From: Selaginella moellendorffii
Lineage: Eukaryota; Plantae; Lycopodiophyta
Direction of reading: 5' to 3'
NCBI RefSeq assembly: GCF_000143415.4
Contig: NW_003314335.1
Location: 340,113 to 404,112 of the forward strand
DNA length: 64,000 nucleotides
Shown here: positions 1 through 64,000 of the stretch, piece after piece
Numbering within the stretch: the first letter of the stretch is position 1
How the letters are laid out: every line of letters begins with the position of its first letter
The notes under the pieces: model-generated
Told to the model about the DNA's origin: nothing
The model's database searches: none
Seen by the model: only the letters and a program-made list of their open reading frames with translations
Made by a program: the position numbers and the translations under genes

Positions 1-482
1 ATCGGGCGCTCGTCGTCGTCCAAGCCCTCGTACGGAACGTGCTCCACCCGGATGTTCCCGCCGTCACACCGGTGGTTGATGAACCTGGCCACGTTCCCGT
101 AGGCGACGGCGTCCACCACCACCAAATTGGCCGGGAACCTGGCGTCGCCAGGCATCTGGAACTGGTAGTCATGACGCGCGGAGCTTGAAAAGTCGAGCAC
201 CTCGCCCACGTACTCGCACACGAAGCTGTCTTTGGGGATTGTTTCCGCGGCTCGGACGCCCCAGCCGCAGCTTTCAGTCTTGAAGATGGCGAGTCTCTTT
301 TGCATCTGGCAGCTGCACTGCGGGCCGCACCTGTCTTTCGGCTCTGAGCGTGGCGAAGGGTTGCGGTCGAAAGGTGGCAACGGTCCACGAATGTTGTGGC
401 GCACGTAGTAAAAGTTGGCGACGAAGTCCTTTGGAAACGAGACGCGGTCCATGGAATCCTTTGGTTGTAATGAATGGACCAT
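1..482 (-). CDS. SET-domain histone-lysine methyltransferase (SUV39/SUVH-like), 3' end runs off the window
   Basis: Manual minus-strand translation from ATG 482 (or 452): ...RCGPQCSCQMQKRLAIFKTESCGWGVRAAETIPKDSFVCEYVGEVL...VVDAVAYGNVARFINHRCDGGN. This contains the SET motifs GWGV, FVCEYVGE and RFINHxC. TATATAAG lies just upstream (~500-507, minus). Missed by the ORF track because no stop lies in the window. Confidence 0.85.
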   Translation of the reverse strand, partial: MVHSLQPKDSMDRVSFPKDFVANFYYVRHNIRGPLPPFDRNPSPRSEPKDRCGPQCSCQMQKRLAIFKTESCGWGVRAAETIPKDSFVCEYVGEVLDFSSSARHDYQFQMPGDARFPANLVVVDAVAYGNVARFINHRCDGGNIRVEHVPYEGLDDDERP

Positions 483-646
483 CTTTGCGAGGTTTGCGCT
501 TATATAGTTGGCACCGAAAAAGGGTTAGATGCTAGGTATATTTTACTGGTAGTTAACTCCTGTTGAAGTAAAGGAACTAACCTTAAGGCTTAGTAGGAAA
601 CGTTTTTCTTTCTCTTGTTAATAATACAACTTGTCTGTGCAAATAG

Positions 647-2206
647 TCATTCTCCTCTCTGGGAAATTTTCTTCAAAATCTTGGATCTCACGAACTCTTG
701 CTGGTCCATGTCGAGCACGCCACCGGTACCCTCCTCCACCACGTAAAACACATCCTCCACTCGGCTATCCTGCGTCGAGATCTTCGCTCCTTGAACGCTA
801 CAAAACAAGCAACGAGAGTTACGTAAGTTCCTTCCTGTCTGGCAAGAGAAATCAAAATAGAAGAGCACACATACCTGACGCCAGCTTCGTTGAGAGCCAG
901 AATGATGTCCGCCAGGAGCATGTGTCGATCCGGCCCCTCGACTTTGATCTCGGTTTGCTTGCCGACGTTCTGGAAGTGAATGCCGACGCTCTCGGCTCCT
1001 CCCGAGTCCACCACCGCGTCGTGGATCCTGGCGCTCTCCTCTTCCAGCGAAGTTCCAATGCTCAGAGTCGGAGACACCGTCCCGGCATCCTGTTCTTCCA
1101 GGCAGCTCGAGCGAGAGTTCACGTCCACGTCCCACGGCGGTGCCACCGATTCATAGACACTGTCCGACAAGTCTGCTGCCGCTCCAACCACGTCAAACCT
1201 CGTCAAGGTTGCCGCCGGACTGGAGAAGTCATCGTCCAAGAGCTCGCAGTATGTCTTCCTCCTGAAAAAAAGAAAAAGCAACGGGGGTGGCAAGCGAAAG
1301 ACCTGCTAAGTGAGAAGATCGACGACAAATGGAAATGAGACACAAAGATTAAAAAGCTGGAAGAAACGTACCCGGCTCTAAAACTCTCCCACGAAAGGAT
1401 CTTCGAAACTTCGATGCCTCGACCGACCGGGAGCGTGGACGAGTCGACCCCCGGCTGCTGACGGACGTGCTTTATGTACTCGTTGGTGGCGTCGTCCAGC
1501 GCATTGTAAGCGACGATGATGGCCGCGTGCGTGAATCTCAGGCTGTCAAAGTAGTCGATGTAGTTCTCCGGCTCGCCAGTGAAGAGCACGAAGTCGAAGC
1601 CTTCCCGGTCCAAGACGAAGGAGCCGGGCTTGTCCGGGAAGAAGTCCACGTAGTCGCTGAGGCCGAGGTCCAGGACGTAGCGGGCGACGACGGCCTGCTT
1701 CTGGCGGTCGGTGTCCACGCACTCGAGGCAGCCACCGGTTGCTCGAGCGGCGGCGGCGAGGGCGATGGTGGAGAGGCCGCAGCCAATGTGGAGAATTCGG
1801 CGAGAGTTGCTCCCGGCGGCCAAGGCGGCTATAAACTCAGCACTTCCGGGTTCTAACACTCGTGGGCGGCTGGACGACCAGTTTGGGTGCTGCTTCTCTA
1901 GAATGATTTTCCGCTGCAAAGCCACACAAGGTGGAGGAGAGTTAGAAATCTATACCACCCATCCAGCAAGATCACGACGAAAAGATCGAGAACAAGGGAA
2001 GGAGAAAAAAAAGAAAGAGAGAAAGAACAGAGTCTGGCCTACAAAGGACTGGAGAACACAAAAAGAGGGTCTGGCCTGCAAAGAATGACTTTAGAAACTC
2101 TCCCCGGAGGTAGGAGAAGTTACCAAAAAGAGGGAAAAGCGCTCATACTTACCAAATGCAAGGTCTCGCAGAAAGCCGGATTCGCAATGTCTGGGAACCA
2201 CGGCAT
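647..2206 (-). CDS. DUF1442-like SAM-dependent methyltransferase-fold protein fused to a C-terminal ACT domain (4 exons: 2206-2153, 1913-1372, 1261-875, 797-647)
   Basis: GT-AG junctions splice in frame. N-terminus MPWFPDIANPAFCETLHL and EPGSAEFIAALAAG...STIALAAAARATGG...FDFVLF resemble the plant DUF1442 family. C-terminus TEIKVEGPDRHMLLADIILALNEAGVSVQGAKISTQDSRVEDVFYV resembles ACR/GlnD-type ACT domains. Confidence 0.75.
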
Positions 2207-3620
2207 TTCCAGTCACCCAAATGCATACCTGGAGGGGTTGCAAATAGCCCACAGATCAATCCACCAGATCCATCAAATCCAAGCATGCTCTCTATGGGGC
2301 AATCCCCACAAATCCATCATGCATTCTTGCAATCCCACCTCTTAGTGCGCTGCGTCCAGGATCATCTAGTATCAAAGAACAGGCCACAGATCCCCTCCAT
2401 AGAAGATCAAATCAAGGTGGACACCATCTCTATAACTAATTGATCCAATGATGACAAGAGAAGAAGGGGAAGAAAAAATGAAATCTGCCATAGCTGAAGC
2501 TCCATCCTAGTTAAAAGCCACAAACACATAAAGCCTAACTCATAACATTTACCATTAGATAAGAGTGAATCTGGCCCATGAGAAATGATAATTTTACTTT
2601 TTATTTCGACTTGTGAAGTAAAAAATTAAAAGAGGCAGTGCAGCTATTATTTGTCTGATTGGCTCCACGTGGCGAGCGGTTTGTTCGTGTCGAGCTAGTT
2701 ATTCCCTTTGTTCGTGGGCGGGCTCATGCTCTTGGCATGGGCATGTGGTTTGGTAACTTTTCATTTATAAGATTTTCTCTCGGGGTTTCGCGATTTTTCT
2801 ATACGAATGTGCTGTAACCTTTGTGGAGAATTTTCCATGTAATTACGATCAACGTCGTGGACGAAATGGTCCCTCTGATTCCATTGAGAGACAGCTTTAA
2901 TACGTTGATGTGAGTGAGCGTGTTTTTTTTTTATTAATTTCTCTCTTTTCCTGAGAGAATCTTTTTTTTCTTTCCGGTTGTTATCCGGAGGAACACCCAT
3001 TTGTGCCACCTCTTTTGCTGGCCGAGTAATTGAAAAGAGTTTCCTTCCTTTGTATGTGTGTGCGTGTGTGCGTGTCACAGTCCAAGTTTCTAGATCCCAA
3101 GACATTCCAAAGACCTTTCCTCGAGACTTACTATAGCCAACCACCTTTCACAGCGGGGGCGGCTGTTTAATCAAACGGGTTAACATCGAAGAGTTTGACA
3201 AGAAACACTCGAAAAATCAGTGGTGGTGAGATGAAGAAAAAAAAGGAGCGAATCGATCCACTTGTTTAAGCAAACCACACATGGAAGAAAAGAAAATTAA
3301 GTGACGAGAGATTTATCCAGACCACGGGGACCGCAAGGCCGGGAAACCATAAACTTGAAAGAAGAAAACGCAGATATTCTCATGTGAGAAGAGTTGCTTT
3401 GTCAAGATGACTGATCGCTACGTTTGATCTAAAGCCTGCTTATAAACAAGAATAAAGACGATAAGTTTCGTGAAGAGCGATAGCGTCAGCCATGAACTCA
3501 GAGCTGTAGCGTAAGCGGGCGAGAACCCGGAAGAATCAAAGAAAGCAGAAAAATAGAATACTTGGAAGAAGAGTGCGCGGTCGATCGACTAGACGCAATT
3601 TGTTTGGGGGTGTTTGGATC

Positions 3621-5267
3621 TTACAAGAGCACTGTGGCTGATGCTAAGATAATGCCACTGCTATCTTTCATGTCTGCAACACTGTTCCAACGCGTGAACT
3701 TAGAATTGGAGGCAGTGCCGAGATGACATACCTCCGCCGTGCTCACCGGCTGGATGGACGATCGGTTCCGGTTTTGCCATGACTCGATTCTACCTCCGAT
3801 GACATACAGCTTGTCACCGAGGCACTCGAGGGCGAAACCGAAACGATACGAGGACCTGTTGTAGAGCTTACCCGTGGAGATATGCCCGATGTGATCCCAC
3901 TCGTTGAGCTCCGGATCGTATCTCATCAGCTTGCTCTGATGAACAACGAGGAGATTTTCTCGAAAGATTGTGTTGGGACCGGGAACCTGCCGTACGAAGA
4001 AAAAAGACGCTAAACTTTAAGACGAGAAGTGACGGGAACGAGCAAGCGCTACCTTGTGAGAATCCAGCCACATCTCCGGGATCAACGTCCAGCTCTTGCT
4101 TGCGGGATTAAAAAACTCGGCCGATGCTCGCTGCGGGTGGTCGCCATAATTGTTGATCACCACTTCGCCGGCAATGACCCAGAACTGGCCGTTGAGCACT
4201 GTTCCTCGGCAGCTGGAGCGGACGCAATGCATGGAAGGCATTTGGTGCCATCGCTTCTCCCTGTAGTCCAGCACCTCGGCCGAGTCCAGGAAGCAAGACC
4301 GCCCCTGGCCACCGGCAACGTAGACGAAATCGCCAATCGCTGCCGCAGCAAACCAGCCGCGTGGAGTTGTCAGGCTCGGGCCTCGCTGCCACTTGTTCCG
4401 AAACGCATCGTAGATAAAAACGTCGCCACAGACCTCCACTGGAACAAAAGACAAGAAAACAAGGAATCAGCGCCAGGAGGGAAAAAAAAAAAACGAAGAG
4501 AACAAAAGGAAGATGCAAGTGTTACATTATGGACCTTGGCCCAGTTGCTGCGTTGCCTCGTTGTAAATGCGCCGAGCCCCTCCCATGAGTATGAGCTTCG
4601 AGTCGAGAGCGACGCAGGCGAAGCCCTGCCATGTCTCTGACGATATGTTTGCGGGCACTGGCGACATGTTGTACCAGCGGTTGGCATCTGGATCAAACGC
4701 ACGAAATGCCGCTCCAGTGGCAGACTCCACCAGCACATAAATCCATCCTTGCAAAAATCCCCCCTGTCGAGACCAAGATCATCAATACTGACAGGGAAAG
4801 CAGGAAAAAAGCAAAGACAAAAACAAACGCGCAAGAACAGCCCTGGAACAAGTCTAGAACAAAGAAAAATAAAAGAAAAGTTCATGCAAGACACTTAGTC
4901 ATCTATCTAAAACGCACAGAGAAAGATAGAAAGCAAGGAGATAGAGCAAGAACAGCGAGGAAGATAATTGTTGTGAACATACCTGGTGTCTGAGGAGTCG
5001 AAATGTTTCGCTGCTAACAGCTCGTTTCCAGGCCGAGGAAACGAGGCGGAGGAGTGGAAACATTCCTCGAGGAAGCCTGGCGATGCACAGAATAGCTAAA
5101 TCGTTGGGCAATCCAGGTATGAGGAGCTTGCCTTCGTCACACCACGAGCGGGCCGCAGCCGCGCAATCTTCTTCCCCAGCGCCAGAGAATTCTGCGGACA
5201 ATCCCACCGAGCTGCTGGGATTTTGTCCCCGGCGATCGGATGAGGAGGAGCAGGAGGCGCCAGACAT
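3621..5267 (-). CDS. F-box/kelch-repeat protein (exons 5267-4983, 4763-4535, 4438-4053, 3986-3621)
   Basis: F-box LIPGLPNDLAILCIARLP. Kelch blades with GG/W motifs (VYVAGGQG...W, LYVIGG). Canonical introns keep the frame. Confidence 0.93.
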
Positions 5268-5350
5268 GATCGATCCAAAAGCTGCTGGGAAGCGAGAGAC
5301 AAAGAATGGGGAAGAACCCTAACCCTATGGCGCCCATTTTCATTTGAGCG

Positions 5351-5360
5351 GCCACGTGGC
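5351..5360. promoter_or_regulatory. Palindromic G-box GCCACGTGGC upstream of the F-box/kelch gene
   Basis: Perfect 10-bp palindrome ~85 bp upstream of ATG 5267. Function is inferred. Confidence 0.4.
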
Positions 5361-5642
5361 GGGGACAACTGATATCAGCGGGAAAGAAGAGAACCACAAG
5401 AAGTTCGTGGCTTTTCGCGGGGATGGGAACTACATGAAATTCTTGCCCCGGAAAAAAGGATTAAAGGATCACGTTACTTGTCACGAAATGCGCGGACGCA
5501 TTATAAGTAATAATTCCAGAATTGTACCTTTTTTAAAATCATTTTTATAAACCCGTTTAAAAATTAAAATAACTTTAAGGCAATTCAAGTACAACTAGGT
5601 GCAAAAAAAAAAAGTAATTTTTCCAGGCTCAATCTTTCATCT

Positions 5643-6695
5643 TCACTTCGAGAAGATCCCATAAACCCTGCTGTACATACCTTCGGATCTCCTGCTAGAT
5701 CGAAAGCTCCCGAGCTTGTGCCAAACACTCAGCATGAATGCCCGAGCACGAACCAAGAACCCAGTGACGAAAGCGCGGTTGCCAGGAAGAAAAGCAAAGA
5801 ACGTCGGAATCGACAGCAGCAGCACTGCGGCAGCTCCGCCACCGCCAACGTTCTCCCTCATCCAACCTCCCTGCGCCACCACGCAATCCCGGAGCTCCGA
5901 GAAGAGCCACCAGCACGACTTGAGGATGGCGAGCCCGGTCAGCGCTGCCGCTCGAAGCAACCAGACGTTGATCAGCAAGCCGGACAGCATCAACACCATC
6001 GATGCCGTGAAATCCACGAGCCAAGCTATGGTGATTGGGATCGAGGCCAGCGAGGGAGTAAGCTTGGACGTGAGAGCAGCACCGAAGAGTGTACAGCAGA
6101 GCACTACGAAACCCAGGGAAGATAAAATCTTCCACGGTAGACTCCCATCGTTTGATCCTCCAGATCCCCCGCCTCCTCCTCGATTGCCATTTCTTCCATC
6201 GCCACCACTTGATCCCGGGGAGCCCATGATCGAGTTTTCCGGATCCAAAAGCTCCTTGTGATCCTTCCACAAAGATCGCAGCATGGAGATTCTATCGGCC
6301 TGCGAGAGGAGAAAGAGCCTCAACCCCAAGGAGACGAGCGCCACGTACAGTTCCTTCCTTCTCTCGCTCTTTTGCCTTCTCCGGCTCCTTAGAAACCCCA
6401 AAACTCGCATCAACAGCCTCGTCTTGCGCAGCTTCTTGGAGAAATTCACCCCTGTTTTGGAAGATCTCGCGAAAAAGCCACCGACATTGGCCGATTTGAG
6501 GCATGCGCCGATCCTGGATTTCTTGCCGGCGGCCCAGGTCCTCCAATCTGTGGCCGCGGCGGCGTCATCCCAGTGATGCTTGGAGGCGAAACCCACGAAA
6601 TTCCTGGCCGAGAATCGGCAGAAAATGCGAGAATTTCTGACCGGAGACTTACCACAAGTCGCAAAATCTGCAGCTACAGAGGCAGAGGCTTCCAT
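5643..6695 (-). CDS. Intronless 350-aa protein of unknown function; putative plastid membrane protein
   Basis: Long ORF with an S/A/R-rich transit-peptide-like N-terminus, a Gly-rich linker (GSSGGDGRNGNRGGGGGSGG) and several hydrophobic helices. A telo-box-like sequence lies just upstream. Confidence 0.65.
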   Translation of the reverse strand: MEASASVAADFATCGKSPVRNSRIFCRFSARNFVGFASKHHWDDAAAATDWRTWAAGKKSRIGACLKSANVGGFFARSSKTGVNFSKKLRKTRLLMRVLGFLRSRRRQKSERRKELYVALVSLGLRLFLLSQADRISMLRSLWKDHKELLDPENSIMGSPGSSGGDGRNGNRGGGGGSGGSNDGSLPWKILSSLGFVVLCCTLFGAALTSKLTPSLASIPITIAWLVDFTASMVLMLSGLLINVWLLRAAALTGLAILKSCWWLFSELRDCVVAQGGWMRENVGGGGAAAVLLLSIPTFFAFLPGNRAFVTGFLVRARAFMLSVWHKLGSFRSSRRSEGMYSRVYGIFSK

Positions 6696-6982
6696 CGAGC
6701 GAAAGCCCTAAGAGATAGGGTTTAGTGTTTCCAACGGCTGGTCCAACGGTCTGAATCTATACTATTTCACAAAATATGCAAACTAGTATTTATCTGATTT
6801 AGTTTCGTTTAAGGTTTTAATTATCAGTAAAATTTATCTTAAATTCACATTTAAAATAGTAACAAAATAAAAAGTAATATTTATTAAATATATTTTGTAT
6901 AAAATAGGCATATTTTAATAAAGTCAACACTTTATTCACTTTATAAGACTTTCTATTTACTGTGTTTTTCTAAATATAAAAA

Positions 6983-7888
6983 ATGCTCTATAAAATGTTA
7001 GTGCTTTTTACTTTTCTTACTTTTTGCTATGCTCAACCACCTCAAACTAGGTGGCTAGGAAATTTTGGTCATTTTAGTAATCAGCAAATTAATAGAATTA
7101 TAGATGAAATTAAACTTTTAATAGAGAGTATTGATATTGATGAACCAATTACAATCTCCAACAGTGAACTCTATCTTCATAAGGTCATTCAAATTGGTTA
7201 TCAACAAGTGATGATTAGAATTTATGTTATTCCTACAGGATTAAAAAACTTTCTTAATTGTAATCCACCCCCTTTTAATTTACAACTTAATACCCAAGTT
7301 ATTCAGAATATATTCTTGCAAATATTAAGATTGGTAGCATATCATGCACGTTCATATCCTTTAGGAATGATTGGAACTTTATACAGATATTTTGTTGTGG
7401 ATTATGTTGCACTTGGAGAAATCCAATATCCAAAAGGTTTACCTGATGATCAAAATCCACTTTCTAATTTATTGAATTTTAAAATTGGAATGGATACTCA
7501 TTAATGTTGGCCATATCGCACACAAATAATAAATGGCCCATTAAAATTTATTGGCACACATATATTAAATGGTAATAGTTTAGTATCTCCAAAAAATAAG
7601 TTCAGAGAAAATTTAAAAAATTGTAATTTAGAGATTGAAAATTTTATTACAAAAGAAATCATATGGTCTTCAAAATCAGAAAGGTATAATATGTTTTGTT
7701 ATTTTCATCTTCAACTTAATGGTCATTTAGTTATAAAAGATAAAAATGAAAATATAAAATGGAAAAATAATATCTTTTGTTTGAATTGTCTTTTATCTGC
7801 AGTTTTAACAATTGAAGATACAGGGTACTTAACTATAATTTCCTATAACTATAATATACAGAAACTATTATGGAAAAGTGAATTTTAA
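6983..7888 (+). pseudogene. Secreted protein with C-terminal bulb-type (GNA/B-) lectin-like domain, copy 1, disrupted
   Basis: Signal-peptide-like start (MLYKMLVLFTFLTFCYA). Premature TAA at 7502-7504 where the paralog has CAA, and a +1 T in the T-run at ~7546-7549. Corrected frame gives NGNSLVSPKNKFR..CNLEI..IWSSK..CYFHLQLNGHLVIKD..W..LTIEDTGYLTI..LW, a B-lectin beta-prism pattern. Confidence 0.65.
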
Positions 7889-7911
7889 AAATAAAATTTA
7901 TAATTTAGATG

Positions 7912-8086
7912 TGTGAGTGCTTGGAATATGGAAAGGGAATACAGAAATGTGCATATTAATTAGCCCAAAAACCTTAGCTTATATACATGAGCGAGTGGTC
8001 CAGATTGAAACCAATTCGACGACTACCAAAATCTCACTACGCTAATATTAGTATACGGCATCGTAACCGTACACTTGGCCCTCACA
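7912..8086 (-). repeat. 3' LTR of the short-LTR gypsy
   Basis: Direct repeat of 11873-12047 with TG...CA ends. Confidence 0.95.
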
Positions 8087-11000
8087 TCATCCCCTCCTCT
8101 CAGGATAATGGAAGACCATCAGGGTTCTCTTGAAGATGGGCCGGGATCCGGAGGAACGTCAGGAGGAGGCATCGGTGGATCTGTAGGTGGTATTAACTCC
8201 TCATGATCCCTTTGTACGAAGCATTTTAGCCGCTGCACATGCACAATCTCTGGAGGATCGGCTTGCTGAACGTCATGCCAAACCTCATAAACTTGTAGTC
8301 CAATTTGTCGCAACACTCAATATGGTCCTTTCCATTGCGCAAGAAGCCCCTTAGATAAACCACATACCATAAGATGGGGAAAACGGACTAACACCAAATC
8401 ATCCACTTTGTACTCCGCAGGTGGACAATGATGGGAGTTGTAGCGCCGTTGTTGTCCCACTTGTACGCGGCCTAAGTGTTCGGCAGAATTTGCTCGGACA
8501 AGTGGAAGAATGCTCGTCAAATACTGATCCCATGATCTAGCATCGGCAGCATATGGCAATCGCGAAGGTAAACCTAGCTCCGTTGGTAATATTGGATCAT
8601 GACCATATAGGAGTTTATATGGTGAAGCACCAACAGAACTCTGCACCCCTGTAACATATGCATACCGAAGAGACAGCAAATAACCATCCCAATCCGAATG
8701 CTGAAAGTTCACATACTTCGCAATCATCCCTTTGAATGTCCGAACAAGCCGTTCCACCAGACCGTCTGATTGTGGATGATAAGCACTCGTGAAAGTGTGG
8801 CGAATCCCCACTAAGACATCAAAACATAAAATGCCTCAGCCATAAATGCGGGACCATTATCCGAAAGAATCCGCTGTGGACAAGAATGCTAGAACACCAC
8901 TCAATTGAGGAGGAAGTATCCAACAGCAGTTGCAGAGACGCTAGCAAGAGCACCAACTCCCACCCAATGAGTCAAGTAGTCAAAAGCAATAATAACATAC
9001 TCATTGCCAACAGTCGACCGTGGAAAAGGTCCCATAAGATCAAACGCCACTAACTCAAACAGACGGGAAACTGCAATTGACTCCAACCATCCTTCCGCAG
9101 CACGAGGGGGAGTATTACAAGCTTGGCACCAAACGCAGCTACGCACATACCGGATAATATCACGTCGCATCTCCGGCCAATAGAAAGACCTGCGCAGCTT
9201 CTCGGTGACACGACGGTGTCCCATATGCCCACCTAGAACAGGAGAATCATGGTAGGCATGGAGAAACCGCGGAATAAACACCGAAGGCACCACCAGCTGT
9301 AAATGATCATCAGAATTCGTCCCCACAAAATAAAGAAGGCCATCATCAAGGCGATATTGAGAATGTAAATGCCGGAAAGGCAAGTCATCAGCAAGGGATG
9401 CAGGATTCTCAAACCCATCTCGAAGCCTCCGAATCCATGGCTCAATCTTTTGAGCCTCGCGAACCTCATCAAGAGAAGGTAGATCTTGCTCTGCACCTTG
9501 TGGACACTGAACGTCAAGGACAGCAACTACCGACGGCACAGAATCCTCATCTAGAAAATCCACAGATGCTGGAACAACAGGTTCGTCAGAAACATAAGAA
9601 GTGAGTGGAGAAGGAAGAGGAGCTTGAGAAAGGGCATCAGCATCAGCCATAGAACTCCCTGGGCAATGAACAACATCGAAATCATATATCTGAAGCTTCA
9701 AAGCCCATCGAGCCGTACGACCAACCAGGTTCTTCCGCTTTAATAATGAAGTAACAGCAGCATGGTCACCTTCAAGTAACGTCCGAGAACCATGTAGATA
9801 GGCATGAAGTTTCTCGAAACCCCAGACTGCTGCTAAACACTCCTTCTCCGCGTGGAGTAATTCATCTCCGCTGGTTGTAATGTACGGCTTATGTATGCAA
9901 TGAGATGGCACTGATCCGGCACACTCGAGCTCTCTTGCATCAACACACCTCCAAGACCAATGTTAGAAGCATCCACGCACAAAATAAAAGGTCGAGTGTA
10001 GTCAGGATATGCCAAAACCGGAGGAGTCGTCAATAGTTCTTTGAGATCCACGAATGCTCGCTCACAATCCGGAGACCAGGTGAAAGATGACGTTGATGAC
10101 TTCAGCAACGCTCGCAATGGTGTAGTGCGATCGGAAAGATGATCCACAAAACGACCGAGATACTACACCTTACCCAAAAAGCACTGCACATCATTCACAC
10201 ACTTCGGAGTAGGGAACTTTAGAACAACCACAAGTTTGTCAGGATCAACTTGCAAACCCTCACGAGAAATACGGTACCCAAGATAAGTTGTGTCCTTGGA
10301 CCCAAACACGCACTTTGACCGCTTCAGCTTTAAACCAACGTCGCATAGCCGATCGAACACTTTACAACCATCACAAACGTGCTCCTCCCACGTCCCCTCT
10401 GAGTGGATCAAGACATCATCAATGAAGTCAGCAGTCACCTCTGGCATATCGCAAAGAACCTTGTCCATCATCCGCTGGAAAGTTGCTGGAGCATTGTTCA
10501 AACCAAACGGCATCACCAAGAACTCGTACAAACCAAATGGTGTATGAATAGCAGTCTTAGGAATATCTTCTTCGGCCATCGGTACTTGCCAATACCCAGA
10601 AGCAAGATCTAGCTTGGTGAACCAATGACTTCGCCCCAGACGATCCAAGAGATCAGCAGTGTGAGGAAGAAGATACACATCTGGGATCGTCACTTCGTTT
10701 AACGGACGATAGTCGATGTAAAAACGAATACTCCCATCAAGCTTCATCACAAGATGAGGTTCACATGCCCAAGGACTCCGCGACTTCCGAATAACACCCT
10801 TCTCCAGCATTTCCTTGACGTTTGCTCGTAAAATCTTGATCTCCTTAGGTGACCGACGGCGAACAGGAACCTTGATTGGACAAGCATCCCCGGTTGGAAT
10901 CGAATGACAGAATCCGGAAAACGACGGCAACGCCGATAAGTATGACCAACTTCATCACACGCGCAACAGCGAACATCACGGCCACGACCACGTCCTCGCG

Positions 11001-11872
11001 CTTGTCCTTGGACTCGAGTAGCAGCAGCATCAACCTCCATTGGAACAGGACCATCACCCATAGGAAGTGGAGCGGAAGGACGTGCAGCGAGAAGTGGAAG
11101 AGGCGACGTCTCATAACGTTGTGCCAAGCGAAGAGCATCGTCAAGGGTGGCAGGAGCAAGTGCATGCACAAGTCCGACAAGATCTTGACAAAGTGCTGGC
11201 CACAACATTCCTAGCTTGATCCGCTCCGACATATTTGGCTCCGCACGAAGCAAAAAACTTCGGAAACGAACGCCAAATTGTATCACCGACTCAGATGGCC
11301 CTTGGCGAAGACGATGCAATTGTTGGAAAGCATCATCACAATCATCGGCATGTCCAAAGGTGCGTTTGAAGATGTCCGGGAGAACACTTCAATCCTCACG
11401 AGTGGCTGCGCTCAAACCATTGTACCATTGCAATGCCATCCCTTGAAGACACGTGGGAAACTCACGCAACCGTCGAGCATCATCCCAAGAATGATATGTG
11501 GCAATCATCGTGAAATGATCAAACTAATGGTACACATCATCCCCAAGATTCCCACGAAAGAACTCCGGCCGAATGCGAGGATTGGCACCAAGAGCAAGAG
11601 GAGTTGGACCACGTGCTATGAATGCCACCATCAATTGAGTTTGGTTGTTCAATTACAAGCGCATAGCATCAAGCAATTGGACCAACTGCTGCTCGAGAGT
11701 CAAAGGAGGAGATTGCTGATTTGCCATGGAGACAAATGAAAAAAGAAAGAGCAAAAGAAGAGAAATGAGAAGGAAATGGTAGATCTAGACAATGCAAAAG
11801 CTAGATCTAAACCAAAATCCCAAATCTAAGCACTCCTCAAGGACAATCAAAGGTGCCTCTCATCTCCACCAA

Positions 11873-12047
11873 TGTGAGTGCTTGGAATATGGAAAGGGAA
11901 TACAGAAATGTGCATATTAATTAGCCTAAAAACCCTAGCTTATATATAGGAGCGAGTGGTCCAGATTGAAACCAATCCGACAGCTACCAAAATCCCACTA
12001 CGCTAATATTAGTATACGGCATCGTAATCGTACACTTGGCCCTCACA
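11873..12047 (-). repeat. 5' LTR of the short-LTR gypsy
   Basis: Direct repeat of 7912-8086, followed on the minus strand by the PBS. Confidence 0.95.
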
Positions 12048-12479
12048 GATGTTTGTGAAAGTATTACTTTATTCTAGGTTAAAATAAGTATAAAATAATA
12101 TTTTTAAGGATAATTATAAGCATAAATAAATAACAACAAATTTTTTTATACTATTTAATTTAATTTTATAAATATATAACAAACCAGCCAAGAATAATTT
12201 GCTGTACCATTTGCAAGCATTAATAGTTTATTTTCGAGTCAGGTCCTACTTGCCTATATATACATCATCCTCCATGTATAGAGGATGGGAGGGAAGTTTT
12301 CATGTGATAATTATTTACAAGAGACTTCAAATATATATCACTCTTTCACTCTTTATCTAATTTTGAGTAACGTTATCATTTTTTTTTATCTCTTTGTACT
12401 TATTAAAGGAATATATTCAGTATTATTAACCATTGCAGAATTGAACCTCAAACTTTTACACATGGGATTTGTTATATAG

Positions 12480-15178
12480 AACGTTTTGATCACTAGAGCC
12501 ATTTAATTATGACATGTATGGATGGACATTGGGATTAGGTTTTTGGATTAGATTCCATAAAAGTAGGGTTTTGAGGACTTTGTACTTAGAGTATTCAATA
12601 TAAAACCATTTTTCTTTTCCAGTGTTTTAATATTTTAGTTTCGTTGTTTTCCCTTCTCTCAGAATGAGTTCTTAACAATTTAAACACTTCGATATCAATG
12701 GTTTTTGATACTCTGCCAAAGTAATTTCAAGTATTAAAACAATCTAATATAACACTCCTAGGCTTTCACCCTAGATTGTTCTCCTTGGGCATTTGCCAAT
12801 ACCATAAGGTTCCTACCTTGTTTATGCAAGGCTATCACAAACTAATTAAATCAATCCATCCTAAAGATCATGTCAAATCCCACCATGTTCAACACGGTAA
12901 AATCTATATCTACTTTCTATGTCTATACTTCAACTCTTGCTTATTGAAATACCTCATTAGTGCTTTAGGTACCTTGAACAAACTCCATAGTTTTTGGTTC
13001 ACCTAGCCGCTGCACTATTAGTTCGGCTGCCAGACTATGTATGCAATCACAAAATTATCCGAAGCACCTGTGTTAATAAGGATCTTAACAAAGTAACCTT
13101 TAAGCTTCCTTTAGAGGGTTAGTAGATGTCGCAAATGACTCTTTACCAAAGTTGCTCATGTAATAAGTAATTTTGAGCTAAGGACTACATCACATACCTC
13201 AATTTGGATTTCACCTGACTTAATGGCTATATTGACTTTAGCCTTCTTTGGGTAAGTACATTCCCTTGAAAAATGTCTTGCTTCACCATAGTTGAAGCAT
13301 ATATTGTTTCCCACGCTACTAGCAGACTTGACTTTTTTATCCGTGGGTTTGTCCTTTTTGGCTTGACTCCCCTATATACTTGCTTGCTGGCCATTGGTTT
13401 TGCCTTTTCAGATCCCTAATTCATTCTTAAAGAAACTAATTTTGAATTTCCCTTTGCTATATGTCCCCTTTGGTTTGGCTTTTTTGCTAAATGTGGGCTT
13501 TGACCCTATTGTGTTCCCTTTTTGCAGGTTATCATTGAAATGCACCTTGATAGTTGCATTCAATTCTTCCTTGTAGTTGGTCGGGTTCCAACACATCACT
13601 TCGCCTTGAGCCCAGGTCTGCAAACCTGATATGAAGGCATGGAATGCATCTATATCGCCCATGTCTGTGACAAGGATCCTCTTCAAAATGAACACATTCA
13701 CATACTCTTGAATTGTTCCTGCTTGCTTTAGCCTGCTTAACTTATCCCTTAAGTGCAAAGTAACATTTGGCGGAACATAAGTTGCACGAATCTTCACCTT
13801 TATCATTTCCCAAGTGGCTACTGGTCCTTCACTAGCCTCTATTGTTCTCCACCAAGACTTAGCAATATTTGCTAAGTATAGTTTTGCACATAGGACTTTT
13901 TTCGAGCTTGGTAACTGAACCACTCAGAAATAATCCTCTATATCATAAAACAAATCTTCCACCATCTTATAATCATTCACTCCCTTGAAGACCGGTGGGA
14001 GCTTTGATTTGTACTTAGGAACTACCTAAAGGACTGATTCCACTTCAGTTTATTCAACCTTGTTTGGTTCCGCCTCAGTCCCCTCCAAAGGTCCATGCTT
14101 TTTGCACTGCCAACCTTTGCAGTTTTTTGCTTTTTCTTCCACTTCTTGTCATGCTTTAACTTGTGTACCAACAAGGCATTGGTCTGTGCCAATTGTCCTT
14201 CTAAAATGTCCAATCAAGCCTTGGACGATTGAACCTCTCCACCAGACTTTTGTTTGGAATTTTCCTCATTGGAATCTTTCCCATGCAAGGATTCCTCATC
14301 TATAGCTTTTTGTTCAACTAAAGGCTTTAGTTTCGGAGGAAATTCCATCTCCGCCTTGGTTCTCTTATGCCTTATCTTAGCCATCTCCCAACAATCTACC
14401 TCTACCCTTCATTAGAACTAAGGAAAAGTCTTTGATACCAAATTATAAACCACAAATTTTTCATTTTGAATTTGCTAGCTTGCCTCATCTATCTGACCAC
14501 CACAACCTTGGCCTTAATTAAGTTCCTTCACAAAAGTTCCTGCTTATTGTATTAGCTCCTACTTTGTCCTACTTGATTTCAGCAACTCACTATACGAGCA
14601 ATAGAGCGTTAGCCATCCATCCACAGATTCCCAAATTCTCTCTCAATCCCCTTCCCCAAATTAAATTGGACTTAATGTTCAGTTACACTCTTCGCAAACA
14701 CAAGCAACCAAGCACACCAAACCTCTAGGTTTTTAACATCCCTTGGTATAACAAGACTTAATCATGGGACCCTTTAAATCCTAAGCCTTAAGTGCAACAC
14801 TTGCTTAAGGATATTGGGGGGAAACATTGTGGCCTAACGGCCCAATATGAGTACCTTTATTCCCCCATTTCCATCCCAAAAGAAAGGCCCAAACCCCTAG
14901 GAAGGATGAGGACCAATGAGTTGCAAGGTACTTAAGTAGGGCACCACTCCACATGAGCCAAGAGCACTACAGTCTGTTTCCCTTTCGGGAGTGGGAGCTA
15001 CTTTTAAGCACTTCCTTGGGTGGCCCCTCTAGCATCACTTGAGTTCATGCTCACTCCCACCCAAGGCCCGTAAGCCCTCGCCTCAACCTTAAGTCGATTT
15101 GGAAGCACCATTGAAGAGTTCTTTCAAAATTGATTATTAGACTTCATTATCCCTACTATACTTTTGGAACCCTCTGCA
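12480..15178 (-). mobile_element. Degenerate Ty3/gypsy 5' half: LTR (14444-15178), tRNA-iMet PBS, gag, protease remnant
   Basis: TGGTATCAAAG at ~14440-14430 (minus). Retrotransposon gag ORF 13408-13923 (AKSWWR..TWE..LRDKLSRLKQAGTIQEY). Decayed knuckle CFNYGEARHFSREC (~13260-13300) and protease-like LINTGASDNFV (~13050-13080). Left boundary approximate. Confidence 0.8.
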
Positions 15179-15244
15179 GCACCTCCCCCCTTTCTAAGAG
15201 ACACATGCTTTGGGTTTTCACCCCACGACCTATTTTAGTATTTA

Positions 15245-15460
15245 GACTCAGTCTCGGACTCGATCTCATACCTGACCTCGGACTCTGTCTCGGACTCGAT
15301 CTCAAACTTGGTCTCGGCCCTAATCTCGAATCTCGAACTCAGTCTCGAACTCGGTCTTGGACTTGGTCTTGAACTCGGTCTCGCACTTGGTCTTGAACTC
15401 GGTCTCAGATTTGGTCTCGAACTTGGTCTCAAAGTTGGTCTCCAACTCAATCTCATCTGA
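15245..15460. repeat. Degenerate hexamer array (GACTCG/GGTCTC type) upstream of the PPT of the 14444-15178 LTR
   Basis: Visible 6-bp periodicity; same motif family as the arrays inside family-A LTRs. Confidence 0.8.
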
Positions 15461-16599
15461 TGAATTCTTTATCAGTTTGGTTGTGCTTTTGGGGATTTTT
15501 TAGCCTATAACACCTTGGGGAGTTAGTTCTTTATAGAAACATGGTCAAGCTCTTTTCACAAATGTGGGCAAAGGATTATTGGCAAAATCCTCCAGCTTGA
15601 TTGAGCCATTGATATTCACAGCCTTCATGGGATAGGGGCTAATCCAGTGGATCTTAAGCTTGCCTAGATGCTTCCAGTACTTGCTCTCATACAGCAGCAT
15701 GAGATCTCTTGCCTGAAACTCTTAGCTTGTAAATTACGATCATACCACTTCTTGTGTTGATGTTGGAGAGCTTTATGAGCTTAGAAAGCAAGGTGAGTCT
15801 CATCCAACTTCTCCAACTATTCCAGCCACTATTGAACAGCTCCATTCCAATCATAATTGTGAGCTACTGCTGTCTACAAAGAAAGAACTTCCAACTCGAG
15901 AGGAAGGATTGCCTTTTAGCCATAAAACCATGTAGTTACTGTAAGCGACTAAATTTTCCATTCTACTTTAGTTACTTAACCACACCTCTGCCCACTTGGA
16001 GGAGTCTCATTCACAACCTCCTTAAGTCCAATTCAAGACTTGGGACATGCTAGTCCCGAGAATGGCATCCATGCCACTCAACTGTGAGACACAAAATCCC
16101 TAGGCCCCAAAGTAGAGCCGGAAAGGGTGCCACGTGGTAGTGGCCGAAGCAAAAGCCAAACGAGTGTAACCCGTTTGGACTAAAAGCTTTGACTTGGAAG
16201 GTCGAGAGCGGGAGTGGAACTCCCAACAAAGTGCTCAAGGAACAAGCATGAAGCGAGCAATAAGCAAGGCTCCAAAAAGGGACCCAAAAAGGACCAACAC
16301 ATGACACATAGAAGTGTCCGAGATGGAGTCCAAGGCGGACCCGAGTTGGAGTCCGAGATGGACTTGAAGTGGAGTCCGAGATGGACCCGAAGTGGAGTCC
16401 GATATGGAGTCCGAGATGGAGTCCGAGATGGACCCAAAGTGGAGTCCAAGATGGAGTCCGATATGGAGTCCGAGATGGACCCGAAGTGGAGTCCGAGATG
16501 GACCCGAGATGGAGTCTGAGATGGCCCCAAGATGGAGTCCGAGATGGACCTGAGATGGAGTCTGAGATGGAGTCCGAGATGGGACCGAGATGGAGTCCG

Positions 16600-16849
16600 N
16601 NNNNNNNNNNNNNNNNNNNNNNNNNNNNNNNNNNNNNNNNNNNNNNNNNNNNNNNNNNNNNNNNNNNNNNNNNNNNNNNNNNNNNNNNNNNNNNNNNNNN
16701 NNNNNNNNNNNNNNNNNNNNNNNNNNNNNNNNNNNNNNNNNNNNNNNNNNNNNNNNNNNNNNNNNNNNNNNNNNNNNNNNNNNNNNNNNNNNNNNNNNNN
16801 NNNNNNNNNNNNNNNNNNNNNNNNNNNNNNNNNNNNNNNNNNNNNNNNN
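16600..16849. other. Assembly gap (N run)
   Basis: 250 N. Confidence 1.
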
Positions 16850-17136
16850 GCCACATATCATTCTTGGGATGATGCTCGTCGGTTGCGTGACTCTACCAGG
16901 TGTCTACAAGGGATGGCATTGCAATGGTACAATGGTTTGAGCGCAGCCACTCGTGAGGATTGAAGTGTTCTCCCGGACATCTTCAAAAGCACCTTTGGAC
17001 ATGCCGACGATTGTGATGATGCTTTCCAACAACTGCATCGTGTTCGCCAAGGGCCTTCGGAGTGGGTGATACATTTGGGTGTTAATCTGGGAAGTAATCT
17101 GCTTCGTGTGGAGCCTAATATGTCGGAGCGGATCAA
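16850..17136 (+). mobile_element. Inverted gag fragment of the short-LTR gypsy family
   Basis: Reverse complement of 11216-11502 with scattered mismatches. Confidence 0.9.
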
Positions 17137-19024
17137 CCGAGGATTGGTGTAACCACCAATTCGTCAACCTCCCTGCGTATTTGGGGGGGGGGGGGGGCTA
17201 CGGGGGGTTCCAAAAGTATAGTAGGGAGAGTGTGGGGGTTGGAGCCCAGTGGAGCCAGTTTGGCCAGGAAAGGCCAGTTTGGCCCAAGAAGGCCAGACCC
17301 AATGTTGGGTGATGAGCTGACCACTGGAAAGTCCAAGGCTAGAGTGAACACGGATCGATAAGTGGGGTAGCTTGGTGAAGTGTTCAAGAGCCGGCTCTAG
17401 TTCCCCCGGGAGATCGACTGGCCGATGCTCCCAATCCAAGTGTGGGTGGCACTCCCTACTTGGATACCAGGCGTGGCTCAACGGAACCTCGCTCTAAGCC
17501 CATGGCTAGAGCACCCAAGGGCGGAAGGCGAGGAGAGTACCCAGGTGGCTCGCGTAAGGCCACGGTGTTCCAAAATGTTGTCCCCAAAGGCCCAGACTGT
17601 GGAAAGGAAGAGGAGCAGTCCTCTGGGGTAGTGACCAAGGACACAGTCGTATGGTGAGGAAGTCCCAGAGGACCGTGGGACTTAGTGGTCAGGCCTGTGG
17701 GCCTCAATCCAGTGGCAGTGTTGGCAAACATGGCCAGGGGCAGAAAGGGACTTAGTGGGGACTGACAGAGGGATATTGGGGAAGGCTATTCCCCTTGTCG
17801 GTGGGCATCCTAAGGATGCTAAGGAGTGGATCTGAGATGACCACTCACGGATGGTTTGTCTAGTCATGGAGAGCCAAGACTGGGATGCATGTGGTATTGG
17901 ACTACTAGTGTGGCAAAGGTGATTGGGCATGGCCTTAGTGTGACAAGCTGCCATGTCGGTGGTACCTTTGAGTGTCGGTCATGGGATCGGACATGTGGAG
18001 CACTTGAACCAAGTGCAATTGTTGAGTGGCATGGATGCCATTCTTGGGGCTAGCAAGTCCTAAGTCCTGAATTGGACTTATGGAGGTTGTGAATGAGACT
18101 CCTCCAAGTGCTCGGAGGTGTGGTTAAGTGACTAAAGTAGAATGGAAAATTTAGTCGCTTACATGCCACTCAACCCTTGCACTTGGTCCAAGTGCTCCAT
18201 ATGTCTGGTCCTAAGACCGACACCCAAAGGTACCACTAACATATCGGCCTATTACGCTAAGGCTATGCCCATTCACCTTTGCCACACTGGTGGTCCAACA
18301 CCACTTGCATCACCATCCCATCTCTCCAAGACTGGGCCGTCCGTCCACGAGTGGTCATCCCAGATCCACTCCTTAGCATCCTTAAGATGCCCACAGACAC
18401 GAGGAATAGCCTTCCCCAACATCCCTTTGTCAGTTCCTGCCAAGTCCTTTTTTTGTCCATGGCCATGTTCACCAACACTGCCACTAGATCAAGGCCCGCA
18501 GGCCCGGCCACTAAGTCCTATTGTCCTCTGGGACTTTCTCACCATGTGACTATATCCGTAGTCACTACACTAGAGGATTGCTCCTCCTCCTTTCCCCCAT
18601 TTGGGACTTCGGGACGATATTTCGGAACACTATGGCCCTACGCGAGCCCCGTGGGTACTCTCCCCACCTTCCGCCTTTAGGTGCTCTAGCCATGGGCTTA
18701 GAGCAAGGTTCTATTGAGCCACACCAAGTATCCAAGTAGGTAGTGCCACCCACACTTGGACTGGGAGCATCGGCCAGTCGATCTCCCGGGGGAATTAGAG
18801 CCGGCTCTTGAACACTTCACCAAGCTACCACGCTTGTCGGTCCGTATTCACTCTACTCTTGGACTTCCCAGTGGTCAGTTCATCACCCAACACTGGGTCT
18901 GGCCTTCCTGGGCCAAATTAGCCTTTCATGGCTAAACTGGCATTTCTTGGCCAAACTGGCTCCACTGCAGTCCTCCCCCTACTATACTTTTGGAGCTCAC
19001 CAAACCCCCCAGGGTCTACCCTCT

Positions 19025-19094
19025 CAGACTCGAACTCCGACTCGGACTCGGACTCAGACTCGGACTCGGACTCGGACTCAGACTCAGACTCGGA

Positions 19095-19129
<35 letters not shown>

Positions 19130-19555
19130 TCTCGGCCTCGGGCTCGGTCTCGGTCTCGGTCTCGGTCCCGGTCTTGGTCTCAATCCTGGTCTTGGTCTTG
19201 ACCTTGGACTCTATCTTGGGTCCTTCTTGGACTCTATCTCAGATTCCATGTTGGGTCCATCTCGAGCTCAATTTTGGACTCCGTCTCAGTCCATCTCGGA
19301 CTCCATCTCGGGTCCATCTTGGACTCCATCTCGGGTCCATCTCAGACTCCATCTCGGACTCCATCTCGGTCCATCTTGGACTCCATCTCGGACTCCAACT
19401 CGGACTTCAACTCGGGTCCATCTCAGACTCCATCTCGGACTTCATCTCGGGTCCACCTCGGACTCCATCTCGAACTCCAACTCGGGTCCATCTCGGACTC
19501 CACCTCGGACTCCACCTCAGACTCCAACTCGGGTCTATCTCGGACTCCATCTCAG
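19025..19555. repeat. Hexamer (GACTCG/GGCTCG/GGTCTC) plus 12-mer (GGACTCCATCTC) tandem array within A LTR
   Basis: Directly visible. Counterparts at 16320-16599, 30211-30440 and 32900-33430. Confidence 0.95.
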
Positions 19556-22500
19556 ACACTTCCACGTGTCATGTGTTGGTCCTTTTGGTTCCCTTTTTGG
19601 AACCTCGCTTATTGCTCGCTTCATGCTCGTTCCTTGAGCACTCCGTTGGGAGTTCCACTCCCGCTCTCGACATTTCAAGTCGGAGCCTTTTAGTCCAAAC
19701 GTGTTACGCTCGTTTGGCTTTTGCTTCGGCCACTACCATATGGCACCCTTTCGGCTCCACTTTGGGGCTTAGGGATTTGTGTCTCACAACTCCACCACCC
19801 ATAGACTAAGTTTGATGTCCTCATCGAACAGTAAACCCTTTTATAAAGTAACACCCATAGGTATTACCATTTCCATCCTTGGCACCTAGCTAATATTTGT
19901 CTATGGTTTGACCCTGAAGGCTCACCATGCGTTGTCCATCCTCTAAGGGGCATAATCTCTTCAACATAGAGACTCATTTGGCCACCTGGGGTGGTTTGCT
20001 CCCTTTTTTTGGTTCAGTTCTCGCTAAACCCGTTAGAGACACCTTCTCTAACTCAATTCCACCACTCATTCTCGAGTAGTCCCAACTTCTATTGACATAA
20101 CCAATTCACCTTGGAACTTTTAATTTTGACTTCTCGAAGTCAATTTCTTTGGTGTCTTTGACACCTTTCACTGCACATATTGTGCAACTTCACTTCCCAT
20201 CCTAGGAAGCTCCCCACTTGAGGGCGCTATCATCCTCCTTTCTATTTTATGCCACTTTTGGCACCAAGTTCCAACCATCGTAAGTTGTTCTAGAGCTATC
20301 TATAGCCCTATCCTTTGGCTACTTCACCACTCTCTCCCTTGAAGCTTTCACCTTTACCAACTTGGAGCATTTGGGAATCCATCCTTGGAAGCACACTTCC
20401 TTTCTCACAATCTATTAACATCCAACACATTAGTCTTCCATGCCTAACTTTGCCATTTGGATTCATTCAAATGAACTCCATGGCCCACACTTGGCCACTA
20501 GTCTTTTGCTTTTATCCATTGATTGTTGCACTTAACAACATAGGATCACTACCTCCATTCTCGAGGTATCTTTTTGGTTCTATGGCAAAGGCTCTACTTT
20601 GCTAAGTCTAGCGGGTGCTCACCCTTAGTAAGTCTCTTTAGCAATTTCTGCTACGGGCTTCGTCCACGGCCCAACTTTGCGACCCTCCCATGGGTCTCTC
20701 CCCAAGACTACTTTCTTGGACTTACTATACCATCGTATTGGCACAACTGATTTCCCTTTAGGTGTCCTTCCCACTTGGTCACGTCGACTAAGCCACACCA
20801 TTATCAATAGTTCAAATCAACACTTTGAACTGGGAATCATATTCCTTAACCTAAACAAATACCTTGTCTTTGTTTAGCCACAAGATCACCTGGTGATCTC
20901 ATCTTGACCCCTTAACAGGTCTATCAATAGGAACTAGGTCTTTCAGACCCTTTTAAATTGTTGACTATGACCCCGGGGGCATCCCCCACACTTGGCGGTG
21001 CGCCCAAGCCAGCCCTTCCGGCCAAGGATCCATAACAATTGAGACTGTGTGTCCCCATCTCATTCACCACGTCCTTGGTGCCTTTGGCACCAAAGTATTC
21101 AAGTTAGATATGCCGAGCTTTCACTCTAAGCAATCTAACTGTGCATCACGACTCCGAGGCATCCCTTGCTTGGCGGTGTGCCCAAACCAGTCTCCTCACC
21201 GAGAGTCCATAACCACCGAAATATGAGTGTCCTGATATTCCAAACCATCACCACGCCCTAGTGATTTGGGATTCGAACCCAAGCACTAGAGGGTTGGGAC
21301 TCAAACCCAACCTCTATATATGCATCTACGGACAGCATCACCCTAGATGCCTGGTGTGACTCCCCACGCCGGTGCACCAACTTATACTTAAAGCGCATTA
21401 TAGATCACAACTTAGGAACCTAGTTCCCCCACACTACCAAGTCCTCTCACTTGACAAGTTTCTGATCATGCATGGACTCCTCCATGCTCGGCACCATAGG
21501 CCACCCTCTTTTGAAGTTAGCACCTTCAACTAGGGGATTTGTCCCCCTGACTTGCCAATCTCACTTAGCAAGTCATCCGGCCACCGTAATATGGTTCATG
21601 CATAAGCATGAAAGTCCTTAACCATCGACTTTCGTTCAAAGCCCTCTCTTTGAACACTCAGGAACTACTTCCCCAACCTTGATAGCCTCGCCTCATGGCC
21701 AGCTTTAAGACCACGCTTCTGCAGTGCCACTTTAATTTTGCGCGCTTTAGGAACCATTTACCCTTGGCCTTTCTAGGTACTAAGCTACCCAGAATCGTCT
21801 TTGGGAACTTGAAGCAACTCTGTCCCTTAGCTTGCTAAGGCCTCTCCTTTCGCAAGCTTTCCAATTGCTATATGGTCTAGCATGGACAATTCCATGCTTT
21901 AGACTCTTCATGGCACCACGGTTGCTAGTAACAACATACTCGAGCGCCCACTTGATTCTCCACTCCCAACTGACATAACCACCCTTGGTTATGCTCTTTG
22001 ATTCCTATGGTTTGGTTCTATCCCCTTACTACTTGCTTTTGGCTTCACACCTTTCCTTCGGTCATTCTCCTCCAGACTAGGAGGATAGCTTTGCACTTTC
22101 TATCATACCTTAGCAAGTATTTTTAGGGATGAACCTACCCAATAGCCTAGGGAGTGGTTCCTCAATCTAGGTATGCTCACCTTATAATCCCACACACCAA
22201 GATTAACGTTGCTACATATGGGCCTTTATATGCCCATCACTAGCCTTGCCAAAATTCCATCTTTGGCTTTGTCCAATTTGGGTTGACAGTCTTCTCCTGT
22301 CTCCGCAACCTTGGACATTTGGATAGCACCTTCTATCCATCATTCGCTAGGGACTTAGTCCCTTGGGCCTCATCTATTGCCCTCGTGACATCAAATACCA
22401 CCTCCGGGTGTTCTAGAGTGTTTGGGTGTCCCAATGATGGCCTCTTTGACAATGAGTATTCCCCTTTTCAACATTGACTTACTATATCGCAACATAAGCA

Positions 22501-23453
22501 ATTTATCCCCTATAAGGGTATATCTAACTTCCTTATGCCATTAAGAAGTCTTGGGTAGTTACCTTCTACCAGTTTAACAAATTATCTTGCACCTTTTGCT
22601 TAGTTGCCTCGTAGTTGTCAAGTCTTATAACTCATTGCTTGGTGCTTCCACACCTCCATCATTATCTGGGTCACCACACTCCAATTGCATGCCTTCCAAC
22701 TTAGACCATGCCGTTCCCATTTCCGTTAGGATTCCCTTTGGCAAGGGGTTCTTATAAACCCACCAACATAACCTCAAGGTATCACACCTTGGCACATTTG
22801 GTGTCTCCACACCATTGGCCCCATAAGCCTATTCTTATGACACTACTTATTAGCGTCTAGGTCTTTGCTAAGACTAATATGGTTGTTCCTCATGCTAACT
22901 ATTCGTTAGCACTGCACCATAGTGTTTGCACCCAACTCTGGGCCAAAGTTGCTTTCTTCTAGGAACATCTTTCCCACAACTTTAGCATGGCACATTCTGC
23001 CATCAATGAGATACCTACTGTTCTCATACTTGGATCATATGATCCTCCCCATACCTTTTGGGCACCATACACCTCAGTCCAAACTCTTCAACCAATCCCT
23101 TAGAATTATTCCTTGACTCTTATTTGAGTCATCCAACTTATCATCCGATGACCCGTGAGGTCCTACCTTTGAGGTGCTAGCTCGCTAGAATACAACTTCT
23201 TGTATTCAGGTCCTACTCACAAGAACCATTTTTGCAAGTGTTATTCCGACACTTGATTTGTTCTCTTGGGGCAACCTTTTGCCCCTTAGGACCACTTGTC
23301 CATTGTGAGACACAAAATCCCTAAGCCCCAAAGTGGACTGGAAAGGTGCCACGTGGTAGTGTCCGAAGCGAAAGCCAAACGAGCGTAACACATTTGGACT
23401 AAAAGCTCCGATTTAGAAGGTCGAGAGCGGGAGTGGAACTCTCAACAAAGTGC

Positions 23454-26400
23454 TGTGGGGGGTTCCAAATATATAGTAGGGATAGTGGGTAGGTCGGGCA
23501 TGGCCAACTAACTTGAGGCATAGTTTAGCTCCCGCTTGCGTGCCTGTCCTTGTTCTGCATCCGGCTTGGGTCTAAGCCCAAGTTCCATTCCATGCTAGCT
23601 GGTGGAGTACCCATATCCTCACGTTAGGCCACCAGTATGCTAAAATAGCGCCAGACTCTATTTGGCTCCGTTTTGCGTGCTAGTCCTGGCATTGGGATGC
23701 TGGTTGCTCCAGGACTGTTCCAAGTCGCTCCGGGCCCCTATCCCTTCGCTCCTTGGGCTGTATGCTCGGGAGTTGCTCCATGGTTCGGTTCCATCACTCC
23801 TTGGCTCCATGCTTGGGAGTTTGGCACCGTTCGTTCGTTCAGTGGCCCAAGGCCCTGAACCTCAGGTTCCTATGGACATGTGGCATGGACACGTGGCATG
23901 TGACACGTGGCATCTATCACGTGGCACAAAGAGGGTTTAGGTTCCGCTTCGTGGTGTTATCCTATGGTAAATCACCATAGGATAAAGGGTCAAAACCACG
24001 TGTGCTACATTTGGTATCAGAGGATGAGTCTCGGCGAGTACTATCCAACGAGATTGGGCAACTAGTCTCGTTGCATACGCAGAGATGAAAACGATGATCC
24101 GAGTGGGTACACATTTTGGTGCAAAGACTTCGCATTGGTTCCTTGGGATAGATTTTGGTTATCTCTGTGTTCCATAATATGTGAGCTTGCTCTTGGGCTC
24201 ATAGGGTGGACTAAGTTGTTCCGTTACACGAGTTTGCGCTTAGGCTCGTGAGTGAGGCGCATTAGCAACTCAAGGTTACACTTTGAGTTGGCAGGATTAA
24301 TGTTAGCCTATCAGTGGTTCCATGAGTTGTTCCATGTACCATGAGTGAAAGCAAACCTCCCTGGGTTTGCTATGAGTGGCAAATAGACTGGTCCATAGCT
24401 GTTTAGCACGGCACTAGTGGATCCTTCCTAGGCATGATTATAAGTGGATCAATCAAGACTATAGGGATTAATTTATTGGTTCAAGTAATCATGGCCGTGC
24501 TCTCTCATAAACTTTTCTTCGATTGAGCTGAAGGCAGTGCAAAAGCAAGCTTGAGGTTTGGTCAAAGATGAGACCAAAAAGAGAGTCATCGTGGATGGAG
24601 GATCAAATATGTAAATCATCTTCTCTTTTGGAGAAATGATTCGCAACGAGGTGTTAACTCATTGCTTGTATTCACATCATGCAATCAAGAGTCCCTATCT
24701 TGATGCATGTTGGAGATGGTGGTCTTACAATGGTGAGTTGTGGGATGGATAGTGGTGAAGTGCTATACCATTTTGTCTAAGCTTGCTATTGGAAGACTTG
24801 GGTTGCAATGCTCAATTCTTTTCCGGGGAACCTTGCTATTGCTCCTTGAGTAGCTTGGTGTTGGATTAGTGTTGAGTTTGGTCGAAAAGAGAATGGCATG
24901 AGCTTGTCCGTGTTGTGAACAAAAGTTAGTGATGTTGGGTGTTGTAAATCTCTGTCGGTGGAGTGTGGCATTTATGTTGCATTTTGTCGAATTCAGTTGG
25001 CACTTGATACTCACATAAACCTTTGAAGTAATGACATTGGCATTGCTCGTGGTGTTGCTCAATTGATGATCAAGTCATTGTGATTTCTATATCATATCCA
25101 TGTGATAATGAGCAATGTGTTTACGAAGTTGCTTGGTTAAATGATGATCAACCCCAAAGTGGTTGATGGAAAAGCTAGTCTTCTTGCATGAAGTAGCATT
25201 GTGGTAGCTTTGACTGGATTCTCGATAGTGGTTCATTATGCTAAGCTTAAGGTGGTACCTTGTTTCCTTGAGGGTTTGCCCATAAGGTGTTGGGAATGGG
25301 TTGTAGCATTAATTTGCTATAGCTCATCTGTTGATCCGTTAGCACTTGGAGTAGATTATTGGATGGAGAAGGTGTGAGGTTGATGCATTGACATCGCTAG
25401 CACTTGTGTTAGTGGAAATGGCATTGTTGATTCGAGTGATGAGGAATTTTCCTTAGAGCTTGATTTTCCATGTCATTTTTCTTGTTAGTGTTTTGGCTTC
25501 ACATTGGATCTTGAAGGTGGTTGAGGAAGAGTGTTAGTGCAATGTGGATATCCGACAATGTGGTCTTTGTGATCAAGCCTTGGATATTCATTTTACACTT
25601 TGCAGATGTCGGTGTTGGATATCGATTAGATGGGCAAAGATGTTCGATGCTTAAGCATATTGTTGGACATGAGAATTTGTGTTGAGGTGAACTTATGTGA
25701 AGTTGTTTGTAGGAGGAAGTTGGTTGAGTCTTGAAAGTTTGCAATCCTAGATTGAGAGTCATTCTTTCTCTAGGATGGAAATTTTCCACAAATTTTCTTA
25801 GGCTTTTTCAATGGCTGATCTGTTAATCACTTTGCCCGAAAACCATTCCGTTTTCGAAAGCCAATACAAACTAGTGAAAGGGTTGGAGTTGACTTTAGTT
25901 GGCTTAGACTTTAGTAAATTGTTTGTATGATACAGCCCGAAAGGGATGCTAACTTTTGGGGCTAAGGCAATTGAGTTGGATAGAGTCTGGAGTTGGTGTA
26001 GAAAAGTGGCTGTTGCACTTTTCTAAGAAGGGTGACTTTTGTGCTTTTCTTTTATAGCATTATGCTCGGTAGCAGGTTGCACCTTGCATTTTGTTAAGAC
26101 TCTATGAGAGTAGTGGGCTCTCACTGATCTTGACTTGGTCTTGGTGGCCCTGTGCCTTGGCTAAGGATGGTGATGTCCAACTTAGTTGTTTGAGGTTGAG
26201 ATGTTGGTACCCGTACTATAGCTTTGTCTATAAGGAGGTTGTGTACCGATATGAGTCCATCTTATGGTCTTCACTTTAGTTTCGACTGAGTGTTGATTGT
26301 ATAAACTAGCCTTTTCAAAGGCATGCTCAAAGCTAGTGGCTAAATGTTTTAGTGAGCTTATTGCGGTTGAGTTGGATTCGAGTGGTCATTTAGTTTGTGC

Positions 26401-29400
26401 TTGTCTATGAACTTTTATTTTGTACCTAGGGTATCACGTTCATATTGGGCAAGTATATAACTTGATGACAAAAGTTGGTGTTTGGGTCTTGTGAAGGTAA
26501 GTTGAGGAGTGATTGTTAGTTGCTTTGCGACTAGTGATTACTTATAGACTTCGTCAAGGACTGTTGACACTTGCTTTGCTCGATGATGATTTAGTAGTGA
26601 TAGGCTTACTTTACTGGATAGTGTTGCGGAGGACTGTGTCGTTAGGCTTACACATGGGTTTTTCATGTTGGCATGTCGACTCTACCTCTGTTGATATCAT
26701 TTGGTTACATTTAGTCTGTAGTGTTGGATTTCATTGAGTTTTGGATGTGGTGAATCACTCCTTGATGATATGTATTCTGTAGCTGAGTGTTGCTGAAGGA
26801 TTGGTCTCGGATACTGACTAAAGTATCTTTGCCATTGGTTAGCTTGGTTGCTAGAAAATTTTGGGTGGTGATTCACTCTTGCTTTCTTCTAGTTTTGTTC
26901 TAGTGTTGATGGCATTGAAGTAATGCTTTGTCGTTGACAATATTCATATTGAGATTCGAGTGAAATGAGATGTTTTCCTTAGGATTGATATTGAGTTTCA
27001 TTGGTCTTGATGCAAATAGTGTTGATGATTTGGTTTTCGCTTTGTGTTATTGGCATTTGTGCATTGCTAGTTAGCAACTATGTTGACGTTCAAATGAACT
27101 GAGTGGCAAGTTGAGTTAGTTGTGTTCTAGACGAGATTGCTTAATTGAGATTGAGCTTTAGCTTTTCCTTGAAAAGTGATTTAGTCGTGGACTATGCTAG
27201 CTTCCCGAGACGAAGAGTTAGTGATCGATATTGAAATGTTTGAATCCTTATTGGATTTGAGTTAGAATATATTGATCATTGATAATTCCTCTTGTGCTTG
27301 TTATGAGGTGAGTTACGTCTTGCTATAGATGGATTGATGGAGGATCGTAGTGATCACTTGTTGAGCATAGCTTTGTTATGCTTGGCTTTTGGATTGATGC
27401 AAATATGCTCTTCCTTAGCTTTAGCATTATGAAGTTTAGCTTCTAGATGTGTTGAGGAGGATGTTGTGGGTTATACCATGATTTCTTCTTTAGCATTGAA
27501 GTTAGCTTCTATGAGACTCGTGATCATTATTAGGCAAGACTTAGCTATAGGCTTCTTCGAGCTTTTGGTTCTTTGAGTTTCATGCTCATTGTTTCATTTG
27601 TTCGGAGTTGTTAGGGAAAGCATTTTGGCTTGTTAGCTTCAATGTTGAAGTTAGTATTTGCATCTAACATTCATTGGTAATGATTGACTATCATCTAGGA
27701 TGATTGATTATCATTGTCAAAGGTTTTGCTTGATTATCGTTGATCTAGAATGATTTGCTATTCTTCGGGATGGTGGATTCCTTCTTAGACGATGATTCTG
27801 CATATCTCTTTTTGATAGGATGATTGATGATCTTTCATGATGGTTAGTTGTTCTCCTTAATGGCTTATGGCTTTTCGCAATACCACATGTTCTTTGTGGT
27901 TTGCTCTGGTTTGGTCTCATGGGTTTGAGACATCAGTAGGATGTTGCTAACACTTGCTTAGGCAACTTGAGTTCCTTGGTGTTGTTGGCTGGGATCTATT
28001 CGGATTGGCTAGTGTAATAGTTGGCATGAATGGGTGTTTGTTGGTCTTACCGCATTCATTCTGTTCTGTTGATTATTGTTTGAGTTAGTTCTAATAGATT
28101 GGGATGTTATTTCCTTTGGGTGATACATTCGCGAACATTTTGTTTGCTAGTCAGTGATACTTTGTGTTCTTTGAGTTATCTTTAGTAAGTTGTTTGGCAT
28201 ACTGTCTACCATCTTCGGTAGTTAAGTTTCATCATTGAGTTTCCTTGATGATATACTTGCTATTGAATTTTGTTGGATGGTGAATCCTATGTTTTCCAAA
28301 GTTAGTGATCTTGGTGGTTCCTATCTACTATAATACTAGTTTATTAGATGATAACTTACTTGGAATACTTTTGTGTTCTAATCTAAGATATATTCACTGA
28401 TATTTAAGACTCTCAGATATCATTGTCTATGACTTTGATATTGTCCATCTATTGATCTTTGAGTTTGGGCCAGTATAGGCAGACTGGCTTCGGCACTTCG
28501 TATGCATGGTGAAATCTCTAGTCATGGGGTAGCTACTGTCGACTGGTCACATAATCCGCCTCTCTGTCGATGTTCCTTTTCCATGAAAGGGCGTGACCGT
28601 GTAAACAACTCTAACTGCCTGTTTACAGTAGTCTATCTAAACCTTACTAACGGGTTTGGTTTCTTTGCTTAGGAGGGTTGGGGCCTCTAGCTTCTCTCTC
28701 TATGTTCCTGTGGGCAGGGGCATATCACCCTTTTGTAAGCTGGGTGACTCCCAGAGCAGCAAGGGTGGCTGACTCTGTTGGTCATTTCCTTGTCGGCGAC
28801 GGCCGGAAGGTGTCTGAGCTGGTAGCGCATCCGCGTTAGACAAAGAGGTTGCCCCCTTAACTCATTTAAGTTGGTGCATTTCTCACATAGTGTGAGTACC
28901 GTGAACTTTTTCTGGAGTTGTTTCCTTGGCGGTATTCTAGACTCGAGTATGCATCGACGAGGACGTCGATCTTCCCTAGGGGGGGAGAGTGTCGCGAATG
29001 TGACTTCAGGTATCGAAAGTTACCTGTCGGCCAGTCCTTACGGACACTCTTACCTTACTACCACGATGGCAGGAGGTCGGTATTGCTGGACCCATTATCA
29101 GTCTCCGCCTAAGCTAGTTGAGAAACTGGTCCTCGCGTGTGCACTTGACCAGATGAGCATAAGGAAGGAATTCCTAAGTGTCTATTTAGTCAAGCATACT
29201 TGACCTGGTTAGAGAAACTCATTTGTTGACTTGCACTTGCTAGTGTTGGGAACCCCCGCAATATTGAGCTTAGTCCCTCAATATCGCTAAATGATAGCTT
29301 ACCGTGTCTGCCAAACACCCTTGCTATCATGCCCTTTGTGTTAGTCTCATTTCGGTCCCAAATGCTATTTATGGNNNNNNNNNNNNNNNNNNNNNNNNNN

Positions 29401-30210
29401 NNNNNNNNNNNNNNNNNNNNNNNNNNNNNNNNNNNNNNNNNNNNNNNNNNNNNNNNNNNNNNNNNNNNNNNNNNTAGAGATTGGCCTGAACACATGGTGT
29501 TCGTCCTATGTCCAAATTCGCAATCTAGGAACATTCCATATTTAGTAAGTTTCGAGCTTGTCCCAGAGACTAACTCCTGATACTAAGGGAGGCTTGGGGT
29601 GAAAGCCCAAAGCGTGTGTTCCTAAGGGGGGGGGGGGGGGAGGGGGGGGGGGGCTGTGGGGGGTTCCAAATGTATAGTAGGGATAGTGGGTAGGTCGGGC
29701 ATGGCCGACTAACCTGAGGCATAGTCTAGCTCTCGCTTGGGGGCCTGTCCTTGTTCTACGTCCGGGTTGGGTCTAAGCCCAAGTTCCATTCCATGGTAGC
29801 TGGGGGAGGACCCATATCCTCACGTTAGGCCACCGGTATGCTGAAATAGCGCCAGACTCTGTTTGGCTCCGTTTTGCGGGCTAATCCTGGCATTGGGATG
29901 CTGGTTGCTCCAGGACTGTTCCAAGTCGCTCCGGGCCCCTGTCCCTTCGTTCCTTGGGTTGTATGCTTGGGAGTTGCTCCGGGGTTCGGTTCCATCACTC
30001 CTTGGCTCCATGCTTGGGAGTTTGGCACTGTTCATTCGTTCAGGGGCCCAAGGCCCTGAACCTCGGGTTCCTATGGACATGTGGCATGGACACGTGGCAT
30101 GTGACATGTGGCATCTATCACGTGGCACAAAGAGGGTTTAGGTTCCGCTTCATGGTGTTATCCTATGGTAAATCACCATAGGATAAAGGGTCAAAACCAC
30201 GTGCGCTACA
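23454..30210 (+). mobile_element. Non-autonomous LTR element 'B' (LARD-like), 556-bp LTRs
   Basis: LTRs at 23454-24009 and 29655-30210 (TGTGGGGGGTTCC...GCTACA). PBS TGGTATCAGAG at 24012-24022 (tRNA-iMet type). Poly-G PPT at ~29626-29653. The 5.6-kb internal region has no substantial ORF; gap at 29375-29474. Confidence 0.88.
29375..29474. other. Assembly gap (N run)
   Basis: 100 N. Confidence 1.
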
Positions 30211-32899
30211 GAGATGGACCTGAGATGGAATCCGAGATGGAGTCCGAGAAGGACCTGAGATGGAGTCCGAGGTCGAGACCGAGACCGAGACCGAGACCGA
30301 GACTGGGACCGAGACCTGGACCGAGACCGAGACCGAGACCGGGACTGAGACCGAGACCGAGGCAGAGGCCGAGACCGAGCCCGAGTTCGAGACCGAGTCC
30401 GAGTCCGAGTCCGAGTCCGAGTCCGAGTCCGAGTTCAAGTCTGAGAGGGTGAAAGCCCAAAGCGTTCGTCTACCAGACCCTAGGGGGTTTCGTGAGCTCC
30501 AAAAGTATAGTAGGGGGGAGGACTGCAGTGGAGCCAGTTTGGCTAGGAAAGGCCAGTTTGGCCCAAGAAGGCCAGACCCTGTGTTGGGTGATGAATTGAC
30601 CATTGGGAAGTCCAAGACTAGAGTGAATACGGACCGACAAGCGGGGTAACTTGGTGAAGTGTTCAAGAGCCAGCTCTAGTTCCCCCGGGAGATCAATTGG
30701 CCGATGCTCCCAATCCAAGTGTGGGTGGCACTCCCTACTTGGATACCAGGCGTGGCTCAACAGAACCTCGCTCTAAGCCCATGGCTAGAGCACCCAAAGG
30801 CGGAAGGCAGGGAGAGTACCTAGGTGGCTCGCGTAAGGCCACGGTGTTCTGAAGTGTTGTCCCCATGTCCCAGACTATGGAAAGGAAAAGGAGCAGTCCT
30901 TTGGTGTGGTGGCCAAGGATACGGTCACGTGGTGAGGAAGTCCCAGAGGACCATGGGACTTAGTGGTCAGGCCTGTGGGCCTCGATCCAGTGGCAGTGTT
31001 AGCAAACACGGCCAAAGGCAAAAAGGGACTTAGTGGGGACTGACAGAGGGATATTTGGGAAGGCTGTTCCCTTTGTCGGTGGGCATCCTAAGGATGCTAA
31101 GGAATGGATCTGGGATGACCACTCACGGATGGTTGGCCCAGTCTTGGAGAGACAAGACTGTGTTGCAATTGGTATTGGACTACCAGTGCAGCAAAGGTGA
31201 TTGGGCATGGCCTTAGCATAACAGGCTGCTATGTCGGTGGTACCTTTGAGTGTCAGTCATGGGATCGGACACGTGGAGCACTTGGACCAGGTGCAAGGGT
31301 TGAGTGGCATAGATGCCATTCTTGGGGCTAGCAAGTCCCAAATCCTGAATTGGACTTATAGAGGTTGTGAATGAGACTCCTCCAAGTGGTCAGAGGTGTG
31401 GTTAAGTGACTAAAGTAGAATGGAAAATTTAGTCGCTTACATCCATGTGATGAGAATACCAACTCATCCTCTGAGTACACCCCTAACTCCTTGGGTTGTT
31501 CCAGCATTTATTAGAGGTAGCCCCGGCTACCATTTCAAGGACTTGTGTCCTCTTCTGTATTTGACCTCCCATGGTCATCAATTCTGGTCTCAAAGTTATG
31601 AGCACCAGCCTCAACTATATGAAAGTAATCTTGTGACTCCTTTATTGTTTTGGAGTCTGCATCTTTCCCGTGATCCCACTATAGTTGTTTACCACAACTA
31701 TGTTAGCCTGTTTGCTGCGTCAAACGCTCATCTGGATCACATCCTCACTCAATGAGGAAAGCCTTACACTGTTCCCAAGATCCCAAAGTCGTTCCATCAT
31801 TGGCCCTTTTCTATCCACCACTTTGCCTACAAGTTCACACGTGAACTGTAGTGGAGAGCCATGTCTTCCCGACTTGTAAGGAACAGCTCCAATACCAAAT
31901 TGTAAGCGACTAAATTTTCCATTCTACTTTAATCACTTAACCACACCTCTGCCCACTTGGAGGAGTCTCATTCACAACCTCCTTAAGTCCAATTCAAGAC
32001 TTGGGACTTGCTAGTCCCGAGAATGGCATCCATGCCACTCAACCCTTGCACTTGGTCCAAGTGCTCCACGTGTCCGGTCCCAAGACCGACACCTAAAGGT
32101 GCCACTGACATATCGGCCTATTACACTAAGGCCATGCCCATTCACCTTTGCCACACTGGTGGTCCAACACCACTTGCATCACCATCCCATCTCTCCAAGA
32201 CTGGGCCATCCGTCCACGAGTGGTCATCCCAGATCCACTCCTTAGCATCCTTAGGATGCCCACAGACATGGGGAATAGCCTTCCCCAACATCCCTTTGTC
32301 AGTTCCTGCCAAGTCCCTTTTTCGTCCATAGCCATGTTCACCAACACTGCCACTAGGTCAAGGCCCGCAGGCCTGGCCACTAAGTCCCATTGTCCTCTGG
32401 GACTTCCTCACCATATGACTGTATCCGTAGTCACTACACTAGAGGATTGCTCCTCCTCCTTTCCCCCATTTAGGACTTCGGGACGACATTTCGGAACACT
32501 GTGGCCCTACGCGAGCCCTGTGGGTACTCTCCCCACCTTCTGCCTTTAGGTGCTCTAGCCATGGGCTTAGAGCGAGGTTCCGTTGAGCCACACCAAGTAT
32601 CCAAGTAGGGAGTGCCACCCACACTTGGACTGGGAGCATCGGCCAGTCGATCTCCCGGGGGAACTAGAGCCGGCTCTTGAACACTTCACCAAGCTACCCC
32701 GCTTGTTGGTCTGTATTCACTCTAGTCTTGGACTTCCCAGTGGTCAGTTCATCACCCAACACTGGGTCTGGCCTTCCTGGGCCAAATTGGCCTTTCCTGA
32801 CCAAACTAGCTCCACTGCAGTCCTCCCCCTATTATACTTTTGGAGCTCACCAAACCCCCCAGGGTCTGGGAGATGAACACTTTGGGCTTTCACCCTCTC

Positions 32900-33430
32900 A
32901 GACTCAAACTCGAACACGGACTCGAACTCGAACTTGAACTCGGACTCGGACTCGGACTCAGACTCAGACTCGGACTCAGACTCGGACTCGGACTCGGCCT
33001 CGGCCTCGGCCTCGGTCTCAGTCTCGGTCTCAGTCCCGGTCTCGGTCTTGACCTCGAACTCCATCTCAGGTCCTTCTCGGACTCCATCTCGGATTCCATC
33101 TCGGGTCCATCTCAGGCTCAATCTTGGACTCCGTCTCGGTCCATCTCGGACTCCATCTCGAACTCTATCTCAGGTCCATCTCGGGTCCATCTCGGACTCC
33201 ATCTCGGGTCCATCTTGGACTCCATCTCGAGTCCTTCTTGGACTCCATCTCGGACTCCATCTCGGTCCATCTCGGACTCCACCTCAGACTCCAACTCGGG
33301 TCCATCTTGAACTCCATCTCGGACTTCATCTCGGGTCCACCTCAGACTCCATCTCGGACTCCAACTCGGGTCCATCTCGGACTCCACCTCGGACTCCAAC
33401 TCAGGTCCATCTCGGACTCCATCTCGGACA
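32900..33430. repeat. Hexamer plus 12-mer tandem array within the 5' LTR of element A
   Basis: (GACTCG)n grading into (GGACTCCATCTC)n. Confidence 0.95.
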
Positions 33431-35432
33431 CTTCCACGTATCATGTGTTGGTCCTTTTGGTTCCCTTTTTGGAGCCTCGCTTATTGCTCGCTTCATGCTC
33501 ATTCCTTGAGCACTCCATTGGGAGTTCCACTCCTACTCTCGATCTTTCAAGTCGGAGCCTTTTAGTCCAAACGTGTTATGCTCGTTTGGCTTTTGCTTCG
33601 GCCACTACCACATGGTACCCTTTCGGCTCCACTTTGGGGCTTAAGAATTTGTGTCTCACAGTTACCTTGTAGGCAACTTTGTAAGCCCACAACACATTAA
33701 AAAGCATGGTATCCCAATCGCTGGCACTTGCATTGCAAAGCTTGGTCATGGTGTCACATAGTGTCTTATTGGTTCTCTCAACTTGGCCATTTGCTTGAGG
33801 ATGATATGGTGTCAAGTGTCAAAGGGAAATGCCATACTTGGCTGTGAGAGTTGCAATGACCATATTAATAAAATGTGTACCTCAATCACTCACAAGCTCA
33901 AGTGGGCAGCCAAAGTGCATGATGGTGTTCTTGTAGAGGAATCCTGCTACCTTCTTGGCCATGTTTTTGTTGAAAGCCTCAACTTCTACTCACTTGGTCA
34001 CATAATCCATGCAGACCAAGATATAATGATTCTGGCGATGTCACCTTGGCTTGAATGGCCCCATAAAGTTGATTCCCCACTTGTCAAAAGGTAGAGCTGG
34101 AATAATTGAATGTAACAGCATTGCATCTTGTTGAGTAGGACACCCAACACATTGGCATGGATCACAACTTCTCACAAATTTTGCCACATTCTGCTGGAGT
34201 GTTGGCCACCAATAACTAGTTTGGAGCACAAGCCGTATAGTCGCTGCTGCTGCATATGCCCATCATAGGGAGAATCATGGGAAGAGACAATCACCTGCTA
34301 CACCTCATAAGGAAGAATGCAGCACCTCAGAACACCATCTCTTCCTTCCTTATAAAGCTGGCCAGCAATCAAGGTGAAAGCTGGTAACGAGTAAAGAAGC
34401 CTCTTTTGTGCCACCTTCGACATATCATCAGGAAATCTGCTAGCAACAAGAATTTCCATGATACCCTAATACCACACCAGCACAGCTAAAACCTGGTATA
34501 AAAGCAGCTCCTCTGCTTCTGATTGGGTTGAGAGTGCATCTGGAATTTCTGTAGAAACCTGCTCACCCTCCAACAAGAAAAGAGGAGTATTGAGCAGCTC
34601 ATCATAAACTCCTTCCTTGGCAGGTTGTCCTGGTAATCTTGAAAGACAATCAGGATCACATCAAATTTTTCAGGCTTCAACACGATCTCAAATTTGAATT
34701 CTTGAAGCAAAAGCAACCAGCAAGTGATTCAGCTATGTCGATAAGGCTTATTATAAGATACTGCAGCTCTTGGTGATCCAAACAAAAGAGGAATGGCATT
34801 CCCAGCAGATAGTGGCAATATTTGGTAACAGCAAACACAATTTCCAAGCCATTGTGTTCAGTGGCTGTATAATTCTTCTCAACCAGAGATAACTACCTAC
34901 TCAAATAAAATATGGGATGATCCCAACCATTAACTAGCTGGCATAAAACAACACCAATAGCAAAAGTAGAAGTGTCAACATGCACATAGAATTTCAAATT
35001 CCAATCTAGCAGCTTAAGAATACATGCTGTGCCTCAAACGAAGCGCACGCTGTGTATGGGGTGACATGCGTTGTTAACCATCAATACAATCCCGCGTCCC
35101 CGTGGTGTCGTGTCGACAACCCTAGGGTAGGGTAGTAGAGTAATGATTAGATACCTCGAGCAGTTTTTGTAAAGCCACCGTTTATGGGAATCATTTTGTT
35201 TTAGGGTTACCAAAACAGAGTACCCTAATCTGTTTAGGGTTCTCATTTATTTTTAGGTTACGTCGTGCCACCTTTTTTAACCACGTCCAGAATATTCTGT
35301 CACCCTTTCTTTTGACGTTGGTTCTTAGGAATATCCGGATAGTATACGATATGCATACCACGTGATTTTTAGCGACTGATACGTAGCATAGGGAATATAC
35401 ATATCCGTATGTATATAATATATACCATATCA

Positions 35433-37587
35433 TTCACGGCATTGTGACGCTCTTATATCAGGAAGCCATTGTATTACCTTATCTTTTTTACAAAGCGATA
35501 AAGGTAATATGGCTTTGTTTAATGCCTTAATTATAATGTTTTTAAGGCGATTAAACGAAAAACCGTTATTCATGAATTTTCCTATTAATTTTTTTAATTT
35601 CTGCTAAGAGATTTTGTTCCTCTGAGCAAAGATAAAAAAGTAGTAGGACCTGACCCACGATAATTTTATAAGAATTATTCTTAGGTCGATTCGAATCAAA
35701 GTGGACAAACTGGCAAATAGAAAAAGATAAATGATCCCTTTTATCATATTTGCTAGTAGTGAAAGAACCAGTTTCTTTGTCGTTAATTTTTAAATTAAGA
35801 CTAAGAAAATTGATGTTACCACACCATAGCGTATTTTGATTGGGTCAATCATCGTTTGTTCAATCAACAAAAACTGCAGTGGGTAAATCCAGTACGGGTT
35901 TGACTTGACGCGCGGTTGGTCAGGGTCCAGAAACCGTAGGATCTGTGGGTTGTTAAGGACCGTTAAATCGTCCATGTAGCGAGAAGCGTCTTTGAACAAA
36001 ATCAAGGCTTCCGTATCTCCCAGTCGTTCTAGTCGTTTTATGAAGTTGGATTCATAAAAACACAGATATAAGTTACACCATAGCGGTGAACATGAAAAAC
36101 CCATGGGGATTCCCACAACTTGTTTCCAGACTTTGTTACCGAGTTGAACAAATGTATGGCTAATAGCCCAGGTGTTCCAGAGAATGAGAGTATCGGCATC
36201 AACGCGTATAGCAGTTTTAGTGCGAGCGGAGGCCAACTTCCACTGCGCCGAGAACTTGCCATTCCGATTATGAAGAAACAGGACTTGGCGCTTTTTGCGT
36301 TTAAGCTGCCAAGCTCTGTTAATGAGCTTGGTTAAGACGTTTATCAAGCCGTCTGGTCCATTAAGTGGAATCGCTTCATAACATCTTGATATATCCCCAG
36401 AGAAGGCACAATAAACGCGCTCGGGGAGATTGATGGAGAACTCCGCCATTGAGGAGAGTGTCCAGAAGCAGTTAGTCTCTGTACGTAGCAGGTTACAGAT
36501 TGCTGCATGCGAATCGTGAGCTAAGTCCAACAGGGCAGAAGAAATCTCCTGTAAGCAAGCCGTAATGGCTTTAGTGATCTCCGAAAAGATGCAGTCGGCT
36601 GCATTTGTGAGCCACCGGAGTTTGTCCTTATGAGCCTTGTATATGCACATAAGATATGGTAATTTGATCCGTTCCGGGTTGAAAGTTAGCAACACCTCCT
36701 CCTGAAGGAGCGAATTGATACATTCAACCGGTGTAGTCGCTTGTGCACTGTTATGCAGAAGCGGTTCGAAGTTGGAGCTTCGTACACGGTTCATAGCTTC
36801 CAGCCGGACGAGCCTGATACACAGGAAGGAAGGAGTGTTGGCAGCCTTGTCCGTTCCCGCGATATACAGGTGTTTTTGGAGCCACTGGATACGAGCAGTA
36901 GTAGCCTCGTGGTCCCAAGTATCGGCCGGGGCGTTGATATCGCCGGACAAGGCACTTGATACAGCGTTTTTGATCAGCCGCTTGACAAGCGGAAACTTGT
37001 CCTGGTCCCAGATGCAGGTGAGATCCGGAGATTTTTGGATCAGATCCAGCCACCCGTGATTGAGTTCCGTTAAAATACGCTCCTTATGCACTGGGCAAAG
37101 GGAAATATGATTAAGTCCTTTGTCAAGCTCACATTTTAGATCTCTCCACTGAACAATAAGGCGATCAAGAGTCTTAACGTGTTTTTCAGTCTGCTCCCCC
37201 AAGGGAGAAAGGTATGGTGTAAACGCGGTGATAGCTTCACATCCACAGTCCGGGATGTTATCGGTATCAAATTCACAAAAGACTTCTACTGGTTTGTAAA
37301 GCAAAGAGCGTATCTCATTCTGGTAGGTCCAGCCAAAAACCATATTATCATCAAAGGAAACCATAGGTAGGTTCATTTGAATGAGTATATCTTTGTATAG
37401 CGTCTTTGGTTTTATCAACTCAAATCCACGACTAATATAGTTGAGATGGACGTAAACCTTAGTTTCATCAACGATATTTTCAATCCTGAATCGTCCGGCT
37501 TGGTTCCGGATGATTTTTTTCACAACCTTGTAGTAAGCACATAGAATTAGAGAGAATACTGAATGACAAGGGGCGTATTTTATATAT
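35433..37587 (-). pseudogene. PLE reverse transcriptase (frameshifts near 35810 and 35590)
   Basis: Motifs CGC..HVKTLD..LDKGLNH, TDKAANTPSF, LPYLMCIYKAHK..RWL, NCFW, DISRCYEAIP, QVVGIPMGFSCSPLWCNLYL..YE, RYMDD, WIYP. After the frameshift: FLSLNLKI..SKYDKRD.LSF.ICQFVHFDSN.P (PLE thumb), to TGA at ~35433. No in-frame ATG at the start of the open frame and no GIY-YIG motif seen. Confidence 0.88.
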
Positions 37588-37726
37588 CAGACAAGACAAA
37601 ATATATAAGTACGCCGTGCGCAATGTATATATAATAACAAGGTATTACAGGGATACATTGGACACTTGGGAACATGTTTCTTTTTTCCTTAAGGCCAGAG
37701 AGCCATCAGAAAGAAAACAACTGATT

Positions 37727-39741
37727 CTAGGTTGCCTTGGGGCCTCGGCCTCCACGGCCCTTTGTTCCACCTCCACCTCGTCCGCGATTCCAGTTTGTGC
37801 GCGGACTTGCTTTCTTGTGGCGTTTGTCAGGCGGTACCTCATGTTCATTGTCGCTGTCGATGGCCTTGGCTTTTGCTTTGGCAGGACTCGCCGCCTTCTG
37901 TGCCGTGTTGCCAGATTGAGGCTGCGCTTTCTTCTTCGTCGATGGAGTAAGTGGAGTGCTGTATGGTTTTGCTCTGACTGGAGTGACCTCCTCAAGGATG
38001 GAAGAGTAAGTCTCCGTGATGACCGGTTCCAGAGCCTGTTCTCGGAGAAAGTTTCCAAGATGTCGAGGCAGTAAAATCTCCTCAATCCTGGTCTTTGCCG
38101 GTCCCGCAGGTACACAAGTGATAGAAGTGCGAGATGGCTTTGCAAGAACTTGCTTCGCGCCAGCTTGAGTCCACCCGGAGATCTTCAGGCCAACCGCAAT
38201 TTGCAATACATACGTTTCCAGGTTCCGCAGGAAATCCAGGAAAGCAATAACCCTGTCAACCTTGCGCGGTTCATCAGGAAAATAATCCTCCAGGTGATTC
38301 ATGATGAACCAGAGCACACAGTCCAGCCAAGCCAGAATGCGACCAATGTGGCAGCCAGGGCGCTCGTTGAAGCAGGAACACTTGACAAAAGGGCGGAGCT
38401 GGCTCCAAAGTATGGAGGTGGTTGCTCCTTCAGCTCTTAGCGTGGTAGCCCATTTCTTGCACCACACAAATAGCTGGTTGATCACAGTTCATGCCAAAGT
38501 CGCGGGAAGACCATGTGCCCAACGGGACCTTTTTCCTTTGTAATCAAGTATCAGCGTCAATAGGGGAAAAGATACCAACCGGCATACCTTCTTGCCAAAG
38601 TTTGTAATCGATGCCTTCCAACGTGGAGAATTTTTCCATGACTTGAGGGGAGCCGAACGGGTACCGCCAAAGAGAACGGTCGCGAAACGGATCGTGCCTC
38701 GGAGTTTCGCCGGCGATTACATCCCATTTCAGTGGTTTCTTCTCCATGACGATGTGAAAAGTTAGTGTCCACCATGCATTGACATCGACTTGAGCAAAGA
38801 GCGTGAGGGGCCTGCTCCACCTCGATGATACGTAACAGAGCTTCTCTGTTGCGGGCTCCAATGAGAAGGAGGCAGTGCTGGACCCAGGGGACTGGAGCGT
38901 ACATTTCATCCGCACACCCGAGTTCCTGAATCTCGTCCAGCCAGAAGGAGTTCTGCCACCAGAAAAAAAGAGACGTATGATCAGAATGAATCTTTTTTTG
39001 AGAAATAAAGCAGAAAAAAAGAAGAGGCATGATGAGCGAAGCCGCGAAGCGGTACGACCGTCTCCGTCGTAACACAGCAAGGCCCCGCCGCTGCTTCATC
39101 TCCCATCCGTACTTTTTCCAAGAATCTCATAATCCATGTGGTCATACAGAACGAACAAACCTACAGGGAAGAGAAATACCTGTAGGAGAGGACGTTAGCG
39201 ACTAGTCATGAAAAATAATTTTTTCAAGGCTAAACAATGCAATCTAGTTCACATTAGCCGAAAATCCCATCGGGTAATGATCTCCAGAGCCTGAGGTCTG
39301 CAAGATGTGAAGCCAGCAGTGTTACACGAAAAAAGATGTGCATGCCGGAGGATGAAAGTCAAAAGAATGCAAACGGTGAGCGGTAGTGAACAACCTCGTG
39401 TTCTTGAGTCAAGTCGTCCGGCTCAGGGACGTCCGCCATGTCCGGGGTTAAAGCGATAGTGCCGTCGGCATGACTACCGCCATTCTTTTCCTTGCAAGTC
39501 GCCGCTACAACCAGAAAATGTGATTTTCTTAGTAACGAGCGAAAAACAGCCGGTTTGTTACCTTGACACGCTGAGCACCGATACGGCGGGTTTTGGGATC
39601 AGATCGACATCAAAACAGAAGTCAAGTGCCTACACGGGGAAGAAAGCGAGCTACTGAGAAGCATACGGATTTCAACCACAAAACAAACCTTGCTGATGAT
39701 CGCCGAGGCGAACCGTCATCCAGAGGAAGGAAGTAATACAT
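37727..39741 (-). pseudogene. Multi-exon ORF1 of the PLE, unknown protein with K-rich/RGG C-terminal tail
   Basis: Several GT-AG introns with pyrimidine tracts (donors near 39688, 39561, 39394, 38588). Last exon (252-aa ORF) ends NWNRGRGGGGTKGRGGRGPKAT. In-frame TGA at 39599-39601 and 38489-38491 in my reconstruction. Middle exons uncertain. Confidence 0.55.
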
Positions 39742-40097
39742 CCTAGCCTTATAAATGATACAACATATAGGAGAATTCTTGCAAAACCAACAATTGAATT
39801 CAATAATAATAGTGTCATGGGCAAGAGGATTAATTGTAAGCCCATCAAAAAATATAAAATTTTTGCAACTATTTTGATCGCATCTGGGCGGGCGCTAGCG
39901 AACAAACAACAGACGAAGACGCCGCCCGCGCGAGTAAGCAAGAAAACAAAAACCACTTCGTAGCGCGGTGAACTGGGCGAAGGCGCCGAGTGCGCCTCGT
40001 CGGAAGATTGCAGGAGTGAAGTGCCATGGCTTTGCATGCCTCTTGCCTAAGTAGGGCAAGAGATAAGATCAGCCACGGCGTGAAGTCCTGGCATGAG

Positions 40098-40672
40098 TAC
40101 ACGCCGTGCCTCAAACGAAGCGCGCGCCGTGTATGGGGCGACGTGCGTTGTTAACCATCAATACAATCCCCCGTCCCCGTGGTGTCGTGTCGACAACCCT
40201 AGGGTAGGGGAGTAGAGTAATCCTCGAGCAGTTTTTGTAAAGCCACCATTTATGGGAATCAGGGTTACCAAAACAGAGTACCCTAATCTGTTTAGGGTTC
40301 TCATTTATTTTTAGGTTAACCTTTTTTAACCACGTCCAGAATATTCTGTCACCACCTTTGTGTCGTCACCTTTCTTTTGACGTTGGTTCTTAGGAATATC
40401 CGGATAGTATACGATACGCATACCACGTGATTTTAGCGACTGATACGTAGCATAGGGAATATACATATCCGTATGTATATAATATATCCCAGCATTGTGA
40501 CGCTCTTATATCAGGAAGCCATTGTATTACCTTATCTTTTTTACAAAGCGATAAAGGTAATACGGCTTTGTTTAATGCCTTAATTATAATGTTTTTAAGG
40601 CGATTAAACGAAAAACCGTTATTCATGAATTTTCCTATTAATTTTTTAATTTCTGCTAAGAGATTTTGTTCC
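40098..40672 (-). repeat. Pseudo-LTR: 5'-truncated second PLE copy (RT C-terminus plus 3' UTR)
   Basis: Near-identical to 35021-35620 with several small indels. Confidence 0.92.
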
Positions 40673-41607
40673 AACAAAGGAGCTTTCCGGTGGAGAGCAG
40701 GAAGAGAGACATTTCGGGAGTGAGTTCTTGATTGAGCTCTACGGTCGGATGGTGGATGCTCGTGTTTGATCGTTTGGTTTAGCGATTGTGGTTATCTCCA
40801 TCGAGGGGCCTCACAAGCGCTCCATTTGCCAGAACCTTGTGACATTTCCTTGAGGAGTACTTGATATGTAGGTTACTAAATAAAGTGATTTGCAAGAAGG
40901 TGACAAATTTAGCAGCTTAGTTTTGAGTTTACAGAGGAAGATTGCTAGCGATGCAGTGACTTCAAGCGCTTCACTCACACTGTACATAGATTCGAAGTTG
41001 TAGAACATAAAAACTTCTTTAAAAAAATAAAATTCTCAAAGATTTACTTTCAAAAAGCTTATATGTGGAAGTCCTTGCCATCACCCTCACCCTCTCCTCC
41101 ACCGCACAATTCTGCCTGAGTCAAATCCTCAAAAGGACCAAGAAATCAACCCAAAAAAATCAACTTTTCGGAATTCAGATTAAAAAGAAGACGGAAGGAT
41201 ATGTTGTTAAGCTCGAAATAAGTATCCATCATATAATGAAGAAAATCATAACAGATCACAGCTGATATTACACACCATAGGAAACTTAAATACTAGCAGC
41301 CTTGCTGAAAAAATCACGCCAATCTAAAAACGAATCATCTTACGTGATAGTTGGAAGCGACGGACGATGAAATAAAAAGAAGAGAAATGGAAGTAAAAAG
41401 AAAATGTTAAAACCAAAACTGAAGCCAAAACATGAAGCTAAAAAAGGTGGTGGTGAAGAATGATGATGCCTGTGAAGAATGTGCTGGAGGAAGATGATGG
41501 TGTAGACCTATAGAACCTCTTCCATTTCTGTGCACCTCCACAGAAAGAGACTGCAACCTAAACGCCTCTGCAAATCACTGGTTTTCATCGTAGTCATTCT
41601 GATTGGA

Positions 41608-43140
41608 ATGTCTGGCCCTAAAACCTCAATCTCTCACATGCAACGGTTTGGATTTTTTTTCCGATCGAATGGCTGGGATTCTCTTAATCCAAAAGTTTAT
41701 TTATATTCTAACTAGTATTATAAATAAACTTTGGATTAAGAGAATCCAAGAATATTCTTTAGAATATGCCAGGCATTTTCTAGTATCTTCTAGATAGACT
41801 ACAGCATTTTGTTTTGTTTTGTTTTGTTTTTTTTTCTTCTGACGGATAGGTTTAGAGCAAGAATGAAGCGTAAGTCTTCTTTTCTGGTGACGGCCTCATC
41901 GATGACTCGAACCGACTTCCGATTGGCGCATCCTCTAGTGACTGTGAGGCCAGGCAGCGTAGTCAAATTCGATTTTGAAGCTGATGAGGATGAAAGGGGC
42001 AAGGTTCTCAAAATCAACAAGGTGGACCTGGAGCTACTTGATTATTTCATGCAGGATCATTTGTATCCCGCTATGCAGAAGGCGGCATGGTGCTATCGGC
42101 GGAGGACGAACGAAAATAAAATCAGCGCCCTTGCGTCGGCTTTCTTCCCAGTCTTCACTTTCCTCTCCCCTAGAGCAAGCGACGCAGATTTGCTCAGGCC
42201 CTATGAGCAGGGTGATCCCCTTTTGGATAGTGTTAATGAGATAGCGGCACAGGAGGCGTCGAGCAGCAATGGGGAGCAGGTCATGATTGACGGGCAGAGT
42301 CGGGAAAAGCTTGAGTGGGTGCAGGAAGATGGTGCTGATCTAGGTCCTCGACAAGCAGTTGATTTTAGAGGTTACGCATCGCTCATCGCAGATGAATCTT
42401 CAGAAACCAACGAGTCGATGAGCATCCTCATTTGCGATGCTAAGCAGAAAAACTTCATCTGGGAACCAGACACGAACGAAAATTCAGATCTTTACCAACT
42501 ATGCGACTATACATGCTGTGCTGCGGTTCCTAACATCGACAGTGGAAGATTCAAGCCAATCCATATGTTGGTTTTAGCTGATGGTGATTATGGGGTTGCA
42601 GTCCTCCATGTGGAAGGATACTTAGGGGTTGGCAGGGATAATGTGATCACAGACGCAGCGTTTGATGTCTTCCTCGGCCACATGGAGGCAAAGGTGAGTT
42701 TTTTTAATAGTTTTTTTTTGCTTCTTTTTTTGTATTTTCAGGAAAACAAGGGGGACCAATGGAAAAGCTTGAACGATCAGGAGAAAGCGTATATTCGTGA
42801 AAAGTACCAAATCACCCTGAACAAAAGCAGGTTGAGGATGCAAAAACTACACATGGTCAGCGACATCCCCGTGGACAGAAAACTTGTGGTAGGGGAAATC
42901 AACTTCTATCCTCTCGCCAGAATCTGGACGAAGTTCCCCATTGCTTACCCCAGCCAGAGGTGGAGTACGGACGACTACATTTTTATTGCTGGGATGCTGC
43001 GGGTGCTCTTTGGAGATAGAGTCTTGTTATGGAAAAAACAAACTCTGGAGGCAATCGCTGCATCCAGGAATTCGGAGTTGGTCAGTCTCGGACGTCAGCT
43101 TCCAATCTTCCCACCCGACGTCGTTAAAAGTGCTGACTAG
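41608..43140 (+). CDS. Uncharacterised protein with a restriction-endonuclease-like D...DAK...QxxxY motif (exons 41608-41645, 41850-42693, 42742-43140)
   Basis: 443-aa open frame including an in-frame 48-bp T-rich GT-AG intron. Segment VDFRGY...SILICDAKQKN...DLYQLCDY. Start exon tentative. Confidence 0.6.
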
Positions 43141-43629
43141 TCTTTGTTTTGTTCGTAGTCAATATCGGAGTTCAGTTCTCATCAGGCCTGTGACAAAATT
43201 GATGATCAATCCTTTTCTTGTTTTCTTTACACGAGCTCGTCCTGTTCGATTGCTATGATCTACTAATCCTCGTCTTGTTGCCTTTTATTGATTCTGATTA
43301 AAATGTTACTTTTTGTGTTGGCATCAACGAACTGATGGAGAAATGGATGAATTAAAATCCTTCCATTACGTACTTATATTAAACTAAGCATCAGAATTAG
43401 TACAAATATTTGTTGCTTTGAAACATGCTTCTCCGCCTTGCACCCCATCAAATATTGAACAACGCCCAAACTCGCAGCCTTCTTCCCCTCCATCACCAGC
43501 TTGTTCACAAAACCCCTCGTCACTCTCACCCAGCAGAAAGCTCGCATATCTCCCCTCCAAAACAATCCCCACACATCTCATCACCGCCTCCAGCGACGGC
43601 ACAAGCTTGCGCCCCTCCCGCTAGCACTC

Positions 43630-46480
43630 GAGTGATTCCGAGTGATGGCGACTATGACTGAGGCTCCGACCATGAGGTCAAGTGAGAGCGAGGACACGGA
43701 AGCGGTAAAATGCAAAGTGCTGGGAGGCTGAGGCCGATGCTCTACTCGATGGAAAGCTAAGTGTAAATATGGCTACAGCTGTAAGTTCCACTCAAGGGAT
43801 TGAGTGAGGCTGGCTATGGTTGTGTGAACACCTAGTTAGTGGGTGATGGAGGATAACTAGCAAGCGGAAGAGTCAAAGGACCAGAATCACTGCTGCGATA
43901 GAGAGCTACGGCAAGGCAAGTGTGGTGACTTGAGTCCTTAGCAGTTTGAGTGCTTCAAACTTAAGTGTTGAGGGTCATAAATTCCAGTGAGCCAGAGTGC
44001 TATTGGTGGACCGCACGGCTGAGGACCTGTGTGAGCTGAGGCTACGGATGTTCTCCCTAGAAACAGCGGTGTGGTTTTTAGCTAAGGCCGAGGTGGTTTT
44101 CGGTCTGATCTTGGAACTCCGAAAGGAGGTTTGCCGGCTGAGTTGAGGATACTGATATTTGGTGTTGGGTGCACAGCATCTACTTGGTTAGGTATGAATG
44201 TTCTGTGGGGTGCTGGAGTGTGTAGACTTATCCGGGTGATTCCGGACGGACCTCACACTTAGGTATTAGCGATCAGAAGGTTCAGAATAACCGGGGAATT
44301 CATACCTAGTATCCGAGCGACGTGGGCGCCGTGAGGCAAATGTTGATGGACTTGTGGGAGGGGGAACCCTCATTGAGGGGGTCCCTTTATAAGTAGCTAA
44401 GGCAGTGAGTGTGCACTGATGTATTCTGCTACGGTGGAGTTCTCAGTCTGAGTTCTTGCTAGCTGGAAGCTGGATATGGAAAGACGGGAGGAAGGAGTAG
44501 TGACCTTCTTCTTATTGGGACTTAAGGAGTTCTAAAGGTAGGCAGGTGAGCATGCTCACTCTGCTAGAAAAACCTTTGGGAAGTTGCAAAGTGTGGGAGC
44601 AGTCGGCTGCCAAGGCCAATTGCCTCGCTTATGTATCTTCGTCCTTAACGACTAAGTGTCTGGAAGTACTAGTGGATGGAGAAGGCTAAGGGTAGGCCAA
44701 GGTGCACCTGTGTACTGGTTTCAACTTAGCAGAGATCCAGCTTATTACCCAAGAGTTTATCGCCCGAAAAGTCGATTGAGTGGTGAGGTAAATCCTTGAC
44801 CACCGTGGGCTCTGGTGAATGAGTGGCGGGGTGTGTCCCGACCACCATAAGCTAAAAACGAGAAAGTTAAAATCCGCAAGAACGAAAATAAGTAGTTCCC
44901 GGAGCTAAGGCACGGCTCCTGTTGTCTCGAGTAAAGGGAAGAACGGTTAAGCGTTCACTCAGTTGGCAAGAGAACCCATGAGGTTGAGCTTTGAGTGAAC
45001 GAAGGAATTGACGCCCTGAAGAGGTAGTGAAGAGAATCCCCGTGAGAAGAACAGTCAGGCAGGACCTGGCTTTAAAGCGATTATATAAACCACTTGGGAC
45101 GCCCAAGTCAGTGAGGTGGGCTGGCGTATGTGCTATGAGTGCAAGGGGTCCAAGGGGTAGAGATAAAAGAATTGACGGGTCCCTTGTCGAGAGAGAGACG
45201 GTGGGTGATAAGAAAGTGCCCTGGATAGTCTAGTGCTAGGTCTCATGAGTTCCAATGTGGTGATTGGTGAGAGACTTTCATGAGGTGCCTTTTTATGTGA
45301 TCGAGGGCACTGTGACTAGCGTACCAGCTACTTTGGGGAGCAGCTTGGCTTTTCCAGGTGCAGGCTAGTCACAACTATGTGACTTGGTACTCTGGTGGTG
45401 GAAGATGATAATCACCAATCTCAGACGATCATCTTGTCTAATATTAGTGCACTTGACTATCACTTTTCTTACATGCTGAAAGTTAAGAAGGCTTCAAAGT
45501 TAAAAAGAAAGGAAGTGGCAACATGTAAGGATCATAGTATGCTCGAGTCATCAACAACTCAGCCAATTTGGATCACAAATGGACCTCAAGAGCTAGCTGG
45601 TTATCAACTTTCCAAGGACGTGGTGCCAACAGCTGAGTTGGAAGCAAGAAATTATCCCAACTAGTTTTTTAAGGACCAGGTTGCTGATCTTCCACTCAAG
45701 GAGATGTCTGCTTCTCAAGTTGACTCAGATTATTTTGGAAAGGCACCCCAAACACAGGCTATTTTTATGGAGCAGGCTGGTGACGAGTGATGTGAGTTAC
45801 TGGTGGGATACCAGCTCACCAAGGAGGAGGTGGAAGCTTATTGTCAACTATTTTTGGAGTTTCAAGATGTGTTCACATGGAGCTATGTTGAACTTGCTAG
45901 AGTAAATTTGGAGCTGGTGCAACACAAAATTCCCTTGCTTCTAGATGTGGTGCCATAGCAACAAAGAGCTTATAAAATGAATCTGAGCTATGTTAAGGCT
46001 GTGCATGAAGAACTTCAGAAGTTATTGGATGTGGGATTTATTGAAGAAGTGGAAGCTACAGATTGGCTTTCACCAATTGTGGTGGTCCGGAAGAAGAATG
46101 GTAAACTTAAAGTGTGCGTGCGTGTATTATCATTGCCTTAATACTACAACGAGGTGAGATGGATTCCCTCTTCCCTTCAGTGTTGGACAAAGTTGCAAGG
46201 CCCTAAAGAGTTGTATAGCTTTATGGATTGTTAAAGTGGCTATAACCAGATTCAGGTGGCTCCCGAGGATTGATGGCATTCATTACAGAGTGGGGCTGCT
46301 ATATCTTTTGTGTCATGCCATTCAGTTTGATGAACGCACCAACTACTTTCCAACGTGTGGTGACTTCAGCTTTCAAATGTCTTCTTCATGAGAGTGTGGA
46401 AGTCTTCTTGGGTGACTTCTTGACTTTTGGAAGCCACAAGAAACATCTAGAGCAGCTGCATGCAATGTCATTCAAGATCA
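43630..46480 (+). mobile_element. Degenerate gypsy gag-protease-RT fragment
   Basis: RT remnants WLSPIVVVRKKNGKLKVC, FMDC*SGYNQIQVAPED, MAFITEWG..VMPFSLMNAPTTFQR..EVFLGDF (45900-46480), with decayed protease-like segments upstream. Left boundary approximate. Confidence 0.75.
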
Positions 46481-47014
46481 ACAAATTTGTGTGAGTTGTC
46501 CAACCTGTGGGAAACTCTAGGTTAGGATGCTAGCAAAGGTCACCGACATGACCGAGTCTGACTCCGACATGGTCCACGCGGGGAGGAGCCCGGCAGCCCG
46601 CGCATGCACTGGAAGTCCAGCTGGGGTGGCTAGCTAGTGATGAGGCTATAGTGATTCTCCACTTCGCTAGTGTGTTGTCGCGAGGAGTGACATCTTCTAG
46701 TGCACTACCCTGGAAATGGCTATCTGCCCTCTCGTCAACCTCTAGCACCAAGGGACTCACCCATCCATAACCAAAAAAAGAAGGAAAAACTCTTGATTTC
46801 GATTAAGTCTTATTCTTGAGTTGGCTCTAGCCCTAGACAAAGCATTTGAAAACTCTAGCTTTTGAACTTACATTATAAGAAAATCTCAGCATAAGACCTA
46901 TATTTATAGTAAATTTGTCAATACAACATAAAAATATAAAGATAAATTTTCATATACATAAATTACTTTTAAAATCTTAAGAGCTGAGCTCAATTTGTAA
47001 TTAAAATTTTTTTA

Positions 47015-47676
47015 AAAGAAATTTTATTAATTGTAATCCACTTCCAGCTAATTATATATTTAGTGGTCTATATATTAGAAATACATTTACACAAATATTA
47101 AGACTTGTAGAATATCATGCACGTTCATTAGGTCTAGGAATGATTAGAACAGTATACAAATATTTTACAATAGATTTTGTTGGACTTGGAATTGGCCAAA
47201 GAAATCCTAATGAGGAATGTCCTATTTTACAATATCCCAAACATTTACCCAATGATAATATCTCTCTCCTAACATTTTCAGGAATTATGATTCTGATAAT
47301 TCACAATGCTGGCTATTTCGAACACAATTAATTAATGAACCTTTAATACTACTTGATACTCATATAGTAAATGGTAACAGCTTAATATCTGTGAATAATA
47401 GATTTCGAGCTGTTTTGAAAAATCATAATTTAGTAATCAAAGACATTAAATATTATAAAACTATATGGTCTACAATGTTGAACAACATGATACTTTTTGT
47501 TTTCTTCATCTTCATTTACTTATAATAGATACTAATAATCATATTTTATGGAAAAATAATGTTTTCTGCCAAGATTGTTTACTATTTGCAATTTTAACAA
47601 TGGAAGATACAGGGATTTAACTGTAACAACTTATAAAAATGGTTCTAAGAAAATACTATGGATAAATAAATTCTAA
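47015..47676 (+). pseudogene. Secreted protein/B-lectin paralog, copy 2, 5'-truncated and frameshifted
   Basis: Aligns to ~7245-7888 (e.g. caaatattaaga..tatcatgcacgttca..taggaatgatt; aatggtaa.ag.tta; ttttaacaat.gaagatacaggg). Confidence 0.75.
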
Positions 47677-48519
47677 TAGAAAACATTAACAATTATTTTG
47701 ATACTTCACAGAAGTAAATGTTAAAATAAATCTATAATTTGACATAAGTGGACTAGAACCACATGTAATAATACTCAATATTTTAGCTCTAAGAAAGCAG
47801 GAGCTTCAATAACAACTTTCACTTGAATATATAAAACAAAATGAATAAACTATTTCTAATAAATAGAATTTTAATAAATAAAATCTAGACCTTTATAATA
47901 TTGAGAAGTTGTATATTGAAATCATTTTGTTTTATATGTTTGATTTTTTCCAAAATACCAAATATTTAAGGTTTTTATTGTAGAATATATTTGAGATATA
48001 AACATATAAATTATTATAAATTCTTAGACTTTCAAATACAAACTACTTTAGATATAAATTTAGATTTCTTAATGTATTAATACTGTTAATATAATTAAGA
48101 TTTTATTAATATTTTAATTTATAAGAATAACTCCTTTCTCCTAGGCATGTCAAGGGGCTTTCTATCAATCCAAAGAGACACCATTGAGGAGGAAAATAAC
48201 AGTTGCCCATCCTTCAACCACATGGACTTCTCTTTAGAATAGTACCATAAGGTAGTTGGGAAGGCCTTAAAGCACTTGCTCTCCAAGGAAGTTTCATAGG
48301 GCTTTTACTTAGTGAAATAAGGAGCCAATGCATGAGCTTTAAGTTCATACTTAGGTTATAACACTATTTGGATTAGAATGGACTAGAGAACATAAGTGAT
48401 CTTTCATGAGTATATAGGCGTAATGTTACCACTTGAGCTCCACTAGATGGTGGCCATGAACTAGAAGATTGGAGTTTCTAAACTTCTAGGATTTATAGGG
48501 ACCTTGAGTTTTAGATTTG

Positions 48520-48830
48520 TGTAAGTGATTAAATTTTTCATTCTACTTTAGTCATTTAACTACACATTTGACCACTTGGAGAAGTTTCACTTATAACTTC
48601 CATAAGTTTTATTCTTGACTTGGGGACATATTACCCTTGTAAATGGCATCTATACCATTTAACTTTTGCATTTGGTTCAAATACTCCACATGTCCAATCC
48701 CATGGCAAACACCCAAAGGTACTATTAACATATCAATTTGTTATGCTAAAACTATGTTCATTCACTTTTGTATTGTGGGTAGTCCAAAACCACTTGCACT
48801 ATAGTCTCATCTCCTTGGGCTATCCATTTA
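48520..48830 (-). mobile_element. Old A-family LTR end fragment
   Basis: TGTAAGTGATTAAATTTTTCATTCTACTTTAG... aligns to 31901 onward with many C>T changes. Confidence 0.75.
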
Positions 48831-48839
48831 GTCCTGGAA

Positions 48840-49330
48840 GCATGCGTTGCTATCAAGCCTACTAGCTATCCTTTGAAGGAAAGATTGATCCATATGGGGG
48901 GAATTGTCACCACCATGCAGTTTGTTAAATTAGGCCTAGATGTTCTGGCTCCACCAGCCTTGGTGCTTTTCTTGGTCAAGTTGTATCAAGTCCTCAATAG
49001 CTTCATTGGTCTCTTTGTGGATAATATGAATTATATGTTATATTTCCAGGTCTGGATCTGGATCAGAAGTAGCCTCATTATGATACAGAGCAATGAAGGT
49101 TGATTTAATTCTTCCATCTGGGACCAGCTTGTGGTGGACTGGCTGGGAGCCCAGGTGGCATAACCATACAGCAACTCAGATTTGGTAGCACTCTCGTTGG
49201 GCATCCCACTGGTACATGACAGCTTGACATAGATTAGGTTGTCCCCTATTCCACTATTCTTGGCTGGTATTTTGGTGTTAAGCAATCAAAGTTGAGGAAA
49301 TGTGGCCCTTTATTCCAATTATGCCTGGTA
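48840..49330 (-). mobile_element. Possible non-LTR retrotransposon RT C-terminal remnant
   Basis: ELLYGYATWAPSQSTTSWSQMEE resembles the LLYG.E.W.....W..IE thumb segment of LINE RTs. Short and decayed. Confidence 0.3.
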
Positions 49331-50198
49331 GATTTAACATAGCCATTAATTAAAAGAGTAGCAAAAATTTTATGGCACTCTTTGGGAAATCACCAAGTAT
49401 GTCTCAATAGCCTTTTTTTTTAATTTTATTTTCAATCCAATTCCTTCCATGTTTTCTCAAGTGGCAAAGTATGCCTCCTACTTTCTATCAACACTATTGC
49501 CCCTTGAGAAGAGGAAAATCAAGAGTCTTGAGATAAAAGAAAAAGAGGGAGAGGCATTACATAAAAGCTGAGATGGAAGATGATTTAAAATGCTTCTCTA
49601 ACAGGGCATTAATCTTTGGGCAAAACTACAAGGTTTATAGTCACATTTTGATAAGGATATTATTGCTTGTAAAAACAAGTGGAAGCTAATTTGGAAAAGA
49701 GGATAAAACTCACAACAATAAGTTTTTTCCATGGTGTTTTTTCTTTTTTTACAGGTCTGACAAGTGTAAGACAAACCAGACATCTCCATCATCTTGTAAG
49801 CTTCAAAAGAAAGCTGTGAAAGTTACAAGTGTAAAGATGATTGTCTATTTAGAACATTTGATAGGGTGATGTAAAAATCTTTTGACACTCTTGCTAACAA
49901 GCTTTGAATAGAAATAGCTCTTTCTATGTTTGATCCAACTCTTTTTGGAAATTGTTCTTGTATGAGTTTCTTCACTTCAACATTATGCCGAGCAGCATTC
50001 TTCTCTGCTTCTGTCCACACACAAATTCCAACAGCTTTCAGTTGATCAAAACCATCTAGAGATCGTTGTAACTCGTCTCTAACAAATTAGTGTAATGAAT
50101 TCTCTCTTAAATGTTATTACTGTTAGTAATTTCAAGCATTGTTATTACATCAGCATTTGGAGGAACAAAAGAAAAACTGACTTGTCACAAATTGAAAA

Positions 50199-52292
50199 CT
50201 AGTAAGTTATGTTACTTAGCTGGTTTTGAATCCTAGAGGCCTCCTTGGACAATCCGGTGGCAGCATAGACATTAGACATAAGTACATGAGCTGATGCACT
50301 TGTGCTCTCTAGCTTGACCACGGATTGAAACGCAAGCTCTCCAACACCCACATTCTCCCACTTGACGCAAGCATCCAACACTACCATCCAGATGATCACA
50401 TCAGGCTTCACAGGCATGCCCCTCACGACAGATACTGCTTCCTCGAGATGGTTTGCTTGAGCAAGAACGTCCACCAGGCAGGTATAGTGTTGGAGATTGG
50501 GAACGATGCCAAACTCTTCCCGCATGGACCGGAAGTACTCTTTGGCCTTGTCGACGAGCCCGGCATATCGGCACGCCGTGAGAACAGATAGAAAAGCGAT
50601 GTGATCCGGTTGAATGCGTTCCTTCTGCATCCTCTCGAAGAGCTGGAAGACCTGCGAGGTGTTGCCTTGGAAGCTGTATCCCGCTAGCAGCGCGCTCCAA
50701 GTCACCAAGCTCTTCTTGCAAGCAGCCTCAAAGACCTCTTCCGCATCCGCCATGCTCCCACACTTCCCATAAAAGTCGATGAGAGCGTTTGCTACTGCTG
50801 GAACTGTCTCAAATCCATCTATGGATGCTCGAGCATGGAGCTCTCTTCCAGACTCCAAAGCTCCCAGGCTGCTGCAAGCCTTGAGAGCGGCAACGAAAGT
50901 CACAGCATCCGGTGAGCAGCCTTCTTCCTCCATGCCCGTCAAGAGCTCCAAAGCGATCTTCCCATCTCCGGCCTGAGCATATCCTGCGATGAGACAGTTC
51001 CATGATACCACACTTCGCTCCTGGATGCGTTCGAAGACGCTGCGAGCATCGGCCATGCTCCCACACTTCGCGTACATATCCACCAGCGTGTTGGCCACCG
51101 CAGTGTGTGAATCATCCCCGAGCGTTGCAGCCAAGTCGTGGATAGCCCGCCCTTGTCTCAAACACTGGTCCTTGACAACACTCCCGTCCACCACCTTGCC
51201 TTGTTCTTTCTCGGCCAAGCACGCACAAGCCTTCAAGGTCGCGAGTAGAGTGACACGATCCGGAGCACAGCCTTCGTCTTTCATGCGAGCGTACATCTCC
51301 ATAGCCAGCTCTCCATCCCCACTTTGAGCGTAACCCAGGATGATTGCGTTCCAAGCCACAACGTCGTGATGCTTCATGCGCTCAAACACCCGACGAGCGT
51401 CCACCATACTCCCACACTTCCAGTACATATCCACCAGCGAATTCTCCACGAACGGGCTCGAGTCGTCACCACTCTCGGCAGCTCGGAGATGCACAGCCTT
51501 CCCTCTCTCCAGGCAAACCGGCTTGAGCAACCTTCCATCGATCATCTTCCACTCTTCCTTCTCCGCCAAGCTCGAGCAAGCTTTGAGAGCCGCGAGGAGA
51601 GTGACGCGATTTGGAGCACAGCCTTCGCGTTGCATGCGTGAGTATAGATCCCACGCCATCTCTCCCTGACCACTTTGAGCGTAGCCGAGAATGAGAGCGC
51701 TCCATGACACCACTGTCCGGCTATGGATGCTCTCGAAAACTTGCCGGGCTTCGTCCAAGCTCCCACACTTCGCATACATGTCGACAAGAGTGTTGGGAAT
51801 GAAGATGGTGGACGAGAAATCGCCACTGCTAGAAACGTACTCGTGGATTTTCTTCCCGGCTTCCAGATCCCTGCTGTTCGTGCAGACCTTGAGAGCAGCG
51901 AGAATGATCCCAATGCTTGGCCTCATCCCCTCCCTTTGCAATCTCTGGAATTTTGCCAGCGTCTCTCGATCAGCTCCATTTCTTTTCTTTGCGTTGGATT
52001 TTCTGGGAGGAAATGCGTTGCCTTCCACCGCGTTGCGAGGCCAGGAAGATTTCTCGCTGAGCTTGAGCGGCACCCAGCTTGGAATGGAGCGCGAATCGAT
52101 CCACAGCCCCGCGCCCGTGCTGGAATGCTTGAAATCGGGGAAATTCGGGCAGCTCTGGAAGAATGCCACAGTGCCTGGTGGAAGTGAAGATCTTAGAGGG
52201 AAGCTATACCGCAGAGCGCGCACCTTTGTGGCTCGATTGTCCCTCCACATCCAAGGCTGCTCGAAGAGATTGCTCCACAGCTTCTCCTCCAT
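50199..52292 (-). CDS. Pentatricopeptide repeat protein, PLS class with E-type C-terminus
   Basis: Intronless 697 aa. Repeated LVDMYAKCGS..AR.VFE....VVSW.ALI.GYAQ.G units and HYTCLVDVLAQA..MPVKPD..W E-domain. No DYW. True start uncertain. Confidence 0.92.
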   Translation of the reverse strand: MEEKLWSNLFEQPWMWRDNRATKVRALRYSFPLRSSLPPGTVAFFQSCPNFPDFKHSSTGAGLWIDSRSIPSWVPLKLSEKSSWPRNAVEGNAFPPRKSNAKKRNGADRETLAKFQRLQREGMRPSIGIILAALKVCTNSRDLEAGKKIHEYVSSSGDFSSTIFIPNTLVDMYAKCGSLDEARQVFESIHSRTVVSWSALILGYAQSGQGEMAWDLYSRMQREGCAPNRVTLLAALKACSSLAEKEEWKMIDGRLLKPVCLERGKAVHLRAAESGDDSSPFVENSLVDMYWKCGSMVDARRVFERMKHHDVVAWNAIILGYAQSGDGELAMEMYARMKDEGCAPDRVTLLATLKACACLAEKEQGKVVDGSVVKDQCLRQGRAIHDLAATLGDDSHTAVANTLVDMYAKCGSMADARSVFERIQERSVVSWNCLIAGYAQAGDGKIALELLTGMEEEGCSPDAVTFVAALKACSSLGALESGRELHARASIDGFETVPAVANALIDFYGKCGSMADAEEVFEAACKKSLVTWSALLAGYSFQGNTSQVFQLFERMQKERIQPDHIAFLSVLTACRYAGLVDKAKEYFRSMREEFGIVPNLQHYTCLVDVLAQANHLEEAVSVVRGMPVKPDVIIWMVVLDACVKWENVGVGELAFQSVVKLESTSASAHVLMSNVYAATGLSKEASRIQNQLSNITY

Positions 52293-52444
52293 CCTCGAGC
52301 CAGAGCTCTCTTTCTTCTTCTAGGTCAGTGTGAGAGAGAGAGGCTATATAAGTAGGGCTTTTAAAAAATTGGAGCCTTCTCCTTCCTCGAGAAAAATGTT
52401 TGTCTAGCATCAAGAGAAGAAGAGAAAGATCGAAGAAAAAAAAG

Positions 52445-53313
52445 CTATGCCGCTCGATCGAATAGCTTCTCCACCACTACGGAAAATGCCGCAAATCCGG
52501 CGCAGCCCACGCAAGCTGCCTTTGGTCCAGCTGAAGAACACAAGATAAATGGAACCTTCTTGAGCAAGAAGAAGAAAAAAACGAAGAAAAGGAGAAGAAA
52601 AGTTCTACCTTTCGCAGACAAGCTCCCACCGGTGACACAGCCAGCCACCATCGTGTTCGTCATGTCATGCCTCGCTCTGGCCTGGAAACACGAAGATTCG
52701 ATCGTGAGAACTAATCTCTAGAGACTTTCCGAGAAATTTGGAGGATCCCAAGAACTCCGGAGAGCTCGCGATCATTCAAGAGCTCTCTCTGGCAAGAACT
52801 ACGTGAAAGAGAGGATACCTTTTCTATGATACACTCGGTTCCAGAGTAAATGGCTCCCATCACCGCGAAAGCCTTGGCCATATGGAGGCTCTTGCTGCCC
52901 ATTTGCTTCGCGGCGTGTGTGAAGTGTTGCCTCACGGTCATTTGATCGGGGTTGAGTGGATTGTCCAGCGCTCCAAACAGCAATCCCATGAAAATCCCCA
53001 TGCCGCCCCCTGGAAAGAAAAGAAAACTCTGTCAAGAACTCCCTAGGCCTAGAACGAAGAAAAACGTTTGGAATTCCCATCGCCATTGGCGAAAGAGGAG
53101 AGAATCGAGGAGGAAACTCTTGACAAGAGGAGGAAAGAGGATTCCTCTCTTACCCATGACGCAGCTCACAATGCTCTTGACGGCGCAGTTGTTAAACACA
53201 TCCTGCGCCTTCATCTCCTCGAATGTCGGTAGCTTGAGCGGCTCCACCGGCGGCGCCGGGGCGGAGGATCCATCCGAATCGGATGCCGGTGGCTCGGCAG
53301 ACTGATCGACCAT
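52445..53313 (-). CDS. TIM22: Mitochondrial import inner membrane translocase subunit Tim22 (exons 53313-53154, 53009-52819, 52681-52609, 52530-52445)
   Basis: NNCAVKSIVSCVMGGGMGIFMGL, AKAFAVMGAIYSGTECIIEKARARHDMTNT..AGCVTGG, GPKAACVGCAGFAAFS. Confidence 0.93.
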
Positions 53314-53339
53314 TGCCAAGAACCATTGGGAAAAAACTT

Positions 53340-53376
53340 TTTAGGGTTCTTCCATACTTGTAGCAAGAACCCTAAA
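53340..53376. promoter_or_regulatory. Inverted pair of telo-box motifs in the 95-bp TIM22/PAT1 bidirectional promoter
   Basis: TTTAGGGTTCTT (53340-53351) and AAGAACCCTAAA (53365-53376) form a perfect 12-bp inverted repeat. Confidence 0.6.
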
Positions 53377-53408
53377 TCCTTTTGAAACGAGGGGGCGAAA
53401 CGCACAGA

Positions 53409-55134
53409 ATGGCTGCTGCTGTTGGAGCTTCCTTCGATCTCTTCAAGCTGCCGCTGCTGCGATCCAGCTCCCGTGGATCATCGCTCCGGGCAAGAACTGG
53501 TATGTGTTTTACGCGATCTGTACAGTGCGCGGCTTCGAATTCTCTCCATTCTGTTCCTCGGGTAAGGAAGAAGGTTTAAACTATCAAAATGTAGCTCATT
53601 TTCCTCTTGCAGCTCATCGAAAGTTTGCTGGAAAAGACCGATCTCACGTCCGAGCAGACCGAATCCGTCACGGACATGCTCCTGGAGGGGGCCGATGCTG
53701 CGCAAATCTCCGCGTTTTTGGTGCTCCTTCGAGCTAAAAACGAGACTTTCGAAGAGGTAGCTCTAACTTTTCTTAGAGGTTTTGCTTGGTTCTTTTGTTC
53801 TTTGTTTTTCTACTTGCTGCTACCTTGAACGATCTCGTTTCCAAATTCCTCACAGATTGCCGGCCTTGCTAAAGCAATGATTAAGCGCTCTATTGCAGTG
53901 CCTGGTCTCGCTGGTGGCCTAGACATTGTTGGTACCGGTGGGGATGGAGCAAACACCGTCAATATCTCGACTGGAGCTTGTATCCTTGCTGCTTCTTGCG
54001 GAGCCAAGGTTGCAAAGGTACGATAGTTCGGTTTTTACTTTCTGCGTGAAAGTTTACGTGTTTCCTGGCAGCATGGAAACCGCTCGAGTTCTTCAGCTTG
54101 CGGAAGCGCCGACGTTCTGGAAGCGCTCGGCGTGGAGATAAATCTCGGCCCTGAGGTACTCGCTCGAGTTCTTCTAGTATTGTTTTTTCACTCCCAAGTT
54201 CTATGAGAAGGGAATTGCCAGATGTGTCAAGGAAGCAGGTATTGCCTTTATGATGGCACCGAAGTTTCATCCAGCCATGAAAGTAGTTGGGCCTGTGAGG
54301 AAGTCCTTGAAGGTGAAAACCGTGTTCAATATCCTCGGCCCGCTGCTAAACCCCGCTCGAGTTCCGCACCAGATTGTTGGCGTCTACTCCAAAAGCCTTG
54401 TAAGTCTCGATTATATTTCACTGGAGAATTTTTCTTTTCCTGAGACGTGATGATCTCATCTCGAGGAATAGGTACCGAAGATGGCGAAGGCGCTCCAGCT
54501 ACTTGGCACAAAGCACGCGTTGGTAGTGCACTCTGAGGGACTGGATGAAATGAGTCCTCTCGGTAAGTCAGTTTGCTTTTTCACACCATTTTTCCAACGT
54601 TTTTTCTTTTCGCGAGCAGGCCCTGGATTCATATTGGAAGTCACTCCCACATCTATCAAAGAGTTCAGCTTCGATCCATGTAAGATCGTTTTCTTCGTTG
54701 AATTCTCTGCTGATAGAGAAAATGGATGCAGTGGACTTTGGTTTCCCTCGTTGTACAGTAGAAGATTTGCGAGGTGGTGATGCAGCGTTCAACTCTAAGG
54801 TTCTGAGGGACGTGCTTGGTGGACAAGAGGGACACATCGCGAATGCTCTGGTAATCACCATCACCACATTGTAAAGACACTGAAGTGTGTTTTTCCTTTT
54901 GCTCAGATTCTCAATGCTGGAGCCGGCCTTGTTGCGTGTGGAGTGGCCGACGACTTGAAATCCGGCGTCGAAATGGCTCAAGCGGCCCAACAATCCGGCC
55001 AAGCACTCAAAGTTCTGGACTCGTGGATCCACTTGTCCCAGGTTCGTCTTTGACTTTCTGCAAACTCAAAAACGATATTGCCTTCGTTAAAGCAGGAATT
55101 GAAGATGCAAGAAGAAGCCGTGGCTGTTTCCTAG
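53409..55134 (+). CDS. PAT1: Anthranilate phosphoribosyltransferase, plastid (multi-exon)
   Basis: Transit peptide. [101 protein letters not shown]. Stop TAG at 55132-55134. Confidence 0.95.
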
Positions 55135-55308
55135 CAGAAGTACTCTAAATTTTTGGCCAAAATAAATCAAGCAAAAACCGCTCAGTATAACAAGTGGAGG
55201 ATTGTCTATCAAAAATTATTTGGTGAACTTACAAAATTGAGAGGAGTTCCGGGGCAAGGCAATCAACAAAACACTTGTTTGTTTGTTATTTTCTCTCTCC
55301 CGTTCTCC

Positions 55309-55968
55309 TCACGCAGCCATCCCCTGCCGATCCTCCACTTGAACGTGCACTTGAAATCCCCCTTGCTCTTTCTCCTCCTTGTCCTTGGCTTGATCCTTGG
55401 CTTGATGCGTCTCATCCGTCGCGCCCTGCGCCTGTACCTCAACTTGCTCCTGCTCCGGAATCTGCACCTGAACCTGAACTTGCTCCTCCTCCGGAACCTG
55501 AACTTGAACCTGAACTTGCTCCTCCTCCGGGATCTGCACCTGAACCTGCACCTGAACTTGCTCCTGCTCCGGAATCTGCACCTGCACCTGCTCCTGCTCC
55601 TGCTGCAGATCCTCCTGCCGCTGCTCCTGCTTGTGCGGCTGCTCACCGCCCCGATCCGCCGAGTCGTCCAGCTTCTCCCCCGCCTGGAGAACCACCGAGT
55701 AGTAGCTCGATCCCTCCATGCACTTCATGAGGACCTGCGTGATGGAGCGGCAGCGCACCACCGTCTCCTCCGATTCCTTCTCCGCCTCCTGCACGCAATC
55801 CTCCCACTCCTGAAACTCCTTCCCACACGGCCCCGCCTTCATGAACAAACAAAATGGGCACTCGCCCTCCTCCTCTTGCCCCTCCTCTCCTTCCACCACC
55901 TTTCCTTGCTTCTCTTCGCCCCTCTCATCGCCCTCGCGCTCTCGCGCTCGCTCGTCTGCATTCTCCAT
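55309..55968 (-). CDS. GCK-domain (twin-Cys, CHCH-like) protein with Q/V/E repeat tail
   Basis: ECPFCLFMKAGPCGKEFQEWEDCV...RCRSITQVLMKCME..SYY matches the plant GCK domain pattern. ATG 55968 is preceded by a telo-box. Confidence 0.8.
   Translation of the reverse strand: MENADERAREREGDERGEEKQGKVVEGEEGQEEEGECPFCLFMKAGPCGKEFQEWEDCVQEAEKESEETVVRCRSITQVLMKCMEGSSYYSVVLQAGEKLDDSADRGGEQPHKQEQRQEDLQQEQEQVQVQIPEQEQVQVQVQVQIPEEEQVQVQVQVPEEEQVQVQVQIPEQEQVEVQAQGATDETHQAKDQAKDKEEKEQGGFQVHVQVEDRQGMAA
55430..55605 (-). repeat. Coding minisatellite (30-36-bp units) encoding PEQEQVQVQ(VQ)I repeats
   Basis: Repeated ttgctcctgctccggaatctgcacctgaacctgaac units. Confidence 0.9.
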
Positions 55969-56057
55969 CGCGAATAACCCTACAGCGAAAACCCTAAATC
56001 TCGCATATTTACAGGCATATTCGAGAGCCTTTAGCATATTCATGTGAATCGGCATAG

Positions 56058-57713
56058 TCACGGGCATATTGCGTTGGCGAGGAGCACGTAGTTCGCCGAG
56101 CGCGGTGTCGCGCTAATGGCGTCCACGCCGAGCTTTAGATTTCCCTTCGGCCTAGGCGCTGACAGAAAGCACGCCCACTCCAGCGAGTCTGGCACAAACG
56201 GCATGCTTGCGAGCAAATCTCTCGCGTTGTCGAGATGCCCAGCCTTGGCGAGGAGATCAATCACGCAGCAGTAGTGGCTCCTGCTGGGACTCAGGCCAAA
56301 GTCTTGGATCATCGAGTGGAAGTAGCTCCTGGCCTGGTAGACCTTGCCCTGGTGGCTGCAGATCATCAGCACCGGGAGGAACGTCACAGCCTCGGGACGC
56401 TCCAGAGTGTTTAGAGTGCTCATTGTGAAGAATGCGGTTTCTTTGATGTCAAGATTCGCGCTCCGGGCATAGGCCGCCAGCATGACATTCCATGTCGTGA
56501 GATTCCTCTGTGGCATCTTCTCAAATATACTTCTCGCGTTCTGTATCCGCCCGTTTTGAGCGTACGCCGACAGAAGTGCAGTCCACGAGGACACGTCCTG
56601 ACTAGGCATGTCGTAAGAGATTCTTAAACACTCTTCAAAACGCCCGTTCTCGGCAAATGCAGAAAGAAGCTTTGTCCAAGACACAAGGTTCCACTCCGGC
56701 ATAGTGTCAAACGTCCGTTTAGATTCCTCCACGTGGCCCCTCAGACCGTATGAGACAATCATGACCGTCCACGAGATTACGTTCGCCATGGGCATCTCGT
56801 CAAACACCTGCTTAACCAGCTCGATGTCTTGCCCACTCGTGGCAAATGCTGACAGAAGAGCGTTCCATGAGGCGAGATTTCTCTCTGGCATATTTTCAAA
56901 CACGCGCTTCGCATCTTCCAATGAGCAGCTCTGCGCGCATGCTGCTAGCAAGGCCGTCCACGTATACAAGTTGTGTACGGGCATTTCATCAAAGAGTTGC
57001 TTTACTTTCGACAGATTCCCGGTCTGGGCATTTGCTGCAAGCATCGCAGTCCAAGACACCACGTCCCACTCGGGCATGTCGTTAAAAACACACGTAGCTT
57101 CTTCCACTCCACCTCTTTCCACAAGTGAGTTTAATATCGAATTCCAACTTACGACATTCCTCTGCGGCATTTGCTTTAGCATCTCTTTCGCATCAGCAAA
57201 ATGCCCGTTGCGGGCAAATGCAGTTACCATAGCATTCCACGTTACAAGGTTTCTCTCGGGCATATTGTCAAACGCCTTCTTTGCCTGCTCGATTCGACCT
57301 TCTCTGGCGAGGAGCACGAACATTGCTGTTACTGACACAAGATTGTGGAGTGGCATCGATTGGAACAATCCCATTGATGCGTGGAATTCGCCAGCCTCGG
57401 CAAGCGCGCATAACATCATCGTCCACGAGACCACATTGGGGCTCGGCATCGCGGAGAAGAGGTATTGCGCGTCGCGGATCTGGCCATTTCTAGTGTAGGC
57501 AAATAGCATAAGATCCCACGAGAAGGTGTTCTTGGCGGCAATTCCATCGAAAACTTTGCGCGCTTGAGCTGCGTCCCCGCATCGCCCAAACATCTCGATG
57601 AGCTTGTTGTAGAGAAACACGCGATCGCGGTAAGGAATTCGATCCACGCGCGCGTAGATCTTCCTGGCCTCGCTCAAGCTCTCGCAGGACTGGATCAAGG
57701 CCAGGTCTCGCAT
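56058..57713 (-). CDS. Pentatricopeptide repeat protein (PLS/SS-rich with E-like end)
   Basis: Intronless 551 aa of 31-aa MP..N.VSW..ML repeats, ending HYCCVIDLLAKAG..MPFVPD..W. Confidence 0.92.
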   Translation of the reverse strand: MRDLALIQSCESLSEARKIYARVDRIPYRDRVFLYNKLIEMFGRCGDAAQARKVFDGIAAKNTFSWDLMLFAYTRNGQIRDAQYLFSAMPSPNVVSWTMMLCALAEAGEFHASMGLFQSMPLHNLVSVTAMFVLLAREGRIEQAKKAFDNMPERNLVTWNAMVTAFARNGHFADAKEMLKQMPQRNVVSWNSILNSLVERGGVEEATCVFNDMPEWDVVSWTAMLAANAQTGNLSKVKQLFDEMPVHNLYTWTALLAACAQSCSLEDAKRVFENMPERNLASWNALLSAFATSGQDIELVKQVFDEMPMANVISWTVMIVSYGLRGHVEESKRTFDTMPEWNLVSWTKLLSAFAENGRFEECLRISYDMPSQDVSSWTALLSAYAQNGRIQNARSIFEKMPQRNLTTWNVMLAAYARSANLDIKETAFFTMSTLNTLERPEAVTFLPVLMICSHQGKVYQARSYFHSMIQDFGLSPSRSHYCCVIDLLAKAGHLDNARDLLASMPFVPDSLEWACFLSAPRPKGNLKLGVDAISATPRSANYVLLANAICP

Positions 57714-57760
57714 TTACCGGTATCAAAATTATCAATGGCTTAAGTTGTCAAGATAAGATC

Positions 57761-59086
57761 TTACTCACGCCACATATGGGCAAATTCGCTCGGTTCTAGC
57801 GCGTTTGCCTCTACGTGAGCTTTTCTAGAGTTCCTGGCCTTGACTTTCATCTTATACTTGGCATCTTTTCGCTTGATGAGCGAACGAACCTGTGTAACAC
57901 ACCGAAAACACATCCACGATTAGCTGCGAGGAAAGAATTCGACACGAGATTTACCATGTTTGGAGCCGTGTAGAAGGGATTCTCGTACAGCGGCTTCCCA
58001 CCCATGCTAGCACTGAAGATCTTGATGGGATTCAGACAAAACCTTGGCCCGACCTTGGATTTACACGCCAGATTCAATCACAGGTTACTTGAAAGTGGAA
58101 GACTTACCTCAATCAGAGTCATCTTCTCGGCAGACGCTCGGTCGAGCTTGTCGGAATCATGGTGTGGCACAGATATCTGAAAATGGAGTTTAGAAACAAA
58201 ACCAACTATCGAGAAACAAAAATTACTTGGTAGTTTCGAAACCAGATATGCTTGTCTAGCACAGTGAATGACAGAACGTGATCAAAGAAAGGCTTGCTCT
58301 TCCTGTGGTCTTTAGGAGTACCAAAGATCTGCAAAAACACTAGTAGTAAACCAGGATCCGCAAAAAGAAAAGAGAAACGTTACTTGGATGAACATCTCCT
58401 TTATCAGCCTTAAGTGGGGCTGCTTGTCGAAACTCGATGAGAACGTCAGTATAGGACGAGATCCTTTCAAATGGTTGCCTGTAAGTTTTAGCTCCGCCAT
58501 AGTGTGCACTGCAAAACATCGCTACGCATTTCAGACATAGAAGGGAAACAAAGCAAAATGTTACCCGCGTTCACTAAGAACTTGATAGATGGTCCGCCAG
58601 GAAACTTAGTCATCCACAGATACAAATCCTGTCTTTTCCTGCACTGAACTACGAGCCTTAGCTAAAACACTATGAAGAAAACCTCACCTCGAAGTACAAA
58701 CAGCTCGTGCATCCTCGAAGCTCGGCAATCTCATTCAAAGTCCCATTTTTGTTATCCTTGGCTTGAAGCTTCACATCCTTCTTACTGTGCGGCATCAATC
58801 CAATCAGGTCCATCATGAGATGCCGATACCTGGAACGCAAAGATTGTAAAGCCACATTCGCAACGCATTTCCACTACTCTCACCGATAGATGATGCTCCG
58901 GGAGCAAACAACCAGCGTTTTCTCCTTGTTCCTGAATCCCGGCTGCTGTGGCTCCTGCGGATCCTTCAATCCTGTGAGCGTTCTCTTGGGCGCTGGCGCC
59001 TCCTCTGGAACCTGCGCAGCCTCATCTTCACCGGGATCAGGCGCTGCCTCGGCCGCCTTGGCCTTCCTCTTCTTCCCCTTACCCAT
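57761..59086 (-). CDS. BRX1: Ribosome biogenesis protein BRX1 (Brix domain, multi-exon)
   Basis: FRNKEKTLVVCSR.I.YRYRHLMMDLIGLMPHSKKD, CLYFE..K..DLYLWM.K.PGGPSIKFLVNAVHTMAELKLTGNHLKGSRP, KSKPFFDHVLSF, HIWFRNYQI, EVGPRFCLNPIKIF, LYENPFY. Confidence 0.95.
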
Positions 59087-59196
59087 AAGCCCGAAACCCT
59101 AAAGCACATAACAGAATATACCTTTAACAGGAACAGAGAATGACGATGACGGTATATGCGCTCATTGCTGAGAGGGCGCGGTAGGGTTCTCGAGGG

Positions 59197-60057
59197 ATGG
59201 CGCTGCGCCTGGCTAGGCGCTGGGGAGATTTCTCGAGGTACACACAGTCTCTAGGGCGCTCCTTTGCAACTACAGTGTCTTCTGAAGACCCAGGGCTCGA
59301 AGTAGTCAACGAAGGCCCCGCCGTGATCAACTCGGGAGATGTGGGCAAGACCTGTGGGATTCCCAAGGAGCATATGCATCGCAAGGTATGATCTCGTAGA
59401 ATGTAGCGATTTCGTGCACGGGAAACTCCTCTTTCTCCTTTCTTACTCCGGTCTTCTCTTAGGTTGTAATCTATTCTCCCGCTCGTAGCGCATCGCAGCA
59501 GGGAAGGACTACCATGGGAAAATGGAAGTTCAATTTTGAATCGACCGAGAAGTGAGTTCCATCCTTCGCTGTTTTCCTTGGTGTTGGTTTGGAAAAACTT
59601 GGTCTTTGTTTTTTTTTTTTTTCTTTCTTCGTTTCTTCTGTTCTTGCGGTTGATCTGGAAAAACTTGGTTTTTCTTTCAGGTATCAGGATCCACTCATGG
59701 GCTGGACGTCTACCTCGGACCCTCTAGCATACGTTGGAGACGCGGCACTTTCGTTCGATTCTAAAGAGTCTGCCATCGAATTTGCGGCAAAGCACGGGTG
59801 GGAGTATACGGTAAGTGTTTCAATCACTTCGCTACTGCGAGTTTTTGATCGATCGCTCGTGTTCATCTGCATTTTGCCCAGGTGCGAGAGCCCCATCAGC
59901 AAACTCTCAAAGTGAGATCACTCGTCTCGCTCTTGTTTCATTATTTCCTTCGGAGAAATTCCATTCACTAACACTTCGTTTGCTCGTTTCGTGGCAGCCC
60001 AAAGCTTACGCTGATAACTTCAAATGGAAAGGTGCGCCAGTCATGGCCGACGAGTAA
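59197..60057 (+). CDS. NDUFS4: NADH:ubiquinone oxidoreductase 18-kDa subunit (NDUFS4/FRO1), 5 exons
   Basis: [24 protein letters not shown]...[19 protein letters not shown]...[20 protein letters not shown]...[12 protein letters not shown]. Confidence 0.93.
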
Positions 60058-60221
60058 AAACACGAATTCTTCCATTCAAATAACCCGAGTTCTTTCCCGC
60101 CACGTCATTCTCCGACGTGGCAGAAACAACTGTACATCCTGTGTGCGCGACGTGGCAGACGTGTCACACGCTTGTGAGCCGTCCGATTAGAGTGTTCTCG
60201 GTTGATCTAGGTCTTTCGAGC

Positions 60222-61060
60222 ATGGCATCGGGCCTTCTCGGCTGCGCGGCGATTCCAAAGGCGGCGGTGGCGGCGGCTGGATCGTCCACCGCTTGCTGCG
60301 ATGTCAAGCTAGCCTGCGCGCCGGGAAGTTCGTGCTCCACCAGGGTACATTATGGGAATTTTGCGAATGCTGCCACCGTTTTGAGTGGGAGGCATCGATC
60401 CGGGCGTTGCGCTGCTGCCGCTGCTGCTGTGGGGAGGGATTCTAGCCGTGCCGCCACTAGCGAGGCTCAAGAAACAGCAAACTCAGGTACTCTAGCAAAT
60501 TCTAGCTCGCTAGAGCTTTCATTTCTTTCTATCACACTAGTATCACTGCTTCTACACACGGTGCTTCGAGATTGGCAATTTGGGACTAATCACTTGAAAC
60601 TCTATAGCATACACTTTCCACTGTTCACTTAGCTCCATCTTCCATTTGCTACAGTCTTAGCTCTTCTTTGAGGAAACCTTTTCTTTAGCTATAGTATTCT
60701 TCTGTGAGATCGCTTGATAATACGTCACAAATGTTTGATCCAGCTTGTGCAGTGAACGATTCGACGTTCCAGAAGCTTGTTCTGGAGAGTGATATTCCAG
60801 TTTTGGTCGACTTTTGGGCTCCTTGGTGCGGTCCATGCCGCATGATAGCCCCACTTATCGACGAGCTCGCCAGGCAATACGCAGGAAAGCTGAGATGCCT
60901 CAAGCTCAACACAGATGAATGCCCAAACCTGGCCACCGAGTATGGAATTCGCAGCATTCCAACTGTGATTATCTTTGTGGGAGGTGAGAAGAAGGATACC
61001 GTGATTGGTGCTGTTCCAAAGTCGAGCTTGACGTCCATGATTGATAAATACCTCAGCTAA
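60222..61060 (+). CDS. Plastid thioredoxin, m-type (exons 60222-60486, 60744-61060)
   Basis: Transit peptide exon. [53 protein letters not shown]. Confidence 0.93.
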
Positions 61061-61338
61061 GGCTTTTTACACTCTTCCTTTGTTTCTTTGCTTCCTTCAA
61101 ACAATTTAGAAGGTTTAGCTAACATATTCTGTATATACATGCTGACTTGGTGCATATACTGGTACTGCACCACCATTGCTCAGTTTTTGACCGTGATTTT
61201 CTTAAAAATTTATAGAAATACCATCCACAATAATCATGATTTCACCACTGCAAATAGTGTTATGACAAATGGTGGTAAAATCACAAATTAGTGATATCCC
61301 TATCCCACTTTTGTTGTTGGAGTAATCTTGAAATTGAG

Positions 61339-62308
61339 TCAGTCATTTTTCAGATTGCTATTACATTTTTTTACAGAAGGTGTGGACAAGGTGGCCGAGG
61401 AGCTCGCTCGCGTCGACAGGGTAGAAGGCTCGCTTCCACCGGCAGGAGCAATTGTAGGACTGCGAATGGTCGCGCCATGACTGCCGTATACGTGATCATC
61501 ACCAATCATATCATGTGCAGCTATGAGCTCCTGCAAGGCAAAGAAAAAAGAGTTTGGACACCACTCTCTCATGAACTCACAGTACCTCGAACATCTGGAG
61601 GGCGCCAGGCAATACATTCGTCGACTTCCATTCGATCCTGACCAAGCTGCTGCTTAAGCTGTCGTGGATTTATCTCAACCTCGCTAAGCTAGCGCAATCC
61701 GATCCTCGTAATCAAAGTTGTCCAGGAGAAACAAGAAAAGCTTCTGGTGGCGGTGCCAGCTAGAGCTTGACAGTCTCGTCGCGCGCGAGCCAAACGAGGG
61801 ATTGCTCGTTGCACCCGAGCTGAAGCAGCAGCCAGGAGTAGACTCGCTCCAGCAAGATCTTGGTCATGTCCAAGAGATCCAGTGAGTTAACTTAGGGTGT
61901 TCTGTCACGAGAGAAACGATCCATCACGCTCGCAGATCCTGGATAAAGTACTCTCCAAAGAAACGAGAGATCCAACTCTCCAAAACTTACGTGTTAGGCG
62001 TGCCAGTGTTTCCTCTTCCTGTCAGTCGTCGCAGCTGGAAAAGTCTAGAAGGATACCAGAACACTCACCTCGTCCAGACGTAGTTGCAGCATTGGAACTC
62101 GGACCAAAGTGGCAAATCCCATCCCCCGCTCTCGAAGCCTACAAGAAAGATCAGCATGGTGATGCTAGAAGAACGTACTCTACCCTAGCTTCTTGGCCAT
62201 GATTGTGCCAAGGGCCTCGAGGAATTTGTAGTGCTCCGTCCACCTGTCGCGCAACTTTGTGATGGTATATGGCTTGCGGATCTTCCTGACGGCATTGCTC
62301 TCCTGCAT
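61339..62308 (-). pseudogene. Chimeric spliced gene or pseudogene starting with a truncated REVEILLE/CCA1-type MYB
   Basis: Exon 62308-62184 encodes MQESNAVRKIRKPYTITKLRDRWTEHYKFLEALG. Downstream GT-AG exons are unrelated and lack SHAQKYF. 3' extent uncertain. Confidence 0.55.
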
Positions 62309-64000
62309 TTGGCGCTGCTGCTGCGCGATCGAACCTGGAAATATCCCCTAATCGTGCAAAGAACTGACCAATCGTGCAGAGATTTGTTAAGAGAGTAAAG
62401 CACCGACCAAGCGGAGCATAGATTTCGAGAACGCACAGATTTCGGCTGAGAACGCAACGCCGGACAGCAAGAACAGAGATACATTTTCATAACAAGACTT
62501 CGAATTTTACTATAAATGGGCAAATTACCATAACATATCAGGTTATTCTGGTGTCCCAAAATGCCCAATTCTGGCACTAGTGTACCAGTCATCCTACTTT
62601 ATATTGCTTTTATTTGTATAGTATTGCATATACCTTTTAATTAGTTAAGTGAACATTGTTAGCCAATAAGTATTCAATGAAGGACAAGTTTTTCTAACCA
62701 AATTTTTATGAGTATAAGAATAAATATATTAATTGGGGTTTAGACCCCTAATTATATACAAGAATGAATGGACCAAATTCAATCCAAATGGACAGTTTAT
62801 ATGCTTTAGTACTATAATTAGTGCATTACTTATATACGTACATGTATTTATAAACCTTATACCATCCTCCCCTCTAGAAAATGAAAAGGTGATGATAATA
62901 AGTTAGATGGAATATTTAAAGTTTCTGCTAGGCAATTATAAATTACCACAAAAAACTAAAACTTCCATAAAACCATCAACAAAGTTGCTAATAATCATGA
63001 TTGAAATAAAACTCAAAACTATGGCATAAGCATCATAGAATCTTGGTGAATCAATTGCAACTCCGTATATAACTCCCAAATGCTCAAACCAACCACATAA
63101 CTATAACTTTGAATCAAAGCAAGGGACTTTGAAAGTAGTCCATAAAATACCATTAATATAAGTTTGCCTATCAATAGGTTTTTAAGATCACCACTAACTC
63201 AAACTTAGGACCATAAATAGAACAACTATTGTCTTTGTTCAACACTACATATAAGAGGTCAGACTCATTTTATTTGTCTTCCATATCCTTCTTATCCCTT
63301 TTTGAAAGAAAAAAAGTTTTGAAGCATTAACTCCGTTCAAACTCATTGCATTTATCCTCACTCTGTTATCTATGTTTAACTTCACTTTATTATTGCATTT
63401 GTTCAGCTTTACTACATCGAGGTCGGATGTTCCATTCAAACTTGCTATACTCATCTTCACTCCACAATCCATATCATTCTTTCTCACTCCACTATTATAT
63501 TCATTCATCCTCATTTCATTGTCGAGGCTAGACTCCCGTCTATCCCCTTTACCCCCTCCTTAAAAAAAAAAAGTTTGAAATGTTAGAGTAGAAAGGAGAA
63601 AACAAGAAAAAGTGAAGAAAAACAATTATGGAAGAAGAAAAAGTGGATAAAGAAGCATTAGAAAAGGAATTTGTAACAACTAACAATACAGAAATGGAGA
63701 AATCAAAAGAAAGGCATATGCTCAAAATTTGGAAAATAAAGAACTTTCTATCATAAAATACTTCGACCACCACATAAGCAAAAGATTCACATTGCTCAAC
63801 CTCCTCAATACACAACTCGACATTTGAGATGGGAAAATTAATAATAACATTCACATGCTTAAAGGAATATATAAACTCCTTAACAACAATGATAAAGCAA
63901 AGGCTTTCAATGGCATTCACAAATAGGGATATGCATTCAACTTGAAACTTTAGCTAAAGTGATTTAACCCCTGGAATAGGGGAACTCAACAGTAGAACTA

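What the first reader, a model, noticed from the sequence alone, without database searches (positions are those of the whole stretch)
35021..40672. Endonuclease-less Penelope-like retroelement with an accessory gene, sitting interstitially
Seen: an RT with DKAAN, GIPMG..CSP..NLYL..YE, RYMDD, IYP and YDKRD motifs; a 575-600-bp direct repeat made of the RT C-terminus plus 3' UTR; no GIY-YIG on either side of the RT; no TSD; plant telomere motifs in the 3' repeat. Established: PLE RTs are the sister group of telomerase RT and form partial-tandem pLTRs, EN-deficient PLEs prime on telomeric overhangs and have been reported from Selaginella, and Naiad/Chlamys PLEs normally carry an N-terminal GIY-YIG. 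Inference: this is a Naiad/Chlamys-type RT that lost its nuclease, travels with a separate spliced gene, and has landed inside a TE nest rather than at a chromosome end. Whether this family is already catalogued cannot be determined here.
Basis: partly seen in the sequence, partly recalled or inferred. Interest (0 to 1): 0.85.

Follow-up and report, generated by a model that had tools for sequence, protein, structure and literature searches.

The report
Decayed nuclease-less Penelope-like spikemoss retroelement
This is a dead copy of a jumping gene in the spikemoss Selaginella moellendorffii whose copying enzyme resembles telomerase and which has no DNA-cutting enzyme; the group it belongs to was published in 2021, so it is a further family of a known kind, not a new kind.

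Summary
On the minus strand of 35018-40672 lies a Penelope-like element (PLE). It has 578/603-bp pseudo-LTRs built from the RT C-terminus plus the 3' UTR. Two frameshifts break the RT tail. No GIY-YIG nuclease and no target-site duplication were found.

The window is Selaginella moellendorffii. The RT model matches only telomerase structures. Its nearest relative (42% identity) is the 28S-rDNA-inserting "PLE-X" family of the same plant. In a 94-sequence tree both sit with Chara braunii and about 60 metagenomic sequences in a clade where no nuclease was detected. Every relative with a detected nuclease has it N-terminal (Naiad/Chlamys type) and lies outside that clade.

Craig et al. 2021 (PMC8557442) already described this endonuclease-less PLE-X group. 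They reported the CxC motif, an intron-separated N-terminal extension with a Cys motif, and its occurrence in Selaginella and Chara. The "accessory gene" is that group's standard ORF1, not a passenger.

This copy differs in three ways. It is a distinct family. It lies neither in rDNA nor at a telomere. I found no hammerhead ribozyme.

One side observation may be new. A palindrome made of the plant telomere repeat recurs in the 3' UTRs of three lineages. Earlier notes of this scan cover the sister rDNA family on other DNA, not this family.

The parts
40095..40672 (-). 5' pseudo-LTR. It is the 5'-truncated tail of an upstream tandem copy: the last ~95 RT codons (intact here, ORF 40390-40677) plus the 3' UTR.
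39127..40094 (-). Start of the full unit, the 5' UTR, and the first small exons of the public gene model (39690-39719, 39395-39505, 39253-39297). None of these is confirmed by reads.
37727..39126 (-). ORF1, also called the N-terminal extension. It lies in two open pieces, 38560-39126 and 37730-38488. It is homologous to the ORF1 of the rDNA family and of metagenomic relatives. No Pfam family and no fold match were found.
38535..38586 (-). 52-nt GT..AG intron inside ORF1. A contig of run X5 shows it spliced out, at exactly the public model's boundaries.
38348..38395 (-). Conserved ORF1 Cys motif RPFVKCSCFNERPGCH (CxC-x6-C-H). The public model's intron 5 (38381-38462) would remove its start.
37742..37786 (-). 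RG-rich (RGG-like) tail of ORF1, followed by a stop at 37727-37729. Relatives have the same tail, and it is predicted disordered.
35793..37586 (-). Open RT piece of 598 codons. There is no ATG at the start of the conserved region (VVKKIIRNQAGRF, 37500-37526).
37236..37250 (-). CxC motif (DCGCE) upstream of the RT core.
   Evidence: PMC8557442
36837..36854 (-). TDKAAN, the DKG motif in its DKA form.
   Evidence: PMC8557442
36084..36404 (-). RT motif A (FSGDISRCYEAIP) to motif B (GIPMGFSCSP). The 94 residues between the catalytic D and the GIPMG are an IFD-like insertion, modelled as a helix plus a beta-hairpin.
35967..35981 (-). RT motif C (RYMDD).
35433..35844 (-). RT C-terminal (thumb) part split over two further frames (pieces 35569-35844 and 35433-35603). 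The breaks are near 35836 and near 35589-35595.
35018..35620 (-). 3' pseudo-LTR: RT tail plus 3' UTR. The element ends at about 35018-35020.
35221..35241 (.). Telomere-repeat palindrome GAACCCTAAACAGATTAGGGTAC (3' copy). A second CCCTAAA lies at 35200-35206.
40279..40299 (.). The same palindrome in the 5' pseudo-LTR.
33576..35017 (-). Flank, not part of the element. It is a Ty3/gypsy RNase H (LKLLDWNLKFYVHVDTSTFAIGVVLCQ starts at the junction) and integrase on the same strand. The matching gypsy RT is not on the other side of the element.

Best explanation
A decayed, non-autonomous copy of an endonuclease-less Penelope-like retrotransposon of the PLE-X group. PLE-X is the EN-minus branch related to the N-terminal-EN Naiad/Chlamys PLEs. 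This copy belongs to a family distinct from the published 28S-rDNA-specific family of S. moellendorffii (42% RT identity).

Shown:
- One unit runs about 40094 to 35018 on the minus strand. A 5'-truncated tandem copy precedes it, which gives the pseudo-LTRs.
- The unit encodes ORF1 (a helical N-terminal domain, a Cys-motif domain and an RG-rich tail) and a telomerase-like RT with CxC, DKA and an IFD-like insertion.

Inferred:
- The pseudo-LTR drives transcription.
- ORF1 acts as a nucleic-acid-binding partner of the RT.
- Having no nuclease of its own, the RT primes on a 3'-OH that already exists (a break, a nick or a chromosome end).
- The lack of a TSD and the non-contiguous flanks fit insertion at a pre-existing break, or a later rearrangement.
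- The copy can no longer make a full RT.
For: - Species and locus: 100% match to SELMODRAFT_425444.
- Fold: the RT model (pLDDT 76.5) has TERT as its top 18 PDB hits (E 8e-7 to 3e-2). The first group II intron RT is at E 0.36 and R2 at 0.57.
- Sister family: P0002/P0003 at 42-44% identity, E 1e-120. P0003's locus L001 lies inside a 28S gene, as published for PLE-X (PMC8557442).
- Tree of 94 RTs: the window is sister to that family (SH-aLRT 100). Both lie inside an EN-free clade of 59 (support 99) and of 70 (support 100) that includes Chara braunii proteins.
- All 12 relatives in which EN was detected have GIY-YIG N-terminal to the RT and lie outside that clade.
- CxC, DKA and the 94-residue A-B spacer are present.
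- ORF1 is conserved next to the RT in other lineages.
- No GIY-YIG in six-frame pieces.
- Decay: two frameshifts and 2.3% pseudo-LTR divergence, mostly transitions.
Against: - No curated reference sequences (PLE-X1_sTam, Chlamys, Naiad, Athena, Coprina, Penelope, TERT) could be put in the tree. It is therefore unrooted, and the link to the published clade rests on the 28S-resident sister family, the Chara members and the motifs.
- No hammerhead ribozyme was found, although the paper reports canonical ones for PLE-X. Rfam at E<=10 and a core pattern both failed. The same search also failed on the rDNA family, so the method may be blind to them.
- A very divergent nuclease could escape Pfam.
- Only one genomic copy was read, so target choice is unknown.
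Confidence: 0.85

Rival explanations
1. It is a telomere-attaching EN-minus PLE of the Coprina/Athena kind. It once capped a chromosome end and is now interstitial, and its CCCUAAA motifs once paired with the G-rich overhang.
For: - The C-strand telomere heptamer occurs twice in element sense in the 3' UTR.
- S. moellendorffii does have telomeric PLEs (PMC4209133; earlier scan notes).
Against: - The nearest relatives are the 28S-resident family and Chara PLE-X, not telomeric elements.
- CxC and DKA motifs are present.
- No tandem telomere repeats lie in or beside the element.
- The motifs lie about 180-220 nt from the 3' end, and one is half of a palindrome.
- No hammerhead ribozyme was found.
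- The window-wide motif count is at chance.
Confidence: 0.05
2. It is an ordinary N-terminal-EN Chlamys element whose nuclease domain was deleted or mutated away in this copy only.
For: The copy is decayed (frameshifts, indels). The 5' region 39127-40094 has no recognisable coding content.
Against: - None of the 70 representatives in the clade has the EN found by an HMM built from the EN+ relatives.
- The position upstream of the RT is occupied by a conserved ORF1.
Confidence: 0.04
3. ORF1 is a captured host gene (a true accessory or passenger) and not part of the element's own machinery.
For: It contains at least one spliceosomal intron. It has no Pfam family or fold match.
Against: - Homologous ORF1s lie directly beside the RT in the rDNA family, in at least six metagenomic loci and in 69 database proteins on short element-sized contigs.
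- Intron retention is a known PLE trait (PMC8557442, PMC4209133).
Confidence: 0.05

Closest known systems
EN-minus 'PLE-X' families of Selaginella and Chara braunii (Craig, Yushenova, Rodriguez & Arkhipova 2021, PMC8557442)
   Same: - No GIY-YIG nuclease.
- CxC motif before the RT, and DK(A) in place of DKG.
- A long A-B spacer.
- An N-terminal extension (ORF1) carrying a CxC-x(1-8)-C motif and at least one intron.
- Pseudo-LTRs.
- Host genus.
- The RT is sister to the 28S-resident S. moellendorffii family and groups with Chara proteins.
   Different: - Only 42-44% RT identity to the 28S family, so it is a separate family.
- This copy is not in rDNA and has no 28S-like tail.
- No canonical hammerhead ribozyme was detected.
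- I could not determine whether this family is in the paper's supplementary library, which is not held here.
Chlamys / Naiad PLEs (N-terminal GIY-YIG)
   Same: RT type: CxC, TDKAAN and the IFD-like insertion. These are the only nuclease-bearing relatives that the searches retrieved.
   Different: They carry the nuclease, and this element and its whole clade do not. They lack the ORF1 seen here.
Athena / Coprina telomeric EN-minus PLEs (Gladyshev & Arkhipova 2007, as cited in PMC8557442 and PMC4209133)
   Same: No nuclease. They must use pre-existing 3' ends. They carry telomere-repeat-like sequence in the 3' region.
   Different: Those elements sit at telomeres, end in reverse-complement telomere repeats next to a hammerhead ribozyme, and lack the CxC motif. 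None of that is seen here.
Telomerase reverse transcriptase (TERT)
   Same: It is the best and only clear structural match of the RT model, as expected for a PLE.
   Different: No sequence-level match to any PDB chain. No TEN/TRBD architecture was shown. The RT is encoded by a repeated, decayed mobile element.

Membership tests
Penelope-like elements (PLE) | RT closer to TERT than to LINE, group II or retroviral RTs | tested here: met
   Foldseek on the RT model: ranks 1-18 are all TERT (E 8e-7 to 3e-2). Group II RT is at 0.36 and R2 at 0.57.
Penelope-like elements (PLE) | Pseudo-LTRs from partial tandem copies | tested here: met
   35018-35620 against 40095-40672. The repeat starts inside the RT coding tail.
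Penelope-like elements (PLE) | Hammerhead ribozyme in the pseudo-LTR (present in most PLE clades) | tested here: not met
   No Rfam hammerhead at E<=10 in 34950-35800, and none at E<=1 in 34000-42000. No CTGANGA..GAAA core in the element.
Penelope-like elements (PLE) | Retention of spliceosomal introns | tested here: met
   The 52-nt GT..AG intron 38535-38586 is absent from a contig of run X5. That X5 is RNA is only a guess by the run record.
Naiad/Chlamys clade | CxC motif upstream of the RT core | tested here: met
   DCGCE at 37236-37250. C93 and C95 are invariant in alignment A2.
Naiad/Chlamys clade | DKG motif changed to DKA / DK | tested here: met
   TDKAAN at 36837-36854. D225, K226 and A227 are invariant in A2, and the EN+ relatives P0138, P0140 and P0142 have the same motif.
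Naiad/Chlamys clade | IFD-like insertion between RT motifs A and B | tested here: inconclusive
   94 residues lie between the motif A Asp and GIPMG, modelled as a helix plus a beta-hairpin at pLDDT 76-91. No canonical PLE was available for a length comparison.
Naiad/Chlamys clade | N-terminal GIY-YIG endonuclease | tested here: not met
   No PF01541 hit in 30 six-frame pieces. An HMM built from the relatives' EN found none in the clade.
PLE-X (EN-minus Chlamys-related group) | N-terminal extension with a CxC-x(1-8)-C motif, separated by intron(s) | tested here: met
   KCSCFNERPGC at 38348-38395. It is conserved in 41 aligned ORF1s. One intron is confirmed. The intron that would join ORF1 to the RT has no read support.
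PLE-X (EN-minus Chlamys-related group) | RT groups with the Selaginella 28S family and the Chara families | tested here: met
   Tree with SH-aLRT 100/99/100. Identity of members. The tree is unrooted and has no curated references.
PLE-X (EN-minus Chlamys-related group) | Spikemoss families insert at one site of the 28S gene | tested here: not met
   No rRNA anywhere in the window. No 28S similarity in the element ends or flanks. The paper reports this for its two spikemoss families and does not make it a defining trait of the group, since the Chara families are genome-wide.
Athena/Coprina | Location at or next to telomeric repeat arrays, with reverse-complement telomere repeats at the 3' end | tested here: not met
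   No arrays. Only single heptamers lying 180-220 nt from the end. The flanks are gypsy and unknown sequence.

The most novel reading that the evidence does not exclude
The palindrome built from the plant telomere repeat (ACCCTAA-loop-TTAGGGT) may be a functional cis element. It sits 200-520 nt after the RT stop in this family, in the 28S-specific family and in one moss-like metagenomic lineage. These lineages share no other alignable 3' UTR sequence. It could be an RT recognition or priming hairpin inherited from telomere-using ancestors, or a paired 'telo-box' promoter element of the pseudo-LTR. If so, it offers a concrete handle on how nuclease-less PLE-X elements are expressed or integrated.
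Probability: 0.25. Interest if true: 0.55.

Novelty: new member of a known kind. Interest (0 to 1): 0.33.

Why it matters
Craig et al. left open how PLEs without a nuclease insert away from chromosome ends. This copy shows that S. moellendorffii holds a second, deeply diverged PLE-X family that can lie outside rDNA and outside telomeres. The searches also show that the clade is far larger than the few published plant and Chara families: about 70 representatives at 50% identity, and many ORF1+RT contigs in environmental assemblies. This adds to a known catalogue and does not establish a new mechanism. The recurring telomere-repeat palindrome and the uncharacterised ORF1 are the two points worth an experiment.

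Tried and rejected
- **Hammerhead ribozyme.** Four Rfam scans and a core pattern found none in the window or in the rDNA family.
- **28S link.** There is no rRNA in the window. There is no short-word similarity between the element or its flanks and L001.
- **Pre-insertion site.** Neither flank has a paralogue in the window. The gypsy RT that should precede the RNase H is not upstream of the element. The empty site could not be rebuilt.
- **Other copies of this family.** None appeared among annotated proteins or in the scan's index. One contig in run X1 (35226-36054) differs from both window repeats, so at least one more copy or allele exists. X1 depth is not a copy number.
- **Expression.** Two RNA-seq raw-read runs gave 0 and 2 reads. 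Support is weak.
- **ORF1 function.** There was no Pfam family. Foldseek found no PDB match. The best VIA Z was 5.7, on a generic helical bundle. Atlas TM was at most 0.22. No nuclease fold was recognised, but the model is only moderate (pLDDT 64.5).
- **PDB by sequence.** Nothing was found.
I built no joined spliced ORF1. The public model P0001 was used as given, and its exons were mapped one by one.
- **Tools.** Complex prediction was not used.
Full report
**1. What is there**

The window is Selaginella moellendorffii. The RT ORF is 100% identical to part of SELMODRAFT_425444 (P0001, 967 aa). The element lies on the minus strand.

A direct repeat, 35018-35620 against 40095-40672, is confirmed. 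It shows 13 mismatches in 562 aligned columns (10 of them transitions) and 7 indel events. In element orientation the 5' repeat begins abruptly inside the RT C-terminal coding part. This is the pseudo-LTR structure of a Penelope-like element (PLE), formed by a 5'-truncated upstream tandem copy. One full unit runs from about 40094 to about 35018.

If both repeats were identical at insertion, 2.3% divergence means roughly 1-2 million years. That uses plant substitution rates of 0.7-1.3e-8 per site per year. The rates come from my own knowledge, and this is an assumption, not a measurement.

**2. The RT**

Pfam RVT_1 scores only 23 bits, and no PDB chain matches by sequence.

An AlphaFold model built on 12 homologues (pLDDT 76.5) finds telomerase catalytic subunits as its 18 best PDB matches. 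The first group II intron RT and R2 follow far behind. That is the expected signature of a PLE.

The RT tail is broken twice:
- Near 35836. A contig from another copy carries 7 more bases there.
- In an A-run near 35589-35595. The 5' pseudo-LTR copy is in frame there.

The conserved N-terminal RT region starts without an ATG.

**3. No nuclease**

The 30 largest stop-to-stop pieces on both strands of 35000-40900 gave no GIY-YIG hit at E<=1.

More telling is the family-wide picture:
- An exhaustive search found 2012 relatives.
- An HMM built from the nuclease domains of three relatives found a GIY-YIG in 12 proteins. Pfam confirms PF01541 above its gathering score in two of those three (P0138, P0142); P0140 scores 19.1 bits, below the 22.6 cut-off.
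- In all 12 the domain is N-terminal to the RT, which is the Naiad/Chlamys arrangement.
- In a tree of 94 RTs all 12 lie outside a clade of 70 (SH-aLRT 100) that holds the window.

The missing nuclease is therefore a trait of the clade and not a deletion in this copy.

**4. Which family**

The window RT is sister (support 100) to a second S. moellendorffii family, P0002, P0003 and P0146 in the tree. P0004, P0015 and P0018 belong to the same family by 73-93% identity to one another. The window shares 42-44% identity with this family.

The locus of P0003 lies inside a 28S rRNA gene. A further copy has 28S pieces beside it. Craig et al. 2021 (PMC8557442) described exactly such elements as 'PLE-X':
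- They are EN-minus families nested among Chlamys.
- They occur in two Selaginella species and in Chara braunii.
- They have the CxC motif and a unique N-terminal extension 'likely separated by an intron' that holds a CxC-x(1-8)-C motif.
- In spikemoss they insert at one 28S site.

Chara braunii proteins fall in the same EN-free clade in my tree. The window has the CxC (DCGCE), DKA (TDKAAN), a 94-residue A-to-B spacer and the ORF1 Cys motif KCSCFNERPGC.

I therefore file it as a member of the published PLE-X group, but as a separate family.

**5. The 'accessory gene'**

The region upstream of the RT (37727-39126) encodes a protein homologous to:
- the N-terminal extension of the rDNA family;
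- a 500-590-aa ORF1 that sits about 70-200 nt upstream of the RT on metagenomic contigs.

Sixty-nine such ORF1 proteins were found, none with a Pfam family. ORF1 is thus part of the element.

Its model (pLDDT 64.5) shows a helical N-terminal domain, a mixed domain around the Cys motif and a disordered RG-rich tail. No fold match was found.

Evidence on the introns of the public gene model:
- A 52-nt GT..AG intron (38535-38586) is removed in a contig of run X5, exactly as in the public model. The record only guesses that X5 is RNA, and the run carries a different organism code from X1.
- Model intron 5 would delete conserved residues, and an X5 contig reads across its acceptor.
- Model intron 6, which fuses ORF1 to the RT, would delete the conserved RG tail and has no read support.

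Against that, neither Selaginella family has an ATG at the start of the conserved RT region, whereas the moss-like relatives do. Splicing into one protein therefore remains possible.

**6. Where it sits**

Immediately 3' of the element is a Ty3/gypsy RNase H followed by its integrase, on the same strand. The 5' flank is not the gypsy RT and has no paralogue in the window. There is no TSD, no rRNA, no telomere array and no 28S-like tail.

This fits insertion at a pre-existing break, or a later rearrangement. One copy cannot decide between them.

**7. Telomere motifs**

CCCTAAA is at chance level over the window. However, one copy forms the palindrome CCCTAAACAGATTAGGG in both pseudo-LTRs. The same kind of palindrome (ACCCTA..TAGGGT) lies 200-520 nt after the RT stop in:
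- the rDNA family, at three loci;
- metagenomic locus L009, with a variant in L008.

Seven other lineages lack it. Shuffles predict 0.235 matches in the 135 kb examined.

This is a real recurrence of modest significance. Telomere priming is not shown. A paired telo-box (a plant promoter motif, from my own knowledge) is an equally good reading.

**8. Verdict**

I score this a new member of a known kind, with interest 0.33.

Earlier notes of this scan already treat the sister rDNA family on other DNA (s1-431175, s1-432095). They also flag this window's ORF1 and 3' UTR (s1-419215, s1-419216).

Noticed in passing
L046 1780-5689; L047; L048; L054 1976-6122: In marine and other metagenomic lineages of the same EN-free clade, a 518-640-aa ORF follows the RT directly (4-nt gap or overlap). 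It has the ORF1 hallmarks: '..YLDHFVVYFIHNALQFFPD..' and an RG-rich tail. In the moss-like and Selaginella lineages ORF1 precedes the RT. This is either a second permutation of gene order or tightly packed tandem units.
   Followed up: partly
L006 1-123 = 6609-6731; L009 4-120 = 5396-5512; L003 4887-6091 = 10282-11486: Two element-sized metagenomic contigs end in 100% identical overlaps, which suggests tandem or circular assembly (units of 6608 and 5392 bp). A 1.18-Mb eukaryotic contig carries a relative with 1205-bp pseudo-LTRs that are 99.9% identical, so it looks young. These contigs may come from mosses, but the source was not verified.
   Followed up: partly
L001 14148-14165, L004 10307-10324, L005 10501-10518, L009 5472-5500, L008 4279-4305; window 35221-35241 and 40279-40299: A palindrome made of the plant telomere repeat (AACCCTAA / TTAGGGTT) recurs in the 3' UTRs of three PLE-X lineages that otherwise share no alignable nucleotide sequence.
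   Followed up: partly
L001 9602-9867 and 14741-15006: The 266-bp direct repeat flanking the rDNA-family copy overlaps resumed 28S sequence, since LSU alignment restarts at 14775. Part of that 'pseudo-LTR' may therefore be duplicated 28S target and not element sequence.
   Followed up: no
window 41809-43140 (+): A 443-aa ORF with no Pfam match lies about 1.1 kb beyond the element's 5' end. Its nature is unknown.
   Followed up: no
window 41670-41751: A near-perfect 38-nt-arm hairpin gives weak sub-threshold Rfam hits to plant miRNA precursor models (MIR7696, 35 bits against a gathering score of 83). A MITE-like foldback is more likely than a miRNA gene.
   Followed up: no
window 17234-19788 and 30513-33660; 33040-33480: There are large repeated blocks about 13.3-13.9 kb apart with internal inverted repeats, and 12/23/35-bp tandem repeats that read as (S/D/P/R)-rich pseudo-ORFs. 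These are probably long LTRs or satellite-bearing parts of the surrounding gypsy nest. An assembly gap (run of N) lies near 29.3 kb.
   Followed up: no
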